A DNA stretch of 64,000 nt, taken from sequence record OQ703618.1; one strand, 5' to 3'. The position numbers and the translations under genes were made by a program. Below are positions 1 through 64,000 of the stretch, one piece after another. Numbering within the stretch: position 1 is the stretch's first letter; each line of letters begins with the position of its first letter. The stretch comes from Escherichia phage GADS24. The notes under the pieces were generated by a model. That model had not been told where the DNA came from, ran no database searches, and was given only the letters and a program-made list of their open reading frames with translations.

Positions 1-14
1 CACTAGTCAAAAAC

Positions 15-302
15 TCATTCGACAGGATAAATGTCGGAAGATTCTTCAGTCTCAACAGTCCCAAGTTCGTCTTTACCATAGATACCTCTGATGTGTAGTT
101 CGCCAAAATAAATGCGGTCACCTTCTTCAAGATATTCTGCATCTACAGGCGGAATTTCAATAACAACTTCGTCACATTCTAACCACCCGTAGTGTGCATC
201 GCCAGGATGTTTTACCAATTTAGCACAATAAACTGATTTACATTTATGATGGCCACGAAGATTAGCGATTTTGGATTCTGATACGTCAAATGGATGAATC
301 AT
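15..302 (-). CDS. hypothetical protein downstream of rIIB (start taken at internal ATG, MIHPFDV...)
   Basis: Minus-strand ORF; first in-frame ATG at 302; His/Cys-rich; follows rIIB terminator. Confidence 0.4.
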   Translation of the reverse strand: MIHPFDVSESKIANLRGHHKCKSVYCAKLVKHPGDAHYGWLECDEVVIEIPPVDAEYLEEGDRIYFGELHIRGIYGKDELGTVETEESSDIYPVE

Positions 303-312
303 AATTACCCCT

Positions 313-337
313 AAAGAAAAAGGGGACCGAAGTCCCC
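313..337 (-). terminator. intrinsic terminator after rIIB
   Basis: GC stem ggggac/gtcccc with 4-nt loop (UUCG on minus) followed by T-run on minus strand. Confidence 0.6.
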
Positions 338-342
338 AATTA

Positions 343-1278
343 TTATTCTGCAAATAATTCAGTAACGTCTGAAATTACTTCATAACGACAAGTACGCATC
401 TTAGCATCGCCGTAGTCAACTGGGATGGACACAACATCACGTGGATGAACTTTAACCTTAACAACTTTATCTGAGCTAGAACCAAAGTAACGAATATATG
501 ATTTAGCACAAACATGTAGACCACGGGAACAAGTTTGTGTATCATCATCGTTAACACGAGTACGAGGCATTGAAACAACTTTACCAGGTGAGTTATCAAA
601 TGTACCACTATAGCAGTCTAAATAGTCCTTACGAACTACTTTCCACGCATAGAAATGCCCATCTTCAGTGATTTCAATATCGTTTGCAACCAAGAAGTCG
701 AATAAACGTTGTACAGCTTTTTCGCTTGGGTTTTCTAACAGGTTTTCAAGGAATGGCAGATAGAATTTAAAGTCTTCGCCTTTTTCCATAGAATCAATAA
801 TACGATTAACCAGCCCTGAACGAATCTCTATACCTTGATAAAATAAACTACCACCTTCAATAGTAACATTACCATCAACAAACTTAGTAATAGCTTTCTT
901 GACGTTAATAAGTTCGACAGCTTTACTAAGGTTTCCTGCGACCAGATTAGCTTTAATTTCTTCAAAATTTGCATGACTTGATGGAGTCGCATTGTATGCT
1001 ACGCGTCCTTCAATAATTGAAATAAATTTAGATGACGCGTTCCATACGATTTCAGGACGATGTCCGCCGATAATAGGTTCATCATTTTCTGGGACCTGTT
1101 CTTCGTCTTCAAATTCAGCTGCTTTCTCTTCAGCTTTAAAATTCTTAACAATCTTACGAAGAGTATCTGTTGAAATGTCGAAGTAATCGGCAATTTCTTT
1201 ACGGGTCCATTTGCCTGATTCGACCAGGCCGTAAGCTTCTAACTGTTCTTCTTGGGGCAAGCATTTGATATTGTACAT
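343..1278 (-). CDS. rIIB: rIIB membrane-associated protein
   Basis: 311 aa; N-terminus MYNIKC and conserved C-terminal block recognised as T4 rIIB; sits next to rIIA. Confidence 0.85.
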   Translation of the reverse strand: MYNIKCLPQEEQLEAYGLVESGKWTRKEIADYFDISTDTLRKIVKNFKAEEKAAEFEDEEQVPENDEPIIGGHRPEIVWNASSKFISIIEGRVAYNATPSSHANFEEIKANLVAGNLSKAVELINVKKAITKFVDGNVTIEGGSLFYQGIEIRSGLVNRIIDSMEKGEDFKFYLPFLENLLENPSEKAVQRLFDFLVANDIEITEDGHFYAWKVVRKDYLDCYSGTFDNSPGKVVSMPRTRVNDDDTQTCSRGLHVCAKSYIRYFGSSSDKVVKVKVHPRDVVSIPVDYGDAKMRTCRYEVISDVTELFAE

Positions 1279-1287
1279 AATGTTTCC

Positions 1288-3501
1288 TTATTTGGCCGCT
1301 TCCACGGCCTTCATGAATTTAACGATTTGAGCGACCTGTTCTTTAGAAAGAGTACCACGTCGTCCCATGTATTCTGACACAATATGATAATTGGTTTCAA
1401 ATTCAATAACCATTTTATCATCATTATCGTAAGCATTATCTTTAAGCTTATCGAAAATTTTAGCACACAGTTCTAACTTCCTGTTCAGGTCTCTGTTATT
1501 AGCACCTGCGAATCGATTCCATCCCCAACGATTATTTACTGTTGAAAGTTTTGCAAAATCTTTACTGATTTCTTTGTTCTTAGAGCTAAAATACTTACTA
1601 AGGAAGTTAAGCTCTTCATTACGAGTAATATGGTTTAGATAGGGCTGTGCTCTACGACTTGGTGATACATACTCATCATAATCTACTTTATCGATTAGCG
1701 TAATGTAGTCATTAATTGATTTTTCGAACAAGCATTCTACTTCACCAAGTTTACGAACTTTCTTAGCAATCTGTGGGCGGACCACAGTGAACTCTTTAAT
1801 ACCTGACAAATCGGCAATACGAGTCAAGAAACCAGAATCATAGTTCAACCAACCTTTATCTGCGTCAAGACATTCAGCATTAGAACGATTACGAACTATA
1901 GCATAACCTTGGATTTCATCAGCTTCACTCGCCGGAATAAAGAGATCTTCTGATACCCAAACATCGTTTTCGTTCTTAAAGAACCGATGAGCACTTGGGG
2001 ATTTAGGACGAGGCCCATTAGAACGAGTCTTGACTTCAATCCATGGCTTAACGATTTGTAAAAGCTCTGAAGTCTTGTACATGTTAATGTTGTCGCCATC
2101 AAAGATAACTTTAAGGCGTTCCAGAAGTTTCATTGCATCTTCGTCTGTAGGGTCAACGAATAGTACGCTTTTACCAAAACCGCGTGGAACTTTACCGGTT
2201 AATTTAACCTCGTCTTTAGACATTTCAATTGAATTAAGAGCTCGCATTAATGGAACACGTCCCTTAACGTCGTCAATAACAATTTCAACGTTTTTAATGT
2301 TAATGCCAATCAGACTGTTAATTGAAATAGTTGCAGATGAGCTACCACTTTCACGAATACGACGAAGACGAGGGTCTTCAATGATATCGTATACGACGCC
2401 GAGATTACACCATTCGGGTCCCATTTTAAAACGTTTGTACAACTCAGAATAAGTTAGTTGTTCTTTAGAATATTTCAGAGATTCAATATTAGTCCCAGCC
2501 TTTTCCATGTATTTGCGAGCGGTATAGCCAAGAGAATCAATTTCACGGAACACATGACGCGGGTATTTACAATCAATCCATTTCTTAGAATCTTCAGCGA
2601 ACAATTTAGCATCGATTTCTGCAACGCGTTTATGGATATTTGCTACTGTACGTTTATCAAATGACAATGCTTCACGAGACGGGGCTACATCTAGTTCACC
2701 CATAGGGAATTTAATATAAGCTGTAGTGCATCGCGTCATCATCCATGTTTGTTCTTTAATAACACTTCCGATTGGATACACAATACCACCATAAACAGCC
2801 ATGATATTACCACGTTCACCCCATGGAGCTTCCTTGGCCAAATATACATCATCAAATTCAGGAAAGTATTTGATATCTTTAACACCACGAACTTCTGCAA
2901 TATCACCTAGAGGACGCATAACATAAGCAATTTCGGATGCGAACTTTTCAAAATCTTCTGGGTTAACAGGCACAACTACTTCAACGCCAGTCCGGTCATC
3001 AGGTCCCATCTTATCTACGAAGGTTGGCTTAATTTGTGGACCACTGTCATCTTGGTAGATTACGTAACCACGAACTTCACCATTGTGATAAGACGTAAGG
3101 TTAAACGTATCGGTATATGCTAGTGGAGCTTTAGAGCCGAGTCCGAATCCACCAATGAAATCGTTACTCGATGTTTTAGTTGAAGCAAAATATGAGTTAT
3201 AGATTCCTGGCTCTTCGTCATTACCTCGAATGGTGAAATCACTCATACCAGGACCAAAGTCTCTAACTACAAAACGTGGGTCTAAACGACCTGGAGCCTG
3301 AACAATAAACTTATCAGTGCAACCATTAAGAATTTGTCCATCGATACAGTTTGTGATTAATTCACGTACACAAGCCAATTCTTTGTTTGTATAAAGGTCA
3401 TTAGACAAAATCTTATAAACTTTGCTATTGCCTTGAATAGTAAATGCTGTGCTCTTACCGCCTGAGCCAATAATCGTTTCTTTAGCCGTTTCAATAATCA
3501 T
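1288..3501 (-). CDS. rIIA: rIIA protein (GHKL ATPase-like)
   Basis: 737 aa; T4 rIIA-like sequence and size; upstream of rIIB. Confidence 0.9.
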   Translation of the reverse strand: MIIETAKETIIGSGGKSTAFTIQGNSKVYKILSNDLYTNKELACVRELITNCIDGQILNGCTDKFIVQAPGRLDPRFVVRDFGPGMSDFTIRGNDEEPGIYNSYFASTKTSSNDFIGGFGLGSKAPLAYTDTFNLTSYHNGEVRGYVIYQDDSGPQIKPTFVDKMGPDDRTGVEVVVPVNPEDFEKFASEIAYVMRPLGDIAEVRGVKDIKYFPEFDDVYLAKEAPWGERGNIMAVYGGIVYPIGSVIKEQTWMMTRCTTAYIKFPMGELDVAPSREALSFDKRTVANIHKRVAEIDAKLFAEDSKKWIDCKYPRHVFREIDSLGYTARKYMEKAGTNIESLKYSKEQLTYSELYKRFKMGPEWCNLGVVYDIIEDPRLRRIRESGSSSATISINSLIGINIKNVEIVIDDVKGRVPLMRALNSIEMSKDEVKLTGKVPRGFGKSVLFVDPTDEDAMKLLERLKVIFDGDNINMYKTSELLQIVKPWIEVKTRSNGPRPKSPSAHRFFKNENDVWVSEDLFIPASEADEIQGYAIVRNRSNAECLDADKGWLNYDSGFLTRIADLSGIKEFTVVRPQIAKKVRKLGEVECLFEKSINDYITLIDKVDYDEYVSPSRRAQPYLNHITRNEELNFLSKYFSSKNKEISKDFAKLSTVNNRWGWNRFAGANNRDLNRKLELCAKIFDKLKDNAYDNDDKMVIEFETNYHIVSEYMGRRGTLSKEQVAQIVKFMKAVEAAK

Positions 3502-3513
3502 ATTTTTCTCTCA

Positions 3514-3714
3514 TCACAAGTTACGTTTAAAAATTTCTGCTACTTCAAGAAGTTCTTCTTTAGTAGCTGTATCGGTTTGTATTTTATATCGAATTTCTTT
3601 AAAGCGTTCTTTAAAGGACTCTGCTGACTCGATATCAAAAAATCTTTGGATAAGCCGGAATTCCCGGAGCACCGCTTTATCAAAAAGGTCCAAGTCCACG
3701 TTATATGTTCTCAT
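3514..3714 (-). CDS. small hypothetical protein (rIIA.1 position)
   Basis: 66-aa ORF immediately upstream of rIIA, synteny with T4 rIIA.1. Confidence 0.45.
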   Translation of the reverse strand: MRTYNVDLDLFDKAVLREFRLIQRFFDIESAESFKERFKEIRYKIQTDTATKEELLEVAEIFKRNL

Positions 3715-3740
3715 AATATTCTCTTCAGTAGATTCCTAGG

Positions 3741-3789
3741 GCACTATTATTAAAGACCATATAATCTATCATCTTATGTGTAATAGTGC
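3741..3789 (-). other. inverted repeat (9-bp arms gcactatta/taatagtgc) enclosing conserved GATGATAGA motif
   Basis: Seen in sequence between glycosyltransferase stop and rIIA.1 start. Confidence 0.5.
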
Positions 3790-3806
3790 CTCAGGCGATT
3801 CAGGAT

Positions 3807-4907
3807 TTACGCTGTGAAGATTTTATCCCACATCGCAACAACTGCATCTCGGTTATACTTCTTCCATACTGCTTCAGCGCGTTTAACTCGAGCTTCGTAT
3901 GTGTCAGTGAATTCTAATACAGCTTTTGTGTAAAGCGCAACTACTTCTTTCTTAGGAGTAGAGGAATCAATTTCTACACGCACAGTATCTGGGTCGTATT
4001 CGAATGTCGCATGAGGATAATCCTTAAAAACTAACTGGATTACAGGGACACCTTTAGAGATGGCTTCAATAGAACTATTCTCTACTGTACCTGTGTCAGG
4101 ACACGTATTAATAAGTGCTTTAGCTGTTTTAAGACGTTCCATGATTTCACTGTGTGGAGCATCAATAATAACAGGATATTTAGCTGGTGGTGCCCATTTA
4201 CTAGGACAGTATCCTACACCATTTTCGCCTAGTGCTTTAATCGCTTCAAGAGCAACATCAGTACGACGCATTTTAGTGTCATAACGTTGTGCACTAATAA
4301 TCAAATCAGTTGCCGGGAGAACTTCTGGTTTTTCAGTCAAACAAATAACCGGATAATCTTCGGCTTCAAACAACGGATTTGCTCGCCAATAATCATAATC
4401 AATTTTGTCAGTCAGACCTGAAGTCATATAACAATATTTGCGTTCAAATTCACGGAAGGCTTTAGTAGGAGCATAACTCTTACCACCATTCTTATGAATT
4501 TGAATAGTCTGGTCCCAAATTTGAACAATGCCACGAGATACCGGTTCAAATGGTGTTGCCATAAAATTCTTATGAACTTTAGAGAGACCTGCGTCTTTAA
4601 TTGCCTGAACGGTTAGTTTAGTCGGTTCCATAGTAACAACAAAATCGTATTCATGTATGCCGGCTAGTTCGACAATCTTACGAGCCATAGTATAACTCAT
4701 ACCTAGACTGAATTTAGTCAGATGTCCAACAGGGTGGTGTGTAACTTTCCAGTCACCAAACGTGTCATTATCAAAGCCGATATAATCAATATCAGCACCG
4801 ATGGACACAAGATATTTCAACACATTTAAATGTACTGCTTCAAGACCACCTTGTACACGGTCAGGATTAAATGGGACTGCACGAGATGGGATAAACATAA
4901 CTTTCAT
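3807..4907 (-). CDS. GT-B fold glycosyltransferase (candidate DNA sugar transferase)
   Basis: 366 aa; C-terminal E-x-x-x-EA-x-x-KG-x-PVI motif typical of GT1/GT4 enzymes; inserted between rIIA.1 and topoisomerase. Confidence 0.6.
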   Translation of the reverse strand: MKVMFIPSRAVPFNPDRVQGGLEAVHLNVLKYLVSIGADIDYIGFDNDTFGDWKVTHHPVGHLTKFSLGMSYTMARKIVELAGIHEYDFVVTMEPTKLTVQAIKDAGLSKVHKNFMATPFEPVSRGIVQIWDQTIQIHKNGGKSYAPTKAFREFERKYCYMTSGLTDKIDYDYWRANPLFEAEDYPVICLTEKPEVLPATDLIISAQRYDTKMRRTDVALEAIKALGENGVGYCPSKWAPPAKYPVIIDAPHSEIMERLKTAKALINTCPDTGTVENSSIEAISKGVPVIQLVFKDYPHATFEYDPDTVRVEIDSSTPKKEVVALYTKAVLEFTDTYEARVKRAEAVWKKYNRDAVVAMWDKIFTA

Positions 4908-4921
4908 AATTAAGCCTTATT

Positions 4922-4951
4922 AAAATTAAAATGAAGCTCCCGAAGGAGCTT
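4922..4951 (-). terminator. intrinsic terminator after topoisomerase gene
   Basis: Stem aagctcc/ggagctt with cgaa loop, T-run on minus strand. Confidence 0.55.
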
Positions 4952-6767
4952 AGGACATCCATTCTTTACGAAGTTCTGAATCATCACCCAACAACATTTC
5001 AAAGAGTTCTTTCCAGTTTTCAGGAAGTTTAACTACGTCGTACACAGGGTTCTGAATCATTTCACGATATTCTGACTTTTCAAGGGAGCCTAATCCCTTG
5101 ATGTATCGAATACTATGCTTAGGCAGTGTATCTTTAACTTCTTCATACTCAGCTACAGTATAAAACCATTTTTGAGTTTTGCCAATTTGTGCAATAATTA
5201 CAGGCGTTTTAACAAAGCGAATACGTCCTTGTTCAAACAATTCAGGCCAATTACTAAAGAAAGCAAGCAAAGCCGGATAAATACTTCCAAGGCCGTCATG
5301 ATCGGCATCGGTCATAATTGCAATATTACGATAGTTCGTATTCTCTGCCTTTTCACCAAGAATAAGACCTGTGATAGCACAGATATCAAAGAGCTCTTTG
5401 TTCTTCATCATATCAGCATATGACATACCCCAGCTATTCATCACCTTACCACGTAATGGGAATCCACCGTGTAGTTCACGGTCACGAACATCAATGAGAT
5501 AACCAATTGCCGAATCACCTTCTGTTAAGAACAATGTCGTATCTGCATCTTTACCACATTGGTTAGCTTTAATATGCTTATGAACCTTAGCTTTAGTTGC
5601 CTTTTTAGCTGCTTTAGTTTCTGCAGCCTTTTCTGCTGCCAATTTACGAGCTAATGCTGCTTCAACAATAGGCATAATCAAGGCTTCGTTTTTAAGAAGT
5701 GCCTGAGCAATTTTCTTAGCATCTAATTGGATATGATTACGAATATCACCATACGTTGACGTTAATCGTTCTTTAGTCTGAGAATCAAAACGCATGTTGC
5801 TCATGTCTCTAATAAACATCAACATTGTGAGGCATTCTTTAACACGAGCTTTAGTGACTTCAATACCCTTATATTTCTTTTTAATACCAGGCAAAAGATG
5901 TTCGCAGATATCATCCATTACACATTCAACATGATGACCACCGTTTTTAGTATGGATGTTATTCACATAAGTTAAATGACGGAAGCCGTCTGGTGATGTT
6001 GTGAATGCTATAGAGACTTTATCATTTTCTTGAATGATGTTATCTTCGCCAAATTGTTTAGCAAATCGTTTAAAATTACCATCAACCTTTTTACCATTAA
6101 ATGTGAACTTGATATCAGGATAAACGACTGCCAATGTTTGAAGTCGGTCTAAAGTAATATCTAAATAAATTTGAGATAAATTATGCTCTTCAAACGAAGA
6201 GAAATCAGGAGTGAAGATTACTTTAGTGCCTTTACCTTTAGATTTCTTAGAAGACCATGATTTGTTTTCCATTCCGTTTGAACAGTTAACAGTGATTTCA
6301 TTTTCGCCATCCGACGTGATGCCTGTAAACAACGTGGAGAAGATATTAGTTAAACTACTCCCGACGCCGTTCATACCACCAGTCTTGCGTTCAGAGTCAT
6401 CACCAAAGTTACCACCGGCCTTTGGAATAGTCCAGGCTGCTACAGGCCCAGGAATTTGTTCACCTGTTTGGTCGGTAACTAAACCTTGAGGAATACCACG
6501 TCCGTTATCTTCCACCGAAACTTGATTATTTTTAATTTGCACATCAATTTTATTTGCAAACTTAAATGATGTACGAATAGCTTCATCAACCGAGTTGTCA
6601 ATAATCTCATCGATTAATTTAACCAGACCAGGAACATATTCAACTTGTTGATATTTACCAAACAAAAAACGCTCATGGGCTTCTTTAGCAGAAGAACCAA
6701 TATACATACCACTACGTTTCTTAATATGTTCTACATCTGACAATACCTTAATTTCATTTTTAATCAT
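4950..6767 (-). CDS. 39: DNA topoisomerase II large subunit, fused gp60+gp39 (GyrB-like ATPase)
   Basis: 605 aa; GHKL ATPase and TOPRIM motifs; single uninterrupted ORF, no gene-60 bypass. Confidence 0.85.
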   Translation of the reverse strand: MIKNEIKVLSDVEHIKKRSGMYIGSSAKEAHERFLFGKYQQVEYVPGLVKLIDEIIDNSVDEAIRTSFKFANKIDVQIKNNQVSVEDNGRGIPQGLVTDQTGEQIPGPVAAWTIPKAGGNFGDDSERKTGGMNGVGSSLTNIFSTLFTGITSDGENEITVNCSNGMENKSWSSKKSKGKGTKVIFTPDFSSFEEHNLSQIYLDITLDRLQTLAVVYPDIKFTFNGKKVDGNFKRFAKQFGEDNIIQENDKVSIAFTTSPDGFRHLTYVNNIHTKNGGHHVECVMDDICEHLLPGIKKKYKGIEVTKARVKECLTMLMFIRDMSNMRFDSQTKERLTSTYGDIRNHIQLDAKKIAQALLKNEALIMPIVEAALARKLAAEKAAETKAAKKATKAKVHKHIKANQCGKDADTTLFLTEGDSAIGYLIDVRDRELHGGFPLRGKVMNSWGMSYADMMKNKELFDICAITGLILGEKAENTNYRNIAIMTDADHDGLGSIYPALLAFFSNWPELFEQGRIRFVKTPVIIAQIGKTQKWFYTVAEYEEVKDTLPKHSIRYIKGLGSLEKSEYREMIQNPVYDVVKLPENWKELFEMLLGDDSELRKEWMS

Positions 6768-6789
6768 GTTGTCTCCTCGTTATGAAGGT

Positions 6790-6814
6790 ATTCTATCATC
6801 CGAAATCTAAAGCA
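6790..6814 (-). promoter_or_regulatory. T4-type middle promoter (MotA box TTTGCTTTA, 12-bp spacer, -10 TAGAAT)
   Basis: Minus-strand motif 23 nt upstream of topoisomerase ATG; overlaps T-run of preceding terminator. Confidence 0.5.
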
Positions 6815-6831
6815 AAAAGGGCCGAAGCCCT
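6809..6831 (-). terminator. intrinsic terminator
   Basis: Stem agggc/gccct with cgaa loop plus T-run on minus strand. Confidence 0.55.
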
Positions 6832-7106
6832 TATTTAAATTTAATTTTCTGAAGTGCATCAATTGCAGCCAAACGCCCTTGTTCACTTTTAACTGTAATG
6901 ACCACATCGCCTGATACGATCACCGAACCATCAACAAATTCTATAGAGCCTTTTTTGAAATCGACCGCTGTATCTGGTTCCGGAACTTCTTCAAAGAATT
7001 TAAATTCTGCACCATAAAGCAGAATATCACCTTGCATACTATGAATAGTTCGACCATAATCACCTACGGCTTCTACAGCAATAACAGAAACGCCGTAACC
7101 AATCAT
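6831..7106 (-). CDS. hypothetical protein; N-terminus uncertain, possibly frameshifted relative to upstream 23-codon ORF (7187..7258)
   Basis: ORF track start at 7190 is a TTG; first in-frame ATG at 7106; upstream ATG ORF in another frame. Confidence 0.35.
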   Translation of the reverse strand: MIGYGVSVIAVEAVGDYGRTIHSMQGDILLYGAEFKFFEEVPEPDTAVDFKKGSIEFVDGSVIVSGDVVITVKSEQGRLAAIDALQKIKFK

Positions 7107-7260
7107 CTCTTCCACAATAAAATCTTTGGACAATAAAGTAGTATGCAGATTAGTATTAAGACGTTTACCAGTCGTATTAAGAAGTCTCAAGAAATTATCT
7201 TCTTGTCCTTTGATAATACGATATATTTCTTACCAATTTCAAAACCTTTAAAAGCCATAA

Positions 7261-7440
7261 TTAACCCTTCTTAAGTAAGTCGTAAAAACCACCATTTACA
7301 TGTTTAGGAGCAGAAACCCGACGAGTAGACAGACGATGACATTCAGGGCAAACATCGTTTTCTCGTTCAGAGATCCTTTTAATTTTTTCATATTCATGAC
7401 CACAATCTTCAGATTGACATTTATAGTCGTATAACGGCAT
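7261..7440 (-). CDS. zinc-ribbon protein (FmdB-like CxxC...CxxC), 59 aa
   Basis: Translated by hand: MPLYDYKCQSEDCGHEYEKIKRISERENDVCPECHRL...; below ORF-track cutoff. Confidence 0.45.
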   Translation of the reverse strand: MPLYDYKCQSEDCGHEYEKIKRISERENDVCPECHRLSTRRVSAPKHVNGGFYDLLKKG

Positions 7441-7442
7441 TA

Positions 7443-7853
7443 TTATTCCTTAAAATGTGCTTTCAACATTTGATACAAAGACCATGCCTGGTCGGTATTT
7501 TCGATAGTAATCGTCATCACCGGAAATTCAGACAATTCGTCAAGTTCACCAGAATCTTGCTCTTCAGACGCTTGATACGGATTTCCAACTTCGTCAAAGA
7601 ACTCTGCTTCATTCGTAGAGAGCCAGATAAAGTTTTCATCAAGGATATCACCACCTGTTGCGTATCCAACCGCACCAGTAGATGTTAAAATTTTAGTAGG
7701 ACGTCCGAGATGGTCAACATCTAAAATTTTAAAAGGTTCCATGCCAAGACGTCGTGCATAAATCCCATTATCAGTGTGGTCTTTAATAAACTCTTCTTGG
7801 GCCCGTTTATCTATAAATTGGTACCATGAGTTAACGCGGAATTTATTAGCCAT
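7443..7853 (-). CDS. hypothetical protein
   Basis: ORF; start taken at MANKF ATG overlapping upstream stop (TAATG). Confidence 0.45.
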
Positions 7854-8080
7854 TAGTAAGTTTCCTTCCAATAAGTTGTACCATTTTCAGTGATTTCACG
7901 GAAGATGCCATAGATAGGCATTTCGTCACCGAGTTTTTCGTAAACGTAAACCACTTCGGTGTAGCATAAAAATTCAGTCCAGCTTTTTTGTACAACAACT
8001 AAATCAGGATTAAACAGAACATCTTCAAACTCATTGATGTTTGAATCAGTAGTTACGTTTTTAATGATTTGACGTTTCAT
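7853..8080 (-). CDS. hypothetical protein
   Basis: ORF; start at MKRQII downstream of early promoter cassette. Confidence 0.4.
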
Positions 8081-8108
8081 AATATTCTCCTCTTGTTTTG
8101 ATAGGTCT

Positions 8109-8137
8109 ATAGTATCATAGACCATAGTTGTTGTACA
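8109..8137 (-). promoter_or_regulatory. T4-type early promoter (-35 TGTACA, 17-bp spacer, -10 TACTAT) with small inverted repeat around -10
   Basis: Minus-strand hexamers with 17-bp spacing, followed by conserved AGACCTATCAA. Confidence 0.55.
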
Positions 8138-8662
8138 TCATTTTAGCAAAATAAAATCAACTTGTTCTGCCAATGAACGTCTGAACATTAATTGACAACT
8201 TCCGAGGATGAAATCAGGTGCTTCATAGACCGCGATGTAGTATCCTTTAGCTTTCAAGAGTTCAACATCCACCTGGTCATCAAACCATGCATAAACCGCG
8301 TCAACACTTTCAAATCCAAAATAGAACCCTTGAGCCCAATCTTCGCTCAATTCAAATGCGTGATCAATTCTATAGTATCTTAAGATATTTTGTTCAAGGA
8401 GTTTGTCTTCATTTACTGTAGGACGATTAGGGACATTATAGTTGTCGCCGTGATGGTAGAAGTTACCTGAGAGTATTCCATGCTTATCAAGGAACTCCCA
8501 TGTTTCTTCAGAGTTGTCGGTGCCCGACCAACCGTATGGCGAGCGAGGTTCTTTATTCCAAGAGGTTTCCCAAATTCTGACGGCTTTACCGTCTTCGATA
8601 GCAATTCCAGGTAATGATTCACGTTGAGTACAAAAACTACGTTCTACGCGGTAAACTAACAT
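8138..8662 (-). CDS. hypothetical protein
   Basis: 174-aa ORF with SD, own early promoter. Confidence 0.5.
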   Translation of the reverse strand: MLVYRVERSFCTQRESLPGIAIEDGKAVRIWETSWNKEPRSPYGWSGTDNSEETWEFLDKHGILSGNFYHHGDNYNVPNRPTVNEDKLLEQNILRYYRIDHAFELSEDWAQGFYFGFESVDAVYAWFDDQVDVELLKAKGYYIAVYEAPDFILGSCQLMFRRSLAEQVDFILLK

Positions 8663-8688
8663 ATTATTCTCCTCTGGTTGATATGGTT

Positions 8689-8717
8689 ATAATATCAAAA
8701 CCAGAGGAGAAGTAAAC
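8689..8717 (-). promoter_or_regulatory. T4-type early promoter (-35 GTTTAC, -10 TATTAT) flanked by inverted repeat pairing with SD
   Basis: Hexamers 17 bp apart; arms cctctggtt/aaccagagg. Confidence 0.55.
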
Positions 8718-8721
8718 AACT

Positions 8722-9141
8722 TTATGCAAAAGCAGCTGGGCTATATTTTTTAATTTGGAATTCAGGAACTACCATGAACTGTCCAGCGAAAACGATGTTA
8801 TAAAGCTTGACACCATCTTCTACCCAACGGTCGCTAATAAATCCAGCGATTTGCTTAGTTTTCCACGGCGTTCCATCAGTTGCCGCAGCAATAGTGAATT
8901 CATGGTCTTTTTCAACAGAAACTGATCTGCATAGTCCCCATTTGAACGCTTTTTCTTCTGGTTCAATGAATTGGCTTTTAACGTAGCCAATATTACCATT
9001 AGCATCACGAACTTTAACTTGGTTACGGCCAAAAACCGGATCACTCACAGAAAGAACTTCAACCAACTTCCCGGCAACTTTAGAGCGAGAAGCAACAGAT
9101 ACATATACGTAATCACCTGTAGAGAGATTTACAATATTCAT
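8722..9141 (-). CDS. hypothetical protein, tandem paralog family member A
   Basis: 139 aa; shares SRSKxAGxLVEV and GFISDxWVEDGxKLYNIVF blocks with next ORF. Confidence 0.55.
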   Translation of the reverse strand: MNIVNLSTGDYVYVSVASRSKVAGKLVEVLSVSDPVFGRNQVKVRDANGNIGYVKSQFIEPEEKAFKWGLCRSVSVEKDHEFTIAAATDGTPWKTKQIAGFISDRWVEDGVKLYNIVFAGQFMVVPEFQIKKYSPAAFA

Positions 9142-9150
9142 AATAATTCC

Positions 9151-9648
9151 TTAAGCTTTACGAGGAGACACATAGCGAGTGATTTCAGATTCTTTAACAA
9201 CTCGGAAGTCACCTAAGAATACGATATTGTATAACTTTTCACCATCTTCAACCCATTGGTCACTAATGAAGCCACACATAATATCAGTTTTGCTTGGATA
9301 TCCGTATTCGTCGATGTAATCAAATTCTTTATCGGTTATAAATTCAACGCCTTTGCAAAGGGCCCATTTAAACTGTGTAGTAGGCTCAACGATATCGTTT
9401 GAAGCAAAGTGTGCAGGTGCAACTTCTTCGCTTGAAGCAAATTGGACTCGTATATGTTTTTCCAGGAATTTAGGACTTACGTAAGCATACTGGGCATCTT
9501 GTCCGCCAAAACTAGGAATGATTCGAACTTTAACTTCTTTAATACGTCCCATGCCATTTGTGCGAAGTCCGACAACTTCAACCAGACGACCTGCGGCTTT
9601 AGACCGGGATGCAGTTGATACACGTTTAATTTCACCAATAGTAATCAT
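9151..9648 (-). CDS. hypothetical protein, tandem paralog family member B
   Basis: Start taken at MITIGEIK with SD; ORF-track 5' extension overlaps promoter. Confidence 0.55.
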   Translation of the reverse strand: MITIGEIKRVSTASRSKAAGRLVEVVGLRTNGMGRIKEVKVRIIPSFGGQDAQYAYVSPKFLEKHIRVQFASSEEVAPAHFASNDIVEPTTQFKWALCKGVEFITDKEFDYIDEYGYPSKTDIMCGFISDQWVEDGEKLYNIVFLGDFRVVKESEITRYVSPRKA

Positions 9649-9678
9649 ATTTTTTCTCTCTTTGTTTAAGTTGAATTC

Positions 9679-9707
9679 ATTATACTCCATCCATCCTTGG
9701 ATGTACA
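9679..9707 (-). promoter_or_regulatory. T4-type early promoter (-35 TGTACA, -10 TATAAT)
   Basis: Hexamers 17 bp apart; part of repeated ~40-bp cassette. Confidence 0.55.
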
Positions 9708-9710
9708 ACA

Positions 9711-10205
9711 TTAATTTAGAATATTAACTACTGCACTACGTGGAACCACACTAAAGTCACCGGCATGAACAACGTTCAGAAGTTCAACCCCATCTTCAAT
9801 CCACTGGTCAGTTACCCAGCCACTTACCGGTCCAGCGAATGGTCGACGAATTGAAACTGCTTTACACAACAAGTCTGTAGGCTCAATAGGCTTAATCAGA
9901 GTACCGTACATACAAGCGATATCCATATCAAAGTGGAGACCATCTTTAACAGGTGCTTCTTCAATCAACAGTTCAAAGTCAGTGCTTGGAATGGCGGTAG
10001 TAGAAATTGTACCGTGTGAATTTTTAATTTCTAAGAATAACCAAGGGCCTTCAGCTTGTTTGATGAAGTTAACAATAGTGAAACTATTACCTTGAGTGGC
10101 ACCTAAAATTTCACAAAACTTTTCATAAGCTCGCACTGAAGCACCGTACCAGTTGATTTGTTTTTCGTCTTTCAGGATGTAAGTAGCCGTAGTATTGATA
10201 TTCAT
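9711..10205 (-). CDS. hypothetical protein, tandem paralog family member C
   Basis: 164 aa; C-terminal WVTDQWIEDGVELLNVV block related to members A and B. Confidence 0.55.
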   Translation of the reverse strand: MNINTTATYILKDEKQINWYGASVRAYEKFCEILGATQGNSFTIVNFIKQAEGPWLFLEIKNSHGTISTTAIPSTDFELLIEEAPVKDGLHFDMDIACMYGTLIKPIEPTDLLCKAVSIRRPFAGPVSGWVTDQWIEDGVELLNVVHAGDFSVVPRSAVVNILN

Positions 10206-10220
10206 AATGTTTTTCCTGTT

Positions 10221-10270
10221 TGGTTAAGATAGAAAGATTATACTCCAACCATCCTTGGTTGTAAACTGAT
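10221..10270 (-). repeat. ~50-bp early-promoter cassette copy (near-identical to 51801..51853)
   Basis: agatagaaagattatactccaacc[a/g]tccttggttgtaaactgattt seen at both sites. Confidence 0.7.
10237..10266 (-). promoter_or_regulatory. T4-type early promoter (-35 GTTTACA, -10 TATAAT)
   Basis: Hexamers with 17/18-bp spacer inside repeat cassette. Confidence 0.55.
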
Positions 10271-10271
10271 T

Positions 10272-10949
10272 TTATCGCTGTTTTACACTTAACGGGTCAG
10301 GATTCTCAGGGACATCTTCAAGGCCAAGCGCATAACGCTGAGCATATTTTAACATCAAAATATCTTTAGCACAATCATGAATACTATCATGGGCAACGAA
10401 TCCTTTTAGCGTACCCATCGGTAATGGACACATACTTAATCCTCGTGTCAACGAGTAAGCTTCGATTGCCGTACGAATATCGCGTTGAGCCCAGAATTTA
10501 ACCGGTTCTAATTTATCGGTATCAATCTCTGGTTCAAGAACACCTTCATCACGATAGAGGTCACGAATCAAATCGACCAATATCGGGAAGTCAAAGCTCA
10601 TACCACGGCACCACATCTGTGATTTCCATTGGTCAACTTTATTAGCTCGGCAATAATCTAAAAAGATTTTAATGCCTTCAAGCGTAGTGACATCGTCTTC
10701 AGACGGAGCTAGGTTTTTACGTGCTTCTGCTGATTGTTCTTTCCACCATTTCATAGTGGATTTAGCGAAAACTCGCTTCCCTTTCTGAGAAGCTAAATTA
10801 AATTTAATTCGCTTACCTCGTTGAACAAGTTCTTCAAATGATTCAACAACTTCAGGGTCGGAATTATATGCAATAACCGCAAGGTCAATAACAGCCGCTT
10901 TTGATGTATTGCCGAATGTTTCAAAATCTATAATAACATCAGTGCTCAT
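10272..10949 (-). CDS. dexA: exonuclease A (DEDD 3'-5' exonuclease)
   Basis: 225 aa; DFETFG motif and overall similarity to T4 DexA. Confidence 0.8.
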   Translation of the reverse strand: MSTDVIIDFETFGNTSKAAVIDLAVIAYNSDPEVVESFEELVQRGKRIKFNLASQKGKRVFAKSTMKWWKEQSAEARKNLAPSEDDVTTLEGIKIFLDYCRANKVDQWKSQMWCRGMSFDFPILVDLIRDLYRDEGVLEPEIDTDKLEPVKFWAQRDIRTAIEAYSLTRGLSMCPLPMGTLKGFVAHDSIHDCAKDILMLKYAQRYALGLEDVPENPDPLSVKQR

Positions 10950-10958
10950 AATTTTCTC

Positions 10959-12272
10959 TCAAATAAAATGGACGTCAAACCGACCACGAGTTGTGCCAAC
11001 ATACAATAACTGTTTAGCTAATTCTGAATCGGCATAATGGATACACGGTGTATAAACAAAGGCCGTGTCAACAGACATACCCTGGGCCTTATGGAAGGTT
11101 GATACTGGTAGTGCCTTCACCTTAGTGAACATACGTTTAGCATCCCAGAATTCGCTCCATGGAGCTTTACCACCTTTATTCCAAAATTTGTATGTTTCTG
11201 CGGTTTTAGCCAAAAACAAATTGAATTTATAAAGCTCTTCTTCAGAAGAAATAACCTTTATATCTTCGCGGATGTATTCTTCATCATCCCCATATGTTTC
11301 TACTGTAAGATTCCAGTATCGTATCATATATTCGCCTGAAACACCCCGTGCTTTAACAAATGTAGACGTTTCTACAGCATCTCGAATACGAACGAATTGT
11401 CCGTTATTGAAAAGCATTTCAGTCATATTTTTGCCATCTAACTTATATGTCTTGGTAAACGGCTCTTGTAGAACAATGACTTCATCTTTAATAAATGGCT
11501 TTTCTGTTTCGAGAAGTTTTCGGCGAATAATTGAATTTAACTTGTCTACTGACTTATTTGTGAATGCCATCATTCGATTTTCGAAAAGGTCTTCAGGAGT
11601 TTTAACGACGTTAAAATAATTCATCATATACGATTTAAGGTCTGTATATCCGTGAACACCGTGCCCATCAACTACTTTATCGTAAATCCATTTGCCATTA
11701 CGAATATCAGTCGCAACATCAATAATTGGTGCATTGCTACGTTTAACTTCTGTAAGGTTGCATTGCACGAAGTCTTTGTGTGTGAAGAAAGGACTTAGAT
11801 ACGCAGTTGATTCGCCTGGGTCTACCGGACGAATTTGGCATCGGTCGCCGATTCCAATTACTGTACACCATTTAGGGATACTAGCTAACATTATTTTAAA
11901 CAGAGAACGGTCGCACATTGACGCTTCATCAAATAACAGCACACGGCACAAGGCTAAGTCTGGAACCTTTTTCTGTTCAAATAATACGTTTTCTTCGTAT
12001 GTAGTTGGGTTGATTTTAAGAATGCTATGAATAGTCGATGCTTCTTGACCTGCGAGTTTGCTTAGAACCTTTTTAGCAGCATGTGTAGGGGCTGCTAAAA
12101 TAATACCTGATTCTCCAGAAGAAATAAGGGCTTCAACGATGAATCTAGTAAGGGTTGTTTTACCTGTACCAGCAGGCCCATTAATAGTTACGTGATGTTT
12201 CTTTTCTTTAATAGCGTTCATAACAACGTTGAAGGCGTTTTTCTGGCCTTCAGTCAAATCATCAAATGTCAT
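10959..12272 (-). CDS. dda: Dda DNA helicase (SF1)
   Basis: 437 aa; Walker A GPAGTGKTT; T4 Dda-like. Confidence 0.85.
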   Translation of the reverse strand: MTFDDLTEGQKNAFNVVMNAIKEKKHHVTINGPAGTGKTTLTRFIVEALISSGESGIILAAPTHAAKKVLSKLAGQEASTIHSILKINPTTYEENVLFEQKKVPDLALCRVLLFDEASMCDRSLFKIMLASIPKWCTVIGIGDRCQIRPVDPGESTAYLSPFFTHKDFVQCNLTEVKRSNAPIIDVATDIRNGKWIYDKVVDGHGVHGYTDLKSYMMNYFNVVKTPEDLFENRMMAFTNKSVDKLNSIIRRKLLETEKPFIKDEVIVLQEPFTKTYKLDGKNMTEMLFNNGQFVRIRDAVETSTFVKARGVSGEYMIRYWNLTVETYGDDEEYIREDIKVISSEEELYKFNLFLAKTAETYKFWNKGGKAPWSEFWDAKRMFTKVKALPVSTFHKAQGMSVDTAFVYTPCIHYADSELAKQLLYVGTTRGRFDVHFI

Positions 12273-12580
12273 CGTAAAGTCCCTGCAATCGGAATACTAA
12301 CAATACGGCCTGTGTCCAGGATTCGTTGATACAATTTTTGCGTCTCCGCATCTAGTTTAATGTGTTTCATTTCAAGCTTATTAAACCAGAACTTACGCGG
12401 AGTTTCGACCATTCTTAGAACTCCCATTTTTAAATCTGTTTTATACTGTGTTTTCAAAGTATCGAAAACTTTATCTGCAATATCCTTTCTAAAAAATACT
12501 GCAGGACGATGCTCATCAAGTGGAACCGGGACAGTAAATCCTTCCATATCTCGATAAACTATTGCATATACATAAACCAT
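12269..12580 (-). CDS. hypothetical protein (dda.1 position)
   Basis: 103-aa ORF overlapping dda start. Confidence 0.45.
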   Translation of the reverse strand: MVYVYAIVYRDMEGFTVPVPLDEHRPAVFFRKDIADKVFDTLKTQYKTDLKMGVLRMVETPRKFWFNKLEMKHIKLDAETQKLYQRILDTGRIVSIPIAGTLR

Positions 12581-12582
12581 AA

Positions 12583-13329
12583 TTAACCTTTAATCAGTTG
12601 GAATAATGATGCGCTAAGTGGTAGGCCACGTTTCAATTTTAATTTACCAATGAAACCGATCTTTTCAAAACGTTGCAGACCTTGGATAACTTTATCATAT
12701 GTATCGAAAAGCGATTCAGCGTCAGTTAATTTAGTTTTAGTTTTCCAGTCAGAGCCTTTAAGAAGAACATTGAGTTTAGTAAGTTCATGGCCTTCTGCTT
12801 GATGTGAGCCATTAATGCGTGCTTTCAAAGCAACAATTCTAAGTTTAGATTCGTTAGATAAAGGTTGATTTTTCATCATGTTCGCCATATGCTTAACACG
12901 ATTTTCACGTTTTGCTCGGATTTTTAAAATAGTACCATAAACCTTTTTAATTTGGGCCCATTTCTTCTCGTCGAGATTAAGTTTCTCTACTTTACGGGCA
13001 GAAGGATTAGCAATACGTCTTGCAACAGCGTCACGTTTCTCAATAAGTTCTTCTAATGTTAAATCAGAACGAGCCGTGTTATATTTTTTCTTAACTGGGA
13101 TAACATTACCTTTAATGTAGCCTATATCATTATTAAAACGTTCTAAGGATAATTTCTCACCTTCAACAGAGTTATTGAAAGATTCACCTGAGTAAGCGCA
13201 GACCTTTTGATCAAGAATGTTTTTAAGGTAATTAAAGTCTAAGTTAAAATCCTTAGAGCGTCTCTTCGCAGAAGCTCTAGTGTGGTCAAGACGACGATTG
13301 ATTTTGTTAATTTTATTATTTGATAACAT
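12583..13329 (-). CDS. hypothetical basic protein (possibly degenerate HNH-like or Srd-position protein)
   Basis: 248 aa; Lys/Arg rich; CAYSGESF...IGYIKGNV resembles degenerate HNH; assignment uncertain. Confidence 0.45.
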   Translation of the reverse strand: MLSNNKINKINRRLDHTRASAKRRSKDFNLDFNYLKNILDQKVCAYSGESFNNSVEGEKLSLERFNNDIGYIKGNVIPVKKKYNTARSDLTLEELIEKRDAVARRIANPSARKVEKLNLDEKKWAQIKKVYGTILKIRAKRENRVKHMANMMKNQPLSNESKLRIVALKARINGSHQAEGHELTKLNVLLKGSDWKTKTKLTDAESLFDTYDKVIQGLQRFEKIGFIGKLKLKRGLPLSASLFQLIKG

Positions 13330-13378
13330 AATATTTTCCTCTGTCTTACGGACGTTAGGTCATTTAGCTGATAGGTCT

Positions 13379-13407
13379 ATAATATCACGCCCTCAGGTAG
13401 TGTACAC
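13379..13407 (-). promoter_or_regulatory. T4-type early promoter (-35 GTGTAC, -10 TATTAT)
   Basis: Hexamers 17 bp apart followed by AGACCTATCA. Confidence 0.5.
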
Positions 13408-13481
13408 TCTTTTTTCGTAAAATGCTTTAATTTTTTATGTGTTATAATGGTTCTGAGTTCCATCCGGTTATTCCAATCCAG

Positions 13482-14090
13482 TCAGTAACTGACAATAGAC
13501 AGATTCCAGATTGTATAACGTCCATCTTGAATAATAGAATCTACACGCAGTGTAGTCCCTATAGGGAGCATAAATTCACATTCGTCAGATATAAGTCTAG
13601 CATTAGACCGTCTTGTCGCTTCAGGGAAAGCTCCATTGAACTCGCAAGATGGTGCAGCCAGAATCATATTAAGCATATGTTCACGGAAGTTGAAAGCAAA
13701 TGGTGCATCTTTGATGCAGAACATATTAAATGTTCCATAAAAATTATATGAAGCGAAGTTACGTGCTACACCAAACACCGGACTAAAGCTCATTACTCTA
13801 TCAAATTTAATAATACTACCAACGCCTTTATCGTCGAGTGTGGCCATAGTTTTCTTAGAGATTCCACGATACATTGTCTCAGGAACTGAAGAAGACCAAT
13901 TTCTACGAACGATTGAACTTAACTCCTGTTGAATACAGTCTGGCTTGTTTTCCATACACTGCCAAAGGATGCTTTGTTCATTATCGTTGAATTGACTATC
14001 AATTTCGTACTGCAATACATCTTGATATTCGGGGTTTTGAGCACGACGAACCATTTCTTCAATTTCACACTCGTTATACGGCATAAACAT
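13482..14090 (-). CDS. ADP-ribosyltransferase, ModB-like
   Basis: 202 aa; R (YRG), S-x-S (FSP) and E-x-E (ECE) motifs; tandem with paralog; T4 modA/modB synteny. Confidence 0.55.
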   Translation of the reverse strand: MFMPYNECEIEEMVRRAQNPEYQDVLQYEIDSQFNDNEQSILWQCMENKPDCIQQELSSIVRRNWSSSVPETMYRGISKKTMATLDDKGVGSIIKFDRVMSFSPVFGVARNFASYNFYGTFNMFCIKDAPFAFNFREHMLNMILAAPSCEFNGAFPEATRRSNARLISDECEFMLPIGTTLRVDSIIQDGRYTIWNLSIVSY

Positions 14091-14118
14091 TTTGGTTTCT
14101 CCTCTGGTTGATAGGACT

Positions 14119-14147
14119 ATAGTATCATCGTCCTTGTTGTTTGTACA
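14119..14147 (-). promoter_or_regulatory. T4-type early promoter (-35 TGTACA, -10 TACTAT)
   Basis: Hexamers 17 bp apart. Confidence 0.5.
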
Positions 14148-14729
14148 CTAAAAATTCAACATTTTTAAATGAATGATTTTGTATAACCGAGATAAAGGGT
14201 CATATTCTAAGTCTTCAATTTCCACAATCTCAAATCTAGAGATACCTGAGACCATGTACTCTTGTTCAGATTCAATCATATCTAGGACGTCAACACGTGT
14301 TTCTTCCATAACATGCTTAGGGTTCTTTCCGGCAAGTACAATGTTAACCATGTTTTGGTAGTAATCAAAAACGAATGGAGCATTCCTGAGACTAAGAATA
14401 GTGTACGTCTGGTATTCCCAACTCCCGGAGAATTGACGAGCTGTACTGAAATCAGTTGTGAACGATGTTACTCGTCCAGGAGACCAATGGCATCCAACAG
14501 AAAGAAGTGAAAGACGTTCTACTTCTTCTGGAGTTACACCACGGTAGAGTTCTACTGGTACTGTAGAAGTCATATGCTTACGAACAAGATGGTCTAATTC
14601 ATAGTGGAAATCCGGGTCTTCCTTAGAATCGGTGCAAGCCCAGAGAATGTTTTGTTCTTGGCGGGTGAATTTGCTATCAATCAGATTTGTTAGGTATTCA
14701 CGTTCTTGAAGTTCAGATTGACATGTCAT
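14148..14729 (-). CDS. ADP-ribosyltransferase, ModA-like
   Basis: 193 aa; LYRG and acidic catalytic motif; paralog of 13482..14090. Confidence 0.55.
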   Translation of the reverse strand: MTCQSELQEREYLTNLIDSKFTRQEQNILWACTDSKEDPDFHYELDHLVRKHMTSTVPVELYRGVTPEEVERLSLLSVGCHWSPGRVTSFTTDFSTARQFSGSWEYQTYTILSLRNAPFVFDYYQNMVNIVLAGKNPKHVMEETRVDVLDMIESEQEYMVSGISRFEIVEIEDLEYDPLSRLYKIIHLKMLNF

Positions 14730-14756
14730 GATAGACCTCCATTTAAAGATAAGCCT

Positions 14757-14785
14757 ATCATAACACGAGAGGAGGGAATGTAAAC
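14757..14785 (-). promoter_or_regulatory. T4-type early promoter (-35 GTTTAC, -10 TATGAT)
   Basis: Hexamers 17 bp apart upstream of modA-like gene. Confidence 0.5.
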
Positions 14786-14949
14786 TACTTTTTAAGCTTT
14801 CCTACTAAAGGACCATCAGGGCCAGGTTGTTCTAACATGAATAAGGACGCTTTAAAAAGCAATGTCAACCCTTTCACCATTCGATACCATGTCTCAAAGT
14901 CTTTTTCCTTGATTTCTAGTAAGAATTTCTCTTTAAATTTCTCTTTCAT
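14785..14949 (-). CDS. small hypothetical protein (54 aa)
   Basis: ATGA start/stop overlap with upstream ORF; hand-translated. Confidence 0.3.
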   Translation of the reverse strand: MKEKFKEKFLLEIKEKDFETWYRMVKGLTLLFKASLFMLEQPGPDGPLVGKLKK

Positions 14950-15125
14950 TTCCATGGACTCCATGGTGGAGGGTCGTCATAATAAGAGGCAAGGTCTTTC
15001 AGGGCTTCAACAGGTAAACTAAAGCCGTGTCGTTGTATAATACTATCTAGTTCATCAACAAGTTCACTACGATGCACTTTAGGAGCCTCAACTTCAGGCT
15101 CGTCAAACATACTCATCAAGTCCAT
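14946..15125 (-). CDS. small acidic hypothetical protein
   Basis: ORF; start at internal ATG just after upstream stop. Confidence 0.35.
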   Translation of the reverse strand: MDLMSMFDEPEVEAPKVHRSELVDELDSIIQRHGFSLPVEALKDLASYYDDPPPWSPWK

Positions 15126-15126
15126 A

Positions 15127-15591
15127 TTATTCACCAAGATAAAAACTAGCAGGTTCAGAGAATGTTTCTAGTGCTACGCCTTTTGTCTTAAAAAATTTCC
15201 AAATAGCTCGTTGCAAATGGGTTAAATCTGCTAATGATGTAATAAAGTATTTTTTGGCAAAATACTTATGGTCTCGCTTTTCAAATAAGTCTAAACGCTT
15301 TTCAGGATTCACATAAACTGCATTTTCCGTAGATTCATAACCTAAGTCCTTTATGCCTTCTTCAAGACTAAACGGAGAATTTTTAGAATGAGTAATAGCT
15401 CCAACTCGCTCTACACGAATTTTGTAACCTTTAGGAATCTGCAATTTGCAGAATTCTTCTACGATATATTGCGGATTATTTAGACTTTTGTTAATGAGAA
15501 TAGCTATTTCTAGTGGAGTCTTATCTTCTACTGGTATATGTTTAAACGACTTGGCTTCAAGCAAATACATTTTAAATAACATAGCATCCAT
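15127..15591 (-). CDS. hypothetical protein
   Basis: 154-aa ORF. Confidence 0.5.
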   Translation of the reverse strand: MDAMLFKMYLLEAKSFKHIPVEDKTPLEIAILINKSLNNPQYIVEEFCKLQIPKGYKIRVERVGAITHSKNSPFSLEEGIKDLGYESTENAVYVNPEKRLDLFEKRDHKYFAKKYFITSLADLTHLQRAIWKFFKTKGVALETFSEPASFYLGE

Positions 15592-15797
15592 TATAATTTC
15601 CTCGATGGTTCACCCATATAAAGTTTTACAATACGTTCGCCTTCATCTTCGACGAGCTTCTCTTCGTGTTTCTGGAATTCTTTAGCCATATTCTCTTCAA
15701 GAACATCCAGCCAATCTTCTGGACCGACACCATCGTCCCAGCTTTTAAACCATTTAACTATCTTGTTCATTCGCAGCTCCCTGAGCTTGAACCACAA
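15591..15797 (-). CDS. hypothetical protein
   Basis: 68-aa ORF, start/stop overlap with neighbours. Confidence 0.4.
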   Translation of the reverse strand: MWFKLRELRMNKIVKWFKSWDDGVGPEDWLDVLEENMAKEFQKHEEKLVEDEGERIVKLYMGEPSRKL

Positions 15798-16015
15798 TCA
15801 GAATAACTTGACCCGGAATCACCAGGCCAAGACGATACGTATGAATGATTATAACTTGAAGAGCTTGAAGCGTTAACCTGTTTTGTTTTTGGACGAATAA
15901 CTTCTTCCATCATGCCGTCACCAATGTATTCCCAACTTTTTTCGTGTGTATCAGGAATAGGCATCATACCTTCGCCTGGTTTAACAGCAAACAACTTCTT
16001 CAGCATCGTAAGCAT
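15767..16015 (-). CDS. hypothetical Ser-rich protein
   Basis: ORF; internal start chosen to avoid overlap. Confidence 0.3.
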   Translation of the reverse strand: MLTMLKKLFAVKPGEGMMPIPDTHEKSWEYIGDGMMEEVIRPKTKQVNASSSSSYNHSYVSSWPGDSGSSYSDCGSSSGSCE

Positions 16016-16208
16016 TAATTGTTCCTCGAACAAAACGAACACCACCATCGTCCCAACGAATTTCGGAATTAAATTTGACGTCTTCACCATCCATCATGAA
16101 TGAGTGTACGACTACATCATCATAATATCCAAGACCATATTTCAACGAAACTTCTTGAGCAATCAAAGCACCTAATGTGTTATTAGGTTTAATCCAACGA
16201 TTTAACAT
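15981..16208 (-). CDS. hypothetical protein
   Basis: Start at MLNRW with SD aggag; promoter cassette upstream. Confidence 0.4.
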   Translation of the reverse strand: MLNRWIKPNNTLGALIAQEVSLKYGLGYYDDVVVHSFMMDGEDVKFNSEIRWDDGGVRFVRGTINAYDAEEVVCC

Positions 16209-16237
16209 ATTGTTCTCCTCTTGAGTAAGTAGGAATA

Positions 16238-16266
16238 TCTTAACACAGTTTTTAGTGGTTGTAAAC
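16238..16266 (-). promoter_or_regulatory. T4-type early promoter (-35 GTTTAC, weak -10 TAAGAT)
   Basis: Hexamers ~18 bp apart. Confidence 0.4.
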
Positions 16267-16275
16267 TGTAGAAAC

Positions 16276-16303
16276 AAAAAAAAAGGAATCCCGAAGGATT
16301 CCT
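16276..16303 (-). terminator. intrinsic terminator downstream of soc
   Basis: 8-bp stem aggaatcc, UUCG tetraloop, then run of 9 T on minus strand. Confidence 0.75.
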
Positions 16304-16311
16304 TAAATTAT

Positions 16312-16548
16312 TTAACCACTTACTGGTGTAGGGGTAAACATTGCAGCGTTCTTAGTTTTCCAAGTTGCTGCATCAGAAACTACAGTAGAATATGCTGCCT
16401 TTTCTGACGGAAAGATTTGATAATGAGAATCCGCAATCCGATGTTCGTTTGAATAAATCTCAAACGGTACAGAAACTTCCATACCTTTAACTTCTTTACC
16501 TTCACCAGCAGGATGCGTAAAGGTTTTGATGTTTACATAACCACCCAT
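16312..16548 (-). CDS. soc: small outer capsid protein Soc
   Basis: 78 aa; GYVNIKTF and HYQxFPSEKAAYSTV match T4 Soc. Confidence 0.8.
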   Translation of the reverse strand: MGGYVNIKTFTHPAGEGKEVKGMEVSVPFEIYSNEHRIADSHYQIFPSEKAAYSTVVSDAATWKTKNAAMFTPTPVSG

Positions 16549-16579
16549 AATTAACTCCTTTGTTGTTTAATTACAGGTG

Positions 16580-16587
16580 TATTTATA
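16580..16587 (-). promoter_or_regulatory. T4 late promoter TATAAATA upstream of soc
   Basis: Exact TATAAATA on minus strand ~32 nt upstream of soc ATG. Confidence 0.6.
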
Positions 16588-16593
16588 ACTTAA

Positions 16594-17115
16594 TCAGTAA
16601 CCATTATCCTGGCGTTCAAAGTTGTGTTGGTTTTTCAAGTAGTAAAGTTTAAAGATTTCTTCAGCGGAAAGACCCAGACCTTGGAACATATTCAGAACAA
16701 AGTGGAGAATATCAATCATCTCAAATTTAATTTCAAGCTGGTCTTCAGGAGACAGTTCATCGATACGACGATTTCGATATTCAGCATGTTGTGCTTTCCA
16801 TGGCTTCCATACAGAGCTAGCGGCTTTTTCACCATTGCTCATACCACCGAGTGAAGTCAGCAGTTCACGGAATTCATCATCAATATAATCTTTCTGATTA
16901 CGCAGCCAATCAACAACATCACCGGCAGTGGCCAATTCATCAGGATGTTTGTTATGTTCAGGCTTGTCATTTGCCAGACGAACCTGTAAAGATTTCTGCA
17001 TATCAAGCATTACCTGAAGTGGGTCTTTATCTTCGTGAATCAGAGCATTAAAATAAGCTTCTTCTGCTTTATCAACACCAGAAATAAGTTGTGAACATTC
17101 ATTAAAGTGCGCCAT
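16594..17115 (-). CDS. 56: dCTP pyrophosphatase gp56 (MazG-like)
   Basis: Start MAHFNECSQ; strong similarity to T4 gp56. Confidence 0.85.
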   Translation of the reverse strand: MAHFNECSQLISGVDKAEEAYFNALIHEDKDPLQVMLDMQKSLQVRLANDKPEHNKHPDELATAGDVVDWLRNQKDYIDDEFRELLTSLGGMSNGEKAASSVWKPWKAQHAEYRNRRIDELSPEDQLEIKFEMIDILHFVLNMFQGLGLSAEEIFKLYYLKNQHNFERQDNGY

Positions 17116-17203
17116 TATTTTTCCTTTCAATTCAGTATAAGAGAGTTAATTCTAACATTAATTTTATAAAGCGTAATAAATAATAGGTAACTAAGGAGAT
17201 ATT

Positions 17204-17401
17204 ATGTTTAAACTTCCGTCGTTAATCAACGCTATTAAAGGCAATAAAAAGAAAACTGCTATCGCTGCAATAGTTGTAGGTGGCATTATTTCATGGAACT
17301 TCGGGATTGCACCATTGTTAGTTGCTAATGGTATTATAGTTCCTTCTGTTCCATTGGATACTGTAGTTGATTTGGCCTTTGCTATTATAGGGCTTATTTA
17401 A
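17204..17401 (+). CDS. small hydrophobic membrane protein (only plus-strand gene)
   Basis: 65 aa; strong SD aaggag 7 nt upstream of ATG; hydrophobic segment. Confidence 0.45.
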   Translation: MFKLPSLINAIKGNKKKTAIAAIVVGGIISWNFGIAPLLVANGIIVPSVPLDTVVDLAFAIIGLI

Positions 17402-18420
17402 ATCTTTGAATAACGAGATAATCTCATTTTAGCATGCAACCCACTTGAAATATTCTGTTTCATATATTCTAAAATTTCTTGTGGTGTTGCATTTTCTTTC
17501 ATTACCATATCATTCACGTCCTTTGATCTCCACGGAGCTCGGTCCCAGAACATGACACGTTCGCCTGCATCAACTAATCGCTTCATGCGAGCTATAGTGT
17601 CCGGATGCCTAGGTTCATTATCCATTACCCATACCCGACGTTCTTTAAATGGTACCACATCTAAATCTATTGAGCCGCCTGTAATAGCGATTGCATTGGG
17701 TATGAATAAACTATCAATAGGGCCTTCCATTACCCAGACGTCTCCTTCCTTAACACGTTCAACACCATAAATTTTTGTTGCAGACTCAAACGCTTTAATA
17801 GTGATATATTTCTGAGGAGCATCTTTACGAAGTGCACGTCCTTGGAATGACTCAGCCTTCCCATCTTTATTAAAAATAGGAATCACTAAACGTGGCTCGG
17901 GAATCTCTTTCTTATACGTACCAGGTTGAATCTTGTTGACCAATTTAGGCCATTCTAATGTGAACCATAATCTGTTCCATGATTCTTTAGGAATACACCG
18001 AGACTTAACATATTTCACAATAGGATGCTCTTCAGGCAGCTTGTCCAGACGAGAACAAGACGGCAAAGAATTTATAGTCTTTTTCTCCGGTTCTGGTTTA
18101 TGTTCAGGAACCTTTTCAATCTTTGGTTCCATTCTAGCTTTTTCTTTACGAACTTCCATTAGATATTCGCGATAAAGCTCTTCATCATACTCTTTTAAGT
18201 ATCCGGAAATTGTATTATGGTATTGACAATTATAGCAATGTACATTACCAGGAGTACCGCCATAATACCATCCGCGAGCTTTCATTGCATCTGTCTGGGA
18301 GTCGCCACAAACTGGACATCGAAATGTTAATTTAAATGTGCTTGAATTATTGATTTGTCTAAAACGAGGTAGGTGAGAAAACGCACGATAAGCAAATTCA
18401 TTATCTATCCATTCAGCCAT
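17398..18420 (-). CDS. 61: DNA primase gp61
   Basis: 340 aa; zinc ribbon CPVCGD...CYNC and TOPRIM; T4 gp61-like. Confidence 0.85.
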   Translation of the reverse strand: MAEWIDNEFAYRAFSHLPRFRQINNSSTFKLTFRCPVCGDSQTDAMKARGWYYGGTPGNVHCYNCQYHNTISGYLKEYDEELYREYLMEVRKEKARMEPKIEKVPEHKPEPEKKTINSLPSCSRLDKLPEEHPIVKYVKSRCIPKESWNRLWFTLEWPKLVNKIQPGTYKKEIPEPRLVIPIFNKDGKAESFQGRALRKDAPQKYITIKAFESATKIYGVERVKEGDVWVMEGPIDSLFIPNAIAITGGSIDLDVVPFKERRVWVMDNEPRHPDTIARMKRLVDAGERVMFWDRAPWRSKDVNDMVMKENATPQEILEYMKQNISSGLHAKMRLSRYSKI

Positions 18421-18459
18421 AGTATTCTCCAGAGGCCTTAAATTAATAAGGCCATCATA

Positions 18460-18927
18460 TCACAACTTATTAATATTTACTTTAATTCGCTTTCTTTTCT
18501 TGGAAGGAATTTGTTCTGGACCTTTATTTACGACTGCACCTGTAGTTGTTCCTGATGCAATAGCTTGAGGACTACCGCCTGAATCACCAGCAACCATATC
18601 CTCAAATAAAGGGAGTTCTTTAAATATTTCTTTCTGTTGTTCTTCCGTAATGTTATAGCGTGAAGCTACAGCACTCCAGGCAGACATCATTGAGGCCATT
18701 CCATTAAGACCTGGAACAGTGCTCATCATTCGCTTCATTGAACGAACTGAAGCATGAAAAGGTGTATACGCCGCTTTCTCTTCGGGAGTAGAAGGACGTT
18801 TAAGAACACTTCCACGTTCATCGATGATTTTGGCTTCGTATGCTTTCCATTCGGTAAAAGGTTTTTGCATTAGTCGAATAAACTTATATGCGTAAACAGA
18901 ATCTATTGCAGTGTTAATAATACCCAT
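18460..18927 (-). CDS. hypothetical protein (61.1 position)
   Basis: Start at MGIINT with SD aggagg. Confidence 0.5.
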   Translation of the reverse strand: MGIINTAIDSVYAYKFIRLMQKPFTEWKAYEAKIIDERGSVLKRPSTPEEKAAYTPFHASVRSMKRMMSTVPGLNGMASMMSAWSAVASRYNITEEQQKEIFKELPLFEDMVAGDSGGSPQAIASGTTTGAVVNKGPEQIPSKKRKRIKVNINKL

Positions 18928-18946
18928 AGGTACCTCCTGAGTATAT

Positions 18947-19144
18947 TTAATCAATTACAAAGATTGCTTTGTCACCATTTATATCTGTGACTTCATATGT
19001 AGTGCCTTCATACTGTGGAATATTCCAAATTACACCATCATTAGCTTTTACGCTAATATGGCATTGGTGTTTTGAAACAACTTCATAATCTTCAAAACTT
19101 GTAAAAACACTAATTTTAGAACCAGTGCAAATTGCAGTAGTCAT
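18947..19144 (-). CDS. hypothetical protein
   Basis: 65-aa ORF. Confidence 0.4.
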   Translation of the reverse strand: MTTAICTGSKISVFTSFEDYEVVSKHQCHISVKANDGVIWNIPQYEGTTYEVTDINGDKAIFVID

Positions 19145-19145
19145 T

Positions 19146-19805
19146 TTAACCTCGATTCATAAATGCATTAAATATTTGGTCATCAACAGAAATTTCTAAT
19201 TCGACTTCAATTGTTTCAGCCTTTTCTTCAGGTGGTAATTCGTATCCACACACTACAATTTTTTCATCGATACCAAAATATACAGAAGCAATACGATTAA
19301 TGTTACTTTCAGTTAAGTCTAAATCAACATCAACATCTTTTTGACATACACTTAAAGGATAACTAATACGGGTTATTTTATTATCTTTAACAAAGAGTCC
19401 GCCAACATACTCTGTACTACGTTTGAAGTTTACACGTTTCCGAATTGAAAGATATGATACATCTTTACCGTGAGCTCGGCTCATAGGACATAATGAATAG
19501 CTAGAATAAGAGATGTCAAATCCTACACCTTCAATATGAGCCAACGCGTCATGATTAAACCAATTATAATCATATGCCAAATCCATTATATTGTAATATG
19601 TGAAAGGCATCGGATTAACATCATACGTTGTACCTTTAAAATCTGCCCAGGCGACGATTTCGTTATCTTTAACAATTACAAAAATTACACCAATATGATA
19701 TCCGTTATTATTTTCGTTAGGCGTTATATTATAACATTGTGCATTAGGAAATTTACCATATTTAAATGGCGCATTTTTGTGCATATAATAAATCATATTA
19801 TTCAC
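19146..19805 (-). CDS. hypothetical protein
   Basis: 219-aa ORF. Confidence 0.5.
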   Translation of the reverse strand: MNNMIYYMHKNAPFKYGKFPNAQCYNITPNENNNGYHIGVIFVIVKDNEIVAWADFKGTTYDVNPMPFTYYNIMDLAYDYNWFNHDALAHIEGVGFDISYSSYSLCPMSRAHGKDVSYLSIRKRVNFKRSTEYVGGLFVKDNKITRISYPLSVCQKDVDVDLDLTESNINRIASVYFGIDEKIVVCGYELPPEEKAETIEVELEISVDDQIFNAFMNRG

Positions 19806-20091
19806 CTGTGATTTCGGTTACGATATCTTTGTTATCGAAATTAGGGTCACAATACAAAACATAATTGTACTGCATGATACCGCCAGACTTAAGTTGTTCA
19901 ACAACTTTATTAACCATATTAGGACGGTCTCTTTTAGTGATGTTCATGATATCAGAGAAGATTTGTTGTTCAACATCTTCTTGATTTGCAGTCATTGACC
20001 ACTCACAGAGGTCTTTATCATAACCTGCCGTAACTGGAGCTGGTGCACATGATACTGCAAGTAAGATTGCTGCCAATGATAACTTTTTCAT
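19798..20091 (-). CDS. secreted protein with signal peptide (Spackle-like position and size)
   Basis: 97 aa; N-terminal signal peptide; SD aaggag; T4 sp synteny only. Confidence 0.45.
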   Translation of the reverse strand: MKKLSLAAILLAVSCAPAPVTAGYDKDLCEWSMTANQEDVEQQIFSDIMNITKRDRPNMVNKVVEQLKSGGIMQYNYVLYCDPNFDNKDIVTEITGE

Positions 20092-20120
20092 TTTAACTCC
20101 TTAGTTGATTTGATAGGACT

Positions 20121-20150
20121 ACTATACTATAGTCCATCTATAATGTAAAC
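20121..20150 (-). promoter_or_regulatory. T4-type early promoter (-35 GTTTAC, -10 TATAGT) with inverted repeat
   Basis: Hexamers ~18 bp apart; stem ggacta/tagtcc. Confidence 0.5.
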
Positions 20151-20154
20151 AAGT

Positions 20155-20403
20155 TTATTCTTTTTCGCGAATAATAATTACTTGTTGAGGCTGCTGAGCA
20201 GATTTCTTTTCGGCAACGATAGACCAAATTAAAGTTCCAATCCAACCAACCATCGTCCAGTTAAAGAGTAAAGATACAAAGAAGATTGCTGTTGTGCTTT
20301 TTGTGCCACGAATAAGTGCGATTACCCAAGGCAACATGTAAATGATGATTGAACCAATACCTGCGATTAAAACCGCTACTGAACTAGCTACGAATAATTC
20401 CAT
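20155..20403 (-). CDS. small integral membrane protein
   Basis: 82 aa, two hydrophobic helices. Confidence 0.45.
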   Translation of the reverse strand: MELFVASSVAVLIAGIGSIIIYMLPWVIALIRGTKSTTAIFFVSLLFNWTMVGWIGTLIWSIVAEKKSAQQPQQVIIIREKE

Positions 20404-20464
20404 GTTAATTTCCTCTTGATTTGTTATGTTTATAATATCTTATTTTAACTTTGGTGTAAACCAA

Positions 20465-20833
20465 TTAGTTAAATTTGTTTAAACGTTCAATACACTGGAC
20501 GTAGTTATTTGCGATTTGTTTCTGGGTAGGCTCTTTACCAGTTGTTTCAACATAGCGAATGAATGCGATTTCAGTAGCCTGTAGACAATGTTCTTTAACG
20601 CGTTGTTCTTTTGACATAGCTACAGTATCAGAATCACGATAACGTTGAGCATGTGCATCAGCTTGAATCATTCGATTACCTACAGTAACCGGGTCTTCCA
20701 CTTCAACTTTAGGTTGGTCATACTGTTTAACATTTGGATTGTAAATCAGTTGGCCAACGTTATTAGGGATAAAGCCATGGGCACCACATCCGGTTAATCC
20801 AAATACCATTGCTAAAGCGATTAATTTTTTCAT
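20465..20833 (-). CDS. putative lipoprotein
   Basis: Signal peptide ending in lipobox LTGC. Confidence 0.5.
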   Translation of the reverse strand: MKKLIALAMVFGLTGCGAHGFIPNNVGQLIYNPNVKQYDQPKVEVEDPVTVGNRMIQADAHAQRYRDSDTVAMSKEQRVKEHCLQATEIAFIRYVETTGKEPTQKQIANNYVQCIERLNKFN

Positions 20834-20861
20834 TTCAATTTCCTCTGTGGTTGATAGAAAG

Positions 20862-20890
20862 ATAGTAACACAGTATGCGATGCTTGTAAA
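20862..20890 (-). promoter_or_regulatory. T4-type early promoter (-35 TTTACA, -10 TACTAT)
   Basis: Hexamers 17 bp apart. Confidence 0.5.
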
Positions 20891-20893
20891 CAG

Positions 20894-21106
20894 CTATTTT
20901 AAACTTTTGCGAAATTTGCGTTTTTCTTGACGAATCTGTCGTTTAGTCGGACGTACAGCAAATTTAACGAAGTCCACTTTGCCATGTGGAAACTTTTCAG
21001 ATGCTTCACAGTCCATCATTAGTTCCCATCCTTCCAGAATAAGAGCTTTCCATTGTGTAGTTGATGCAAATTCGTATGTTGATGGTTTAAACACAGTTGA
21101 ATACAT
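20894..21106 (-). CDS. small protein with basic RPTKRQ C-terminal tail (family member)
   Basis: C-terminal VRPTKRQIRQEKRK shared with 48609..48788 and 49213..49383. Confidence 0.4.
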   Translation of the reverse strand: MYSTVFKPSTYEFASTTQWKALILEGWELMMDCEASEKFPHGKVDFVKFAVRPTKRQIRQEKRKFRKSLK

Positions 21107-21107
21107 A

Positions 21108-21299
21108 TTATCCTCTGAAATCAGCTTCAAAAACTTTCTCGTCATTAACAAATGCTTTAACTAATGCTTTGTTCACTTCAGCAAGTTGTACCGTAACCCA
21201 CTCGATTTCTTCGCGATCACCTGATAACATGATATCTTTAGTGAACATCTCACCACTTTTAAACCAACCAATAAAAGTAACTTTAGTTAATTTGCTCAT
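21108..21299 (-). CDS. dmd: Dmd antitoxin (discriminator of mRNA degradation)
   Basis: ~63 aa; GWFK...MFTK...AEVNKALVKAF recognised from T4 Dmd. Confidence 0.65.
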   Translation of the reverse strand: MSKLTKVTFIGWFKSGEMFTKDIMLSGDREEIEWVTVQLAEVNKALVKAFVNDEKVFEADFRG

Positions 21300-21613
21300 A
21301 TTTCCTCGCAAAATGCCCATTCAGCGTGATAAACTGTAGCACCTTTAGTATTATTCATTTGAACTACGTCTACCGGAGAAATTACTCGATAGAGACGTGG
21401 TTCACCTCCATAAGAGCGTGCTGCTCGTCCTGCATAAATCTTTGCTAAACCAATATCTTCAGTAAAGAATACACGATCCAGGTTTTTCTTACGTCCAGTT
21501 TCAGACAGAACTCCTGTTTCCTCAGGAGGACAAAGCATGTTTTCGATGTTAGCTGAACTACTTGAACCGTGATAAAAAATCTTAAATTCTGCTTTACAAT
21601 CGATGGTTTTCAT
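21296..21613 (-). CDS. hypothetical protein
   Basis: 105-aa ORF, own early promoter. Confidence 0.45.
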   Translation of the reverse strand: MKTIDCKAEFKIFYHGSSSSANIENMLCPPEETGVLSETGRKKNLDRVFFTEDIGLAKIYAGRAARSYGGEPRLYRVISPVDVVQMNNTKGATVYHAEWAFCEEI

Positions 21614-21639
21614 TTTGTTCTCCAGTAGTTGATAAGTCT

Positions 21640-21668
21640 ATAATAACACAACTACTGGAGAAGTAAAC
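21640..21668 (-). promoter_or_regulatory. T4-type early promoter (-35 GTTTAC, -10 TATTAT) flanked by 10-bp inverted repeat ccagtagttg/caactactgg
   Basis: Hexamers 17 bp apart; arm pairs with SD region. Confidence 0.55.
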
Positions 21669-22043
21669 TTAAAAACGTAATTTAGATACATCTACGTTGA
21701 TTTCGCTTTGGTTTGCGTCGTATGCAATTAAACGAACCGCTTTAGATGGGTCATTCAATGCATAGAAATGATGGAACATTGCTCGAACGATATCACCATT
21801 TACGAGTTCTACCTGGATAGGAGAACCTTTTTCGAGTTGGAAATGTTCATAAGCTTTGATGGTTCGCAGATAATCAAGTTTTTGATTTCCGGCTCCAACA
21901 ATTTGTACGATACGTTTGCCCATGTTTTCCATACGAGATACAATAGTTTTAGGAGCAAGAATAACGTAGGTTGCCAGTGGAGAAACTACTTCAACAGTTG
22001 TGTTTTCGGTGATTGCAGTAAAAATTGCTTGAGACATATTCAT
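21669..22043 (-). CDS. hypothetical protein
   Basis: 124-aa ORF. Confidence 0.45.
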   Translation of the reverse strand: MNMSQAIFTAITENTTVEVVSPLATYVILAPKTIVSRMENMGKRIVQIVGAGNQKLDYLRTIKAYEHFQLEKGSPIQVELVNGDIVRAMFHHFYALNDPSKAVRLIAYDANQSEINVDVSKLRF

Positions 22044-22072
22044 AATGTTTTCCTCTTGGTTGGTGTAAGTAC

Positions 22073-22102
22073 ATCATATCATGCCTAGAGGAAGATGTAA
22101 AC
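22073..22102 (-). promoter_or_regulatory. T4-type early promoter (-35 GTTTAC, -10 TATGAT)
   Basis: Hexamers 18 bp apart. Confidence 0.5.
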
Positions 22103-22109
22103 CCCGAAA

Positions 22110-22130
22110 GGAGACCGAAGTCTCCTTTTT
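22110..22130. terminator. GC hairpin (ggagac/gtctcc, cgaa loop) with T-run on plus strand
   Basis: Directly after gp41 stop; T-run lies on plus side, so may terminate antisense or act bidirectionally. Confidence 0.4.
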
Positions 22131-22131
22131 A

Positions 22132-23574
22132 TTAAAATTTTAACTCATTGGCTAAGCTATCTAGGTCAGCACGTGTTGTTTTGGCTTTACCTACGCGTTC
22201 CGTACGATTCACCTCTGCCTGACGCATCTGAGCACCTGCGTTTTCATTTACTGTGTTAGGTGTGTTCATGCCTTCTTGCTCAATCTCAATCCATTTCTGG
22301 TTGCCTTTACGTACACCCATCAGGAATTTATTCCACTTATTCTTATCACCGTATCGTGATTTGATTTGTTTGATAAGTTGTTGTTCAGCTTGTGCAAGTT
22401 CTTCTGTTTCAATTACGGCCAACATGAAATCTGCCGTTGCTGGTAAACCTGCTGATTCTGCAATATCACTCATGTTCATATCCGAAGCATCCCATGCTGC
22501 ACGTCCTACTTGAGCTGCAGTCCATAGAACTGTTTCAGATTCTACTGCTAATGCACGAAGTTCTTCTGCGATAGCTTTAACTAATGTGTAGCTATTTTCA
22601 GTGTAAACTCTGATACGACAAGACCCACAAATACCTAAGTAATCAACCATGATTACAGATGGCACAAAGTTCTTCTTGAGTTTCAATTCATTAAGCAATG
22701 CACGGAATGTATTAGCATTAGCTCCACCAGTAGGATACTGTTTAACTACTAAACGTCCTAATGTTGTTTTTGAACGCCATTTTTCCATCTTAGCTTTATA
22801 TTCAGCATAAGATACGTTACCATCATCGATATCATCGAGTGATACGTCAAGCATGTTTGCATCTATACGCTTAGCGCAAACTTCTTCGGCCATTTCCATG
22901 GAAATATAAAGAACATTATGACCTGTTTGAAGATAATCTGCAGCAAGTGAACAAAGGCCTAAAGATTTACCGACGTTAACACCAGCCATTAAAACGTTTA
23001 GTGTACCTGTTTCTGCACCGCCTTTGGTGATTTTATTCAAAATGTTTAATTTGAACGGGACCTTACGTGCTTTATTTAGATAAGAAAGCCAGCGTGCTTC
23101 GTAGTCTTCCATCCAATCATGTCCAACATAACTATCGAACGAAATTGAAAGTGCTTGACGCATAATATCAGGAATAGCTCCTACGTCAGGCATTTTCTTG
23201 TTACGTTGTTCTGGAGGTAGTTCAGCATTAGACTGAATCTCAATGATTTTGGACGTAGCATTATACATCGCTTTTTGCTGGACGTATTTCTCAGTTTCTT
23301 TAACCAGCCATTCGTGGTCTTCAGGAGTATCAGCCAATTTTTCAATTAGGTCTGAAGTTCCTTTATATTCTGCTTCAGTTAAAGAACTGTTATCTAAAGC
23401 CACCTTTAACGCATTGATAGATGGCATTGCATTATATTCGTTAACGTGGCTCTTTATAATTTTAAAGACGTTTTTTGCCGGTCCACGCTCAAAGTAATCA
23501 GAATCCATATAAGGCCAGACCTTAGAAAAATAAGCCTGGTCATATACTAGATGAGACAAAATAATTTCTACCAC
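22132..23574 (-). CDS. 41: replicative DNA helicase gp41 (DnaB-like)
   Basis: 480 aa; Walker A GVNVGKS; T4 gp41-like. Confidence 0.9.
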   Translation of the reverse strand: MVEIILSHLVYDQAYFSKVWPYMDSDYFERGPAKNVFKIIKSHVNEYNAMPSINALKVALDNSSLTEAEYKGTSDLIEKLADTPEDHEWLVKETEKYVQQKAMYNATSKIIEIQSNAELPPEQRNKKMPDVGAIPDIMRQALSISFDSYVGHDWMEDYEARWLSYLNKARKVPFKLNILNKITKGGAETGTLNVLMAGVNVGKSLGLCSLAADYLQTGHNVLYISMEMAEEVCAKRIDANMLDVSLDDIDDGNVSYAEYKAKMEKWRSKTTLGRLVVKQYPTGGANANTFRALLNELKLKKNFVPSVIMVDYLGICGSCRIRVYTENSYTLVKAIAEELRALAVESETVLWTAAQVGRAAWDASDMNMSDIAESAGLPATADFMLAVIETEELAQAEQQLIKQIKSRYGDKNKWNKFLMGVRKGNQKWIEIEQEGMNTPNTVNENAGAQMRQAEVNRTERVGKAKTTRADLDSLANELKF

Positions 23575-23583
23575 GATAACTCC

Positions 23584-23925
23584 TTAAAAGAATTTAAATT
23601 TTTTCTTGGTCCGTTCATTAAAAGCTTGTTGTACTTGCATTGTAACACATTTTTCAACATGTGGTGCAAGTTCTGCTTTTCTGTCCTGGTCAAGAACTGC
23701 AAAGTCCATTACGATTTTACCATCAACCCAGTCTAGTTTTGTAATATAGACTATATGATGAGAACCATCTTCAAGCGTAATCAGAATCTCTTGAATGACA
23801 TTTTCCATTGCTGAACGGACGATTTTAAGAGATTCATTAAACACTCGTTCTTTGCGAATGTCTTCCCCTTCCGAAGAAGGGGATTCATCAACGATTTCTA
23901 GATTTAAATCATCGAGATTATTCAT
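23584..23925 (-). CDS. hypothetical protein at gp40 position
   Basis: Between gp41 and uvsX; synteny only. Confidence 0.45.
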   Translation of the reverse strand: MNNLDDLNLEIVDESPSSEGEDIRKERVFNESLKIVRSAMENVIQEILITLEDGSHHIVYITKLDWVDGKIVMDFAVLDQDRKAELAPHVEKCVTMQVQQAFNERTKKKFKFF

Positions 23926-25090
23926 CGAAATCTTCCATTTCGTCAAGGTCGTTTTCTATATCTGCTGCAGAAGGAGCATCAGAAGTTTTAACCGGAACTT
24001 TAGTTGTTGCTTTGCAATTAATAAGGTCATTAACAGCGTCATCAACTTCTTTAATAGAAGAGATAGCACCTAGTTTATATTTAGTTTCAATTGCATCTCG
24101 GAAAGGTTTGTGTTTAAACAATGGTCCCCAGAATTCTACACAATCAGTAGCTTTAGCACGCCATGATTTTTCTTCACGAATCATTTCACCTGTTTCTTCG
24201 TCAAGGAATTCACGAGCATACCAACCAGCTTTAGGCTTAACCACAAAACCGATTTCAGTTGCCATTTCTAACAAGCCGCTGAATGGGTCAATACCGCCAT
24301 CAAAATTAACCGTGATTGGGAAAGTAGATTTCTCTTTAACTGTACGAGATTTTTCTGCTTTCAACGTGAAGTCATAACCGGTCAATTCTGTACCTTCTTT
24401 AACCTGACGTTTAGAGATAAAGAATACAGTGTTAGCAGAGTAAAGAATACCTGTACCACCACCCATAATCTCTTTAGGATATAGACCGCCGATTTCCATT
24501 GCTGTATGGTTGATTGCAACACACGGAATATCTTTAATAGTCAGATAAGGAGTCACAATGCGGAACAGAGATTTAAGTGCCTTAGCACGAGACATATCAC
24601 CTACAACTTTCTCGTTCAACGCATCTTCGGTTTCTTTCTTAGATGCAGTATTACCGATTGAATCGATAAAGATAATAACTTTATCGCCGCGTTCAATCGC
24701 GTCAAGCTGATTAGTCATATCAACTTTAAGTTGTTCTACAGATTGAATCGGAGTATGAACTACACGGTCCAAATCAACACCCATTGAACGGAAGTAAGAT
24801 TCTGAAGCACCGAATTCTGAGTCATAAAACAAACAGATTGCATCTTTATATTTCTTCATATATGCTGCAACCATGGTCAGTCCAAACAACGTTTTAAAGT
24901 GTTTAGAAGGAGCAGCAAAAATAGTTAAGCCTGATTGCAACCCAGCATTCAGTGCACCACCTAATGCAATATTCAACATCGGAATACGAGTAGGGACTTC
25001 ATCACGATTATTAAACAGCTTAGACTTAGTCAAGTCTGCAGTCATTTTAGAAGTAGAAGCTTTAATCAGACGAGATTTTAAATCAGACAT
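23918..25090 (-). CDS. uvsX: UvsX recombinase (RecA-like)
   Basis: 390 aa; RecA-fold P-loop; T4 UvsX-like. Confidence 0.9.
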   Translation of the reverse strand: MSDLKSRLIKASTSKMTADLTKSKLFNNRDEVPTRIPMLNIALGGALNAGLQSGLTIFAAPSKHFKTLFGLTMVAAYMKKYKDAICLFYDSEFGASESYFRSMGVDLDRVVHTPIQSVEQLKVDMTNQLDAIERGDKVIIFIDSIGNTASKKETEDALNEKVVGDMSRAKALKSLFRIVTPYLTIKDIPCVAINHTAMEIGGLYPKEIMGGGTGILYSANTVFFISKRQVKEGTELTGYDFTLKAEKSRTVKEKSTFPITVNFDGGIDPFSGLLEMATEIGFVVKPKAGWYAREFLDEETGEMIREEKSWRAKATDCVEFWGPLFKHKPFRDAIETKYKLGAISSIKEVDDAVNDLINCKATTKVPVKTSDAPSAADIENDLDEMEDFDE

Positions 25091-25182
25091 TGTATTTTTC
25101 CATAGGCATCATTATATTTTACTCATGTTTAAAAGATAAGACGATTATATACTAAGGGTTATACAGCGTTTAAAACTTTAAA

Positions 25183-25200
25183 CAGGCTCTTAACGAGCCC
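25183..25200 (-). terminator. weak hairpin terminator after kinase gene
   Basis: Stem ggctc/gagcc followed by T-rich tract on minus. Confidence 0.3.
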
Positions 25201-25738
25201 ATTTGATAATTTCTGTAATCAAATTATTACGTTCGCTTGCATTAAATCCTATAACTTTGTTAGCACCATCATGATTAAGTAATTGATATGTTTGGATTTT
25301 GTTATGAATTGCAAACTCTTCAAAATGTGAAATGACTGTATTAAAACCGAATGAAGACAAAGTAATAAGGTCGTCTTCAAAACTTTCAGTCATTTCGTTA
25401 CGTGTTAAAATAATTGTGAACACATCATGGTTTTGGCAAAGACGAACATAATCCTGTTCATAAACATCAAGAACCGAGTCCGCATCTTGTCGAATACGTC
25501 CATAAACCCAGTTACTAATATATCCACGGTCTAACAGATAAATCTTAGTAGGGTCTAAATAATTCAACATCGTTTCGAAACAGCCAACTTCATTTCGAGA
25601 CTTAACATCAAAACGTCCATCAACTGTTCGTTTAGGGAAATCAATTTTTACATATCTTTCACTAATTTCCATTATGTCATTAATGAAAGTTGTTTTACCA
25701 GCATTATCCGGGCCATCTACTAAAATAATTTTAGCCAT
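25190..25738 (-). CDS. P-loop nucleoside/nucleotide kinase-like protein
   Basis: 182 aa; Walker A GPDNAGKTT; LLDRGY lid-like motif. Confidence 0.55.
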   Translation of the reverse strand: MAKIILVDGPDNAGKTTFINDIMEISERYVKIDFPKRTVDGRFDVKSRNEVGCFETMLNYLDPTKIYLLDRGYISNWVYGRIRQDADSVLDVYEQDYVRLCQNHDVFTIILTRNEMTESFEDDLITLSSFGFNTVISHFEEFAIHNKIQTYQLLNHDGANKVIGFNASERNNLITEIIKWAR

Positions 25739-25739
25739 T

Positions 25740-26639
25740 TTATTCCTCGATTACGACATCTTCGTATTTAGGTATATTATACGGTGAAGAAATTAAAGCA
25801 TTAAAGTAGATGAACTCGCCAAGACCTGGATGGAATACTTCTTCAGGATTTTCGAAATATTGAATCTTCGGCCGTCCTTTAAGAATTTGATAGTACTCAG
25901 TTTTAGTTGGTTTAAAAATTCGAATCAGCGCTTCTTCAGGATACTTATTTCTATCGAAGCTATTATTTGGATCGGTTACATAAAGCGGTTGACCTAATTG
26001 AATTGCACATTCAACCACTTGTTCAAAACGATAGCACGGGTCACTAATTCGAAATGGATGAAAAATACCATCTAGATGAATAGGAGCCAAATCACCTACA
26101 AAACGCTGCATGATGGAAGGACGTATAACTTTCTGGGTTACGATAATCTTATTACCATCTGCACCAGCGTTAACCAGCACTTCCTTTTGACGTTCATTCA
26201 ACACAGTAGTTTGAAGTGAACGATTAACCGACAACATGTCGGTTTTTAAGAATTCGTCAATATAAAAACGTGGTTTATTAGGGTCTGCAGTGATATTGAA
26301 ATTGAATTCTACATCAAAAGCTCCGTCATATCCAGTGATATCTGTTATTAGAAAATCACAATCATAATAAGCAATTAATGAATCAACCACAAATTCATTT
26401 TCAGACCAGAAATATTTACGAGTGTTATACGCGTTATCTTTATACCATAACGGAACAAACTTAAATTCTGGGAAAAGACGTTCACATTCTTTAATATCAG
26501 ATGCATTACGTGGATATGTAATAACATCACCCGGATTAGCACGGTGCAAATGAAGTTGGAAGTTGCCATCCTTAAGGATAGCATACTCTCCAGTTTCATA
26601 AGACCGCATACTCAAGATAGGTACGCGGAAAATAGCCAT
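25740..26639 (-). CDS. putative glycosyltransferase (GT-B-like) at the T4 beta-gt locus
   Basis: 299 aa; C-terminal FEQVVECAIQLGQPLYVTD resembles GT-B donor-binding motif; position uvsX-42. Confidence 0.45.
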   Translation of the reverse strand: MAIFRVPILSMRSYETGEYAILKDGNFQLHLHRANPGDVITYPRNASDIKECERLFPEFKFVPLWYKDNAYNTRKYFWSENEFVVDSLIAYYDCDFLITDITGYDGAFDVEFNFNITADPNKPRFYIDEFLKTDMLSVNRSLQTTVLNERQKEVLVNAGADGNKIIVTQKVIRPSIMQRFVGDLAPIHLDGIFHPFRISDPCYRFEQVVECAIQLGQPLYVTDPNNSFDRNKYPEEALIRIFKPTKTEYYQILKGRPKIQYFENPEEVFHPGLGEFIYFNALISSPYNIPKYEDVVIEE

Positions 26640-27355
26640 TAGTCAAGGAATCCTTTAACATAATCAAAATCACGTTCAAACACATGGGCACTTACCATGG
26701 TATGAGTATAATCACCAACTTCTACACCACATTCGTTAGCGATATAATGAAGTAATTTTCCTTGGAGATAAAAATCCAACTGCATAACAACAGCACAGTT
26801 CTGAGAACGCATATGGCAGTGGGTATAAAGCTTACCATCACGAATATAATAAGTCACTGAGTCAGTACATGGATATTCAAGCGTTTCGTCCGAATCAAGC
26901 AAAGCCTGATCAGAACTTTCTAGAATTTGGAACACAACTCTTCGAGAGTTAGGTTTCTCTTTAAGTTCTTTGAGAAGAGCTGGTAACTGGGCCGCAATTC
27001 GTGGACCATAGAAAGTGTTGAAGTTTGCAGGCAAAGCATCTGATTTCGGTTTAGAAATAAATTTAGCAACGTTAGGATATGCCTTAAATGCTTCTTCTGC
27101 ATCAGTTCCGCCAGAAATCATAAATTTCCAGAAATCTTCGGCATATTCATAAGAGATGCGGTTAATACGTGGGTCGGTCATTTTGAATGATGATGGAGTG
27201 TCAACAACTACTGTCATAGACCCAATTTCATTACAACGTCCAATACGAGAATCAGTTACGAATTCCGGGTTTTCTAAAATCTCACGATTGACTGCTTTAA
27301 ATGCGGATTGAAAATCTGCGGCTTTAATATATTTCATTGTGTTATGTTTTCCCAT
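26639..27355 (-). CDS. 42: dCMP hydroxymethylase gp42 (thymidylate synthase fold)
   Basis: 238 aa; NSRR...YPCTDSV...HMRSQN motifs parallel T4 gp42. Confidence 0.8.
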   Translation of the reverse strand: MGKHNTMKYIKAADFQSAFKAVNREILENPEFVTDSRIGRCNEIGSMTVVVDTPSSFKMTDPRINRISYEYAEDFWKFMISGGTDAEEAFKAYPNVAKFISKPKSDALPANFNTFYGPRIAAQLPALLKELKEKPNSRRVVFQILESSDQALLDSDETLEYPCTDSVTYYIRDGKLYTHCHMRSQNCAVVMQLDFYLQGKLLHYIANECGVEVGDYTHTMVSAHVFERDFDYVKGFLD

Positions 27356-27396
27356 GTTTACCTCAATACAGTTATTATATACTCAATTCATAAAGC

Positions 27397-27636
27397 TTAT
27401 TTGAATTTCTTAGCGATGTTGATATAACGTAGAGCTTCGGCATCGATACTTCTAAGGACACTATGAAGGAATGCGTCGGCATAGTATTCTAGTTGAACAG
27501 GTTCTTTAATCGCTTTAGCCGCTTTAGTTTCAAACAGGCCCATAAGGGCCTTTTTAAGAATTTGTTCGTTGCTGGTAATTTTAATAGTCAAAATCTCTTC
27601 ATTAAGTTGGTGGTTAAAAGTTTTTCTAGAAATCAT
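27397..27636 (-). CDS. hypothetical protein
   Basis: 79-aa ORF. Confidence 0.4.
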   Translation of the reverse strand: MISRKTFNHQLNEEILTIKITSNEQILKKALMGLFETKAAKAIKEPVQLEYYADAFLHSVLRSIDAEALRYINIAKKFK

Positions 27637-28793
27637 TCCGGGTACCTCAAAGCGTCGTCAGAGTTAGTTATATCAATAATAGATATAGAATTTTCTGATA
27701 ACCCATTTTTAGATAACTGACGTTTATAATATCTTTCACAATATGTACACGTCGTCCCGCAGATTTCATTAGCACAATCGAAATCTGGATGTCTGAACCA
27801 CCTTTTTTCTAAAAAGCCGTCTAACAAAGAGGTTTCAATATTTACCGTATGTGAAAACTCGGTCTCATTTTCAAGAGTGAAAATGGTCTCTAAAGGCTTC
27901 CACAGTTCTAACAAATTACCTTCAAACTTTTCAGAAGCGTATGCTTCAAGAACTTTCAAAATGTAGTCTGTGCTACCTGTACGTCCTGAAACTTTGAATT
28001 GAGTGATACCAATATCATTATAAAGTTTCAAATCTTGTGGACGAACAAAACGAGTTCTCAACCAGTTAAATGGGTCTGTATCACGAGCTTTAATACAGTG
28101 CTGCATAGGATATCCATTTAAGGATTTAGCATCATCAGCTGTAACATCAGTACTATGGAAAATATAGCAAGAGTCACGATAGCTACAATGTGTTGTATAC
28201 CCTTTACCAGCATTAGAACAGAACTCATTTACAAGAACTTCAAATATTATATTGTTCTTATTGCAAAACTCTGCTGCACGCTTCAGGAAAGAAACTGAAC
28301 GGTTCTTATGAATTCCACAGCAGACCTTTTTGATATTATACTGGTCATGTAAGTATTTGATTTGAGTTACAGCATCGACATGTAAAATTGTTGAAACTTC
28401 AATCTCAATGTCTTTATTGACTTCACGAACAATTTCCATAACAACAGGGTTAGCGATAGTAATACGCCATACGCCTATTGACCAAAGATACTGAACATAA
28501 TCCTGAATAGCTTTCTTCTTCCACTCAACTAGTTCTCTTTTTGAACCGGGATTTATCGTGTTGAGTGTATAGTTAAAGCAAATACCTAATTCGTTACAAC
28601 GTTTAACGTAATCTTCTAACATCTTTTTGTCAACGTCAGGAAGCCTAAAATCAGGTCTGGCTGCTACAAAAGCCATTTCTCTTGTAGAGCCGTATACTTC
28701 GTTTATCAAGCTATTAGGATAAGTTTTATTGAGCTCTACGATTTTATCAAGAAGAGCTAAATCAAAATTCGTTCCGATTTTAAAAGTATTCAT
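27633..28793 (-). CDS. Cys-rich hypothetical enzyme in modification cluster
   Basis: ~386 aa from ATG preceded by A9 tract; multiple Cys clusters (CCGIH, CANEICGTTCTYCE). Confidence 0.5.
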   Translation of the reverse strand: MNTFKIGTNFDLALLDKIVELNKTYPNSLINEVYGSTREMAFVAARPDFRLPDVDKKMLEDYVKRCNELGICFNYTLNTINPGSKRELVEWKKKAIQDYVQYLWSIGVWRITIANPVVMEIVREVNKDIEIEVSTILHVDAVTQIKYLHDQYNIKKVCCGIHKNRSVSFLKRAAEFCNKNNIIFEVLVNEFCSNAGKGYTTHCSYRDSCYIFHSTDVTADDAKSLNGYPMQHCIKARDTDPFNWLRTRFVRPQDLKLYNDIGITQFKVSGRTGSTDYILKVLEAYASEKFEGNLLELWKPLETIFTLENETEFSHTVNIETSLLDGFLEKRWFRHPDFDCANEICGTTCTYCERYYKRQLSKNGLSENSISIIDITNSDDALRYPE

Positions 28794-28852
28794 TTTTTTT
28801 TTGCATCTCACGTTAATTGACGCGATGGTTTTTGCAGGTCTTACTTAAATTA

Positions 28853-29239
28853 TTATAGATTCGGTTTATATGATTTAAATGTTTCGAATTCGCCTTTATT
28901 CATAAGAGCTTTGAATTCGTCGGGACGCATAGCTTTGTCGTCGATAATCCAATCATATACTGGTTTATGTGTTAGCAAATTATGGTACTTCAAGCCAATG
29001 TTTGCCAAGTTCTGAATAAGACTTGGGAGAATGTCAATTGCTATACGACCAGGACCTACTGACTTCATACCGCGAGCAGTGTAAAGCGTTATGGTATGCC
29101 CTGCATCATACAGGGCATTAATGGCAGACACCATTTCGACGTCTGGTTTGAAGTTCACGTAATCACGATTGTTATTCCACTCTGTTATACAATCATCGAC
29201 ATCAAAACAAAGATTAAGCATGTTTTCTACACGGTGCAT
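28853..29239 (-). CDS. HAD-like phosphatase (small)
   Basis: FDVDDC motif (DxD) near N-terminus; start overlaps upstream stop (TAATG). Confidence 0.45.
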   Translation of the reverse strand: MHRVENMLNLCFDVDDCITEWNNNRDYVNFKPDVEMVSAINALYDAGHTITLYTARGMKSVGPGRIAIDILPSLIQNLANIGLKYHNLLTHKPVYDWIIDDKAMRPDEFKALMNKGEFETFKSYKPNL

Positions 29240-30924
29240 TAGATTCGTTCCCATTGATGAGTGATATCGCCACCGATTGGACGATAGGAAACACCAGTTT
29301 CTTTATCAGTTAGTACCCATTTACCAGGATTTTTTGTAATCAGAGTAGCCGTTACAGGTTCTGCCATGTCATAACTAATAGAGCCGTCCTGAAGTACACG
29401 GCCCATGTTACGTAATTGCTTAGTCAGAAGTTCCATACCTTTATAATATGCGGCTACCGCTTTAAGTGGATTATTCTTGAAATAACCACCTAATGCAATC
29501 CAGATAATTGCTACAGCCAAATGATGATACTCGTTAAATGAACTCATCTTTCCATATTTGTAAACTAATGGATTGATGTTAATAGTCACATTACAAGTTG
29601 TTTCATCAATAGTAAACTGTCCCCAGGTCGGATTAGCGTTGAATTCATCATAACCTGAAACAGCATAAAGCACTTTAGCTTCATCGTACAATTTTGGCCC
29701 GTAAATCTTGGTTTCGCCAAAATATCCACGAGGGTCGATAAACTTGACTTCGCCGTTATCAGTAATCATAGTATTACTGAAGTTCGGGTCACCGTGAATA
29801 ACAGAGTACTGTCCCTGAGAACGGTTATGATAACGAATAAGGTGTTCTAAAGCTTGTTTCAGCATTGGCTTCAGACGCCCAATCTTAGTGTAGTTCACAT
29901 GTGTGATTTTACCAAATGAATCAATCAATGGTTGAATACTTTCACAACGATCAATAACTTTCGTATAGAATTCTTTAGTGAAATCACGACGAACAGTTTC
30001 AGGACTTACAAAATAAGTGTCTGTGCTGAATTTCAGTGCATCTAAAATTGCATCAACAATTTGTGGACGAGCAAGACTCGATTTAGATTTAATATATTCA
30101 AATGCCGGCTTACCTTTAATGCGTTCCATTTCAAAGTTATTTTCATTAACAGAAACTAACTGAGGAACTGAATCTGATTTCACTTTAAGATACCATGAAA
30201 TCTCATCTTTCTGAAGAGCTCGTCCCTGTTCGGTTAATGCGAATTTAGTTACAGTTTCTTCACCAATTTCAACTGCATTAAAACTACGATTAAGTTCACG
30301 AACTTCATGAGCTTTTTCAAGTTTAGGCATATCACCTAAATCAATTAGATTCATAAGCTCTGATTTATTGAATGCGCCGCTGTAAAGGAATTCTACGAAA
30401 TCACGTCCTTTGCAGTATTCATGAATTTCCTCATCAGTAGAACCCATATAGAATTCCCAGTCTTTGAATTGATAAATTCCTACAACATTACCACCTGTTG
30501 AACCTACGTTAGTGATATTTTCACCGTCGAAATTATATCGACATTCGTCACCCTTAACATAGATTGCGTTAACATTCCAAGACCATGAACCAAAATCAGG
30601 AATAATATCACACCAGTTAACAATTACATTATGGCCGTCTAAATCTTTGTGTAATTTAGCAAGAGCATAAGCGGAACCATATGCTTCATCAACTGTACGA
30701 ATAGTCACATTGAACCCTTCTTGCTCACAATAAGCTCGAACAGTTTCAGCAAATTTTGAATGAACTACTACAATAATTTCATCTGCGCCAAGGTCAGAAT
30801 AAATTGTATACAAATTGCTCAGAATAGTGTCTTGTTTATAGTTAACAAGCACCTTAGGAATATGATGCGTTATTGGATACAAACGAGTTGCCAGTCCAGC
30901 ACCAAGAATAACAGCTTTTTTCAT
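29239..30924 (-). CDS. bifunctional sugar-1-phosphate nucleotidyltransferase / APH-like sugar kinase
   Basis: N-term GAGLATRLYPITHHIPKVL (G-x-G-T-R NTase); C-term HGDPNFSN and IDPRG (Brenner kinase motifs). Confidence 0.7.
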   Translation of the reverse strand: MKKAVILGAGLATRLYPITHHIPKVLVNYKQDTILSNLYTIYSDLGADEIIVVVHSKFAETVRAYCEQEGFNVTIRTVDEAYGSAYALAKLHKDLDGHNVIVNWCDIIPDFGSWSWNVNAIYVKGDECRYNFDGENITNVGSTGGNVVGIYQFKDWEFYMGSTDEEIHEYCKGRDFVEFLYSGAFNKSELMNLIDLGDMPKLEKAHEVRELNRSFNAVEIGEETVTKFALTEQGRALQKDEISWYLKVKSDSVPQLVSVNENNFEMERIKGKPAFEYIKSKSSLARPQIVDAILDALKFSTDTYFVSPETVRRDFTKEFYTKVIDRCESIQPLIDSFGKITHVNYTKIGRLKPMLKQALEHLIRYHNRSQGQYSVIHGDPNFSNTMITDNGEVKFIDPRGYFGETKIYGPKLYDEAKVLYAVSGYDEFNANPTWGQFTIDETTCNVTININPLVYKYGKMSSFNEYHHLAVAIIWIALGGYFKNNPLKAVAAYYKGMELLTKQLRNMGRVLQDGSISYDMAEPVTATLITKNPGKWVLTDKETGVSYRPIGGDITHQWERI

Positions 30925-30952
30925 GTTGTGGTCCTCATTGGTAAGTAGGAGT

Positions 30953-30977
30953 ATTGTACACTATTCTAGTTAAAGCA
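30953..30977 (-). promoter_or_regulatory. T4-type middle promoter (MotA box TGCTTTA, 12-bp spacer, -10 TACAAT)
   Basis: Minus-strand motif ~30 nt upstream of NTase-kinase ATG. Confidence 0.45.
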
Positions 30978-31099
30978 TTCATACTTTGCTTGTAGTCCAA
31001 TCATAATCCATCCAATTACAAGTGTTGGAATCATTACTGGAGCCGTTAAGCTCCAGTAGATAGTCATGACAAGCATCAATAGTAAAAGTCCTATTGTTA
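30956..31099 (-). CDS. small hydrophobic protein (47 aa)
   Basis: Hand-translated MKAITIGLLLLMLVMTIYW...; overlaps middle promoter. Confidence 0.25.
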
Positions 31100-31105
31100 T
31101 TGCTT

Positions 31106-31741
31106 TCATTGTTCGCCTCGTAACATGGCACCTAGTGCACCACCAGGGTGGAACTTAAGGAAGTCATTAGAGGTAAATCCACGTTCAGACGAAAGGTTGA
31201 TAGCGAACGTATCGATAAGCGCTAACAACAATGTAGTAGACATTGTCGGAGCTAAAGAGTTCTCGTCAACTTCTACCGCGATGCCTGTACAGAAAGAGTA
31301 ATCAAAAAGGGCTTCATTTTCTTGCGGAATGTCAGGGTTACAATGTAACAGAATCTGTTTAACCTGAGGACGAATCATACGAAGATGTTTAGCAACACCT
31401 ATCATTTCTTCGGTTTTACCAGAACGACTAATATGAATCAACACATCATTAGGCGCAATGAATCCTGCATCACCGTGAGAATAATGCCCAGTGTTCAAGT
31501 ACATACTCGGGATACCGAGTGAAGCAAATGTCTCAGAAGCTTTAGTTGCAATATTAGCATTCTTACCAACACCTGTAATAATTACTCGGCTTTCATAATT
31601 ACTAAGTCCTGGGCGTCGAAGAGTTTCTAGAATAGCATTATAACGAGCAGGGTTTTGACTAATTACTTTGGCCATAGTAGCCAAAGAAGAAGCTTGTTTT
31701 ACGATTGCGTCAATAGCGATAGTAATAGGAGTAGTTTTCAT
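31106..31741 (-). CDS. SIS-domain sugar phosphate isomerase (KdsD/GutQ-type arabinose-5-phosphate isomerase-like, no CBS domains)
   Basis: 211 aa; GVGKNANIATKASETFASLGIPS...HGD...ISRSGKTEE matches SIS signature. Confidence 0.7.
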   Translation of the reverse strand: MKTTPITIAIDAIVKQASSLATMAKVISQNPARYNAILETLRRPGLSNYESRVIITGVGKNANIATKASETFASLGIPSMYLNTGHYSHGDAGFIAPNDVLIHISRSGKTEEMIGVAKHLRMIRPQVKQILLHCNPDIPQENEALFDYSFCTGIAVEVDENSLAPTMSTTLLLALIDTFAINLSSERGFTSNDFLKFHPGGALGAMLRGEQ

Positions 31742-31781
31742 ATTTCTCTCATTTAATTAGTTTACCGTCCATGGTATTATA

Positions 31782-34493
31782 TCAAAAATCGAACATATCG
31801 AACAGAGATGCTTTCTTCTCGTAATCGAGTTTCGCCGCTGATGTGAATCCTTCAAGTGGTTTAATAAATGTCTTCTCAAGGAGAACAGTGTAGTCCATCC
31901 AATGAAGTACGTCGTCTTTAATTAAATCTGTGATTTCAGTACCAGAAGGCCATGCGATACATTTATCACCGAATGGGTTTCCTTCACGTAAAGGCAGAAC
32001 ATATACTTTTTCACCTTCTACAACTTGCGGTGCATCGATATTACCTTTGATAGCTCTGTTATATGTCAGAATTCCACGAATATGGAACGGACATTTAGGA
32101 CCAGGGAATCCACCAACGTCATATTTAGCAATGTTATTCGCAGAAGATACCGACGCGATGCTAATATAATTCAATTGACGGAATTCTTTTTCAAACTCTT
32201 TAAAATATTCTTGTAATGATTCTTCACCTTCTTGAAGCATACGGCGAATACATTCTTTAAGAGCTTTCTGTACTGCTTTAGGGGTCGAAGATTTCTGAGT
32301 CTCTAGACCCATGATTTTGAGTTTAGGCTCAGCGTAACGAGTACCTTCCATATCCCACACGTTTAATGCATAACGTTTCTTACCAGTCCAGAATCCACCA
32401 ATACCTTTAGAACCGAGTGGAGGACCAGCGATAGCTTCTCGGTCCATGAACATTAAGTGTTGTTTATTGTTCATGTATTCACACATTTCACGGAAACCTC
32501 TATCAATAGCTGGTTCCATACGTTCACGTGCAAACTTATCTAAGAAGTCTACCCAATGGTTGGTATCACGGAATTTAGATTCACCAACCTTATCAATAAT
32601 TTTATCAGCAGATACGTAAATAGAGTCTGTATCACCATAAAGAACGAAAGCTTCACCTTCTGTGCCACAAACTTCATTCAGATATTCATTAACTTTACGT
32701 TCAATCCACTGTAAAGCCATTTGCCCGAATGTTGTGATTGCAGTAGCATTACGCAAATCATAATAACGGAACCAAACGTTGCCAAGTGCACCATAAAGTG
32801 AGTTGATAAGCAATTTACGGTTAATTTGGGCAGTCATACCTGCAACTTCAGTACGTTGAGCTCTAAACAACATTTCATTAAGAGATTTAGCAGACAACTT
32901 TTTAATCTTTTCTTTAATCTCATCACTGAAGTCGAAACGATAATCAACATCTAACGGTTCGTCAACAGAAAGATTAGGATTATGCAATGCCTCTTTAATT
33001 ATTTCACCGTTACGTTGAGCCGCAAGCATATAACCTTTATGTTCTTTACGTTGATTAAAGACTTTAGTGATTTCAGTTGGAACAACACCGTCACGGTCTT
33101 TATAATACATCATGCCGTTAGGAGAACAACTGTACACATCAGAAGGTCGTTCAGCAACAGCGTTAATATAATCATGCAATGGAGCTACTTTAAACGTTCC
33201 TGCTATTGTTTCTGGGCTAATATTCACTTGGCGAATAATACTTGGATACAGAGATGTGAGGTCGAAGCTCATCACATATTTGTATCGATTTGGAATAGGT
33301 TCCTTAACAAAAGCGCCAGGATAAGGTTGAACCGGATGAGAACGACCTTGTGGAATCACCTTGTTCTGCTCTTTAAGGCTATTAAAAATAATAGCATCCC
33401 ATGTTTTAATAGGGCTAAACACAGATTGAATCTGTATCTTAGCATAATAACCCATGTCCAAGCTCAAGTTAATGAACTGACGTTTACCATCAATTTGCAA
33501 TACACGATACACGTCGATAATGTTATAAGAAATATATCGTTGGTGATTGCTTTCACGAAGCTTAGAAATAGGGCCGTCATATTTCAGTTTACCAACGTTC
33601 AATTCAAATTCTGAAATGTAATCCAGAGAATACGACGGTTGATTAGTAAAAGAGAATTTTTTGTAAAGGTCAATGTAATCAAGAACAGAGATACCGAACA
33701 ATGTAATGATTTCACGAGAACCATACATGTTTTCGATAACTTTAACACGTGTTTTACGATGCGGTGATAAACGTTTCGCAGTAGATTCGCCAAAAATATT
33801 CTTGATTCGGTTATACACATATGGAATATCAAATGACTCAACGTTCCATCCAGTCAAAATGACAGGAGTTTTCTGTTGCCAGAAGTTGAGATATTCCATC
33901 AACAATTCTTTTTCATTATCGAACGGCATATAAACGATTTTGTCGATAATTTCGGATGGAACTTCATCACCACCTTGTTCTTGAAGCTTAGCAGCAATTT
34001 CGATAGACCATTCTTCCACATTACCATATGGAGAATTCAAAAGGTCAAATACGTAGAACCTGTCGTCAATTGAGTCATAATGGGTGATAGCATCAATTGG
34101 ATGTTTTGCTTGTGACGGCTCAGGGAACCCGTCTGGAGATGTTACTTCGATGTCGAAGTTAGCCACACGAATTTTTGTATGGTCGTATTTGATTTCATAG
34201 TTATAAGTGTCAGACAAATACGCCAATTTGAAATCGTCCATGCCAAGTGCTTCAAGTCCGATATCTTCCATGCGTTTAATCCATTGGGAGGCATCACGCA
34301 TATTGGCGAACAACTTACGAGTACACGGCTTACCGTAGATATCGAAATATTTCGTAGCCTGACTTTCCGGACAATGAGCAAACAGTGATGGTTTATATTC
34401 TACTTCACGAGTACGTTCACGGCCATTAGAATCGATGTAACGTTCAAAAATTGAATCACCAATCTGTTCAACCGTTAAGTAAAATTCTTTCAT
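31782..34493 (-). CDS. 43: DNA polymerase gp43 (family B, RB69-type, 903 aa)
   Basis: Exo motifs FDIEV, YGDTDS polymerase motif; recognised as RB69-like gp43. Confidence 0.95.
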   Translation of the reverse strand: MKEFYLTVEQIGDSIFERYIDSNGRERTREVEYKPSLFAHCPESQATKYFDIYGKPCTRKLFANMRDASQWIKRMEDIGLEALGMDDFKLAYLSDTYNYEIKYDHTKIRVANFDIEVTSPDGFPEPSQAKHPIDAITHYDSIDDRFYVFDLLNSPYGNVEEWSIEIAAKLQEQGGDEVPSEIIDKIVYMPFDNEKELLMEYLNFWQQKTPVILTGWNVESFDIPYVYNRIKNIFGESTAKRLSPHRKTRVKVIENMYGSREIITLFGISVLDYIDLYKKFSFTNQPSYSLDYISEFELNVGKLKYDGPISKLRESNHQRYISYNIIDVYRVLQIDGKRQFINLSLDMGYYAKIQIQSVFSPIKTWDAIIFNSLKEQNKVIPQGRSHPVQPYPGAFVKEPIPNRYKYVMSFDLTSLYPSIIRQVNISPETIAGTFKVAPLHDYINAVAERPSDVYSCSPNGMMYYKDRDGVVPTEITKVFNQRKEHKGYMLAAQRNGEIIKEALHNPNLSVDEPLDVDYRFDFSDEIKEKIKKLSAKSLNEMLFRAQRTEVAGMTAQINRKLLINSLYGALGNVWFRYYDLRNATAITTFGQMALQWIERKVNEYLNEVCGTEGEAFVLYGDTDSIYVSADKIIDKVGESKFRDTNHWVDFLDKFARERMEPAIDRGFREMCEYMNNKQHLMFMDREAIAGPPLGSKGIGGFWTGKKRYALNVWDMEGTRYAEPKLKIMGLETQKSSTPKAVQKALKECIRRMLQEGEESLQEYFKEFEKEFRQLNYISIASVSSANNIAKYDVGGFPGPKCPFHIRGILTYNRAIKGNIDAPQVVEGEKVYVLPLREGNPFGDKCIAWPSGTEITDLIKDDVLHWMDYTVLLEKTFIKPLEGFTSAAKLDYEKKASLFDMFDF

Positions 34494-34562
34494 TTAATTT
34501 CCTTTAGACGAGTTATTGTCTTTTGTTTGTTGATGAACTTATTATACTCCAAATGGGACCGA
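34494..34562 (-). promoter_or_regulatory. gp43 5' leader: putative translational operator (AATAACTCG...AAGGAA) and upstream GC hairpin
   Basis: Leader resembles T4 gene 43 operator; hairpin atgggac/gtcccat with cgaa loop at 34545..34562. Confidence 0.4.
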
Positions 34563-34574
34563 AGTCCCATTGCT

Positions 34575-34943
34575 TTAATTACCAATTGTATATTTTGCTT
34601 TCAAAGTCCAGTCATCTTTCTGTTTAAAAGAGATAACACGGAAGTTATTAGTCAGGCCAAACAGATCTTCACGAGCAGAGTCTTCAATAACAATCAATCC
34701 CCAGTCTTCAAGCAACTGAGCAATCGAATCACGTCGCTGATAGTCTTCACCATCAATATCAACCTGACGTCCGTCCATACGCAGCATTTCTTTAAAGTGG
34801 ACGATATAGTACTTACCTTGCTTTTGGAGGATATGACAAGACTGGTAAAGGACTTTATCCTTGTTATTAGCGATGCCCATACGGGTCAAAGTCTCTTTGA
34901 CTTTCAGAAAATCTTCAGGGTTCTTCAATTTAATTTCAATCAT
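34575..34943 (-). CDS. regA: translational repressor RegA
   Basis: Near-identical blocks to T4 RegA (KVKETLTRMGIANNKDKVLYQSCHIL). Confidence 0.85.
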   Translation of the reverse strand: MIEIKLKNPEDFLKVKETLTRMGIANNKDKVLYQSCHILQKQGKYYIVHFKEMLRMDGRQVDIDGEDYQRRDSIAQLLEDWGLIVIEDSAREDLFGLTNNFRVISFKQKDDWTLKAKYTIGN

Positions 34944-34945
34944 TT

Positions 34946-35509
34946 TTACCATTCCAATGCTAATTTTTTAAATTGTTTTTGTTCTTTCACATTTTTTGTA
35001 ACTTCTTTGAGAAACTCATCAGTGACCATGGCCTTCAGTTCTTTAAGGACTATTGGCAACTTGTTATTTTTTTCAAGGAGCCGCTTATACTCAGTAGCAT
35101 CATTCATGTTGATTGTGTAACGTTTCATCAACAGTTTGATAACTAGTAACTCTGAAGTGTCTTCGACTAGTTTAGCCCATTTAGAGAATCGACGACCATG
35201 CGGAATTGCCGCCATCATATAGTTGAAGTGCGCTTCATCACTTAATTCAGAACCGACTAAGTTCATCATGTAAACAGCTGGCATACATTCTGGGAACTGG
35301 GATAATGAGTTCTCAACCATAAATTTTGAGTAGTCGACCTGAGCAATTGACATAGGTTTCTTTTCATTAATAGCATTAATGATTTTAAAGAATTCATTCT
35401 CAGGTTTTTCTTTAAACATATCAGCACATTTTTGAATCGCATCAGCGTCATTAGACTTCCATGCAATTTGGTGCTCGTTAAGCCGGACGTCATCATCGAA
35501 TAAGTTCAT
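34946..35509 (-). CDS. 62: clamp loader small subunit gp62
   Basis: 187 aa; T4 gp62-like. Confidence 0.85.
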
Positions 35510-35510
35510 A

Positions 35511-36473
35511 TTATTTCCAAGTCAGTTCGCAGGTCAGTTGAAGAAGCATATACATAACATGTAATTCAATATTACTTGCTAATCCATGAAACTTATTGTT
35601 TTCGCCTGCAATTTCATAAAGCGAAATAATACTTTTACCAGGTGCAACTTGGTCATAACATTCTGAAACTAATTTATCGATGAACCACGAATAATCTGCG
35701 GCATATTTTGGAGCTAATGCACGAAGCTGTTTGATATCTTTGTTCTTCATTGCTTCGATAACATCAGAGACTGTGCCACGGTCATTAGTTACGATAGACA
35801 AAATACCCGCATCAAGAACACCTTTAGACGAGTACTGGTCTAATTGACCAATTGTGCGACGAAAGTCTGGGAAGTTCTTTTTAACCAGAGCTGCAACAAC
35901 TTTCATATCAGCGATTTCGATATTTTCATTCTTACAGATTTCAACCATACGATGAATCATTTTCTTCATCATCGAGATTTTATCTTCTTCGGTTGGACGT
36001 CCGAATTCGATAACTCGACAACGACTACGTAACGGTTCAATAATTCCATCGATGTTGTTAGCAGTAATAACAATAGAGCAGTTACTAGAGAATTCTTCCA
36101 TAAACGTACGAAGGTGACGTTGTGATTCGGCGAGGCCACTACGGTCAAATTCATCAATAACAATAACTTTAGGCTTACCTTCCATTGAGACTGAACGAGC
36201 GAATGCGGTTAACGGACCCCGCACAAAATCAATCTTACAATCAGAACCGTTGACGAACATCATTTCGGCGTTGATATCATTACATAATGCTTTTGCTACG
36301 GTTGTTTTACCTGTACCAGGAGAAGGAGAGTGCAAAATAATATGAGGAAGTTTTCCTTTAGATACTAAAGACTTGAATGTTTCATGGTCATACGCAGGCA
36401 GAATACATTCGTCAATGGAAGAAGGACGATATTTCTGTTCTAGAATGTGTTCTTTGGAATTGATAGTAATCAT
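35511..36473 (-). CDS. 44: clamp loader large subunit gp44 (AAA+)
   Basis: 320 aa; Walker [11 protein letters not shown]. Confidence 0.9.
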
Positions 36474-36497
36474 GTAATTTTCCTCATTATCATTAAA

Positions 36498-36515
36498 CTG
36501 GAGGATTTCTCCTCC
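36498..36515 (-). other. 7-bp stem tetraloop hairpin between gp45 and gp44
   Basis: tggagga/tcctcca hairpin ~25 nt upstream of gp44 ATG. Confidence 0.35.
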
Positions 36516-36548
36516 ATAATCGTATCACAATAAACGTAAAGCTTTGAC

Positions 36549-37235
36549 TTAGAAGTCGTGAGTAGAATCGGCTTCCATCGCAATAACATAACTTACTTGA
36601 GAGCTTTCAAACTTGGCTGCAACTTTATCACCAGCTCCCCACAACATTACTTTATAGTTACCTGGCTGGATTTTCATATTAGCCATATTGATTACGAAGT
36701 TAAAGTTGTTAGAACCATCATAATCGGTAAGAGTCAAAGAATACTTAGGACGAGTTAGTCCAGAATCTTCAACTTTATTATAGCCATTGATAACAATTTT
36801 ACCATCTTTATTTGTAATAGCAATTGTATCAATCTGAAGACCACGTGAAACTCGAAGCAATTGTTGAAGGTCTTCAGCTTTAATTTCAGTAATCACAGAA
36901 GCCACTGGGAATTGAATTGGCTTATTAGGAAAAACAATGGTGCTCTTGTCAGCGGCAGGCCAATAAACTGTGGAACGTGTATCTGCAATTTTAATATTGC
37001 CATCAGTGTGCATTGAAATTTCAGCATCATCAGACACTAGACTCAAAATGCTTAAGAAGCTATTCAAATCATAAAGTGCTACGTCAAAATCAATTTCATC
37101 AGAGATATTTGCTTCCGCATAAGTGGTGCCATTAACTGCACGAGTCATAATAAATTTACCTTGACTCAGCAGAATGCCAGAGTTAATAGAGGCAAAGTTT
37201 TTCAGAATAGCGATAGTATCTTTAGACAGTTTCAT
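36549..37235 (-). CDS. 45: sliding clamp gp45
   Basis: Start MKLSKDT; high similarity to T4 gp45. Confidence 0.9.
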   Translation of the reverse strand: MKLSKDTIAILKNFASINSGILLSQGKFIMTRAVNGTTYAEANISDEIDFDVALYDLNSFLSILSLVSDDAEISMHTDGNIKIADTRSTVYWPAADKSTIVFPNKPIQFPVASVITEIKAEDLQQLLRVSRGLQIDTIAITNKDGKIVINGYNKVEDSGLTRPKYSLTLTDYDGSNNFNFVINMANMKIQPGNYKVMLWGAGDKVAAKFESSQVSYVIAMEADSTHDF

Positions 37236-37277
37236 TTTATTTCCTTTCAAGACAATTCAAAGTTTATAACAAATTTA

Positions 37278-37694
37278 TTATGCAGCAACCATCTGCTTTT
37301 TAATAGCTTCAGGCAGTGATTCAATATATTCTGGAATTTTAGAAGCAACAATTTCGCCAGCTGCAATTAGTTGTTCGTCGGCATCAACACAGTAGAGATC
37401 TTCCAGACGCTCAGAACCATCTTTATCAAGAACGATTTTTCCGCCGGCTTCAATAGAATCTTTATAGTGCTTACGCATCAGATGAATCCACATATCAGAT
37501 ACATCGTTATCAATAAAACCATAAATCATAAAACGAGTTTCTTGTGGCAAAGATTGGAGTTTTTTAGCACTTGCGTCATCACAATGCAGGACCCATGCTT
37601 TACGAACACGATTATGGTTATGTGGGTTAGCGTCAGTACGGATAGAAGTAACTTTCAGATCAGCAGCAGTGAAACCTTTAGCAGTAGTAAACAT
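37278..37694 (-). CDS. hypothetical protein at rpbA position
   Basis: 138 aa; synteny with T4 rpbA. Confidence 0.45.
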   Translation of the reverse strand: MFTTAKGFTAADLKVTSIRTDANPHNHNRVRKAWVLHCDDASAKKLQSLPQETRFMIYGFIDNDVSDMWIHLMRKHYKDSIEAGGKIVLDKDGSERLEDLYCVDADEQLIAAGEIVASKIPEYIESLPEAIKKQMVAA

Positions 37695-37706
37695 ATTATT
37701 TCTCTC

Positions 37707-37907
37707 TTATTCGTAGAAGTCGGTAACTGTCCATGCGGAATTGCGATTAGACATTATTTTATTATACTCATCTTTAAAAGCAGATTTGAGCATTTGTTCA
37801 GTAACAATATGTTCTTCACCTGAAAACGTATTGGTCAAAACATATTTTTTAATTTCAGGGACAACGAGAAGATGTTGACCGGTTGAATACTCCATGTTGT
37901 TCTCCAT
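37707..37907 (-). CDS. hypothetical protein
   Basis: 66-aa ORF. Confidence 0.4.
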   Translation of the reverse strand: MENNMEYSTGQHLLVVPEIKKYVLTNTFSGEEHIVTEQMLKSAFKDEYNKIMSNRNSAWTVTDFYE

Positions 37908-37949
37908 TTAATTTGATGTGGTCATTATAACCACATCGTGTTAAAGCGT

Positions 37950-39638
37950 TTATGAAACAGTCATTACCGTAAATCGTCCAACTTTGCTCATCTGAAGATG
38001 TTGTCCATAACGTTGAGGGTCATGGTCTCGATGAGAGATAATGAACACGTTAGTATTTTGTAAACTTCCAAGAATGGTATCTATAGCCTTAACAGCCTCA
38101 GAATCAACAGCACCATCAAAAACCTCATCAAGAATCAGAGTGTTGATTTTAACACCAGAGACCTTTTCAGCAATATCTCGCCATGTAAACAACAACGCGA
38201 TATCGATACGTGCTTTTTCACCTTGACTAAATGAAGCATAACTAAAATCTTCACGACCACGTGATTTTATAGATTCATTGAATTCTTCGTCAATAGAAAA
38301 CACGTAATCAGCTTCCATAATTTTAAGATAATGATTAATCTGTTTGTTGAACAGAGGCACATATTTTTTAATGATAGCACCTTTAATACCAGAATCTTTT
38401 AACATATCTGTGATAATACCACGATGGTATTTTTCAAGAACGATATCTGATTTTGTTTTAATGATTTTATCAAGTTCTTTTTGAAGCAAAGCTATCTCAT
38501 CGGCATGGTCGATAAATTCAGCCGAGGCTTGTTCTATTGCAGCTTTAACTTTCTTAGCTTTATCAATAGTGGCAATCATTGCTTGTTTCTTGGTACGAAT
38601 ATCAGATGCAAGGTCCTGTTTAGTCTTAACATTAGCTCTATATTCGTCCACTAGGACACTCAGATTATCTCTGTGACATGTAAGTTGCTCGAATGAGTGA
38701 TTACATTCGTGAAGCTTATCGGTAATCTTAGAGACAATAGGATCACCCTGGTGCAACTGTGATGCACAAGTAGGACATGTGCCACCATCATGATACATCT
38801 TAATAACTTTGTTATATGAGTCGATTTTAGATTTAATCAAGAATGCTTCTTGTCCGATCTTGTTGAATGCCTCAGTAGGGTCTTCGTCAAGAACGATATT
38901 AAGTAGACGCTCGTTAGCTTCTTCAATTTCTGCTTTTAATGAACGAGCTTCTTTGGCTAGGTCGTCATACATATTCTGTAGACGCGCTACATTATCACCA
39001 GATAATTTCTTTTGACGTTCGATATTCTCGTTATAAATCTTAATTTGTTGGATAACACCATCTTTCTTGGCATCGAGAACTTGTCCCTGGGAATTAAGTT
39101 CTCGAACTTGAGACTTATTGATTTTATCCATTTCAGCGAGTGTGCCGACTTCTAAAAGGTCTTCGACAAGTTTTCTACGAGCAGGGGTGCTAAGAGCCAT
39201 GAAAGGGGTATACCCTGCCGTCCCAAGCACAACGATTTGTTTAAAAGACGCGTATGACATTCCGATGCTACGTTCAAATTCTTCTTGGAAGTCACGACTG
39301 CTGGCAGATTCATCAAGACGAACACCGTCAACGGAGATTTCGAAAATATTGGGTTTTTGGCCGCGTTTAATGAAGTATTTTTTATCATCGAATTCCATCC
39401 AAAGCTCAACTAAGAGCTCTTTCTTGTTCGTGCTATTAATGATTTGCCCTTTCTTAACATCACGAAATGGTTTACCGAAAAGTCCGAAAGTAATGGCTTC
39501 TAACATCGTAGATTTACCACCGCCATTTTTACCAGTGATTAATGTCTTTTGGACTTTATCTAATTGGATATCAATAGGATTCCCGCCTACCGACATGATA
39601 TTTTGATAACGAACACGATTTAATTTAAATGATTTCAT
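37950..39638 (-). CDS. 46: recombination endonuclease subunit gp46 (Rad50/SbcC-like ATPase)
   Basis: 562 aa; Walker A GKNGGGKST; coiled coil with CxxC hook. Confidence 0.85.
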   Translation of the reverse strand: MKSFKLNRVRYQNIMSVGGNPIDIQLDKVQKTLITGKNGGGKSTMLEAITFGLFGKPFRDVKKGQIINSTNKKELLVELWMEFDDKKYFIKRGQKPNIFEISVDGVRLDESASSRDFQEEFERSIGMSYASFKQIVVLGTAGYTPFMALSTPARRKLVEDLLEVGTLAEMDKINKSQVRELNSQGQVLDAKKDGVIQQIKIYNENIERQKKLSGDNVARLQNMYDDLAKEARSLKAEIEEANERLLNIVLDEDPTEAFNKIGQEAFLIKSKIDSYNKVIKMYHDGGTCPTCASQLHQGDPIVSKITDKLHECNHSFEQLTCHRDNLSVLVDEYRANVKTKQDLASDIRTKKQAMIATIDKAKKVKAAIEQASAEFIDHADEIALLQKELDKIIKTKSDIVLEKYHRGIITDMLKDSGIKGAIIKKYVPLFNKQINHYLKIMEADYVFSIDEEFNESIKSRGREDFSYASFSQGEKARIDIALLFTWRDIAEKVSGVKINTLILDEVFDGAVDSEAVKAIDTILGSLQNTNVFIISHRDHDPQRYGQHLQMSKVGRFTVMTVS

Positions 39639-39889
39639 ATGTATTCTCTTCGAATGAAGTCCTCTACATATTTTAACATGTCATCTCTATCAGCAAAATA
39701 TTCATCTAGTTCTGCGTACATAACAACACCCGGTGCGTACTCACAGGTAACATACATTGTTCCAAAGAAACGAGGAGTTGATTCCTCGTAATTCTCAGTC
39801 CATTCAACAATACCAATATAACCGTCGCCAATACTAAATTCATGGCGATGGATTTCATAGTTAGTCTTCGTCATTATACGCATCCTCAA
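39635..39889 (-). CDS. hypothetical protein
   Basis: 84-aa ORF. Confidence 0.45.
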   Translation of the reverse strand: MRMRIMTKTNYEIHRHEFSIGDGYIGIVEWTENYEESTPRFFGTMYVTCEYAPGVVMYAELDEYFADRDDMLKYVEDFIRREYI

Positions 39890-40118
39890 TACACGCTTCA
39901 GCCATTTTAAGAATAGAGCCAGGAGTATCGTTGTCCATTATATTAAAGCTAAATTCAATAGCCCAGTCAGTGCAGACATGAACTGCTTTAACTTCATTGC
40001 CTTCAACGCGTAATGGCTCAATCCAATACTTGATAGTGTTCTCGAATCCATCATCATCTTTAACGTCCATTTCAACTTCAAGCCTGAGTCCAGCATTGTT
40101 AAATTCATCTAAAGTCAT
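39861..40118 (-). CDS. hypothetical protein
   Basis: 85-aa ORF. Confidence 0.45.
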   Translation of the reverse strand: MTLDEFNNAGLRLEVEMDVKDDDGFENTIKYWIEPLRVEGNEVKAVHVCTDWAIEFSFNIMDNDTPGSILKMAEACIEDAYNDED

Positions 40119-41134
40119 TGTGTTGCCTCAACATAAAGTTCGTTGGAATATTTGACCAGCGCTTCTCTGTCTTCATCTGAGATATCTGGAATCGCGTCAA
40201 TATATTCTTTAATGATATCTTGAAGTGATTTAATCTCGATTTCCTGGTCGTCATCAGATTCAACACTGTTATCAACTTTAGAAACCATACGAAGAGAGTG
40301 AACTACTTTTTCAAGTTCAGATTCAAACTTAGTCAACTCTGAATCAATTTCTGATACTATAACACGTACGGCTAGATTAGTATAATCAGAATAATTGATT
40401 TTGCCTTTAAACGGATAAGTGATTCGTCGGTGCCATGTTGTTTCATTAGGAATAAATTCCATACGTTCAACATCAGTGTCAAATACCCAGAATCCTCGAG
40501 GGTCGTTCTCATCACCTGCAGTAAGGGTCCATGGTGTCCCAATATATTTGACGTTAGCAGCTTCAGAGATTGTGTGGAAGTGGCCAGAACAGACTTGTTT
40601 ATAGGTCTTTAAGAAATCAGGTTCAAGCCCATGAGACTTCATTCCTTTATAGAAATAAAAGCCATTCAGTTCCCAGTGCCCAACACAATACTCTGCGGAA
40701 GAAGTCTTGATGTGCTCTAAGATTTCACCTGTATTTTCTTCACACATCCATGGAACGATATCAATCAGACATCCATCAAAATCTACAGTAGTTGGATGCT
40801 CATAAATAGTAAAGTTTTCAAATTGAGTTAACAATTCAGAAACAGTGTTAGGTGTTATTGTATTCTTAAACGCCATGTCATGGTTTCCTACCGTGACATG
40901 AACGTGAATGCCTGCTTTAGAAATCATATCAACGATTTCACGATTGAATTCCATCGTACGATGTGTTATTGCTTTACGGACGTCAAACCAATCACCGCAC
41001 TGAATCCAAGTTTTAATCCCATGTTTCTTAGAGTATTCAATTGCTTGACGAATACCATCACGTTGAATGTCTTGAACCCATGGGTCGTCTTGTTTGACTC
41101 CGATATGGAAGTCGCCTAAGTACAAAATTTTCAT
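40115..41134 (-). CDS. 47: recombination endonuclease subunit gp47 (Mre11/SbcD-like)
   Basis: 339 aa; phosphoesterase motifs GDFH, GNHD. Confidence 0.85.
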   Translation of the reverse strand: MKILYLGDFHIGVKQDDPWVQDIQRDGIRQAIEYSKKHGIKTWIQCGDWFDVRKAITHRTMEFNREIVDMISKAGIHVHVTVGNHDMAFKNTITPNTVSELLTQFENFTIYEHPTTVDFDGCLIDIVPWMCEENTGEILEHIKTSSAEYCVGHWELNGFYFYKGMKSHGLEPDFLKTYKQVCSGHFHTISEAANVKYIGTPWTLTAGDENDPRGFWVFDTDVERMEFIPNETTWHRRITYPFKGKINYSDYTNLAVRVIVSEIDSELTKFESELEKVVHSLRMVSKVDNSVESDDDQEIEIKSLQDIIKEYIDAIPDISDEDREALVKYSNELYVEATQ

Positions 41135-41157
41135 ATTATTTCCTCATTAGTTAATTC

Positions 41158-41181
41158 ATTCTATCATCCGTTTATAAAGCA
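41158..41181 (-). promoter_or_regulatory. T4-type middle promoter (MotA box TTTGCTTTA, 11-bp spacer, -10 TAGAAT)
   Basis: Same GATGATAGAAT-containing architecture as 6790..6814; 24 nt upstream of gp47 ATG. Confidence 0.5.
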
Positions 41182-41206
41182 AAAAAGGAACTCCGAAGAG
41201 TTCCTA
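41175..41206 (-). terminator. intrinsic terminator
   Basis: Stem aggaactc/gagttcct, cgaa loop, T-run on minus. Confidence 0.55.
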
Positions 41207-41377
41207 TCCACATAGTACACCGTACAGAGGCTCATTTGAACTTTTAAATCGAATGGGCTTGTATGTAATAGTTCCTTCGGCTTTAGCTTTATCATAAGAC
41301 TCTTTAAAACGTCTCATTCTTTCTGCTTTGCCTTTACGGATTTTATCGAAATTTTCAGAAGTCGGGATGTTCGTCAT
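41204..41377 (-). CDS. small hypothetical protein (57 aa)
   Basis: Hand-translated; occupies T4 alpha-gt slot between 47 and 55. Confidence 0.3.
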   Translation of the reverse strand: MTNIPTSENFDKIRKGKAERMRRFKESYDKAKAEGTITYKPIRFKSSNEPLYGVLCG

Positions 41378-41416
41378 GCATAAGCACCTCTCAGAAAATA
41401 CCTAAATCGATTTCTC

Positions 41417-41638
41417 TCATCGTTTCCACCATTTCTTAACTTGAAATGAATCAACCCACACGAGTTGTTTTGGGTCTGCCTTTACAATAGGCGGACAAAT
41501 TTCTGTAATAGAACCGTCGTGATATTCCTTTTCAGAGATTTTAACACAAAGAGGACCTCCCAATTTAAGGGTGAACCCTGCATTCAGCTTCAGACGTTTA
41601 AACTTTGTTTGAACTAGCGCCATTAATGATGTCCTCAA
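41417..41638 (-). CDS. hypothetical protein
   Basis: 73-aa ORF. Confidence 0.4.
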   Translation of the reverse strand: MRTSLMALVQTKFKRLKLNAGFTLKLGGPLCVKISEKEYHDGSITEICPPIVKADPKQLVWVDSFQVKKWWKR

Positions 41639-41921
41639 TAGCCTGACGAGTAGTAATCCACTGGATTTTAATTAACTTGTCATTGTATGGTTGTCGTAGA
41701 ATATCCCGAGATTTCTTAATAGCATATTCGTAAGCTTCGAAGTTATTTTGAATTGCTGCTTCTTGAGCATGAGCATAAAGACGGTTTAGTTCAAAACGAT
41801 TCTTTTTAAGAATCTTTTCGGATTTTTTACGTGCTTCAGCTTCATTTTTCTTTTGGATTTCTTGTAGCATTTTAGCTACTGCATCTTCTGCTTCTTTATT
41901 TTCAATAATCTCGGTAGTCAT
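41598..41921 (-). CDS. hypothetical protein
   Basis: 107-aa ORF. Confidence 0.45.
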   Translation of the reverse strand: MTTEIIENKEAEDAVAKMLQEIQKKNEAEARKKSEKILKKNRFELNRLYAHAQEAAIQNNFEAYEYAIKKSRDILRQPYNDKLIKIQWITTRQAIEDIINGASSNKV

Positions 41922-41922
41922 A

Positions 41923-42132
41923 TTATCTCATTAAATTAAAATAAAAACGTCCATCCTCTTCAATACAGAACTCGTACTCAACCGGAGTCCCATTTATTGA
42001 AAATGACACGTCATGTGGGTTCAAAGGGTCGATGTCAAAATTAATTTTAAATTCACGACCCAACAGTTTTACCAAATAAGGGATTGCTTCGTCAAAAGGT
42101 TCTTCTAAGTAGTTAGAGATGTCAATTGTCAT
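41923..42132 (-). CDS. hypothetical protein
   Basis: Internal start chosen; 5' extension overlaps gp55. Confidence 0.35.
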
Positions 42133-42679
42133 CCTCATATAAAAAATCCAAACTAGGCGAATCGCTAACAACTTCCTTCTTTTCAGCCCCAGGAGCTTTA
42201 TAAGCGGATTCTTCATAATGCGTCATTTTATCGTAGATGTCTTGAATAAACGTTTCATCTACCAACGCTACCATATCATCGTCATGACTGTCGTAGACAT
42301 TATGAACGAAGTAACTATATTTCTTTGCAACTTCCTTACGTTCTTTTTTGATACGTTGGACAAAAGCATTAAAACAAGCTCGAGTTATGTATGCATGTGG
42401 GTTATTGTACTTAGTTTCGTCGAAATTATGAAGTCCCTTAATAGAGGCTTCAATCCCATCTGCAATCATCTCTTGCTTCCAAGACTGGGTATATCCTGAA
42501 AAGTTGAAACGTTTGGACAGGCCTTCGGCGATAAGCATAATTGCTAAACCGATGGTATCATTCTGACGAATAATTTTGTTTGGGTCTTTATTATTTAAGA
42601 GCTCCTTTTTCCACTCGATTATAGCGGCGAGAAGCTCTTTATTATTCACATAGTTATTTTTAGGTTTTTGTTCAGTCAT
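42122..42679 (-). CDS. 55: late sigma factor gp55
   Basis: 185 aa; T4 gp55-like. Confidence 0.85.
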
Positions 42680-42751
42680 AAGTACCTCTTAGCTCAATTC
42701 ATAGGTCTATTATATCATAATATTTAGAGACCTATCTTAAAGCACGAGATA

Positions 42752-43021
42752 TTATCGGAGCAAACAATAAGCCTGAAATACTTTTTCCATTAAACGTTTG
42801 AACTCATGGATATCGATATAAAGCTCAGTAAGTCCGGCATTATAAAGAAAATCTAAAAAGTTCTCATGTGTTTCGTTATAGTCGCCTTCGTTTAATTTAG
42901 ATACATGAGTTTCCCAAAAACCAACACCTTTAACGAATGGAAAATACGTGACTTTCATGTATTCGTCAACATAAAATTCGCCCAGCTTTTCTTCAGTTAT
43001 ACTGATTCGAGTTAATTTCAT
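42752..43021 (-). CDS. hypothetical protein
   Basis: 89-aa ORF. Confidence 0.45.
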   Translation of the reverse strand: MKLTRISITEEKLGEFYVDEYMKVTYFPFVKGVGFWETHVSKLNEGDYNETHENFLDFLYNAGLTELYIDIHEFKRLMEKVFQAYCLLR

Positions 43022-43245
43022 TCTAGTTCCTTTGCTGCTTCAAGAGCAGCATCCAGCGAATCAAATTGGTCAACGAAATCAATATTCAATGCATCGTCAA
43101 CCGTAGCATATAACCACCATTGTTTGAATTCATATTCTAGGATAAATCCAGGCCCTTCAATCTGAGGAAGACCTAGACTATTTGTACCAACTTCGTAACC
43201 AGCTAGACGCAAGTCATTAATCAAAGTTTCTGTTAATACGCTCAT
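43018..43245 (-). CDS. hypothetical acidic protein
   Basis: 75-aa ORF. Confidence 0.45.
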   Translation of the reverse strand: MSVLTETLINDLRLAGYEVGTNSLGLPQIEGPGFILEYEFKQWWLYATVDDALNIDFVDQFDSLDAALEAAKELE

Positions 43246-43574
43246 TTTACCGCCTTAACAATTTTCAGATCAACGAATTTTTTCTTACGTTGATTTTTCA
43301 TACGACGGATAGTCTTTTCAGAGATTTCATGTTTCTGATAAGCTTTAGATTCAACACCAAATGCAGCAACGTCAAATTCAGAAAGAATATATTGTACTAG
43401 AATTTCACGAATAGAATTACGTCCAATTTTCTGGTCGTGTTTTTGCATGATTTCATAAAGACGGAATTCCCACGCATCAAGAACTTGAGGAGTAACAATA
43501 TTGCCGGATTCCAGAAGAGCAACAACTTTATCGAAAGCGAAAGAATTAACTACGTTTTTGATTTTAGTAGACAT
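43242..43574 (-). CDS. hypothetical protein
   Basis: Start at MSTKIKN with SD. Confidence 0.45.
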   Translation of the reverse strand: MSTKIKNVVNSFAFDKVVALLESGNIVTPQVLDAWEFRLYEIMQKHDQKIGRNSIREILVQYILSEFDVAAFGVESKAYQKHEISEKTIRRMKNQRKKKFVDLKIVKAVK

Positions 43575-43611
43575 ATTATTTTCCTCGGTTATTTTATTAT
43601 CCAATGAGAGC

Positions 43612-43640
43612 ATTATACTCCGCTCTCAAGAGTTTGTACA
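43612..43640 (-). promoter_or_regulatory. T4-type early promoter (-35 TGTACA, -10 TATAAT) with stem gagagc/gctctc around -10
   Basis: Hexamers 17 bp apart. Confidence 0.55.
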
Positions 43641-43880
43641 CTATTTTTTAAGCATGAAAAGTAAGTAATTTGTATCACGTGGAGTAATATCAACACCCAT
43701 ATCAAAGATGCCTTTATAGATTGGGTATTTGTTTTCGGTTGTATCGAAGCTGAAACTATTTCCATCACAACTAACAGTAATAGCATCTGTTAAAATGTCA
43801 TACTCAATCCTAACAATTGAATCCCCAATTTTAACGTCGAGGTGTTTTTTGAATTTGATAAAATCTAACTCTTGGGCCAT
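43641..43880 (-). CDS. hypothetical protein
   Basis: 79-aa ORF. Confidence 0.45.
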   Translation of the reverse strand: MAQELDFIKFKKHLDVKIGDSIVRIEYDILTDAITVSCDGNSFSFDTTENKYPIYKGIFDMGVDITPRDTNYLLFMLKK

Positions 43881-43911
43881 GATATTTTCCTCATTTTAAG
43901 ACGATAGGAAG

Positions 43912-43940
43912 ATAATAACATGTCTTCCTATCGTTGTACA
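43912..43940 (-). promoter_or_regulatory. T4-type early promoter (-35 TGTACA, -10 TATTAT) enclosed by 10-bp inverted repeat gataggaaga/tcttcctatc
   Basis: Hexamers 17 bp apart. Confidence 0.55.
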
Positions 43941-43943
43941 TTA

Positions 43944-44144
43944 TTAACCGAACTTTTTAGCGCCTTTCCAGCCTTCATACATAGCTGCACAAGTCAGTAG
44001 TACAGCGTGCTGACATTCTTTGTATTTGTAAATCCAGAACCAGCGTAAGAAGTCTTCGTCCTCAACGCCGTTGAGTTTCATATTGGCAAAGAATTCGGCA
44101 CGTTCTTCACGAAGTTGCCATGACACAATATTTTCAGGATTCAT
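43944..44144 (-). CDS. hypothetical protein
   Basis: ORF, ATGA overlap with upstream gene. Confidence 0.4.
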   Translation of the reverse strand: MNPENIVSWQLREERAEFFANMKLNGVEDEDFLRWFWIYKYKECQHAVLLTCAAMYEGWKGAKKFG

Positions 44145-44275
44145 TTTGTGTTCCACGCCCCATTTTCATCGATGAACTTAATCCAGTCATTTACAGACCA
44201 TTTAGTTGTATCACCCTTTGGATTAACATTTAAAGTATATAATCCCTGCTTAAAAAGCATTCGTTTGATATTCAT
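44141..44275 (-). CDS. small hypothetical protein
   Basis: Internal start with SD chosen. Confidence 0.3.
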   Translation of the reverse strand: MNIKRMLFKQGLYTLNVNPKGDTTKWSVNDWIKFIDENGAWNTK

Positions 44276-44282
44276 AATTTCC

Positions 44283-44576
44283 TCAACTGTAACGATAACA
44301 TTCGTTAGCTTTACGTTTGGCTTCAGTATGAGAAGTATTATAATCATAATCTTCTTTACTGTAAACATCTTTTTTCAACTTACGAACTTCTTTGCGAAGT
44401 TGTCGATTCATTTCGTTCTTAACTTCAGAGTCAACGCCTTTCATACGTTTCCATTTATCTGAGCGGAAAATGTTTTCAACCATGTCTTTGTGGCTAACAC
44501 CGTCAGGAGCTTTACGTTTACCAAAATAGTCGTAATCACGAACTTTCAAATCTTTACGACGATACGTTTTACCCAT
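44283..44576 (-). CDS. hypothetical basic protein
   Basis: Start MGKTYRRK with SD gagg. Confidence 0.4.
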   Translation of the reverse strand: MGKTYRRKDLKVRDYDYFGKRKAPDGVSHKDMVENIFRSDKWKRMKGVDSEVKNEMNRQLRKEVRKLKKDVYSKEDYDYNTSHTEAKRKANECYRYS

Positions 44577-44583
44577 AAGTACC

Positions 44584-44832
44584 TCAGAGGTTGATTGATA
44601 CAATGCGTTTGATAAAATTCACTTCACTTACTGAAAGGTCTTTAAGACCGATTGATTCTAAACGCTGAGTAAGAGTCAACATTGGGATATAGTCCCATTG
44701 TGTTTTAGACGTTTGATAAGTACGGACGCCATTAGCAATTTCAACGTTCAAATCGGAAATGGTAATGAATATCGTACGTTCGTTGTTTACATTAAGAGTT
44801 AAAACAACTTTCTTTGAATCTAAACTAATCAT
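44584..44832 (-). CDS. hypothetical protein
   Basis: 82-aa ORF. Confidence 0.4.
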   Translation of the reverse strand: MISLDSKKVVLTLNVNNERTIFITISDLNVEIANGVRTYQTSKTQWDYIPMLTLTQRLESIGLKDLSVSEVNFIKRIVSINL

Positions 44833-45011
44833 GGCTTAATTTCCTTCGCAATTGAACAGAAGATACCACGGTCACAAAGCATTTCACCAATTTCTGGATA
44901 TTTGATCGAACGGTACCAAACATCCAGGCTTGAAACTCTGGTTATCTGTACTGCATTACCGTTGACAGAATAGTACTGGTCGACCTTAATTTCTTTATCT
45001 TCAATTGTCAT
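44829..45011 (-). CDS. small hypothetical protein
   Basis: Start downstream of early promoter. Confidence 0.35.
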   Translation of the reverse strand: MTIEDKEIKVDQYYSVNGNAVQITRVSSLDVWYRSIKYPEIGEMLCDRGIFCSIAKEIKP

Positions 45012-45039
45012 TTTATTTTCCTCTATAGTAGATGGTTTA

Positions 45040-45068
45040 ATCTTAACACATCTATTGAGGATGTAAAC
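45040..45068 (-). promoter_or_regulatory. T4-type early promoter (-35 GTTTAC, -10 TAAGAT)
   Basis: Hexamers 17 bp apart. Confidence 0.45.
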
Positions 45069-45176
45069 TGTTTTATGAAAATATTTTCGATTTGAGAGGG
45101 GCACAAGGAGATAGTGAAGTGAAGATTCCAATGGATTATATTAGAAATGAGATAAAGAAGACCAGGCGGCACCTGG

Positions 45177-45485
45177 TCAATCTTCTATGATATCAGAGTC
45201 ATATCCTAATGAAATCAAGGACTTTTTAAACTCTGCAATATTCTTTTGTTTCTTATCATTTAAAAATATGACAGGATAACGAATATTAAGTGAAGTGAAT
45301 CCTGCACGTTTAGCAAGAGATACGATTAAAGGACGGTCGTATTCAATCTTACCATTATTAGTGAGGACTTTATAAAATGTATAAGGAGCATTGAGCTCCT
45401 TTAAAAGTTTTGTAACAGTATAACATCCCGGACAACGTCCTACTTCTTCAGGGATGCCATAGATTTCAATCTTGTTGTGTTCCAC
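45177..45485 (-). CDS. glutaredoxin/thioredoxin-like protein (CPGC), NrdH-like
   Basis: 102 aa with CPGC redox motif next to nrdG/nrdD. Confidence 0.5.
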   Translation of the reverse strand: MEHNKIEIYGIPEEVGRCPGCYTVTKLLKELNAPYTFYKVLTNNGKIEYDRPLIVSLAKRAGFTSLNIRYPVIFLNDKKQKNIAEFKKSLISLGYDSDIIED

Positions 45486-45487
45486 AA

Positions 45488-45700
45488 TTATTCCTTGCCA
45501 AGAACAGAATTCAGTTTATTAGTAATTTTGTCCAAACGTTCATTGAATTCGTTGGAGGATAAACCCTTTTCCGGAGAAATTAAACTAATCACGAAAAATA
45601 CAACAGTAAAAGGAATAAGAAAAATAGCTCCAACTGCCATAAACAAAAAGAACGTTACAGTTGTAAAAAAATCAGCTAAACCTTTACGAAATTTATACAT
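45488..45700 (-). CDS. small membrane protein
   Basis: Hydrophobic helix; start MYKFRKG. Confidence 0.4.
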   Translation of the reverse strand: MYKFRKGLADFFTTVTFFLFMAVGAIFLIPFTVVFFVISLISPEKGLSSNEFNERLDKITNKLNSVLGKE

Positions 45701-45814
45701 ATTTACCCTTAATTGATTAACCAAGCATTGATAAACACTAAACTATATTGTGAATAAAATTCTGGACCAAAATGAAAAATCATATCATTTATAGTATCTA
45801 TAATGTAATTCAAT

Positions 45815-46285
45815 TTAATCATGTTTCCACACCCCATCGGTATTTGACCAAAGTCGCTGATTATCTGATCCTCGCCACAGTTTTTTGGTCGGAAGATTTT
45901 TCTCATACTTCCCATCAATAATAACATCAACATATTTAAGCATTTCTAGTTGTTTAATATCTTCAAATTTATATCCTGTCCACAACCAAATGCTTTTATT
46001 GGGATAAAGATTTTTTACTGTTTGAACAATGCAATGAATAACATCTCGGTTATCAGGATAGAGAGGGTCTCCTCCAGTTATAGTCAATCCTTCTATATAA
46101 TCATTATTCAAACATTCAATTAATTGTTCCAGTGTTTCACCAGTGAATGGAACGCCATTTCTAGCGTTCCATGTTGATTTATTATAACACCCTTCGCATT
46201 TATGCAAACAACCTGTAACGAAAAGAACGACCCTGCATCCAGGGCCATTCACAAAATCGCAAGGATAAAATCTATCATAATTCAT
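45815..46285 (-). CDS. nrdG: anaerobic RNR activating protein NrdG (radical SAM)
   Basis: 156 aa; CLHKCEGC cluster. Confidence 0.85.
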   Translation of the reverse strand: MNYDRFYPCDFVNGPGCRVVLFVTGCLHKCEGCYNKSTWNARNGVPFTGETLEQLIECLNNDYIEGLTITGGDPLYPDNRDVIHCIVQTVKNLYPNKSIWLWTGYKFEDIKQLEMLKYVDVIIDGKYEKNLPTKKLWRGSDNQRLWSNTDGVWKHD

Positions 46286-48099
46286 TGGTGTTTAACCCTA
46301 TGCATGATTTCTTTATTTTTGCCTAGATTAAATCCGCGTTCGTTCGGATTTCCCAAATAACCACAAGTTCTTCTTATTGTGTTCATCTTTTTAGGATCAG
46401 TTTCTCCACAAATAGAACAAACAAATCCATTTTCGGTAGGAGTCATTTCATGGGTACTTCCACACGTAAAACATTTATCTACTGGCATATTAACACCAAA
46501 ATAATCTAAATGTTGCGCAGCATAATCCCAGACAGCCTCAAGACCTTTTAAGTTATTTTTCATATCAGGAAGTTCAACATAAGAAATGTGACCGCCTGTC
46601 GCAATGAAATGATATGGTGCTTCGCGAGAAATCTTTTCAAACGGAGTGATATTTTCTTCTACTGAAACATGGAAACTATTAGTGTACCAGCCTTTATCAG
46701 TAACATCTTTTACACTTCCATATTTTTTGGTATCAAGTTTACAGAAGCGATAACAAAGGTTTTCAGCAGGAGTAGAATACAAGCTAAAAGCAAAACCGGT
46801 TCTTTCGGTCCACTGCTTAAGACGAGCATTCATTTTAGTTAAAATTTCTTGCCCAATATCACGTCCGACAAGAATATTCAATTCGTGAATTCCAATGTAT
46901 CCCAAAGACACTGAACTTCTGCCGTTTTTAAATAACTCAATTATATCGTCATCAGGTTTAAGACGAACCCCGAATGCACCTTCTTGGTAAAGAATAGGAG
47001 CAACAGTTGCTTTAACACCCTTTAAAGAACTAATTCTACACATCAAGGCTTCAAAACATAAATCCATTCGTTCATTAAATAGCTCAACAAATTTCTGTTC
47101 ATTGAACTGTGTTCCAATATAAGAATCTAGTGCAATACGAGGAAGATTCAGTGTTACAACACCAAGATTATTACGTCCATCAAGAATTTCATTACCAGTC
47201 GAATCTTTCCATACGCCCAAGAAACTACGGCAACCCATTGGAGAAACAGGAATAGATGAACCAGTGATAGCTTTATTGTTCTTAGCTGAAATAATATCAG
47301 GATACATTCTTTTGCTTGCACACTCTAGAGCAAGCTGCTTAATATCATAGTTCGGGTCGTCTTTATAAAGATTGACACCTTCTTCAACGAACATAACAAG
47401 TTTAGGGAAAATAGGAGTTATTCCATCACGACCAAGGCCTTTAATGCGGTTTTTAAGAATTGCCTTCTGAATAATTCGTTCAGTCCAGTCAGTTCCAGTA
47501 CCAAATGTAATTGTTACAAAAGGCGTTTGTCCGTTTGAACTAAAGAGAGTATTTACTTCATATTCATAAGCTTGGAATGCATCGTATACGTCTTTTTCTG
47601 TTTTAGATTGGGCATAATTCAACGCATCAGCGATTTGCCATTTTTCTGCATCCTCAATATGTTTTGCATAGGTGCGTTTAACATAAGGAGAAAGTACTTT
47701 ATCTACATTAGCAAAAGTCGTTCCGCCGTACTGATGTGAAGCAACCTGTGCGGTAATTTGTGCCATAATTGCAGTAGCAACACCAATCGATTTAGGCGTT
47801 TCAATTTGAGCATTGCCGAGCTTAAATCCGTTTTCAAGCATCCCCTTTAAATCGACTAAACAACAATTAGTAAACGGAAGAGCAGGGGAATAATCAATAT
47901 CATGGAAATGAATAATTCCGCTTTCATGCGCTTTCATAATAAAAGACGGGACCATATTTTTGGCAATGTGCTTAGACACAATACCAGCCATAAGGTCCCG
48001 TTGAGTTGGAAAAACACGAGAATCTTTATTAGCATTCTCGTTCAAAAGATCTTTATTAGTTTTATGAATTAATCCTTCAATTTCTTTTTCAATTTTCAT
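46282..48099 (-). CDS. nrdD: anaerobic ribonucleoside-triphosphate reductase NrdD
   Basis: 605 aa, uninterrupted; glycyl radical motif RRTCGY; C-terminal Zn ribbon. Confidence 0.9.
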   Translation of the reverse strand: MKIEKEIEGLIHKTNKDLLNENANKDSRVFPTQRDLMAGIVSKHIAKNMVPSFIMKAHESGIIHFHDIDYSPALPFTNCCLVDLKGMLENGFKLGNAQIETPKSIGVATAIMAQITAQVASHQYGGTTFANVDKVLSPYVKRTYAKHIEDAEKWQIADALNYAQSKTEKDVYDAFQAYEYEVNTLFSSNGQTPFVTITFGTGTDWTERIIQKAILKNRIKGLGRDGITPIFPKLVMFVEEGVNLYKDDPNYDIKQLALECASKRMYPDIISAKNNKAITGSSIPVSPMGCRSFLGVWKDSTGNEILDGRNNLGVVTLNLPRIALDSYIGTQFNEQKFVELFNERMDLCFEALMCRISSLKGVKATVAPILYQEGAFGVRLKPDDDIIELFKNGRSSVSLGYIGIHELNILVGRDIGQEILTKMNARLKQWTERTGFAFSLYSTPAENLCYRFCKLDTKKYGSVKDVTDKGWYTNSFHVSVEENITPFEKISREAPYHFIATGGHISYVELPDMKNNLKGLEAVWDYAAQHLDYFGVNMPVDKCFTCGSTHEMTPTENGFVCSICGETDPKKMNTIRRTCGYLGNPNERGFNLGKNKEIMHRVKHQ

Positions 48100-48569
48100 T
48101 TTAAACTCTTTCTAAGCTGCTTTTTGAATGAAGCTATTAATTGTGTTTTGGTATCAGATTCATTATATTCAAATCCTCTTTGAAGCATCTCAGCCACCAT
48201 TTCCTCTTTACCTAGTCTTGAGAACTCTTTAGTTTTGTCTGGAACAAAATTAGGATGGATATTATTATCAGAATAATCTTGTTTCAAATAAGCGAGAAGA
48301 GCTTCAAGCCATTCGAGGTAGTCGACATCACGGCCTTTAAGACCAGAACGGTTGAACTTATGCTTCATTTGGCCTTCTGCTGCGTTGCACAGATTACAGA
48401 GTAACCCACGAACTCTACCTGCTTTTGGCCCGTTTAATTCGTGGTCGTGGTCAAGATGGTTACCTTGAACATCAGGGTCTAATTCACGGTGGCAAATAGG
48501 ACACTTACCATTCTGTGCATCATAAAATTTTTGTTTTTCTTCTTTATATTTTGCGCCTGATAATAACAT
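48096..48569 (-). CDS. 49: endonuclease VII (gp49) Holliday junction resolvase
   Basis: 157 aa; near-identical blocks to T4 endo VII. Confidence 0.9.
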   Translation of the reverse strand: MLLSGAKYKEEKQKFYDAQNGKCPICHRELDPDVQGNHLDHDHELNGPKAGRVRGLLCNLCNAAEGQMKHKFNRSGLKGRDVDYLEWLEALLAYLKQDYSDNNIHPNFVPDKTKEFSRLGKEEMVAEMLQRGFEYNESDTKTQLIASFKKQLRKSLK

Positions 48570-48598
48570 GTTAAACCCTTACCTTAAATAGATAAGGG

Positions 48599-48606
48599 TA
48601 TTTATA
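48599..48606 (-). promoter_or_regulatory. T4 late promoter TATAAATA upstream of gp49
   Basis: Exact TATAAATA on minus strand 30 nt upstream of gp49 ATG. Confidence 0.55.
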
Positions 48607-48608
48607 AT

Positions 48609-48788
48609 TTAGTAAACGTTATAAAAGTCTCGATGAAAACGTTTATATTGACGAATCATTTTCTTAGTAGGACGTGTTACTGAAATAATTGAAGTAGTCA
48701 TAGTCGGATTGTTTGGAGCGCCAGTCATAACAAATTTCCAGGATTTTTGTCCATTTTTTCTTTCACCATAAAATAATTCAGTTTTCAT
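48609..48788 (-). CDS. small protein with basic RPTKK C-terminal tail (family member)
   Basis: 59 aa hand-translated; paralog of 49213..49383. Confidence 0.4.
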   Translation of the reverse strand: MKTELFYGERKNGQKSWKFVMTGAPNNPTMTTSIISVTRPTKKMIRQYKRFHRDFYNVY

Positions 48789-48797
48789 AATAAACCT

Positions 48798-49211
48798 TTA
48801 ACTTAAACGTCTTTCTAAATATTCAATGTATTCCGCTGCGGCTTGCATCAGATTACCTTCATAACCATCATTATTTTCTTGGGCGGCTAATTTAGCTAAA
48901 GCATAAGAAATACGTTCACCTTCGAATTCGCCAAGTCCACCATCACAAACTACTTGGTCAATTTCTTCGAGTTCATCTATTGAATGGGATTCCCAGAAGC
49001 ACCAAAGAGAAGTATCACGGTCATAGATGCAAAGTTTCTCACCTGTGTTCAACATCACTTCGATAATGCCATGGTCACCATAACCATCTTCGGTAGTAGT
49101 ACCAATTACCTTGATGATCGTATCTTTCTTTAATTCAGGAAACTTGTCTTGTAGTTCTTCGTCTTCTTTAACAATCTTGAACCATTTACCGCGAGTTTCA
49201 GAAATATTCAT
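48798..49211 (-). CDS. hypothetical acidic protein
   Basis: Start at MNISETRG. Confidence 0.45.
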   Translation of the reverse strand: MNISETRGKWFKIVKEDEELQDKFPELKKDTIIKVIGTTTEDGYGDHGIIEVMLNTGEKLCIYDRDTSLWCFWESHSIDELEEIDQVVCDGGLGEFEGERISYALAKLAAQENNDGYEGNLMQAAAEYIEYLERRLS

Positions 49212-49212
49212 A

Positions 49213-49383
49213 TCAATATCCTCTATAAAAGTTACGATGAGAACGTTTAGCTTTGCGAAGCTGACGTTTAGTAGGACGAACTGTAAATGGTTGTCCAGAG
49301 AAAAAATTCGGATCGGTTTTAATAAGCAAATACCAATCATGCTCGCCATTTTTTAATAAACGGTACAATAATTTAACTTGCAT
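49213..49383 (-). CDS. small protein with basic RPTKRQ C-terminal tail (family member)
   Basis: Shares LxxKNGxxxW and VRPTKRQ with 48609..48788. Confidence 0.4.
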   Translation of the reverse strand: MQVKLLYRLLKNGEHDWYLLIKTDPNFFSGQPFTVRPTKRQLRKAKRSHRNFYRGY

Positions 49384-49511
49384 AATAATCTCTTCCCATT
49401 TCCATATCAATTAATTCATTTATTGAAGGTTCATCATAACATGGTTCTTCGTCGTTGTAAACCGTTTCGACGTCTGGCTCGACAGTCTCCCATCGAGCAG
49501 AATACCACGGT

Positions 49512-49868
49512 TTAACCCCGGAGTTTATTGAGCTCTTCATAATCAATCCAGGATTCTAGCCCTGATGGCAGGTCACATTCAATGTTCCACAGAAGCTCTT
49601 CAATGGCTTGCAGGCGATTATATTCTTCAATGGTAATGGTAACCATTGGTGCAACCGGTTCTGCCTTTTTAACCATCATATCGTTCATCAGGACGTAAAG
49701 GTCATCACGAACGACAGTGTCGTTCCAACCCCATGATTTGGCTTCGTAAGCTAATGATGAAGGGAGCACATTTAAAACTTCAATAATAGTTGGAGCATCA
49801 GGACCAAGTTCATTGGCACAAACTTCGTATACATCTTGGAAATCTTTAAGATTTAATGAATATGTCAT
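49512..49868 (-). CDS. hypothetical protein
   Basis: 118-aa ORF. Confidence 0.45.
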   Translation of the reverse strand: MTYSLNLKDFQDVYEVCANELGPDAPTIIEVLNVLPSSLAYEAKSWGWNDTVVRDDLYVLMNDMMVKKAEPVAPMVTITIEEYNRLQAIEELLWNIECDLPSGLESWIDYEELNKLRG

Positions 49869-50128
49869 TTAAAATATTCTCGTAGTTGGTCAAATCCACC
49901 AATGTGACTTCCATCAGGAGCAAACACTTGAGGCATAGTCAATCCGACTTGTGATTCACGTCCAAGCTTAGCCAGAAGCTCAGCAATTTTTTCTTCATCG
50001 AATATACCTTTTTCTGGCATAACATTAATGAATTCGAATGGCTGTTTCTTAACAGTCAGCAATCGTTTCGCATTATCGCAATAAATGCATTTATGAATAG
50101 TAGAGTCATACCCGTACACTTTAAACAT
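49865..50128 (-). CDS. nrdC: thioredoxin/glutaredoxin NrdC
   Basis: Start MFKVYGY; CIYC motif; T4 NrdC-like. Confidence 0.8.
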   Translation of the reverse strand: MFKVYGYDSTIHKCIYCDNAKRLLTVKKQPFEFINVMPEKGIFDEEKIAELLAKLGRESQVGLTMPQVFAPDGSHIGGFDQLREYFK

Positions 50129-50534
50129 TATTTTTCCTTTCATCAATTAAATATGCAACGCCAAATACAATACATGTAATAAAACCTGTGATACAGATAG
50201 AAACCAATAACACTGTACCAAAGAACCAAATCAGGTTATCTTTAGTAGTTTGTTTGATATCCATCTCACGAATTTCTATAGCTATCGTATCACCTTTATT
50301 CAGAAGCGTATAAAACGACGGTGATACACGCCTGTCAAAAACTCGTCCTTGCTCATCTTTATAGACGGCAATAAATTCTAATTTAGAATATTTTCCTGTA
50401 GATTGACCTGAAATTAATTCCACTACCTCCACAGGAATTACTTTAGTTTCCATGTAAGTATTCTGGCTGTTCCAAATGAACGGAACGATGGCAAAAACTA
50501 AAGCTGCGATAAAACAACGAAGGCTATATCTCAT
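50121..50534 (-). CDS. membrane protein
   Basis: 137 aa with N- and C-terminal hydrophobic helices. Confidence 0.45.
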   Translation of the reverse strand: MRYSLRCFIAALVFAIVPFIWNSQNTYMETKVIPVEVVELISGQSTGKYSKLEFIAVYKDEQGRVFDRRVSPSFYTLLNKGDTIAIEIREMDIKQTTKDNLIWFFGTVLLVSICITGFITCIVFGVAYLIDERKNNV

Positions 50535-50809
50535 TATAATGTTCTCTCAAATTTGTGGAAGCATTTACGGCATTTCAATTTCAAGTTATCAGTAGTCCAG
50601 TTAACAAGTTGGACTTGGATAGTTCCACATTCTGGGCATGGATGTTTTGCTGCCGATTTGGCAGCATTTTCACGCCGTTCAACCATTTTCATGATTTCGT
50701 TCCATGCCGGAGGAACGAACTCTTCTTCACCGTGGATTTTATCTCGCTGAACAAATTCAATCTTTGAACTATCGTCAATAAACTTAACCAAGCTATGATT
50801 AGTGCTCAT
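50534..50809 (-). CDS. zinc-ribbon protein
   Basis: CPECG...CRKC; SD agagga. Confidence 0.45.
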   Translation of the reverse strand: MSTNHSLVKFIDDSSKIEFVQRDKIHGEEEFVPPAWNEIMKMVERRENAAKSAAKHPCPECGTIQVQLVNWTTDNLKLKCRKCFHKFERTL

Positions 50810-50838
50810 ATCAATATCCTCTAAAAGACGTAGTTTCA

Positions 50839-51789
50839 TTATAAAACCTCAATGGCATTTCGTAAACCGTCCGCTTTCGCATTCAGAGCTTTTAACGATT
50901 TAGTTTGTTCTGCAATCTGGGCTTCGACTTCTTTCAGACGAGATTTGAGGTATTCGCGTTCTTCTCTTAAATTATCAACTTTTTCTGCTTTAGGTTCTTT
51001 AATAGACTTAGGTTTATACGTATTAGGGTTCTTCAGCTTAATTTGAATACGAGAACTGAATAACATTGAACCGTTATCTTCGGTTTCGCTGAACATTTCA
51101 ACAACATCCATAGTCTGTAGTATCATACGAAGTTTATAAGACAATGAACGAACGGTTTTGTTATGCTTATTAATTTCTTCAGCTTTCATGGTACCGAGAT
51201 TACGTGAGTAGTAATAAGGAACCTGGATATCAATTGATAATGATGCGTTACCATTACCGGTTGGTTTGAATACTGCAGTAACCCAATCTTTAACATGAAC
51301 TTTATTTGTACGACCATCACCGCCCGTGAATAATTTACGAGAATGTTTAAAAAGCATATTCACTTGGTTATTGAATTCACAAGCAAATTTATCAGCAAAT
51401 TTAGTTTCAGGAATGGTAGATAACCAATCAGCCAAATGAGTCTTTTTAACATCATTAACAATAGTGAATTCAACCAAATCAGTTTTAGATGTCACAGATT
51501 TAATAAAGCTTGGCTTCATAAAGTTTTTAATGTTATCACGAGCCACAGTAGAAGATAATAAACGAGAACGTTTGAACCATTGAAGCAGTGTCCCTAATGA
51601 ATGAGAATACGCATTCTGAGTATCTTTACAGATATGATTTTCTTGACCTGTGTATGTACCAAAATCTCGAAGAATACCACTTACTACATCTCGGTGTGGA
51701 ACATCAAATCCTAATGAACCGGAAGCACGTTGGGCATGAACGTTAGCGATAAGACCTGCAAAATAATCAATGTAATGTGAACGTGTCAT
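50839..51789 (-). CDS. hypothetical protein with C-terminal coiled coil
   Basis: 316 aa, own early promoter. Confidence 0.5.
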   Translation of the reverse strand: MTRSHYIDYFAGLIANVHAQRASGSLGFDVPHRDVVSGILRDFGTYTGQENHICKDTQNAYSHSLGTLLQWFKRSRLLSSTVARDNIKNFMKPSFIKSVTSKTDLVEFTIVNDVKKTHLADWLSTIPETKFADKFACEFNNQVNMLFKHSRKLFTGGDGRTNKVHVKDWVTAVFKPTGNGNASLSIDIQVPYYYSRNLGTMKAEEINKHNKTVRSLSYKLRMILQTMDVVEMFSETEDNGSMLFSSRIQIKLKNPNTYKPKSIKEPKAEKVDNLREEREYLKSRLKEVEAQIAEQTKSLKALNAKADGLRNAIEVL

Positions 51790-51800
51790 AATATTTTCCT

Positions 51801-51853
51801 CTCGTTAAGATAGAAAGATTATACTCCAACCGTCCTTGGTTGTAAACTGATTT
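51801..51853 (-). repeat. ~50-bp early-promoter cassette copy (near-identical to 10221..10270)
   Basis: Direct nucleotide comparison of both copies. Confidence 0.7.
51818..51847 (-). promoter_or_regulatory. T4-type early promoter (-35 TTTACA, -10 TATAAT)
   Basis: Hexamers 17 bp apart. Confidence 0.55.
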
Positions 51854-52787
51854 ATGGTTTTAATGCATTCATTGCGTTAAAAAGTTTAGAGTACTGCAAC
51901 TGGAGCTTGGTAACTACTTGTTGAGCATCACGAAGCTTAGCTTGTGCTTTATCAAGTTCAACAGACAGTTGGTCCATAGTGCCCTTGATTTGATTATAAT
52001 AGTAATCTTCGGCAGGAAGAAGACCATTAGATATTTCCAGTTTAGTCGACGGTGAAGTGTATATAGATGGAGCAGTAGAATATGCACCTAGAACTTCAGC
52101 ATTGCCAATTGGGGTTGCAGTAATTGACGCTTCGAACGTCGCATTTTCCTTTTTAAGATTTTGATAGTATTCAGAGTCTTTGTGCCACCATGGCGCAGGA
52201 ACCTTTTTACCAATAGATACACGAGCCTGGATAGCGATATGGCCCTTATTCTTGATAGGGTTGATAATATTAAGCTCGCGAGAATAAATTGCTTTAATCT
52301 GGTGGATATTATCACCTAACACTTCCAACGCTTGGTGGAATACACGAGCAACGTTATCATTCTTAGGTTTATACGTAAGAGTGAATTCGTTCTCACTGAT
52401 AACCATAATTTCCAACTTATCGTAAGTATATTTCAAATGTTTCATGTTAATTGCTTGAGGACGAATACGAGAAGCAATGGCCATCAGATTGTTAAGGTTA
52501 TTCCGGAACTGCTTAGCGAAATATTGTCCTTCACCACCAATACAAAAATTACGAAGTTTCTGTTTAGCTAATAAACGGCTGAACTCACCATTTTTAATGA
52601 ACTCTTTAACGGGTGTGTTAGTAACGCATTCAAATTGAGTAAACTTACGAGAAGTAATCCCATAATATGAACAGACTTCCTCAATCTCTTCAGGAGTCTT
52701 TACAGGCATACGGATAGGATTAGGTCCTGGAGTATATGCGTTCGAGGTAAATTCTTTGATAAGTTCTCTACGTGTAATAAAAGCCAT
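51852..52787 (-). CDS. hypothetical protein with C-terminal coiled coil
   Basis: 311 aa. Confidence 0.5.
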   Translation of the reverse strand: MAFITRRELIKEFTSNAYTPGPNPIRMPVKTPEEIEEVCSYYGITSRKFTQFECVTNTPVKEFIKNGEFSRLLAKQKLRNFCIGGEGQYFAKQFRNNLNNLMAIASRIRPQAINMKHLKYTYDKLEIMVISENEFTLTYKPKNDNVARVFHQALEVLGDNIHQIKAIYSRELNIINPIKNKGHIAIQARVSIGKKVPAPWWHKDSEYYQNLKKENATFEASITATPIGNAEVLGAYSTAPSIYTSPSTKLEISNGLLPAEDYYYNQIKGTMDQLSVELDKAQAKLRDAQQVVTKLQLQYSKLFNAMNALKP

Positions 52788-52813
52788 TTTATATTCCTCG
52801 TGTTGAAAAATTT

Positions 52814-52842
52814 ATTATACTCCAACCGTCCTTGGTTGTACA
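52814..52842 (-). promoter_or_regulatory. T4-type early promoter (-35 TGTACA, -10 TATAAT), cassette variant
   Basis: Hexamers 17 bp apart; shares tatactccaaccgtccttggttgta with other copies. Confidence 0.55.
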
Positions 52843-53838
52843 TCATTCCTTAAGAAGTTTTACTACTTGAATAAGATTAGCTCGTTCTGTTTTATTTTTA
52901 CCGTTTAAGCCTGCTAATCGTGAGATTTCATCGTCAGTCTGTTGAATAGTTACATTAAGTTCGTTAATCAAAGCTTCAAAGTATTTGATTTGCTCAGCAT
53001 GTTTTGATTCAAATTTCTGAACCGGAATAACGTCTTGGTTCAGTTCATCAATAAGGTCTTTAAGAGCATCTTCTTGGTTGATATCATATTCAACTTCTTT
53101 TATTTCTTCAACGAGCTCGTCTTTATATCTAACGTCTTTTAGTCCTGGAGCTGGTCCTGAAATCTCTTCTTTAAGAGTACAAACATATACATTACGGTAT
53201 CTAATGCCGTCTCGCTTGATATCAACTTCGTCAATAAATCCACAATGTTTAAGTCCAGAGCCGATTATGTCAAAATATCCTTGACGTTGTCCTTCAAACG
53301 TTACACGAACTACTAAGACAGTTTTGCCACCAACCTTTTGAAGCTCACATTTATAAAAGTCTGTTGAACCTGAATAACGCGGATGAGTTTTAAAGTTCAT
53401 CTGACGATCTAGGCCCATTTGTAAGCGTGCTGATACGGCCATAAAACGTGTTTGGTTCTCGTTAAGATGAGCAACAATCCGTTTCAAAGGCATTTTACCC
53501 TGTTCACGACCGAACAAATCAGTACGTCCTAGATTACGCAGAATGTTGTTAGAGTTAATCATCGACAGAACGTTAAGTTTATTCAGCGCGCTGAAGATTC
53601 CATCGGCCATTGATTTTCCGTAACCTTTACACGCTTTAATAAGCGCTCGCGGGAGATTAGTATAGATTTCAGACGGCATATGAAAATCAAATTTACTAGT
53701 CAGTAATTGATGAACTTGGATAGCAATTTGCTCATAATTAAGTGCTCTGCGATCGTTATGGTCTTTAAACCACACTTTAATCTGTGAAGCACATAAACCG
53801 TTAATTTCATGTTTTACCGCATCAGATGTAATGCTCAT
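52843..53838 (-). CDS. hypothetical protein with C-terminal coiled coil
   Basis: 331 aa. Confidence 0.5.
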   Translation of the reverse strand: MSITSDAVKHEINGLCASQIKVWFKDHNDRRALNYEQIAIQVHQLLTSKFDFHMPSEIYTNLPRALIKACKGYGKSMADGIFSALNKLNVLSMINSNNILRNLGRTDLFGREQGKMPLKRIVAHLNENQTRFMAVSARLQMGLDRQMNFKTHPRYSGSTDFYKCELQKVGGKTVLVVRVTFEGQRQGYFDIIGSGLKHCGFIDEVDIKRDGIRYRNVYVCTLKEEISGPAPGLKDVRYKDELVEEIKEVEYDINQEDALKDLIDELNQDVIPVQKFESKHAEQIKYFEALINELNVTIQQTDDEISRLAGLNGKNKTERANLIQVVKLLKE

Positions 53839-53900
53839 AACTATTTCCTCAGATTGAATTGGAACTCAGAACCATTATAACCCGTCCTTGGGTAAAGCGT

Positions 53901-54428
53901 TTATGCGTGAACCGTCTTTAAACGTTCTTCAAATTTCCGAAGAGTACTAATACGTTCTGCTTTCTGTTTTGTATAGTTTGCAATACGTTCTGAAGTGAGA
54001 GCGTATCGTTCGTTTACTGTTTCTTTCATGAAGTCAGGGATTTCACGAGAAGCTTTAATTTCATCAAACTTATCGAGTACTGCCTGGTCTTCAGCGATTA
54101 AATTTTCGTACATCTCGATATCTTTCTTGATAAACTCGATATCTTCCTGGGTTACTTTGGATAAACGAGATGCTTTATCCTTTTTGTACTGCTCGTTAGT
54201 TTCACGAGACCAGAATAATGTACGTTTTTTGTTAGTATTTTTGTAGACTTCCACAATTCCAACTGAATCGATGATAGCAATCCAATTCCAGCGAGATTTG
54301 AAAATCTGACCTCCGTCCACGGTAATCTCATTACCATAAGCAACGTCATTAAAGAACTTGCTTTGTGCTTCAGATTTAAATTTACCGTCGTTATAATTTA
54401 CCAGGTTGAAAATATCTTTAGCGTTCAT
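53901..54428 (-). CDS. hypothetical protein
   Basis: 175-aa ORF. Confidence 0.5.
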   Translation of the reverse strand: MNAKDIFNLVNYNDGKFKSEAQSKFFNDVAYGNEITVDGGQIFKSRWNWIAIIDSVGIVEVYKNTNKKRTLFWSRETNEQYKKDKASRLSKVTQEDIEFIKKDIEMYENLIAEDQAVLDKFDEIKASREIPDFMKETVNERYALTSERIANYTKQKAERISTLRKFEERLKTVHA

Positions 54429-54455
54429 GTTTTACCTCCAGTAGTTGATAGGTCT

Positions 54456-54484
54456 ATAATAACATAACCATAGACCTTGTAAAC
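54456..54484 (-). promoter_or_regulatory. T4-type early promoter (-35 GTTTAC, -10 TATTAT)
   Basis: Hexamers 17 bp apart. Confidence 0.55.
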
Positions 54485-54486
54485 AA

Positions 54487-54774
54487 CTAAAAGAAACTTT
54501 TTTCGGTATTTTTTCCACTGAACCAAACCGACTTCGGGACTTTCTGTAATTTTTCGGATTTAAGTTTCTCTTCCTGTTCTTTCTTATATGCATCCTTGTC
54601 GTACTGGAACAACTCTAGGGCATTCTTTTGTAGACGGTCTAAGGTAATTAAGGCTTTAGTTTTTCCTTTCAAGGAAGAGTCCTGGCGAACCTCCTCGCTA
54701 TATTGCATTGTAGAACTAACCATACGATGAGCATACAGTTCGACTGCGGCTTTAATTTTTTGCATAAAATCCAT
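54487..54774 (-). CDS. hypothetical protein
   Basis: 95-aa ORF. Confidence 0.4.
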   Translation of the reverse strand: MDFMQKIKAAVELYAHRMVSSTMQYSEEVRQDSSLKGKTKALITLDRLQKNALELFQYDKDAYKKEQEEKLKSEKLQKVPKSVWFSGKNTEKSFF

Positions 54775-54912
54775 AACATATCCTCTTTGATTTGTACATC
54801 ATTATTTTTAAATATTTCTATGCCCTCAGTAGGTTCCTGGTGTCCTTCTTTGAGGTAAGCCATATGATTATTCATCTTTATGGCTTTTGTTACCTCAGAA
54901 CTTCCTATAAGC

Positions 54913-55914
54913 TTATTTCAGTAAAGTTACTTCAGAGATTTCCTCCCAACCATCTTTATCAGTTGAAATAAAATCTGCTACATAAAGAGCCGTACGTAAT
55001 GATACGTTGCGAAGACGAGATACGTTAGCCTTCATCCAGGACAATGCTTTATACGTTTCTGCATCTGTCAGACCACGTTTCTGCATCATGTCAGTAGATA
55101 ATATTACATCTTCAACTCGAACCATAATCTCTTCATTAGAGTGTACTCCAAGGTCAAGATACACTGAACGAGATACTAAAGCTTGAAGGTGTGGGGCAAG
55201 CTTCGAACCGCGTTCTAACTCTTTATCGATATCAACGTTTGTAATGAAAACGATAGTACCTTCAAACTCAAATTCTTTATCAATACCCTTATCATCGAGA
55301 TAAGATGACGCAGTGCTCCAACAAACTTTGCGTTTATCTCCGGTATCTAATGCTGCTTTAAGAAGGTTCAAGATGTCCATATCTGAGAATACGTCAACGT
55401 CGTCGATTAAGAGAACGCTATCTGCATCACGGTTGAGCCAAAGTTGTTCGTAAAGGCCTATACCAGAGATTTTACCATTAATGCTTTTGTATTTGATGAA
55501 ACCATTATCATTAGCATTATTAAGTGCTTTATCCAGAGAATACGTCTTACCAATACCAGCTGCACCTGAAATAATGAGTGAACGAATTTTGCCATCGATA
55601 ATGCCATTCGTCATCATGTTCATTACTTTAAAGCGTTTGTTGATACGAGTTTTCATATCTTCAGTGCTTTCAACAACTGCAACTGGTGATGTCTCAACTC
55701 CTTCCATTACGATGTCTGATTTGAAGACCCATACTCCACGTTCAGAACCATCAATCATAACGAAAATTTTACCATCACCTAAGTGGGAACATTCAGGATT
55801 AAGCTTTGCCGGGAACCAGGTCTTTGTGGCAACATAAGAACCAGAGATTTCGTTATTACGATAGATACCTTTTTTGATTTGAACGTTGAACATTTTATTC
55901 TCCAATTTACTCAT
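54913..55914 (-). CDS. P-loop ATPase (AAA-like)
   Basis: 333 aa; Walker A GAAGIGKT and Walker B LLIDDVD. Confidence 0.55.
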   Translation of the reverse strand: MSKLENKMFNVQIKKGIYRNNEISGSYVATKTWFPAKLNPECSHLGDGKIFVMIDGSERGVWVFKSDIVMEGVETSPVAVVESTEDMKTRINKRFKVMNMMTNGIIDGKIRSLIISGAAGIGKTYSLDKALNNANDNGFIKYKSINGKISGIGLYEQLWLNRDADSVLLIDDVDVFSDMDILNLLKAALDTGDKRKVCWSTASSYLDDKGIDKEFEFEGTIVFITNVDIDKELERGSKLAPHLQALVSRSVYLDLGVHSNEEIMVRVEDVILSTDMMQKRGLTDAETYKALSWMKANVSRLRNVSLRTALYVADFISTDKDGWEEISEVTLLK

Positions 55915-55931
55915 TTCGTTTCGATAGGTCT

Positions 55932-55960
55932 ATAATAACATGTTTAAAGCAAAAGTAAAC
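55932..55960 (-). promoter_or_regulatory. T4-type early promoter (-35 GTTTAC, -10 TATTAT)
   Basis: Hexamers 17 bp apart. Confidence 0.55.
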
Positions 55961-55962
55961 AA

Positions 55963-56181
55963 TTATTTGCGACGAGATTTTTTGGTAAGAGGTTGAAAGA
56001 ACACTGCTTTACCGGCTGGGGTTAAGGTGACTCGTAATGCGTTACCGATTCCTAAGGATGCTTTAACTAGACCTTTAGCTTTCAGTTCACCGAATGCTTG
56101 ACGTTGGTCTGCATCACGAGTGTTAACCATAAGACCTTTATCACCTGCTTCACGAATCATTTCTAACATTTTGGTTTTCAT
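55963..56181 (-). CDS. hypothetical protein
   Basis: Start MKTKMLEM. Confidence 0.4.
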   Translation of the reverse strand: MKTKMLEMIREAGDKGLMVNTRDADQRQAFGELKAKGLVKASLGIGNALRVTLTPAGKAVFFQPLTKKSRRK

Positions 56182-56209
56182 TTTGTTCTCCTCTTGTTTT
56201 GATAGGTCT

Positions 56210-56238
56210 ATAATAACATATCCTAAAAGCATGTACAC
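56210..56238 (-). promoter_or_regulatory. T4-type early promoter (-35 GTGTAC, -10 TATTAT)
   Basis: Hexamers 17 bp apart. Confidence 0.55.
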
Positions 56239-56261
56239 TACTTTTTAAAAATATTTTAACC

Positions 56262-56284
56262 CCCTAAAGGGACCCGAAGGTCCC
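56262..56284 (-). terminator. GC hairpin, weak terminator
   Basis: Stem gggacc/ggtccc, UUCG loop on minus, short T-run. Confidence 0.35.
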
Positions 56285-56289
56285 CATAT

Positions 56290-56571
56290 TTACTTATCGC
56301 ACTTAGCAACATAATTAGGCATATCACAGAATACGGAGCGAGTAACTACTCGACCCTTTGACCATGCTTCAGTTGCTTGTCCAGCCGTGCTATTAATATA
56401 GCTTGATTTAATGTTCTCAATACCCTGAGAATGTGATGCATTTACAGAACCATTAGAAGGCCCAGAAGACTGGTTACCACCAGCTCCTGCACTACCGCCA
56501 GCAGAACCCGTGGTAGCACCAACAGAGAATGCCATCATTACTGCGAATAAACCAATTACTAATTTTTTCAT
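56290..56571 (-). CDS. secreted Gly/Ser-rich protein with signal peptide
   Basis: 93 aa; signal peptide; late promoter upstream. Confidence 0.45.
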   Translation of the reverse strand: MKKLVIGLFAVMMAFSVGATTGSAGGSAGAGGNQSSGPSNGSVNASHSQGIENIKSSYINSTAGQATEAWSKGRVVTRSVFCDMPNYVAKCDK

Positions 56572-56602
56572 ATTTACCTCAAGTTAAGGGTTATTTATCT
56601 AC

Positions 56603-57592
56603 TTATTTATAGTAAGAATTATGATTTTCGAGATAGACTTGTTCAAGGAAGTCATCCCAGAAACTCATATCTACTTTTTGTTGCATACCGTTCTTGGCAG
56701 CTTGTTCTGACGCATGTTCAACTTGGTCAACGATATCTTCTAGGAATTCTTGTACAGTTTTAAACGTATGTTTACCAAGCTTAACATCAAGAATAAATGG
56801 AGCATCCTGAAGTGGGTAAACCAGGTCGCCTGTTTTGTAAATTTCTAATAATTGAAGTCCACCACGACATGCATGACTCAATGCTTTCCAGTCAATACCT
56901 TCGTTAGCTTCTGCCTTACGAGCACGTTCGCCATAGTTCTCTTCTAGTTTAACAAGGATGGCATTGAACTCTTTATTGGTTAACGTGTCTTGGAATTTAC
57001 GGTCCAACAGATTATAGAATGTTTGCTTACCTGTTTTCTCGTTTTCGGTTTCAACCCATGAAGCAAATTCACCTACAGGCAGAACATTCTTCATATGTGA
57101 TAAACGAATTACTGCCCCATTATCAAAGTATTGTCCCCATTCATTAGAACGTTTAAGGGCTTGTCGAAGAACAGCCAATCGAGAACCCTTGACGCCATAT
57201 TTAGAAGCTTGCTTACGGACATACCCTAAATAAGATTTCATGTTAGTGGTATAGAAACGAGACCTGTTATCTTGAATATGCTTCCATACATCAGGCAAAT
57301 CAGATTTAACTACTAGACTTTGTGGAGTGTGAAGCATATCTAATGCGACGGTTTCACCATCTGCAGCTAGTTTAAAGAAATATTTGAGACTATACAACTC
57401 ATGGTCCACGTCGTCTTTTGTGTTCTTAGAAGACGTGTTATTCGTGTTCTTGCTCATATGTTCTTTAACGTTACCGGTCAAGATATCACGAGCATGAGGG
57501 ACATAAATTTCTTTAAAATCGACGTCAGATTCAGGAGTAGACGTTCCATAAAGGTGACTACCAAAGTAGCCTTTCATAATTGTTTTCATCAT
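56603..57592 (-). CDS. nucleotidyltransferase-domain protein (MNT/pol-beta superfamily)
   Basis: 329 aa; N-terminal GSHLYGTSTPESDVD (GS-x9-D-x-D) motif. Confidence 0.55.
   Translation of the reverse strand: MMKTIMKGYFGSHLYGTSTPESDVDFKEIYVPHARDILTGNVKEHMSKNTNNTSSKNTKDDVDHELYSLKYFFKLAADGETVALDMLHTPQSLVVKSDLPDVWKHIQDNRSRFYTTNMKSYLGYVRKQASKYGVKGSRLAVLRQALKRSNEWGQYFDNGAVIRLSHMKNVLPVGEFASWVETENEKTGKQTFYNLLDRKFQDTLTNKEFNAILVKLEENYGERARKAEANEGIDWKALSHACRGGLQLLEIYKTGDLVYPLQDAPFILDVKLGKHTFKTVQEFLEDIVDQVEHASEQAAKNGMQQKVDMSFWDDFLEQVYLENHNSYYK
56604..56611 (-). promoter_or_regulatory. T4 late promoter TATAAATA
   Basis: Exact TATAAATA on minus ~32 nt upstream of 56571 ATG. Confidence 0.5.
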
Positions 57593-58062
57593 TTAGCCTT
57601 ATATTCAAGAGTAGGACAGACTTTTTCTTTACGAGCTTTAAGGTATTCACCTATTAATGATTTCTTACGTTCAATAGGCTCTAGTCCATTTTTAATTCGT
57701 TCTTGGTTTTGTGCAATGAGCTCAATTTCTTTATAATATTTTCTGTCGTTATATTTGTCTAACAACCAAGACGGGCCAATTACCAACCCGGTAGCAATAA
57801 AAGCCATGACTGCTACCATTAAAATGCCTACGCCAATTGAGGCCGGAACTAATGCCCATAGACTGCTAAAAACAAAGAATCTAGTTAAAAATTCCTGGCC
57901 AATGATTACGACTGCTGCTAAAATAGCAAATCCAATAATTGAAACAGCCAATACTGGGATTAACGTTTTCCAAAAATAAGCACACAACGTTTTCGGACGA
58001 TTCCATGTACTATTGAACATGGCATAAATTTTAAAGTGCCAAGAGTTTTCATTGATAATCAT
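57589..58062 (-). CDS. integral membrane protein
   Basis: 157 aa, several hydrophobic helices. Confidence 0.45.
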   Translation of the reverse strand: MIINENSWHFKIYAMFNSTWNRPKTLCAYFWKTLIPVLAVSIIGFAILAAVVIIGQEFLTRFFVFSSLWALVPASIGVGILMVAVMAFIATGLVIGPSWLLDKYNDRKYYKEIELIAQNQERIKNGLEPIERKKSLIGEYLKARKEKVCPTLEYKAK

Positions 58063-58071
58063 AATAATTCC

Positions 58072-58602
58072 TTATTTCAAAGTCGGGATAATAGAATCAA
58101 GATAAGCTTTAAGAGCAACTGCTTCATTTTTGTCTAATGTAATGATATGTTGACGAAGGTCGTCAATTTGGCGAATAACTACGACATCACCGTCTTCATA
58201 AGAAGGATTAACTCCCAGGACTGTTGTATAATCAGGGCGGTCCTGATTTGTAATAAAAGCATTACGGCATTTAGCCCATTGAAGTTTGGCCTTTTTGGCT
58301 GTTTCAGATTCCATGAATTCTTTCACTTTAGCGACGAATGTTTTCCAATTATTAATAGAAAAACATTCGTCTTCAGTTTCGATATTAACCCCACTATAAA
58401 GTCCGTGATAAAAACGAACTTGAAGGTCTTCATTAATGTTAATTACAGATGCATGGCCGGGTGGATTGAGTTTCAAAATCTTGTCCAGTTCCATAGGAAG
58501 AATAGTAGCAGCATCATCTTCTTGTGTCAGAACATACACATAACCACGTTTTTCGATACATAAATCACCAAACAACTCGGTCGTTTCAATTACAGTTTTC
58601 AT
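58072..58602 (-). CDS. hypothetical protein
   Basis: Start at MKTVIETT. Confidence 0.45.
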   Translation of the reverse strand: MKTVIETTELFGDLCIEKRGYVYVLTQEDDAATILPMELDKILKLNPPGHASVININEDLQVRFYHGLYSGVNIETEDECFSINNWKTFVAKVKEFMESETAKKAKLQWAKCRNAFITNQDRPDYTTVLGVNPSYEDGDVVVIRQIDDLRQHIITLDKNEAVALKAYLDSIIPTLK

Positions 58603-58918
58603 ATTATTCACCAATTAAAGTTTCGACAAAATTCACCAAAGCATTCTGGCAAGCATCAACCTGATTTTCATAAAAGTCCACGTTATCATTTACCGCATGA
58701 TAAGCTACATCATTCAAATCTGAATCGGCTTCACGTAAGTCATGGATAAGGTCCATCAATTTATTAGCTTGTTCACGGGTCATTTTACCATACTCGTTTC
58801 AATAAGATTCACTATGCCGTTTACCATGTTATAAGTAAACATCGGATAATTGTATTGTACTACAACATAAGCGATAAGCAAAAGTTTCATTTTGTTCTCC
58901 ATTTGTTTTGGTAGGATT

Positions 58919-58948
58919 ACTATATCATAGTCCTACCAAGACGTAAAC
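58919..58948 (-). promoter_or_regulatory. T4-type early promoter (-35 GTTTAC, -10 TATAGT) with inverted repeat ggtaggactat
   Basis: Hexamers ~18 bp apart. Confidence 0.5.
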
Positions 58949-59181
58949 TACCGATTGTGTTTTAAATGTTGATAAAGCTCTTCAACTTGTTTAGGGTCCA
59001 AAACAATTAAGTCATTTTCTTGGCGAAGATAAATCCATCCCTTATCCCCAGGGCCATTTTTACAAAACATCACCACCGTATCATCATCTTCAGCGCTTTC
59101 AGGTAAAAGTTCAAGTACACCGTCTTCAGATTTTCCAGTATAATCGTAAAGCATAATATCCTCACATAATCTCGTTAACAT
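58948..59181 (-). CDS. hypothetical protein
   Basis: 77-aa ORF. Confidence 0.4.
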   Translation of the reverse strand: MLTRLCEDIMLYDYTGKSEDGVLELLPESAEDDDTVVMFCKNGPGDKGWIYLRQENDLIVLDPKQVEELYQHLKHNR

Positions 59182-59341
59182 ACATTTGCAATTCGGTGTG
59201 GGCTTCAGCCATCTTTTTCATAGCTCTGTTAATGTCGATGTCTCCATCTTCGCAACCATGAGCATTTTCCCAATCAGACACCGCATTAGCGTACTCTTCA
59301 ATCAAAAACATCAACTTAGAAATCTTTTCTTTACGTGTCAT
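59162..59341 (-). CDS. hypothetical protein
   Basis: Start MTRKEK with SD aggaga. Confidence 0.35.
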   Translation of the reverse strand: MTRKEKISKLMFLIEEYANAVSDWENAHGCEDGDIDINRAMKKMAEAHTELQMYVNEIM

Positions 59342-59368
59342 AACGTTCTCCTCTAGTAAGTAAAGACT

Positions 59369-59397
59369 ACTATAACACAACCTGAGGAGAAGTAAAC
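59369..59397 (-). promoter_or_regulatory. T4-type early promoter (-35 GTTTAC, -10 TATAGT)
   Basis: Hexamers 17 bp apart. Confidence 0.55.
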
Positions 59398-59407
59398 TGC
59401 TAAATGC

Positions 59408-59436
59408 AAAAAAGCCCCAACCGTAAGGAAGGGGCT
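59408..59436 (-). terminator. intrinsic terminator
   Basis: Stem gcccc/ggggc with T6 on minus strand. Confidence 0.55.
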
Positions 59437-59442
59437 AGTAAA

Positions 59443-59745
59443 TTAGATAGATGTAGGCTCTAATTTTATTTTCATGAACTCGGCAAATTGTCTGGCAGTT
59501 TTTATGCCTTGTTCATGACATTCAAATGCATCGTCACAGGGGCTATTTTTGTAATGCTTTGCCATATACTTATAGAATTTTTCAGAATTCTCGACATTTT
59601 GAATTTCAAACAAAGTATATACGTTTTTAATCCCTGATTCCATAAAGTTATCAAAATATGGGTCTGTGTACGCAGTACCAACGTTAGGAGTTGTTGCTGC
59701 AAAAAACCCCAGCATCGCCATGACAGCTATCGCTCTTAAGGCCAT
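59443..59745 (-). CDS. secreted protein with signal peptide
   Basis: 100 aa; signal peptide. Confidence 0.45.
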   Translation of the reverse strand: MALRAIAVMAMLGFFAATTPNVGTAYTDPYFDNFMESGIKNVYTLFEIQNVENSEKFYKYMAKHYKNSPCDDAFECHEQGIKTARQFAEFMKIKLEPTSI

Positions 59746-59757
59746 ATAGGCCTCCTG

Positions 59758-59970
59758 TTAATTTTGGCCAGTATTTATTTTTCGCCTTTGGACGGCCTTA
59801 ACATCTGTGAGGTATTTTTCCAGCTTGCGCTTGCGTGTATAATCAGCTTTAGAACCAGTTTGACGGATATCCTCGTTTAAATGAGAAATAGAATGTCCTA
59901 ATTCTCTTCGGATTTCATCCAATTGGGTTACAGTAAGATTACGAAGTTGTCTTTCGTTTAATTGCTGCAT
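59758..59970 (-). CDS. hypothetical protein
   Basis: 70-aa ORF; late promoter upstream. Confidence 0.4.
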
Positions 59971-59994
59971 ATATACCTCTTGGTTAGATATTAG

Positions 59995-60002
59995 TATTTA
60001 TA
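59995..60002 (-). promoter_or_regulatory. T4 late promoter TATAAATA
   Basis: Exact TATAAATA on minus 25 nt upstream of 59970 ATG. Confidence 0.45.
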
Positions 60003-60579
60003 ACAACCCTGTCAAATCATTCCAATGCTTCCGGCATAATGACACATATCTATCGGTATCACCAATTTCAATTTGACTGCCATCCGTAATTGGAAGTCCG
60101 TCTTCCGTGACTCTAGCTACCATTGTGGCCTTTTTACCACAATGACAGACACCTTTAAGTTCAACAAGCTTATCGGCAATAGCCATTAATGCTTGAGAAC
60201 CTTCAAATAGATTACCTTTAAAATCTGTTCGTAGTCCATATGCCATTACTGGCACATTGTATACGTCAACAATACGACTAAGTTGATACACCTTTTCAGT
60301 AGTTAAGAACTGAGCTTCGTCAACAAATACACAATGAATATCCTTTTGTGCTGCAGCCCATTTATAGAATTCAAAGATATCCATGTCTTTTGTAATTATA
60401 TTGGCGTCCTGACGAATACCAATACGAGAGACTATTTCACCTTTTGAATCGCGAGTATCAATAGCCGGTTTAAGAACTAATACACCCATGCCACGTTCTT
60501 TATAGTTATGTGCGGCAGTAAGTAATGAAGCAGACTTACCAGCGTTCATAGCGGCATATGTAAAAATTAAACTAGCCAT
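59998..60579 (-). CDS. tk: thymidine kinase
   Basis: Start MASLIFTYAAMNAGKS; T4 Tk-like. Confidence 0.9.
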   Translation of the reverse strand: MASLIFTYAAMNAGKSASLLTAAHNYKERGMGVLVLKPAIDTRDSKGEIVSRIGIRQDANIITKDMDIFEFYKWAAAQKDIHCVFVDEAQFLTTEKVYQLSRIVDVYNVPVMAYGLRTDFKGNLFEGSQALMAIADKLVELKGVCHCGKKATMVARVTEDGLPITDGSQIEIGDTDRYVSLCRKHWNDLTGLL

Positions 60580-60588
60580 AAGAGTCCC

Positions 60589-60771
60589 TTATAGTGAATT
60601 CACGTAGTCAATGAGTTCTTGTTCTTTCCTGTCAAATGATTCCATCAATGCTTGATATTCTTCATCTGTTAAAGGAGCATATTCATCGTACGCATTGGTG
60701 GCTGCTTGCTCATCCAATAGGTCATGAATAAGTTCAAACAGTTTAGCTTTCTCTTCTTTAGTTAATTTCAT
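60589..60771 (-). CDS. hypothetical acidic protein
   Basis: 60-aa ORF. Confidence 0.4.
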   Translation of the reverse strand: MKLTKEEKAKLFELIHDLLDEQAATNAYDEYAPLTDEEYQALMESFDRKEQELIDYVNSL

Positions 60772-60995
60772 TTAGGTTCACCTTCTTTAACGAAATCTGG
60801 GTAAGGGTAAAATCCTGAGTAAAACCCTTCACCTTTATGATTGCTACAACCTTTGTTCGAACAGTAACACCAATAATCAAAATCACAAGCCATTTCGTCA
60901 TTGCATAAAGCAAAAACTACAGGCCATTCGCATTTTTCGCATTTAGCACCTGTAAGAATTTTTGTTTGACTCATAGCCATGTCACCTTTAAGCAA
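60768..60995 (-). CDS. Cys-rich small protein (putative zinc binding)
   Basis: CEKCE...CNDEMACD...CYCSNKGC. Confidence 0.4.
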   Translation of the reverse strand: MLKGDMAMSQTKILTGAKCEKCEWPVVFALCNDEMACDFDYWCYCSNKGCSNHKGEGFYSGFYPYPDFVKEGEPK

Positions 60996-61198
60996 TATTC
61001 TTCTACATGTTGTTTACGGCCTTTCTTATCAATAAAGGTATATTCAACGAATGTTCCGATGTAGTCTTTATCTACATCATGTGGACTATTAATTGGGCAT
61101 TTGGTACGACAAATGCGTTCCCATTGACGAATAATTACTGCCTTATTCTTTGGGTCATATGGATGTGGATAATGTATATTCATAATAACGGTTCCCAA
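60971..61198 (-). CDS. hypothetical protein
   Basis: 75-aa ORF. Confidence 0.4.
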   Translation of the reverse strand: MGTVIMNIHYPHPYDPKNKAVIIRQWERICRTKCPINSPHDVDKDYIGTFVEYTFIDKKGRKQHVEEYCLKVTWL

Positions 61199-61677
61199 TC
61201 AACAATCACAATTTCTAGTTTAGTGGAATACGTATCTAAAATCTCTTCGATGACATCCCAGTTTCCACCACCAATACCTGCACCAATTCTTGGCATATAA
61301 ATTACAGGCTTTGTTATCTTATTCTTTCCGAATTCATTTAATTCTATTATACAATTCATTAAAGCAGAGTACTCAAAATTAGGTCCCGGCTCAAACTGCG
61401 TATAAAGATTAAAGCAATAAGCTTTATGGGTCTTAAAATATTTTTCATAAACCGAATAAGTCCCGAGTTTAGACTCGTCTCCGAATTCGGTTTGAAGTTT
61501 ATCAGCTTCCAGAATTTTTGGATAAGCCTTTGCTAATTGTCCTGCCACACCGGCGCCCATTGTATGAAAACAATTACACCCATGAGCGATATTATTACCT
61601 TTAGAAAACAGGGCGACAATATCGCCCTTGATATAGTTTTTAATCACTTGCTGCAAGTCCTCTATTATAAGAGTCAA
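61180..61677 (-). CDS. macro domain protein (ADP-ribose binding/hydrolase-like)
   Basis: 165 aa; GCNCFHTMGAGVAGQL and GIGGG macro signatures. Confidence 0.6.
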   Translation of the reverse strand: MTLIIEDLQQVIKNYIKGDIVALFSKGNNIAHGCNCFHTMGAGVAGQLAKAYPKILEADKLQTEFGDESKLGTYSVYEKYFKTHKAYCFNLYTQFEPGPNFEYSALMNCIIELNEFGKNKITKPVIYMPRIGAGIGGGNWDVIEEILDTYSTKLEIVIVDWEPLL

Positions 61678-61987
61678 CTAGACGGTCCACCATAGAATTG
61701 CATGCTGCCTTATCTTTAGGTTCCGCCACCGAGCATTCTAATATTTGCCATTTTTTATAGTATCTTTTAATTAAGGTAGACGCCTTGAACCTACTAGACG
61801 CCCCATCTTTTTCTCCGTCTTTATACGCATATAACAATTTTTGTGAAAAATCTACTTTACACTCTTGACTTTGACCACAATAATCAGACGCCGTTCTGTT
61901 TGTATACTCCGTTATATCAGTATATGTAGTATTAGCAAGAGCGTTAAATGAAACCAAGCCAACTATTAAAGCCAACATTTTGGTCAT
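61640..61987 (-). CDS. secreted protein with signal peptide
   Basis: 115 aa. Confidence 0.45.
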   Translation of the reverse strand: MTKMLALIVGLVSFNALANTTYTDITEYTNRTASDYCGQSQECKVDFSQKLLYAYKDGEKDGASSRFKASTLIKRYYKKWQILECSVAEPKDKAACNSMVDRLVDSYNRGLAASD

Positions 61988-62526
61988 TCTTTTATTTCCA
62001 GTAGTTTATTTGATTTAAGGTAATTGGCCTTTTCTAGGACTTCAGAAGCATATTTACTTCCAGCACTTGTCTTCCATCCCGCGTTATATGAGGATATAGC
62101 TTTTCTTATATCCCCATTATGTATATTTAACCAATAAGAAAATTCGATATAAGCCCATCTGGCTGAATTAGACCGCTTAGATAGCATTTTCTTAATTTGG
62201 GCATCAGTCATATTATAACCAAGCTGGTTAATTCTTGCCCTCATTGTTGGTAGATAATTTTGGAACATTCCATACGCATGGTGACCTTTCTTATCTTTAA
62301 GATTAATACCGGCAGATGATTCCTGCCATAGTATTGCGGCCATTATGTATCCAAGTCCTTTCTTATGCATATTTTCATGCGTTTTAAATTTTCCGTCCTT
62401 AGAAAACTGTTCCCCGAACTGATAAGCATAATTCAAGTTATCGAGTTGGACATTACTAAAAGTATGCTCGGAGCTATGTGCTGATAACGAAAGAGCAAAT
62501 AGACCAGCGAGTAGTGCTTTTCTCAT
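61984..62526 (-). CDS. secreted lytic transglycosylase-like protein (SLT domain)
   Basis: Signal peptide; catalytic-region motif WQESS...GMFQ. Confidence 0.5.
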   Translation of the reverse strand: MRKALLAGLFALSLSAHSSEHTFSNVQLDNLNYAYQFGEQFSKDGKFKTHENMHKKGLGYIMAAILWQESSAGINLKDKKGHHAYGMFQNYLPTMRARINQLGYNMTDAQIKKMLSKRSNSARWAYIEFSYWLNIHNGDIRKAISSYNAGWKTSAGSKYASEVLEKANYLKSNKLLEIKE

Positions 62527-62534
62527 GTTTACCT

Positions 62535-62993
62535 CTAGATTTTAATCACTGCTTTAGAAGCTTTTCCTGGTAGTCGTTTACTGTTAATAATAGCCATTCT
62601 GCATTGAAGAGTCTTCATTTTGAATGCTGGATTTTCGCGACAAACTGTAAGTCCTAACCAAAGATTTCCGTCAGTTATTTCTAAACGGCCTGGGCGATAT
62701 TCGACACCTTCGACAAAATCTTCATCAACATCTGGACGTGCCGGCATTGATAAAAATTCTGCAACTTCTTTAACATGATTTTTTACTTTACGAAATAATT
62801 CAAAAACGTAATTCTCGTCTATTTCTCTCTGGATGGCACGATCTAAGAGATGTTGAGAATACTTGATATGAAAGCCTGGTAGTCCAAGAGACTTTGCAGC
62901 ATCTTTTATACCGGCATTTATTTTGCGGAACTCCGTTTCAAAGATTCGACGGAGTTTATTACGGCGGATAAAAACGTCTGAATTGATAGTCAT
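62535..62993 (-). CDS. regB: RegB site-specific endoribonuclease
   Basis: 152 aa; long identical blocks to T4 RegB. Confidence 0.85.
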   Translation of the reverse strand: MTINSDVFIRRNKLRRIFETEFRKINAGIKDAAKSLGLPGFHIKYSQHLLDRAIQREIDENYVFELFRKVKNHVKEVAEFLSMPARPDVDEDFVEGVEYRPGRLEITDGNLWLGLTVCRENPAFKMKTLQCRMAIINSKRLPGKASKAVIKI

Positions 62994-63021
62994 TTTGATT
63001 TCTCCTCTAGTTGACAGGTCT

Positions 63022-63050
63022 ATAGTAACACAACTAGAGGAGAAGTAAAC
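63022..63050 (-). promoter_or_regulatory. T4-type early promoter (-35 GTTTAC, -10 TACTAT) flanked by 11-bp inverted repeat tcctctagttg/caactagagga
   Basis: Hexamers 17 bp apart; downstream arm carries regB SD. Confidence 0.6.
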
Positions 63051-63349
63051 TACTCTTTGAAAGGAATTAACTTTTTAACTGCTTTAGATACTTCGTCACG
63101 AACCTGGTGGAAGTTCTTGAGCTGTTCAAGGCGTTGTTCGTAATACGCAATCTCATCTTCTTCAAGACAATCATCAGCGTCTTCTTTCAGATATGCCTTG
63201 TACTCATTAAAGAGGGCCCATAGGCGATTCTCAAAGTCATCAAGGCTTTGAATTTTCTTGTGCTTCGGAACAAGGCCAAAAGGATTGCTTTCAGTTATGC
63301 GTCGAGATGCTTCATAATGAGTTCCAAAGCCTGATAGGATTTGAGCCAT
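63050..63349 (-). CDS. hypothetical protein
   Basis: Start MAQILSG; TAATG overlap with upstream gene. Confidence 0.45.
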
Positions 63350-63594
63350 TAGTATTTTTCCTCTGGTTGAAATACCGCACGACAAGCCCACATACTAGCT
63401 TCCTTTAGGCGTTCTTTAGCACAGTTCAATTGGGACAAAGCCGTCAGAGCTTCAGGAGTATTTGCTGATAATGCTTCTTCTGCCAGGGCGTCTAGAATAA
63501 GTCCTAAACGAACTTCAGCATCTTTAATAGCGTTCACTTTACCGATTTTATCATCGGTATGCGGCTTGTAGCCTTTAATATCTTCAATCGTCAT
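63349..63594 (-). CDS. hypothetical protein
   Basis: Internal start MTIEDIKG chosen. Confidence 0.4.
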
Positions 63595-63808
63595 AAGGAA
63601 TTTCCTCATCTGTGGCAAGGTCATATTCGACCAATTGGATAGGCTCATTAATACCGTATCCACGTACAGTGATATCAGTTGTCGGATAGTTTCCAGTAAT
63701 ATCACCCATTCTAAATGCTTCAATGAATGATTGCTCGCCTGAGCAACTAAACCAGGCGGCAAAACATTTTAAAACATCTTCAGACCCTTCTATAATCAAT
63801 TTAGCCAT
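63584..63808 (-). CDS. hypothetical acidic protein
   Basis: 74-aa ORF. Confidence 0.4.
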   Translation of the reverse strand: MAKLIIEGSEDVLKCFAAWFSCSGEQSFIEAFRMGDITGNYPTTDITVRGYGINEPIQLVEYDLATDEEIPYDD

Positions 63809-64000
63809 TATAGACTCTCGGTAAAGGTACGAGCGATAACGTCGCGCTGCTGTTCCGGAGTCAGAGAGTTAAAGCGAACTGCATAACCGGATACACGGAT
63901 GGTCAGCTGCGGATATTTTTCCGGATGCTTAACTGCATCTTCCAGAGTTTCACGACGCAGAACGTTAACGTTCAGGTGTTGACCACCTTCAATTTTAACT
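63808..64000 (-). CDS. autonomous glycyl radical cofactor (GrcA/YfiD-like), C-terminal part; 5' end beyond window
   Basis: Hand translation ends ...[34 protein letters not shown]; RVSGYA glycyl-radical motif; GC-rich E. coli-like codons. Confidence 0.6.

Follow-up and report, generated by a model that had tools for sequence, protein, structure and literature searches.

The region between uvsX (23918-25090) and gp43 (31782-34493) of the 64-kb window, the whole stretch of DNA that was analyzed, very probably corresponds to the Mosigvirus cluster (RB69/HY126/Bas46 type) predicted to replace cytosine in the phage DNA by mono- and di-arabinofuranosyl-5-hydroxycytosine. Replacement of cytosine by arabinose-decorated 5-hydroxycytosine is a means by which RB69-like coliphages evade host nucleases. 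The arabinosyl-hydroxycytosine cluster itself has already been published (in 2018 and by three groups in 2025-26), and the new lead is the proposal made below that its peptidase-U32 family protein acts as a hydroxylase. A preliminary description of this DNA was partly supported, as the arabinose it suggested held up, while its hydroxymethylase, its 5-hydroxymethylcytosine (hmC) and its order of sugar steps did not.

Identity and organization of the cluster

Nine open reading frames (ORFs), all on the minus strand, were found at the positions reported earlier, with junctions between cluster genes ranging from -26 to +54 nt. The extent given for the module, 25190 to 31741, was correct for these genes but left out a second arabinosyltransferase gene located at 3807-4907. 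The whole 6.5 kb is kept at 97 to 98% identity in 151 phage records; thus, the cluster ORFs are not chance occurrences. Nucleotide identity across the region was 97.5% to RB69, as expected from the earlier assignment to RB69-type phages, and 97.3% to Bas46, the genes lying in the same order in all three, and the window phage is by sequence an RB69-type Mosigvirus. The cluster proteins share about 97 to 100% identity with those of Bas46 and RB69, with 94 to 96% for the small ORFs in the ORF054c slot. The 299-aa and 561-aa ORFs are intact here; the RB69 GenBank record carries frameshift errors at both. The window also contains the anaerobic ribonucleotide reductase gene nrdG, which is adjoined by nrdD.

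Predicted formation of the modified base

The gp56 dCTPase (16597-17115, minus strand; 97% identity to RB69 gp56), present as the preliminary description had noted, would remove dCTP and supply dCMP. The next enzyme, a thymidylate synthase (TS) homologue of 238 aa (26639-27355), had been read as the dCMP hydroxymethylase gp42, with hmC as the acceptor base. It matches PF00303 (2.4e-15) but shares only 24.8 to 28% identity with T4 gp42, and 236 of its 238 residues are identical to those of PDB entries 9IQC/9IR2 (E 1.8e-162 for 9IQC, which is from phage HY126). Using a genome-verified E. coli ThyA sequence as the numbering reference, its signature is C146, L143E, N177D, and D169N; in a MAFFT alignment with E. 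coli ThyA and T4 gp42, the window protein has E143/C146/N169/D177 and T4 gp42 has D143/C146/D169/D177. D169N is regarded as diagnostic of the 5-hydroxy-dCMP synthase type and N177D as conferring dCMP preference, with Cys146 being catalytic (PMC13326640). On these residues and this near-identity, the TS homologue is classed as a flavin/O2-dependent 5-hydroxy-dCMP synthase and not a hydroxymethylase.

The chemistry and enzymology of the modification have been published for RB69, DLP3, and HY126. The RB69 orthologue makes 5-hydroxy-dCMP in vivo with oxygen derived from 18O2 and binds flavin (FMN), and NMR and LC-MS of RB69 DNA revealed arabinose ether-linked directly to C5 via 5-hydroxycytosine, the 2018 assignment as arabinosyl-hmC (ara-hmC) having since been revised. 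Arabinosyl-5-hydroxy-dC has been shown in virion DNA of RB69, NP, and Bas46/47. As the TS homologue is nearly identical to 9IQC and the RB69 orthologue yields 5-hydroxy-dCMP, the acceptor base is predicted to be 5-hydroxycytosine, not hmC. The TS homologue would hydroxylate C5 of dCMP using flavin and O2, a reaction demonstrated with the RB69 and HY126 enzymes (99% identity), after which a dNMP kinase and the host NDP kinase would generate 5-hydroxy-dCTP for incorporation by the polymerase.

Predicted supply of UDP-arabinofuranose

All three genes for UDP-arabinofuranose (UDP-Araf) supply are present, encoding an arabinose-5-phosphate (A5P) isomerase, a bifunctional kinase/nucleotidyltransferase, and a HAD phosphatase. 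The SIS-domain D-arabinose-5-phosphate isomerase (211 aa, 31106-31741; KdsD/GutQ-like, orthologous to RB69 gp55) matches KpsF/GutQ (4.6e-32), KdsD (1.2e-30), and PDB entries 3ETN (3.3e-25) and 2XHZ (7.5e-19), bearing out the proposal that the sugar is arabinose derived from ribulose-5-P. The fused protein (561 aa, 29239-30924; AfhE/RB69 gp52:53 orthologue) matches NTP_transferase at residues 3 to 99 (8.4e-10) and fructosamine/APH/EcKL kinases at residues 308 to 409, as well as NCBIfam sugar-1-P nucleotidylyltransferases and PDB 1JYK (2e-05), in agreement with the kinase and nucleotidyltransferase activities assigned to it earlier. The HAD-type protein (133 aa, 28853-29254; AfhF/RB69 gp51 orthologue) was likewise rightly taken for a sugar phosphatase, matching the TIGR01689 capsule biosynthesis phosphatase (4.3e-13) and PDB 9IQW from phage HY126 (E 7.8e-88).

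The order of the steps differs from that given in the preliminary description, which placed dephosphorylation before anomeric phosphorylation. For HY126, as summarized in PMC13326640, the kinase is reported to convert A5P to Ara-1,5-bisP, the HAD phosphatase then to yield Ara-1-P, AfhF removing the 5-phosphate of arabinofuranose-1,5-bisphosphate, and UDP-Araf to follow; Table 1 of the same paper still gives the older order of dephosphorylation and then phosphorylation. In the window phage, the SIS isomerase would convert ribulose-5-P to arabinose-5-P, which the C-terminal APH-type kinase domain of the 561-aa protein would phosphorylate to arabinofuranose-1,5-bisphosphate. The HAD phosphatase would then take off the 5-phosphate, leaving Ara-1-P, from which, with UTP, the N-terminal nucleotidyltransferase domain of the 561-aa protein would form UDP-Araf. 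For the kinase, phosphatase, and nucleotidyltransferase steps we infer these roles from near-identity to HY126 AfhE/AfhF.

Taken together, the earlier scheme, in which a gp42-type hydroxymethylase produces hmC that becomes ara-hmC by way of a pentose dephosphorylated and then rephosphorylated at C1, is very improbable, although RB69 DNA hydrolysates do contain arabinose, ara-hmC was the first name given to the modification, the TS homologue is labeled a dCMP hydroxymethylase in many GenBank records, and the older step order persists in that Table 1. It is contradicted by the published nucleoside structures, by the FMN-binding orthologous enzyme that places 18O from O2 in 5-hydroxy-dC, by D169N and the low identity of the window protein to T4 gp42, and by the kinase-first order reported for the HY126 enzymes. 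The broader claim stands, namely, that the module serves the synthesis and transfer of a sugar for which the host provides no NDP-sugar.

Proposed arabinosyltransferases and P-loop kinase

The 299-aa protein (25740-26639; RB69 gp46:47 orthologue) has a GT-B glycosyltransferase (GT) fold and is proposed to place the first, base-proximal arabinose on the 5-OH. The second arabinose may be added by the gp3-type GT encoded between rIIA and gene 39 (3807-4907, minus strand; RB69 gp3/ORF003c orthologue), which is 98.9% identical to RB69 gp3 and matches PDB 9IQZ/9IR0, "phage HY126 glycosyltransferase" (E 3.6e-250). Homologues of the T4 glucosyltransferases alpha-gt and beta-gt were not detected in the 64-kb window by tblastn (E<=0.01), as the preliminary description had maintained, and RB69 is also reported to lack both. 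Its observation that the 47-55 interval holds small ORFs was similarly borne out: the interval runs from the end of gp47 at 41134 to the start of gp55 at 42125, and the RB69 counterpart is annotated with a-gt.2 to a-gt.5 only.

The P-loop nucleotide kinase (182 aa, 25190-25738; RB69 gp45 orthologue) is 98% identical to those of RB69 and Bas46 and contains a Walker-A region, with weak matches to dTMP kinases (E 0.004); a published Foldseek match of the RB69-type kinase is also to thymidylate kinases. Kinase homologues adjoin the GT homologue in distant phages, sharing 31% identity in contig L017 and 28 to 30% in L021 and L022.

Small ORFs and the chorismate mutase slot

A 79-aa ORF (27397-27636; RB69 ORF049c orthologue) occupies the slot held by chorismate mutase in other genera. 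It was rejected as an AroQ (type II) chorismate mutase, giving no CM_2 (PF01817) match at E<=10 and an hhalign probability of 0.6%; tblastn of three phage chorismate mutases returned nothing in this slot, and no chorismate mutase was found in the window. The family of the 79-aa ORF is confined to Mosigvirus, where many variants are truncated to 47 to 58 aa, the HY126 version being 40 aa. The small ORF at 30979-31131 (about 47 to 50 aa; RB69 ORF054c slot) had no family matches; the ORF in the same slot of KLB31 is 47 aa long and carries a transmembrane annotation.

Family and fold of the U32 protein

The remaining ORF (392 aa, 27633-28811; RB69 gp50 orthologue) had been described as a Cys-rich 390-aa enzyme with no role given; the ORF was confirmed and is placed here in the peptidase-U32 family as an Fe-S-type protein. 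The ATG at 28793 is its likely true start codon, which shortens the protein to 386 aa. Residues 100 to 292 match PF01136 with 42.2 bits (E 7.7e-11; gathering cutoff, 22.4 bits), and hhalign against E. coli UbiU/UbiV/TrhP/RlhA gave a probability of 96.5% (E 8e-10); pairwise comparison with these E. coli paralogues gave insignificant similarity. The AF2 model (pLDDT 92.7) is a TIM barrel, for which the best Foldseek match in the PDB was the U32 protein Mk0906 (5D88; E 3.6e-7, TM 0.68 on target), the remaining matches being generic TIM barrels.

Nine Cys residues are invariant across 121 U32 homologues, including those of a C-terminal CX4CX3CX2C motif that is extra relative to the E. coli proteins. 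Invariant C209, C215, and C239 align with the UbiU cluster ligands C169, C176, and C232. The phage clade lacks the segment that contains the fourth UbiU ligand, C193, and has C-x5-C against the canonical C-x6-C; invariant C164 or C198 could stand in for the missing ligand. In RNA, 5-hydroxy-C and 5-hydroxy-U are products of U32 family members, which depend on prephenate and Fe-S clusters, although in vitro hydroxylation has not been shown for any U32 protein. The published label for the RB69-type protein, derived from fold matches, is "sugar or heterocycle reductase."

Distribution and gene context of U32

The U32 gene was identified in 221 phage records, and every host name seen was Enterobacterales or Shewanella (12 of the 221 fell in name categories not itemized). 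Phages of Acinetobacter (57 records) and Rhizobium (22 records) also carry the TS homologue, with U32 not seen among them, and E. coli Dhakaviruses such as VR5 carry the arabinose cluster without U32. Few independent lineages contribute to this correlation with host lifestyle. In 48 phage records, U32 directly neighbors a genuine AroQ chorismate mutase (CM) gene (CM_2 33 to 39 bits; cutoff, 27 bits), in three gene orders: U32-CM-TS, kinase-U32-CM-recA (Thanatos-2), and CM-U32-TS (L020). The U32 clade (50 to 56% identity) was further found in nine non-T4-like contigs whose polymerase is of the DnaE type (pol III alpha); the fetched flanks of 4 to 10 kb contained no TS homologue. Immediately upstream of U32 in six of the nine is a homologue of the first arabinosyltransferase, and in one (L009) a DAHP synthase gene lies immediately downstream. 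L021 and L022 encode the GT, the kinase, the TS homologue, and a flavodoxin-like NAD(P)H oxidoreductase without U32.

Possible functions of the U32 protein

We propose, at close to even confidence, that the U32 protein is an O2-independent, prephenate-dependent dCMP 5-hydroxylase providing a second route to 5-hydroxy-dCMP. The Fe-S enzyme would take oxygen from prephenate, as proposed for RlhA, TrhP, and UbiU/V, and the prephenate would come from host PheA/TyrA, the window phage having no chorismate mutase of its own. If true, this would permit phage replication in the gut, whose lack of oxygen precludes activity of the O2-dependent TS homologue. Counted in favor were nrdG/nrdD, chorismate mutase adjacency, the occurrence of U32 and GT without the TS homologue, the converse arrangement in L021 and L022, host range, and the family and fold matches. 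Counted against were the altered Cys motif, the lack of a chorismate mutase in the window, VR5 without U32, the published reductase label, a family activity never shown in vitro, and the few lineages behind the host-lifestyle correlation.

A less probable alternative is that U32 is an Fe-S redox helper, acting as a reductase on either the TS homologue's flavin or an intermediate that is a sugar or heterocycle. This would suit the published label and the invariant Cys residues, with a C-terminal cluster fit for electron transfer, and the pairing of the TS homologue elsewhere with a flavodoxin-like NAD(P)H oxidoreductase makes a reductase partner plausible. However, the TS homologue functions without U32 in E. 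coli and in Acinetobacter phages, no TS homologue accompanies the U32 clade in the fetched flanks of the nine contigs, and a reductase role gives no reason why U32 stays next to chorismate mutase or DAHP synthase. More doubtful still is an RNA hydroxylase of the TrhP or RlhA kind (tRNA ho5U34 or rRNA ho5C) that adjusts how phage genes are translated and whose place in the cluster would be incidental. The sole characterized pyrimidine-directed U32 proteins do act on RNA, but the phage protein has no counterpart of the extended C termini of RlhA (653 aa) and TrhP (453 aa), the host already has both enzymes, and in unrelated phages the U32 gene overlaps the GT homologue and is surrounded by genes for dCTPase-like proteins, kinases, DNA polymerases, and DNA glycosyltransferases. 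A collagenase-like peptidase, as suggested by the Pfam family name and by GenBank labels ("peptidase," "collagenase"), is scarcely credible, since characterized U32 members are hydroxylation factors rather than proteases, and neither the invariant Cys residues nor the nucleotide-metabolism gene context fits a protease.

Comparison with known systems

Essentially nothing distinguishes the pathway from those of RB69, HY126 (Afh), Bas46/47, Serratia LC53, and Acinetobacter DLP3, with genes and order alike, except that relative to DLP3 the window has the U32 gene and no third GT; as the latter is missing, mono- and di-arabinose rather than tri-arabinose would be expected. With T4 hmC glucosylation (gp56, gp42, gp1, alpha-gt, and beta-gt), the system shares its genomic slot and its logic, in which a dCTPase and a TS-family enzyme with dCMP as substrate are followed by incorporation of the modified dNTP and by GT-B enzymes acting on a hydroxyl handle. 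The handle here would be a phenol-like 5-OH from flavin and O2, whereas in T4 it is a folate-derived CH2OH, and the donor would be phage-made UDP-arabinofuranose instead of host UDP-glucose.

The U32 protein shares its Pfam family and TIM-barrel core with RlhA (ho5C2501 of 23S rRNA), TrhP (ho5U34 of tRNA), and UbiU/UbiV (anaerobic ubiquinone), together with three of four aligned Fe-S ligand positions, a proposed pyrimidine C5 hydroxylation chemistry, and, in the genomes of related phages, a link to prephenate supply. It differs in its changed Cys spacing, deleted segment, and extra CX4CX3CX2C, and its presumed substrate is a free deoxynucleotide, in contrast to the RNA or quinone of the E. coli relatives. 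Flavin/O2 and U32 enzymes for one product in one genome would parallel TrhO/TrhP, UbiI,H,F/UbiU,V, and phage NrdAB/NrdDG, a duality read here from gene content alone. Finally, the sugar branch shares an anomeric kinase, a HAD enzyme removing the distal phosphate, and a nucleotidyltransferase with the GmhB-type heptose bisphosphate route and MurU/AmgK-type salvage, differing in that the substrate here would be a pentofuranose and that a single 561-aa fusion protein combines kinase and nucleotidyltransferase.

Cluster between uvsX and gp43

Nine ORFs were identified on the minus strand between uvsX (positions 23918 to 25090) and the DNA polymerase gene gp43 (31782 to 34493), confirming the module that a preliminary description had placed at 25190 to 31741. 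They are tightly packed, with junctions ranging from -26 to +54 nt. Using profile searches, the products were characterized as a 182-aa P-loop protein with weak dTMP kinase matches (25190 to 25738); a 299-aa protein without a sequence-family match (25740 to 26639); a 238-aa thymidylate synthase (TS) homologue (26639 to 27355; PF00303, 2.4e-15); a 79-aa orphan (27397 to 27636); a 392-aa Peptidase_U32 protein (27633 to 28811; 42.2 bits against a cutoff of 22.4); a 133-aa HAD "capsule biosynthesis phosphatase" (28853 to 29254; 4.3e-13); a 561-aa fusion (29239 to 30924) of a sugar-1-phosphate nucleotidyltransferase (residues 3 to 109) and an APH/fructosamine-type kinase (residues 308 to 409); an ORF of about 50 aa (30979 to 31131); and a 211-aa KpsF/GutQ/KdsD-type SIS isomerase (31106 to 31741; 4.6e-32).

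The 6.5-kb region shares 97.5% identity with RB69 and 97 to 98% with 151 phage records, all Mosigvirus-like, and its gene order is common to the window, RB69, and BASEL phage Bas46. Within the phage collection, JN02 was the top nucleotide match (98.4%). The 299- and 561-aa ORFs are single and intact in the window and are each split in the RB69 GenBank record (ORF046/047 and ORF052/053, respectively), consistent with the published attribution of the RB69 splits to sequencing errors. A promoter and terminator scan of 24800 to 32000 returned no excess over shuffled sequence (22 versus 26.4 and 3 versus 4.0, respectively) and is uninformative for T4-type promoters. The imm gene lies at 20158 to 20403 on the minus strand, upstream of gene 41, whereas in T4 it lies between genes 42 and 43; the arabinose genes sit in what is the T4 imm slot.

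Identity of the modification system

The cluster is a known DNA hypermodification system; publications from 2018 to 2026 describe its chemistry, its enzymes, and several crystal structures. Thomas et al. (2018) reported arabinose in RB69 DNA, named the modification arabinosyl-hmC, and singled out ORF53_52c, ORF055c, and ORF003c. Using liquid chromatography-mass spectrometry (LC-MS) and nuclear magnetic resonance, Lee et al. (NAR 2026, PMC13326640) subsequently found mono- and di-arabinofuranose ether-linked straight to C5, that is, on 5-hydroxycytosine, and a further, independent paper judged the hmC assignment to be erroneous. Lee et al. also reported that the RB69 TS homologue, gp48, produces 5-hydroxy-dCMP, takes up 18O from 18O2, and copurifies with FMN.

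The preliminary description had labeled the TS homologue gp42 and the base hmC, a reading that is superseded on both counts. The protein is identical at 236 of 238 positions to PDB entries 9IQC and 9IR2 and shares only 25 to 28% identity with T4 gp42. Alignment to Escherichia coli ThyA, the reference sequence of which was checked against the K-12 genome, revealed C146, L143E, N177D, and D169N. Lee et al. consider this last position diagnostic of 5-hydroxy-dCMP synthases, and D169 is kept in T4 gp42. The HAD protein matched PDB entry 9IQW (7.8e-88). Outside the cluster, between rIIA and gene 39, the product of 3807 to 4907 shares 98.9% identity with RB69 gp3 and matched 9IQZ, annotated as a phage HY126 glycosyltransferase (3.6e-250).

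Other elements of the preliminary description were borne out. The gp56 dCTPase gene is present at 16597 to 17115, homologues of the T4 α- and β-glucosyltransferases were not found in the window at an E value of ≤0.01, and the RB69 counterpart of the interval between the end of gp47 (41134) and the start of gp55 (42125) is annotated with only the small ORFs a-gt.2 to a-gt.5. An arabinose pathway from ribulose-5-phosphate, replacing the T4 glucosyltransferases in an RB69-type phage, was likewise correct. The description had arabinose-5-phosphate dephosphorylated before anomeric phosphorylation. According to the summary by Lee et al. of He et al. (2026), the HY126 counterpart of the 561-aa fusion, AfhE, converts arabinose-5-phosphate to the 1,5-bisphosphate, the HAD phosphatase AfhF takes off the 5-phosphate, and AfhE then generates UDP-arabinofuranose, which reverses the proposed order; yet Table 1 of Lee et al. 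retains it. The core idea was a good one, and direct tests on the window proteins are the reason for judging the interpretation partly right. As a finding on the window, the cluster matters little, being a rediscovery from raw sequence together with a correction of the base to 5-hydroxycytosine. Only the U32 protein, with its possible link to prephenate, merits further pursuit.

The Cys-rich protein is a distant member of the U32 family

Lee et al. label the Cys-rich protein only as a "sugar or heterocycle reductase." By Pfam, the product of 27633 to 28811 is a member of the U32 family, the characterized members of which are RlhA (5-hydroxycytidine 2501 in 23S rRNA), TrhP (5-hydroxyuridine 34 in tRNA), and UbiU/UbiV (anaerobic ubiquinone hydroxylation). 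These proteins share a dependence on Fe-S and on prephenate and an independence of O2, and prephenate is the proven oxygen donor in the ubiquinone case.

The relationship to the E. coli paralogues is visible by profile methods only. Pairwise BLAST against RlhA, TrhP, and UbiU was insignificant (E values of 0.05 to 0.6), and phmmer returned no match in PDB. A profile of 61 phage-clade U32 sequences matched a profile built from the four E. coli members (probability of 96.5%; E value of 8e-10 over 209 columns), and an AF2 model (pLDDT of 92.7) had the U32 TIM barrel 5D88 as its best PDB match. Nine cysteines do not vary among 121 homologues, namely C164, C198, C209, C215, C239, and the four of the C346-x4-C-x3-C-x2-C358 motif near the C terminus. 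C209, C215, and C239 align with the UbiU cluster ligands C169, C176, and C232, while the fourth ligand lies in a segment absent from the phage clade.

Chorismate mutase and shikimate genes adjoin U32 in other phages

A genuine AroQ chorismate mutase is encoded by the small gene that separates U32 from the TS homologue in Klebsiella phages KLB31 and PWKp16 (CM_2 scores of 38.5 and 39.5 bits; cutoff, 27). Using tblastn, the phage chorismate mutase was found in 48 phage records, with hosts including Klebsiella, Yersinia, Serratia (among them LC53), Enterobacter, Edwardsiella, Erwinia, Pectobacterium, Providencia, Morganella, Kosakonia, and E. coli (EcS1). Judged by the annotations of flanking genes, the TS homologue adjoins it in all 48, as does U32 wherever U32 is annotated. 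In Shewanella phage Thanatos-2, a U32-chorismate mutase pair (CM_2, 32.8 bits) follows the kinase and precedes recA, and in a T4-like metagenomic contig the order is chorismate mutase-U32-TS. The adjacency is maintained in three distinct gene orders. Among the loci of relatives compared, the mutase adjoining U32 lies at 6179 to 6418 in L006, 4777 to 5022 in L007, 8134 to 8391 in L016, and 3469 to 3732 in the T4-like contig, L020. No discussion of phage chorismate mutases was found in the accessible literature.

The exact slot occupied by the mutase in these 48 related records is filled in the window by the 79-aa ORF (27397 to 27636, minus strand). It was rejected as a diverged chorismate mutase: it gave no CM_2 match, an hhalign probability of 0.6%, and no tblastn signal, and its family is restricted to Mosigvirus and includes truncated variants. 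The ORF evolves faster than its neighbors (81 to 100% identity, versus 98 to 100%), is shortened to 47 to 58 aa in many genomes and to 40 aa in HY126, and has the look of a gene that was replaced or is decaying. The product in the window matches a protein of Escherichia phage GADS24 at 100% identity. Weak tblastn matches of phage chorismate mutases at 12613 to 12803 (E values of 0.1 to 0.6) were taken as noise; they fall in a 248-aa ORF (12583 to 13329, minus strand) without a significant Pfam match, which looked like a putative mobile-endonuclease gene.

At 50 to 56% identity, the U32 clade reaches uncultured phages with a DnaE-type (polymerase III alpha) polymerase. The TS homologue was not found in any of nine such contexts within the fetched flanks (4 to 10 kb on each side). 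In six of the nine (L009, L017, L018, L019, L027, and L028), a homologue of the 299-aa transferase lies directly upstream of U32 and overlaps it. Among the nine contexts, nearby genes encode a P-loop kinase, gp56-like dUTPase_2/MazG proteins, dCMP deaminase, and UDG-like proteins. The 80-kb phage contig L009 carries at 6939 to 11891 a transferase homologue, SIS, nucleotidyltransferase/kinase, and U32 genes followed by DAHP synthase and epimerase genes, a row without a TS homologue. The DAHP synthase, the first shikimate-pathway enzyme, comes directly after U32. This DAHP_synth_1 protein was considered as a KDO8P synthase, given the nearby SIS gene, and that assignment was rejected (63 bits versus 237 bits for DAHP synthase). 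L009 is a second case in which phage U32 is tied to the shikimate/prephenate pathway. In the 61-kb phage contig L017 (5777 to 14179), U32 is surrounded by transferase homologue, dUTPase/DCD, Gly_transf_sug, and UDP-galactopyranose mutase genes, and a TET-associated-type DNA glycosyltransferase gene (PF20691, 33.9 bits) overlaps the U32 stop codon; this gene set points to another kind of glycan, attached to a hydroxyl handle that U32 would make. A radical-SAM/SPASM gene is also a recurrent neighbor of the GT-like gene, on its immediate upstream side (L008, 1314 to 3454; L018, 5980 to 8008; L019, 5972 to 7996; L029, 681 to 2839), with U32 directly next in L018 and L019 and a polymerase gene intervening in L008 and L029.

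In the large metagenomic phage contigs L021 and L022, the same transferase and kinase families occur together with a TS homologue bearing N169 and an NAD(P)H oxidoreductase of flavodoxin-like type, and U32 was not found in either. Coordinates for the Flavodoxin_2/NAD(P)H oxidoreductase and TS(N169) entries are 978 to 1523 and 7304 to 8344 in L021 and 7739 to 9004 in L022; the oxidoreductase lies directly before the TS homologue in L022 and about 6 kb upstream in L021. It is a plausible flavin reductase partner for a flavin-dependent hydroxylase, and the window has no oxidoreductase gene of this kind. Comparing the U32 contexts with L021 and L022, it appears that either of two hydroxylase modules serves the transferase-kinase pair; T4-like phages of enterobacteria carry both. 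The P-loop kinase and GT-B genes are adjacent even in very distant phages (window, 25190 to 26639; L017, 6495 to 8032; L021, 9001 to 10682; L022, 9001 to 10594), with identities of 28 to 31% for the kinase and 26 to 38% for the transferase. As RB69 also has a gp1-type deoxynucleoside monophosphate (dNMP) kinase that accepts 5-hydroxy-dCMP, this pairing may point to a specialized function, perhaps one exercised on nucleotides.

Distribution and anaerobic setting

The U32 gene was present in 221 phage records (identity of ≥80% throughout), and all the host names listed were Enterobacterales or Shewanella, a pattern drawn from few independent lineages. The TS homologue was found in 377 records, 57 of them from phages of Acinetobacter and 22 from phages of Rhizobium, both genera being obligate aerobes, in contrast to the facultatively anaerobic Enterobacterales and Shewanella. 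In Acinetobacter phage Mokit, the complete arabinose cluster is accompanied by neither U32 nor chorismate mutase, and E. coli Dhakavirus VR5 also carries the cluster without U32. In the window, nrdG (45818 to 46285, minus strand) adjoins nrdD, equipping the phage for anaerobic DNA synthesis; the two genes bear on whether modified dCTP has to be made without oxygen.

Proposed role of U32

From what has been shown for near-identical proteins elsewhere, gp56 would supply dCMP, the TS homologue would convert it with flavin and O2 to 5-hydroxy-dCMP, and kinases would yield the 5-hydroxy triphosphate for incorporation into DNA. The SIS isomerase and the AfhE-type kinase, AfhF-type phosphatase, and AfhE-type uridylyltransferase activities would furnish UDP-arabinofuranose. 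The 299-aa GT-B enzyme is proposed to add the first arabinose and the gp3 homologue the second. The U32 protein may make the same 5-hydroxy-dCMP without O2, drawing oxygen from host-made prephenate via Fe-S-mediated oxidation. Its substrate is presumably a mononucleotide, because the dCTPase should exclude unmodified cytosine from DNA.

We put forward tentatively, at slightly less than an even chance, that U32 is an O2-independent C5-hydroxylase of dCMP (or of a pyrimidine dNMP), which would make it the first prephenate-dependent U32 hydroxylase of a DNA precursor. The main alternative, that U32 is an Fe-S reductase helper, is consistent with its cysteines but fits neither the U32 contexts that lack a TS homologue nor the shikimate-pathway neighbors, and we consider it unlikely. 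A link between U32 or prephenate and DNA hydroxylation was not found in the searchable literature, which did not include He et al. (2026) and Mahler et al. (2025).

If U32 is an anaerobic prephenate-dependent dCMP hydroxylase, two puzzles would be resolved: the ability of dCTP-destroying gut coliphages to replicate without oxygen and the presence of chorismate mutases in phages, with many related phages feeding the Fe-S/prephenate route through a mutase of their own. The U32 field, in which no member can at present be assayed in vitro, would gain a small-molecule substrate that is easily read out by LC-MS. Glycosyl-5-hydroxy-pyrimidine DNA would extend to a large clade of uncultured polymerase III phages without a TS-type hydroxylase, in which U32 would be the sole hydroxylase alongside the same base-proximal glycosyltransferase family. 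RB69-like phages would then possess two routes to 5-hydroxycytosine, flavin/O2 and Fe-S/prephenate, and the proposed enzyme pair would have its counterparts in TrhO/TrhP, in UbiIHF/UbiUV, and, within the phage itself, in NrdAB/NrdDG.

Follow-up and report, generated by a model that had tools for sequence, protein, structure and literature searches.

Gene content of the locus

The stretch of DNA analyzed here, 64,000 nucleotides of Escherichia phage GADS24 (sequence record OQ703618.1; hereinafter, the window), is from a Mosigvirus about 98% identical to RB69; the 2.3 kb around the gene of interest is 97.6-98.5% identical to Mosigvirus genomes, RB69 included. From pol43 to gene 41, all genes are located on the minus strand, in the order pol43, SIS isomerase, 561-aa bifunctional enzyme, HAD phosphatase, U32 protein, 79-aa ORF, TS homolog, 299-aa ORF, kinase, uvsX, 40 and 41 (Table 1), compared to the order 43, imm.1, imm, 42, b-gt, segA and uvsX in T4. 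Comparison of the two maps bears out the observation, made in an earlier note on this DNA, that the slot of the T4 beta-glucosyltransferase gene (beta-gt) is occupied by a P-loop kinase and a 299-aa protein.

Table 1. Features of the locus, with the second glycosyltransferase gene of the window
Feature	Coordinates	Strand	Length (aa)	RB69 counterpart	Basis
Predicted GT-B-fold transferase	25740..26639	-	299	gp46:47 (window gene intact)	ATG-to-stop ORF of 299 codons
Thymidylate-kinase-like P-loop protein	25190..25738	-	182	gp45	PHROG 761 'thymidylate kinase', E 2e-45
TS homolog, predicted 5-hydroxy-dCMP synthase	26639..27355	-	238		Pfam Thymidylat_synt; PDB 9iqc
ORF	27397..27636	-	79	ORF049c	PHROG 8601; no Pfam match
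Peptidase-U32-family protein	27633..28811	-	392	gp50	Pfam PF01136, E 7.7e-11
HAD-type phosphatase, AfhF-like	28853..29254	-	133	gp51	NCBIfam 'capsule biosynthesis phosphatase', E 4e-13; PHROG 1238
Bifunctional sugar kinase and sugar-1-phosphate uridylyltransferase, AfhE-like	29239..30924	-	561	gp52:53	Pfam and literature
SIS-domain arabinose-5-phosphate isomerase	31106..31741	-	211	gp55	Pfam SIS, E 2.6e-10; RB69 annotation; literature
Second glycosyltransferase	3807..4907	-	366	gp3/ORF003c	phmmer to 9iqz_H, E 3.6e-250

The 299-aa ORF that the earlier note had singled out, quoting from it the peptide FEQVVECAIQLGQPLYVTD (residues 205-223), is a real gene because it is full-length in 340 of the 348 phage records that contain the transferase gene, matches PHROG 3891 ('unknown function', E 1e-156), and differs from the RB69 gene by 19 synonymous and 5 non-synonymous codons; judging from these sequences, the gene evolves under purifying selection. 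A Shine-Dalgarno-like AAGGA lies 9-13 nt 5' of the start codon, which overlaps the stop of the upstream TS-homolog gene (TAATG); one base separates the stop of the 299-aa ORF from the ATG of the kinase gene (TAAaATG), and the latter is translationally coupled to the transferase gene. In a promoter and terminator scan of positions 24900..31900, sites were no more numerous than in shuffled sequence.

In the RB69 reference record (NC_004928; L001 5640-6540 in our locus set), a single additional T, placed at gene position 545 by alignment with the window, breaks the gene up into ORF047c and ORF046c, so the window carries the intact form, as do nearly all relatives. The protein is orthologous to RB69 gp46:47, DLP3 gp79 and Thanatos TH1_063, from which it is set apart only by the split of the RB69 ORF; TH1_063 is a true ortholog at 48% identity (E 1e-84). 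The 299-aa protein is the 'arabinosyltransferase 1' that has been described before in RB69-like phages, a role that was assigned in papers of 2025-2026 and is already known; in the case of RB69 gp46:47, the label derives from structure prediction alone (NAR 2026). Several GenBank records give the orthologs a different name, 'RNA polymerase binding protein' (hits H66, H152, H157 and H158, as well as the 303-aa ortholog of phage LC53, L006 9001-9912, which is encoded in the same gene cluster); this name finds no support in the present analysis and looks like a propagated misannotation.

Among the neighbors, the 561-aa protein matches Pfam NTP_transferase at residues 3-99 and, weakly, kinase families at about residues 308-409. 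The 366-aa protein, encoded far from the cluster, is nearly identical to, and hence the same protein as, the crystallized 9iqz of phage HY126. The 392-aa U32 protein contains two four-cysteine clusters, CX10CX5CX23C and the C-terminal CX4CX3CX2C, which are retained in five orthologs. In phage LC53 (L006 6796-8306), the small ORF between the U32 gene and the TS homolog encodes a type II chorismate mutase (Pfam CM_2, E 1.7e-11); in the window, this position is occupied by the 79-aa ORF. U32 proteins such as UbiU/V, TrhP and RlhA catalyze hydroxylations that require prephenate but no oxygen, the product of RlhA being 5-hydroxycytidine in rRNA. Given this activity of the U32 relatives and the identity of the small ORF in LC53, the pair of U32 protein and chorismate mutase could, by analogy, provide an anaerobic route to 5-hydroxycytosine, backing up the O2- and flavin-dependent TS homolog. 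In three distant loci (L055 8909-10048, L056 5783-6862 and L063 11024-12124), a transferase of the family is encoded near a U32 gene and the sequence examined contains no TS homolog; the observations on the U32 protein also take in L058 36927-38063. RB69 gp50 has been labeled 'sugar or heterocycle reductase' (NAR 2026), and we found no link between phage U32 proteins and prephenate in the open literature.

The adjacent TS homolog and the acceptor base

The TS homolog is nearly identical to the protein crystallized from phage HY126 (PDB 9iqc, E 1.8e-162). When aligned with E. coli ThyA and T4 gp42, it retains the catalytic C146 and displays three replacements, D169N, N177D and L143E; around D169, the window protein reads HMRSQNCAVVMQLD and the E. 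coli protein reads YQRSCDVFLGLPFN. It has been shown that RB69 gp48 and DLP3 gp80 make 5-hydroxy-dCMP, with the oxygen coming from O2 and with the involvement of flavin, that this synthase activity is marked by D169N, and that RB69 DNA contains mono- and di-arabinosylated 5-hydroxycytosine in which the sugar is ether-linked to C5 (NAR 2026); the older account of RB69 DNA as carrying arabinosyl-hmC has since been corrected. Because the TS homolog that adjoins the transferase gene carries the D169N signature, the acceptor base is predicted to be 5-hydroxycytosine, not hydroxymethylcytosine, and the neighbor is not gene 42. The base chemistry thus differs from that in T4, and so does the sugar.

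In 50 of the 51 readable TS homologs at the related loci, the D169 position is occupied by Asn and the N177 position by Asp. The single exception, with Ser at D169, is located beside a transferase-family member that is distant, at 26% identity (L053 3615-4304), so that its product is not predictable from the published signature.

Predicted fold, conserved motifs and comparison with known transferases

Searches of the curated glycosyltransferase families yield no sequence-level match for the 299-aa protein: there is no family at E<=0.1 in Pfam and NCBIfam, phmmer against PDB detects no glycosyltransferase, and the profile of 69 homologs detects none in PDB at E<=10. The transferase family itself is small: at E<=1e-3, it accounts for only 231 of 1.84 billion representatives. 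The glycosyltransferase fold of the protein is visible only through structure prediction, the check proposed in the earlier note, and the prediction does relate the protein to glycosyltransferases: the model consists of two Rossmann-like beta/alpha/beta domains facing a cleft, that is, the GT-B fold. In a Foldseek comparison with PDB, the best matches are UDP-GlcNAc 2-epimerases (7vza, E 3e-6), and the best fold matches also include sucrose-phosphate synthase (SPS), MshA and BshA. The protein is therefore a GT-B-fold enzyme that makes up a separate family; in shape, it comes nearest to the retaining GT4 enzymes, and it does not derive from beta-gt.

The blocks conserved in the family are SMRSYETG, DGN, Y(G)xNAxxTR, NFNIT, TTVLNxxQ, FxPFRISD, TDPN, KxxYY and FHPGLxEF. 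The invariant F193-x-P195-F196-R197, D200, K246 and H270-P271-G272, together with the conserved but not invariant E275, occupy the secondary-structure positions where nucleotide-sugar binding by the C-terminal domain of a GT-B protein would call for a basic residue after C-beta1 and for His or an acidic residue where C-alpha4 begins. From their secondary-structure positions in the model, the candidates for donor binding are R197, K246, H270 and E275, and those for the acceptor side are M11-R12-S13, R33 and R74. The EX7E motif is absent: the equivalent region reads FENPEEVFHPGLGEF, in which H270, P271, G272 and E275 are conserved and there is no conserved pair of Glu residues at the 7-residue spacing. 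The C-terminal motif that the earlier note had offered as GT-B evidence does not serve as a signature of this fold, being located in the model on the first helix and the second strand of the C-terminal domain, away from the usual EX7E position. Among the nine segments compared, its residues 205-221 show the lowest conservation (mean top-residue frequency of 0.36 vs 0.54 for the whole protein), and only T222-D223-P224-N225 is conserved.

Compared to the GT4-type retaining GT-B transferases (sucrose-phosphate synthase tll1590, BshA, MshA and PimA), the 299-aa protein shows 7-12% identity, is shorter (299 aa vs 340-400), and matches neither Pfam Glycos_transf_1 nor Glyco_trans_4; with no HMM score above the cut-off for CAZy GT4 or Glycos_transf_1 and no EX7E, it falls outside these families. 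What it has in common with the T4 beta-glucosyltransferase (GT63) is the slot, directly 3' of the TS homolog and 5' of uvsX, the GT-B superfold, and the role of placing a sugar onto a modified cytosine. Nevertheless, there is no detectable homology between the two proteins (BLASTP E 3.5, hhalign probability 0.1%), and the possibility of a diverged beta-gt was accordingly rejected. The 299-aa protein thus resembles the T4 alpha-gt and beta-gt in purpose and the GT4 enzymes in shape, and belongs to neither group by sequence. The proposal of the earlier note that a non-T4 glycosyltransferase has replaced beta-gt stands with regard to the non-T4 transferase fold, but not with regard to the identity of the neighbor as gene 42, and it overlooked the difference in the base itself.

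The hydroxymethylcytosine-type Serratia phage PS2 (L062 3217-6925), in which the TS homolog keeps Asp at the D169 position, has, immediately behind gene 42, a gene for a 308-aa homolog of the transferase family (hhalign 99.2%); beta-alpha-gt and beta-gt come next. The 308-aa homolog has lost nearly all of the family-invariant motifs and may be a relic or a repurposed protein. The PS2 arrangement shows that the slot after the TS homolog hosted the 299-aa family even in a phage that carries beta-gt.

Distribution of the family, gene linkage and the number of sugars

The family is represented in 348 phage records, with hosts including Escherichia, Acinetobacter, Klebsiella, Serratia, Yersinia and Proteus, among others. 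Across the 55 loci that we compared, from both phage genomes and metagenomes, the gene that immediately precedes the transferase encodes a TS homolog in about 50, and the gene that immediately follows it encodes the kinase in most; some genera have the kinase gene relocated upstream of the TS homolog. The same TS-transferase-kinase triplet is found on metagenomic phage contigs of 122-356 kb, with 35-38% identity, and in Rhizobium phage P9VFCI (Pootjesviridae; hhalign 99.2%), where the TS homolog carries D169N. For RL38J1, a phage of the same family as P9VFCI, the base-proximal sugar has been reported to be galactose. Because the sugar evidently varies, 'first-sugar transferase for 5-hydroxycytosine' is the more fitting description of the family. 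In one metagenomic clade (L034-L047), the triplet occurs without arabinose genes in the sequence examined (up to 8 kb on each side). On distant metagenomic phage contigs (L004 6739-9594 and the start of L003), the D169N TS homolog is immediately preceded by a gene of the Flavodoxin_2 type (NAD(P)H:flavin/quinone reductase-like), with no arabinose genes within 8 kb; this arrangement is consistent with a flavin supply devoted to the hydroxylase and with the use of a different sugar in place of arabinose.

The second glycosyltransferase encoded in the window is unrelated in sequence to the 299-aa protein (hhalign probability 0.3%). This gp3-type transferase (RB69 gp3, HY126 9iqz), for which the proposed substrate is already arabinosylated DNA, is found only in Mosigvirus (one copy) and in Acinetobacter phages (two copies), and is confined to phages with two or three arabinoses, reported or predicted. 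One arabinose has been reported for LC53 and Thanatos, two for RB69 and Bas46, and three for DLP3. The additional arabinoses are thus matched by the number of gp3-type genes (0, 1 or 2), and the mono-arabinose phages possess only the 299-aa family, which is therefore left as the first-sugar enzyme. From this match between phyletic distribution and sugar number, we infer that the 299-aa family transfers arabinofuranose to the 5-OH.

Fusions of the transferase with other domains

Two types of fusions were identified in metagenomes, with L063 6001-7725 and L064 733-2343 among their locations. In eight representatives (P0125, P0131, P0135, P0138, P0149, P0151, P0181 and P0209), an N-terminal HAD-like phosphatase domain precedes the transferase. 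Eight other proteins (P0204, P0213, P0214, P0216, P0223, P0224, P0241 and P0243) combine the transferase with a TMK-like kinase: in seven, the kinase is C-terminal and contains the motif EGFDRIGKD[ST], and in one, it precedes the transferase. One kinase fusion is a continuous ORF on a phage contig, beside the genes for SIS, the bifunctional enzyme and U32. The kinase portion of the fusions is detected by Pfam, hhalign and a Walker-A-like motif, but not, at E<=1e-3, by the HMM built from the kinases of T4-like loci. The kinase fusions speak for joint action of the transferase and the P-loop protein next to it.

The proposed pathway and its alternatives

In the pathway that we propose, the TS homolog would convert dCMP to 5-hydroxy-dCMP, as shown for the RB69 ortholog, which would then be phosphorylated by kinases and polymerized into the phage DNA. 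UDP-arabinofuranose (UDP-Araf) would be supplied jointly by the SIS isomerase, the bifunctional kinase/uridylyltransferase and the HAD phosphatase, for which the proposed reaction is the conversion of arabinofuranose 1,5-bisphosphate to the 1-phosphate. The 299-aa GT-B enzyme would transfer arabinofuranose from UDP-Araf to the 5-OH of 5-hydroxycytosine, most likely on DNA after replication, and the 366-aa transferase would then add the second arabinose. The linkage of the base-proximal sugar has been reported to be alpha, which fits the predicted retaining, GT4-like shape, so the alpha linkage would probably be formed through a retaining, GT4-like mechanism. Overall, with a probability of about 0.78, the 299-aa protein is the first-sugar transferase of the arabinosyl-5-hydroxycytosine pathway of RB69-like phages. 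For glycosyl transfer by the orthologs, the accessible literature offers only negative or indirect results, which count against this interpretation, as do the missing sequence-level match to the curated glycosyltransferase families and the acidic pI.

Within the first-sugar-transferase interpretation, we favor DNA over the mononucleotide as the acceptor by roughly three to one. To our knowledge, every phage DNA glycosylation characterized so far, T4 providing the precedent, is post-replicative, and the later arabinose additions have been shown to occur on DNA. The opposite order of events, in which the transferase arabinosylates 5-hydroxy-dCMP before replication, the TMK-like kinase phosphorylates the resulting arabinosyl-5-hydroxy-dCMP and the polymerase incorporates the glycosylated nucleotide, seems unlikely; if it holds, the transferase and the kinase would be a two-step unit making arabinosyl-5-hydroxy-dCDP. 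The translational coupling of the kinase gene and its position next after the transferase in most of the 55 loci are in line with this order, as is the presence of the adjacent kinase even in phages with a separate annotated dNMP kinase (RB69 gp159, P9VFCI gp118). RB69 gp159, a gp1-type dNMP kinase, has been shown to phosphorylate 5-hydroxy-dCMP, and expression of the synthase together with gp159 puts unglycosylated 5-hydroxycytosine into DNA, so that a polymerase route for the unglycosylated base does exist. The kinase fusions, in both domain orders, point to the mononucleotide as well but could reflect complex formation only. When tested singly, the DLP3 transferases yielded no arabinosylation of 5-hydroxycytosine-containing DNA with UDP-Araf or UDP-Arap, and the authors cannot tell the mononucleotide from DNA as the first-step acceptor (NAR 2026). 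The best fold matches SPS, MshA and BshA use small phosphorylated or acidic acceptors, and the transferase family is acidic (pI 5.07 for the 299-aa protein, with a family median of 5.14), unlike T4 beta-gt (9.05), which counts weakly against action on DNA. However, both the ranking of fold matches and pI are weak indicators; given that the T4 alpha-gt, at 6.11, is below 7 as well, pI was dropped as a test of DNA binding.

The remaining alternatives deny the protein a transferase function altogether. It is highly improbable that the 299-aa protein makes the activated sugar, as a UDP-pentose pyrophosphorylase, even though this is the activity reported for its Thanatos ortholog: TH1_063, itself identified as a glycosyltransferase-fold protein, was found in vitro, by LC-MS, to form UDP-xylose from UTP and xylose-1-phosphate, and with UDP-xylose it left plasmid DNA, dCMP, dCTP and cytosine unmodified (Thanatos paper). 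The orthology with TH1_063 lends weight to this assignment, but the predicted fold is GT-B, not that of a nucleotidyltransferase, and the NTP_transferase domain is found not in this protein but in the 561-aa neighbor, the counterpart of which in HY126, AfhE, has been reported to hold UDP-arabinose pyrophosphorylase activity. As far as the accessible part of the report goes, the TH1_063 assay was performed with the His-tagged protein from E. coli, leaving a co-purifying host uridylyltransferase as a possible source of the activity. Furthermore, under the pyrophosphorylase assignment, the mono-arabinosylating phages would be left without a candidate transferase. Least probable of all is a role as a UDP-sugar epimerase with the GT-B fold, or as some other enzyme that is not a transferase. 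The epimerase option is prompted by the Foldseek ranking alone, with the UDP-GlcNAc 2-epimerases on top; the 299-aa protein neither matches Pfam Epimerase_2 nor is structurally closer to the epimerases than to transferases, and the pathway has no need for such an enzyme.

Implications

The transferase-kinase fusions sharpen the question whether the acceptor is DNA or the mononucleotide. Published work credits arabinosyl-5-hydroxycytosine with shielding RB69-like phages from restriction enzymes, from the DNA glycosylase Brig1 and from type I CRISPR-Cas. Given that RB69-like phages are common candidates for phage therapy, naming the enzyme that adds the base-proximal sugar, most likely the 299-aa protein, matters for engineering and sequencing these phages.

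Follow-up and report, generated by a model that had tools for sequence, protein, structure and literature searches.

Gene Organization at the Locus

The window analyzed here, 64,000 nucleotides of Escherichia phage GADS24 (OQ703618.1), is 97.5% identical to RB69 as a whole, and the gene that concerns us lies on its minus strand in a cluster of DNA modification genes, as follows.

25190–25738, minus strand: thymidylate-kinase-like nucleotide kinase, RB69 gp45 type (PHROG 761; PMC13326640, Table 1)
25740–26639, minus strand: glycosyltransferase, RB69 gp46:47 type (arabinosyltransferase 1; PHROG 3891)
26639–27355, minus strand: thymidylate-synthase homolog, RB69 gp48 type (99.6% identity to RB69 ORF048c; RSQN...LDF signature)
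27397–27636, minus strand: 79-aa gp49-like ORF, whose start overlaps the stop of the U32 gene by 4 nt
27633–28793, minus strand: coding sequence of a U32-family protein of 386 aa, homolog of RB69 gp50 / ORF050c (Pfam PF01136, PHROG 5757, dN/dS)
28853–29254, minus strand: HAD phosphatase, RB69 gp51 / AfhF type (PHROG 1238; PMC13326640)
29239–30924, minus strand: bifunctional NTP-transferase / kinase, RB69 gp52:53 / AfhE type (Pfam NTP_transferase; PMC13326640)
31106–31741, minus strand: SIS-domain arabinose-5-phosphate isomerase, RB69 gp55 type (Pfam SIS; PHROG 5670)

Arabinosyl-5-hydroxycytosine is present in RB69 DNA (PMC13326640). RB69 gp48 has been shown experimentally to be an O2- and flavin-dependent 5-hydroxy-dCMP synthase that takes its oxygen atom from O2, and in aerobic E. 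coli it suffices by itself for the formation of 5hodC; the role of the gp46:47-type glycosyltransferase is a structure-based prediction (PMC13326640). We have taken the gp48-type gene of the window as the aerobic counterpart of the U32 protein. The gp52:53-type gene is one intact ORF in GADS24, and its matches to kinase-family Pfam models are weak, under their cut-offs. RB69 gp50 itself is labelled a "sugar or heterocycle reductase" in the 2026 NAR paper on the cluster (PMC13326640, Table 1); PHROG and most GenBank records label the gene a peptidase or collagenase.

In the ORF list the U32 gene appears as a minus-strand ORF of 392 codons at 27633..28811, its start being a GTG at 28811 that was assigned mechanically. 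The homolog alignment and the sequence place the first residue of the homologs at Met7 (MNTFK...), encoded by an ATG at 28793, and the product annotated in phage HY126 is 386 aa long; a coding sequence of 27633..28793 is therefore likelier than 27633..28811, and the ATG is probably the true start. The earlier note on this DNA, which described a cysteine-rich enzyme of about 390 aa at 27633–28811, was right about the ORF and its cysteines, and the upstream boundary is the part that we would move. It also placed the gene between gp42 and the HAD phosphatase; these are indeed its flanks (a gp42-like thymidylate-synthase homolog at 26639–27355 and the phosphatase at 28853–29254), with the 79-aa ORF intervening as well. 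That small ORF, shortened to 40 aa in HY126, occupies the slot where relatives have a chorismate mutase. The dN/dS of the U32 gene against its relatives is 0.01–0.07, which is strong purifying selection; it is a real gene and the homolog of RB69 gp50.

Membership in the U32 Family

Pfam matches residues 100–292 of the protein to Peptidase_U32 (PF01136) with 42.2 bits (cut-off 22.4; E = 7.7e-11), covering profile positions 2–192 of 233. The AlphaFold model has a pLDDT of 89.5 and a pTM of 0.89, and its best match in the PDB by Foldseek is the U32 protein 5d88 (E = 8e-8; target-normalized TM 0.73; rmsd 3.9 Å). By sequence profile and predicted fold, then, the phage gp50 homolog belongs to the U32 family. 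Other Foldseek matches, with an E of about 1e-7, are to TIM barrels of flavin-dependent enzymes such as MTHFR; with an rmsd of about 9 Å and TM values of 0.36–0.39 (query-normalized) or 0.45–0.53 (target-normalized), these amount to generic barrel resemblance.

When the E. coli paralogs are compared by hhalign, RlhA is the best match (E = 2.3e-5 across 202 columns, the local pair HC-SYRDSCYIFHS / LCVAYSGQCYISHA among them), ahead of TrhP (0.003) and UbiU (0.007). Alignment with RlhA and TrhP is restricted to the barrel region, and the full domain architecture of those two enzymes is absent from the phage protein, in whose 386–392 aa Pfam detects PF01136 as the sole domain. None of the NCBIfam equivalog models was reached, the score against the UbiU equivalog NF047963 (18.4 bits) lying below the cut-off of 440. 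Searches of PDB sequences with the single sequence and with a profile gave nothing useful, the PADLOC defence models gave no match, and there is no similarity to the thymidylate-synthase fold with its D169N / N177D signature, the Pfam match being to the U32 family only.

The earlier note had found no motif that it could place and had considered and dropped a U32 peptidase. The Pfam score, the rank of 5d88 as best solved match and the alignment of the residues essential in TrhP (below) overturn both statements; the family was probably overlooked because the cysteine spacing is not canonical. Kdo8P synthase, which had been weighed as well, finds no support for this protein, and genes of the DAHP-synthase family occur instead as neighbors in distant phages. 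Foldseek on a predicted structure, proposed in the note as a check, is the search that returned 5d88, and homology to a non-enzymatic phage family, which the note had named as refuting its idea, was not found.

Conserved Cysteines and Other Residues

The features of the protein that we discuss are these.

27936–28514, minus strand: Peptidase_U32 (PF01136) domain, residues 100–292, core of the predicted TIM barrel
28095–28241, minus strand: predicted catalytic / [4Fe-4S] region, E191 followed by C198-X10-C209-X5-C215-X23-C239 (alignment to TrhP, UbiU and RlhA; conservation)
27981–27995, minus strand: K273-V-S-G-R277, counterpart of the U32 "K-I-E-G-R" motif (alignment)
27738–27776, minus strand: C-terminal C346-X4-C351-X3-C355-X2-C358 set, predicted second metal or Fe-S site (conservation)

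The three cysteine motifs that had been pointed out earlier, CCGIH at residue 164, CSNAGKGYTTHCSYRDSC at 198 and CANEICGTTCTYCE at 346, are all present, and cysteine conservation in the protein is far above chance. Among 168 unique relatives, C198, C209, C215 and C239 are each kept in 168, as are C346, C351, C355 and C358; C164 is kept in 165 and C183 in 160, and C3, C72, C78 and C165 are unconserved. E191 is invariant in the homolog alignment, none of 129 divergent representatives departs from K273 or R277, and the C346–C358 set is retained in about 77–88% of divergent representatives.

Residues E162, C170 and C177 of TrhP are essential for its activity (PMC6599085), and in the alignment they fall on E191, C198 (shifted by one column) and C215 of the phage protein. 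With the Fe-S ligand positions of U32 proteins taken from PMC6747719, C239 corresponds to the third of these in UbiU, TrhP and RlhA. The phage spacing is CX10CX5CX23C as against the canonical CX6CX15CX3/4C, and the canonical fourth cysteine is missing; our guess from the alignment is that C209, which lies in a phage-specific insertion, could be the replacement ligand. UbiU and UbiV likewise depart from this consensus (PMC6747719). The segment FKVSGRTGS aligns with VKIEGR of UbiU, LKIEGR of TrhP and FKIEGR of RlhA; a K-I-E-G-R in a late barrel strand would be, on our own reading of the alignment, a hallmark of the family. In an alignment with the four E. coli U32 proteins, the C-terminal Cys4 set has no counterpart in UbiU, UbiV, TrhP or RlhA. 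From its invariant cysteine sets the phage protein is predicted to be, very probably, a metal-binding (Fe-S) protein, like the U32 proteins known to bind [4Fe-4S] through conserved cysteines (PMC6747719, PMC10990095, PMC6599085). A metal-dependent enzyme was among the possibilities named in the earlier note, and an enzyme-like protein of this kind, functionally part of the DNA modification cluster, is supported.

Distribution and Neighbors of U32 Genes in Phages

A gp48 gene is found in 373 sequenced-phage records, including 57 of Acinetobacter and 20 of Rhizobium phages, and a U32 gene in 221, for which every organism among those listed is Enterobacterales or Shewanella. None of the gp48-bearing sequenced phages of strict aerobes (Acinetobacter, Rhizobium, Pseudomonas) was seen with U32. 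Maestro and PspYZU05 have the cluster and lack both U32 and chorismate mutase, and DLP3 is described with the same arrangement (PMC13326640). E. coli Dhakaviruses such as JS98 carry gp48 and lack U32, which shows that enterobacteria can be infected without it, and the pattern with host oxygen lifestyle is confounded by phylogeny because few clades are involved. A survey of 185,579 species genomes gave nine U32 matches, six of them in recognized anaerobic lineages.

No gp48-type enzyme lies within 8–10 kb of flank at any of 43 non-T4 U32 loci, and a collection-wide, pattern-based gp48 scan found none in 30 distant viral contigs with U32. A thymidylate synthase at one distant locus (L020), the only such match among those loci, was considered as a hidden gp48 and rejected, as it keeps D169 and N177 and is of the canonical dUMP type. 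Across phages, the family that accompanies U32 most regularly is the gp46-type glycosyltransferase, found within 6 genes of it at 17/17 T4-like and 23/43 other loci, the remaining 20/43 having none at that distance. The neighbors at the 43 distant loci further include Tmk-like kinases (11/43), replicative polymerases (10/43), MazG/dUTPase-like pyrophosphatases (6/43) and dCMP deaminases (6/43), and many gp48-less U32 loci have a DNA glycosyltransferase, a dNMP kinase or a dCTPase-like gene nearby; at 7/43 the gene is in a different operon. In modules that have U32 beside gp46-type glycosyltransferase or nucleotide genes and no gp48, U32 is the sole candidate base-modifying enzyme.

A second association is with the shikimate pathway. 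The AroQ chorismate mutase of T4-like relatives is genuine (38–45 bits against Pfam CM_2, cut-off 27) and follows the U32 gene at 15/17 T4-like loci; among 62 gp48-type loci, it occurs in 13 of the 15 with U32 and in 0 of the 47 without. All 54 phage records with this chorismate mutase are T4-like phages of Enterobacterales or Shewanella, and the match lies at the thymidylate synthase/U32 locus in every case among the matches listed. In distant, uncultured phages a DAHP-synthase::chorismate mutase fusion, DAHP synthase alone or chorismate mutase alone lies near U32 at 9/43 loci, in several different architectures, several of the 43 loci being near-duplicates. One faecal contig, MT837090, carries the fusion and no U32 gene. 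The 64-kb window itself contains no chorismate mutase, the best match reaching 9.9 bits. The gp49-like ORF was tried as a degenerate chorismate mutase and rejected: it has no Pfam match, its identity to phage chorismate mutases is 13–20%, hhalign gives a probability of 0.2% against a chorismate mutase profile, and at four loci (L006, L011, L014, L019) it is found together with a real chorismate mutase. A full-text literature search for links of phage with U32, chorismate mutase, prephenate or the Afh gene names brought up nothing relevant, and the Thanatos paper is silent on its U32 homolog TH1_065.

A Proposed Role for the U32 Protein

U32 proteins are required for O2-independent, prephenate-dependent hydroxylations, including hydroxylation of pyrimidines at C5 (PMC6747719, PMC10990095, PMC6599085). 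By analogy with RlhA, TrhP and UbiU/V, we think it probable that the gp50 homolog is an anaerobic, prephenate-dependent Fe-S hydroxylase that acts at C5 of deoxycytidylate and supplies, without O2, the 5-hydroxycytosine of the arabinosylated phage DNA. In the TIM barrel, E191 and a [4Fe-4S] cluster ligated by C198, C209, C215 and C239 would form the active site and oxidize a deoxycytidine nucleotide at C5, dCMP being the likeliest; prephenate would decarboxylate and give up its hydroxyl group to the cytosine, and the other Cys4 site, at the C terminus, would pass the electrons on to an acceptor. The resulting 5-hydroxy-dCMP would join the downstream route of the gp48 product, passing from the dNMP kinase to the polymerase and then, in DNA, to the arabinosyltransferases; because these steps would be shared, gp48 and gp50 may form an aerobic/anaerobic pair of the kind seen in TrhO/TrhP or UbiIHF/UbiUV. 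Prephenate would be supplied by the phage chorismate mutase in relatives and with the help of DAHP synthase in some distant phages, and Mosigviruses such as GADS24 would use the prephenate of the host. As the hydroxylation would be free of O2, sugar-coated, restriction-proof DNA could still form in oxygen-free hosts. In favor of this reading we count, besides the family and its chemistry, the need set by an O2-requiring gp48, the link to chorismate mutase and DAHP synthase, the gp48-less loci in which U32 keeps company with glycosyltransferase and nucleotide genes, the pattern with host oxygen lifestyle and the purifying selection; against it count the sufficiency of gp48 in aerobic E. coli, the U32-less Dhakaviruses, the lack of a chorismate mutase in the window, the altered cysteine spacing and the small share of distant loci with shikimate-pathway genes.

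A rival reading changes the level at which the enzyme acts. Both known pyrimidine-hydroxylating U32 enzymes work on RNA polymers and not on mononucleotides (PMC6599085 for TrhP), so that gp50 might instead hydroxylate cytosine in DNA after replication, turning residual or newly incorporated cytosines into glycosyl acceptors. Of the E. coli paralogs RlhA comes closest, and in many loci U32 directly adjoins a DNA glycosyltransferase and a replicative polymerase. The co-occurring dNMP kinases, MazG/dUTPase-like pyrophosphatases and dCMP deaminase nevertheless follow the logic of a pre-replicative pathway, and no nucleic-acid-binding extension can be recognized in the protein, which is missing the domains that RlhA (653 aa) and TrhP (453 aa) have in addition; we regard action on DNA as unlikely. 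The same relatives suggest an RNA hydroxylase that tunes translation by making ho5U34 in tRNAs of the phage or the host, or ho5C in rRNA. TrhP uses prephenate, as does CmoA of the same pathway, so the chorismate mutase linkage could be accommodated because the cmo5U pathway consumes prephenate, and T4-like phages do encode tRNAs. But from the T4-like phages to those with a PolIII-alpha the gene is embedded among DNA modification and nucleotide metabolism genes, no cmoA- or cmoB-like genes are among the recurrent neighbor families, and the hosts already have TrhP and RlhA, all of which makes a role in translation improbable.

Nor does the published label fit the distribution well. A redox or sugar-pathway accessory, reducing the flavin of gp48 or modifying the pentose, for example, would agree with the "sugar or heterocycle reductase" of PMC13326640 (Table 1), with the frequency of electron transfer among Fe-S proteins and with the Foldseek matches to flavin-dependent barrels such as MTHFR, although the last are generic barrel matches. 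Yet DLP3 (per PMC13326640) and Maestro are reported to make arabinosyl-5-hydroxycytosine without a U32 gene, which is therefore unneeded for the sugar chemistry, and the PspYZU05 cluster is U32-less too; U32 occurs without gp48 at 43/43 non-T4 loci, and at loci without sugar-nucleotide genes, and the strict link to chorismate mutase and DAHP synthase would go unexplained. We consider an accessory of this kind very improbable, and the epimerase and the second transferase offered in the earlier note have found no support. That the protein is a true protease or collagenase, the annotation in most GenBank records, is scarcely credible. The idea goes back to the old name of the family (Peptidase U32, PrtC collagenase) and lives on in the PHROG and GenBank labels, but the family is not known to have defined catalytic protease residues, and wherever genetics has established what a member does, that member is Fe-S-dependent and needed for a hydroxylation. 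The genes around it belong to nucleotide and DNA metabolism and not to virion maturation or lysis.

If the anaerobic deoxycytidylate hydroxylase is the right reading, a wider proposal can be made, which we judge slightly less likely than not: that phages possess a self-contained, O2-independent route to 5-hydroxy-deoxypyrimidine nucleotides, made up of a viral U32 hydroxylase and phage shikimate-pathway genes. Many uncultured phages of anaerobes would have no base hydroxylase besides this one, and in RB69-like phages it would be the anaerobic twin of gp48. Glycosylated 5-hydroxypyrimidine DNA would then be widespread in anoxic viromes, with a large unexplored set in phages of anaerobes, and phage shikimate-pathway genes would gain a function, the provision of prephenate as stoichiometric oxygen donor. 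Replication in anoxic hosts such as gut bacteria would be explained despite a first hydroxylase that requires O2, a matter of some relevance to phage therapy with RB69-like phages, and DNA precursors would join rRNA, tRNA and ubiquinone as substrates of U32 hydroxylases. The prephenate study states that in vitro reconstitution has been achieved for none of the U32 hydroxylations (PMC10990095). A small soluble nucleotide as substrate would make this the first tractable in vitro system for U32 prephenate chemistry, and a single-chain enzyme would be a far easier model than one acting on a lipid or a folded RNA.

Comparison with Known Systems

O2-independent U32 hydroxylases of rRNA, tRNA and ubiquinone are already known, and the published labels for gp50 are "peptidase" or "sugar or heterocycle reductase." RlhA (YdcP), the 23S rRNA 5-hydroxycytidine-2501 synthase of E. 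coli, shares the U32 domain as the best-matching E. coli paralog and is required for a prephenate-dependent, iron- or Fe-S-linked hydroxylation of cytosine at C5. It differs in its length of 653 aa, its additional C-terminal regions and its single rRNA target residue; gp50, with 386 aa, has cysteines at variant distances and a CX4CX3CX2C set of its own at the C terminus, and it would face about 60,000 cytosines for each copy of the genome. The only solved family structure found here, MK0906 of Methanopyrus kandleri (PDB 5d88), has the same TIM-barrel core; it is 11% identical, has 247 aa and is without the phage C-terminal region.

UbiU-UbiV, the O2-independent ubiquinone hydroxylases, are likewise U32 proteins. 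Each binds a [4Fe-4S] cluster on four conserved cysteines, so that the heterodimer has two, the oxygen comes from prephenate, and the pair is the anaerobic counterpart of flavin mono-oxygenases (PMC6747719, PMC10990095). The two invariant Cys4 sets of gp50 lie in one chain; the substrate of UbiU-UbiV is a lipid, they work as a heterodimer and need UbiT, and their similarity to gp50 is weak.

A parallel to the proposed pair of gp50 and gp48 is offered by TrhP (YegQ) and TrhO, where one 5-hydroxypyrimidine is made both by a prephenate-dependent, O2-independent U32 protein and by an O2-dependent enzyme unrelated to it. They make ho5U34 of tRNA and help organisms that live with and without oxygen (PMC6599085). 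Their substrate is tRNA and not a DNA-bound nucleotide, TrhO is a rhodanese whereas gp48 is a flavin-dependent thymidylate-synthase homolog, and the phage U32 protein lacks the C-terminal extension of TrhP. The gp48-type 5-hydroxy-dCMP synthases themselves (RB69 gp48, DLP3 gp80, the HY126 homolog) would share with gp50 the product and the downstream kinase and glycosyltransferases, and they lie in the same gene cluster. Unlike gp50, gp48 has the fold of the thymidylate-synthase superfamily, a flavin cofactor, oxygen drawn from O2 and an experimentally demonstrated activity, and it is found in phages of strict aerobes, where U32 has not been seen; we consider the two proteins functional analogues only.

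Family Assignment and Locus

The protein encoded at 27633-28811 (-), the homolog of RB69 gp50 (RB69p050), belongs to the U32 family. An earlier note had considered U32 peptidase for this Cys-rich enzyme and judged it unconvincing, a rejection overturned by the Pfam score, the fold match, and the aligned key residues; the three Cys motifs it quoted are indeed present, at residues 164, 198, and 346. Pfam Peptidase_U32 matches the target at 42.2 bits against a gathering score of 22.4. The best solved match to an AlphaFold model built from 26 homologs (pLDDT 89.5, pTM 0.89) is the U32 protein MK0906 (5d88; TM 0.73 normalised to the target), below which only generic TIM barrels rank. When the protein is aligned with E. 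coli UbiU, UbiV, RlhA, and TrhP, phage C239 aligns with the third Fe-S ligand and FKVSGR with the KIEGR motif, while E191, C198, and C215 align with E162, C170, and C177 of TrhP, all of which are required for ho5U formation (PMC6599085). The canonical fourth Cys is absent, and a phage-specific insertion holds an invariant C209. The best-scoring of the four E. coli paralogs is the rRNA cytidine C5-hydroxylase RlhA (hhalign E 2.3e-5, 202 columns). Since the target reached no cut-off among the NCBIfam equivalog models, we regard it as a separate U32 subfamily.

Two Cys sets, C198/C209/C215/C239 and C346/C351/C355/C358, are each intact in 168 of 168 unique sequences, and comparison with relatives gives a dN/dS of 0.01-0.07. 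When 1.84 billion representatives were searched exhaustively with a profile, 451 clusters matched at E <= 1e-30, rising to 1,655 at E <= 1e-3. In an alignment of the window protein with 128 divergent full-length representatives (129 sequences in all), C198, C239, K273, and R277 still show virtually no variation, and the C-terminal Cys set persists in about 77-88%.

The window comes from an RB69-like T4-type phage, a Mosigvirus, and the 7-kb region round the target shares 97.5% identity with RB69 and 98.5% with phage JN02. The modification genes, all on the minus strand, are placed between the gp43 DNA polymerase and UvsX.

Modification genes of the window, in gene order
31106-31741 (-), SIS isomerase
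29239-30924 (-), NTP-transferase/kinase
28853-29254 (-), HAD phosphatase
27633-28811 (-), target U32 reading frame, with a mechanical GTG start at 28811
27397-27636 (-), 79-aa gp49-like reading frame
26639-27355 (-), thymidylate-synthase homolog of the gp48 type
25740-26639 (-), glycosyltransferase
25190-25738 (-), Tmk-like kinase

Homologs of the target begin MNTFK, an ATG is present at 28793, and the HY126 annotation gives 386 aa; we take the GTG to be a mechanical start only. The gp49-like frame is conserved and Cys-free, with a 4-nt overlap between its start and the U32 stop codon. It is confined to Mosigvirus-like phages and a small number of relatives, is cut down to 40-58 aa in HY126 as well as in numerous database entries, and occurs together with chorismate mutase in four loci (L006, L011, L014, and L019). 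The glycosyltransferase (299 aa) and NTP-transferase/kinase (561 aa) are each one unbroken frame, consistent with the published claim that the 46/47 and 52/53 splits of the RB69 reference are sequencing errors.

Chorismate Mutase beside the U32 Gene

Prephenate is the product of chorismate mutase. An AroQ chorismate mutase lies between the U32 gene and the gp48 homolog in Klebsiella phage KLB31 and Serratia phage LC53 (Pfam CM_2, 38.5 and 44.6 bits; cut-off 27), and, by profile search, 15 of 17 T4-like loci have one immediately after U32. The loci lacking it are of the Mosigvirus type, including the window, where the profile found none, and the Marfa type. Among 62 gp48-type loci from IMG/VR, U32 is upstream in 15; chorismate mutase accompanies 13 of these 15 and none of the 47 without U32. 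GenBank has this mutase in 54 phage records, every one of them from a T4-like phage of Enterobacterales or Shewanella, and among the matches listed its position is the thymidylate-synthase/U32 locus. At the gp48 loci of Acinetobacter phage Maestro, E. coli phage JS98, and Pseudomonas phage PspYZU05, neither U32 nor chorismate mutase was found and a HAD or kinase gene adjoins gp48 directly; thus U32, with or without chorismate mutase, behaves as a single insertable module.

On uncultured phage contigs, DAHP synthase::chorismate mutase fusions of 340-351 aa adjoin U32 (L030 8411-9433, L033 7302-8357, L035 8332-9387, L061 6931-7959); both domains are Pfam-confirmed for L030 and L033, and L035 and L061 were assigned by family clustering plus the chorismate mutase profile. 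DAHP synthase alone adjoins U32 at L018 9384-10130 and L055 11145-11891. Elsewhere in sequenced phages shikimate-pathway genes are very rare (15 records, mostly fragmentary). A human faecal "Bacteriophage sp." contig of 11.6 kb (L131, MT837090.1), on which no U32 was found, carries at its edge (93-926) a fusion 44% identical to that of L061, either a counter-example to the U32-shikimate link or an edge effect.

Distant Phages and Hosts

U32 homologs of 37-58% identity are carried on viral contigs as long as 466 kb, in recurrent arrangements: glycosyltransferase, SIS, NTP-transferase/kinase, an optional second glycosyltransferase, HAD-like protein, and U32, with or without the DAHP synthase::chorismate mutase fusion before the HAD-like gene; primase, MazG/dUTPase-like pyrophosphatase, Tmk-like kinase, glycosyltransferase, U32, and PolIII-alpha; and U32 followed by DAHP synthase alone or by chorismate mutase alone. 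Within six genes of U32 (flank visible, 8-10 kb), the 43 non-T4 loci contain a gp46-type glycosyltransferase (23), NTP-transferase/kinase (14), Tmk-like kinase (11), PolIII-alpha (10), and chorismate mutase and/or DAHP synthase (9, counting L037, detected by HMM only); several loci are near-duplicates, so these counts describe a pattern, not independent events. A gp48-type enzyme was found within that distance in 0 of 43, and a collection-wide scan matched 0 of 30 distant viral U32 contigs. The sole thymidylate-synthase match in the distant loci, on L020, is a canonical dUMP-type enzyme and was rejected. For making the glycosyl acceptor on the base, these phages show no visible candidate other than U32.

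On the 466-kb, megaphage-sized JGI contig L001 (7447-9086), U32 directly follows a dCMP deaminase and is near thymidylate kinase, UDG, and PolIII-alpha; the deaminase recurs in 6 of 43 non-T4 loci, raising the possibility that some U32 enzymes use dUMP, giving 5-hydroxyuracil derivatives. Several PolIII-alpha-type contigs encode, just upstream of U32 and between the Tmk-like kinase and glycosyltransferase, a radical-SAM/SPASM protein (L056 7972-9000, L057 3138-4166, L044 6960-7970, L001 1-249), a further oxygen-sensitive Fe-S enzyme in the module. At L058 7777-16179, the genes flanking U32 encode a Gly_transf_sug protein, a dUTPase/DCD-like protein, UDP-galactopyranose mutase (GLF), and a weak T4 alpha-glucosyltransferase-like (TAGT) match; the locus resembles the galactofuranosyl-5-hydroxycytosine system of Rhizobium phage RL38J1 but lacks a thymidylate-synthase homolog.

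GenBank holds gp48 homologs in 373 phage records (Acinetobacter 57, Rhizobium 20, also Agrobacterium and Pseudomonas) and U32 in 221, none below 80% identity to the target and, among the matches listed, all from Enterobacterales or Shewanella. Both genes occur in 153 of 153 Mosigvirus-level records; U32 is absent from E. coli Dhakaviruses (JS98). A survey of 185,579 species genomes gave only nine matches to the subfamily: Erysipelotrichales, Oscillospiraceae, Gastranaerophilaceae, Tannerella, Phocaeicola, Angelakisella, and MAGs of Planctomycetota, Woesearchaeota, and BRC1. This distribution fits an anaerobic role for U32, though it is confounded by phylogeny. Anaerobe genomes and MAGs (L063-L067 and L041; e.g., L066 3044-7137, Phocaeicola faecalis) conserve a four-gene order of GP88-family protein (PF17338), guanylate-kinase::SAM-methyltransferase fusion, a ~270-aa protein with a weak HhH-glycosylase (AGOG) match, and U32, which looks like a nucleotide or DNA modification module, possibly performing hydroxylation and then O-methylation.

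Discussion

RB69 DNA contains arabinosylated 5-hydroxycytosine, not hydroxymethylcytosine. The thymidylate-synthase homolog gp48, with bound flavin, forms 5-hydroxy-dCMP using oxygen from 18O2; SIS, NTP-transferase/kinase, and HAD proteins produce UDP-arabinose, and gp46:47 is arabinosyltransferase 1 (PMC13326640). The same paper, the latest on the pathway, gives gp50 no explanation. Among characterised U32 proteins, UbiU and UbiV, each with one [4Fe-4S] cluster held by four conserved Cys, a motif common to most U32 subfamilies, are required for O2-independent hydroxylation of ubiquinone precursors (PMC6747719). The oxygen donor in U32 hydroxylations is prephenate, and an in-vitro assay is still lacking (PMC10990095, PMC6599085).

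We consider it reasonably probable that gp50 is a prephenate-dependent dCMP C5-hydroxylase, the O2-independent twin of gp48. The phage dCTPase would supply dCMP, which the U32 barrel would oxidise at C5; prephenate would deliver the hydroxyl group on decarboxylation, and electrons would exit through the Fe-S cluster(s). After phosphorylation, the 5-hydroxy-dCMP would be built into DNA and would receive arabinose just as it does in air. With about 62,000 cytosines in a 168-kb genome of 37% G+C, we estimate that a burst of 100-200 phages would consume some 10^7 prephenate molecules, which offers a reason for phages to carry chorismate mutase and DAHP synthase; the window phage, having no chorismate mutase, would rely on host prephenate.

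The same U32 chemistry might instead act on DNA, which we think unlikely. An RNA hydroxylase is a reading to which we give little credence. RB69p050 appears in the published work as a table entry only, "sugar or heterocycle reductase," with fold matches to 5d88 and no discussion (PMC13326640); a reductase or sugar accessory role seems to us very doubtful. GenBank names the protein peptidase, collagenase, or hypothetical, and that it is a true peptidase is barely credible.

For a dCMP hydroxylase twinned with gp48 there is a parallel in TrhP, whose partner TrhO is O2-dependent, a pair its authors consider of use for life with and without oxygen (PMC6599085). Full-text searches returned no paper in which a U32 protein of a phage is tied to prephenate, to chorismate mutase, or to the anaerobic synthesis of 5-hydroxycytosine, and an earlier mention is possible. 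The U32 enzyme family and its chemistry are already known; the novelty, if our proposal is right, would lie in a viral enzyme of the family that feeds DNA hypermodification, in a single-chain architecture with two Cys4 sets, and in a prephenate supply encoded by the phage.
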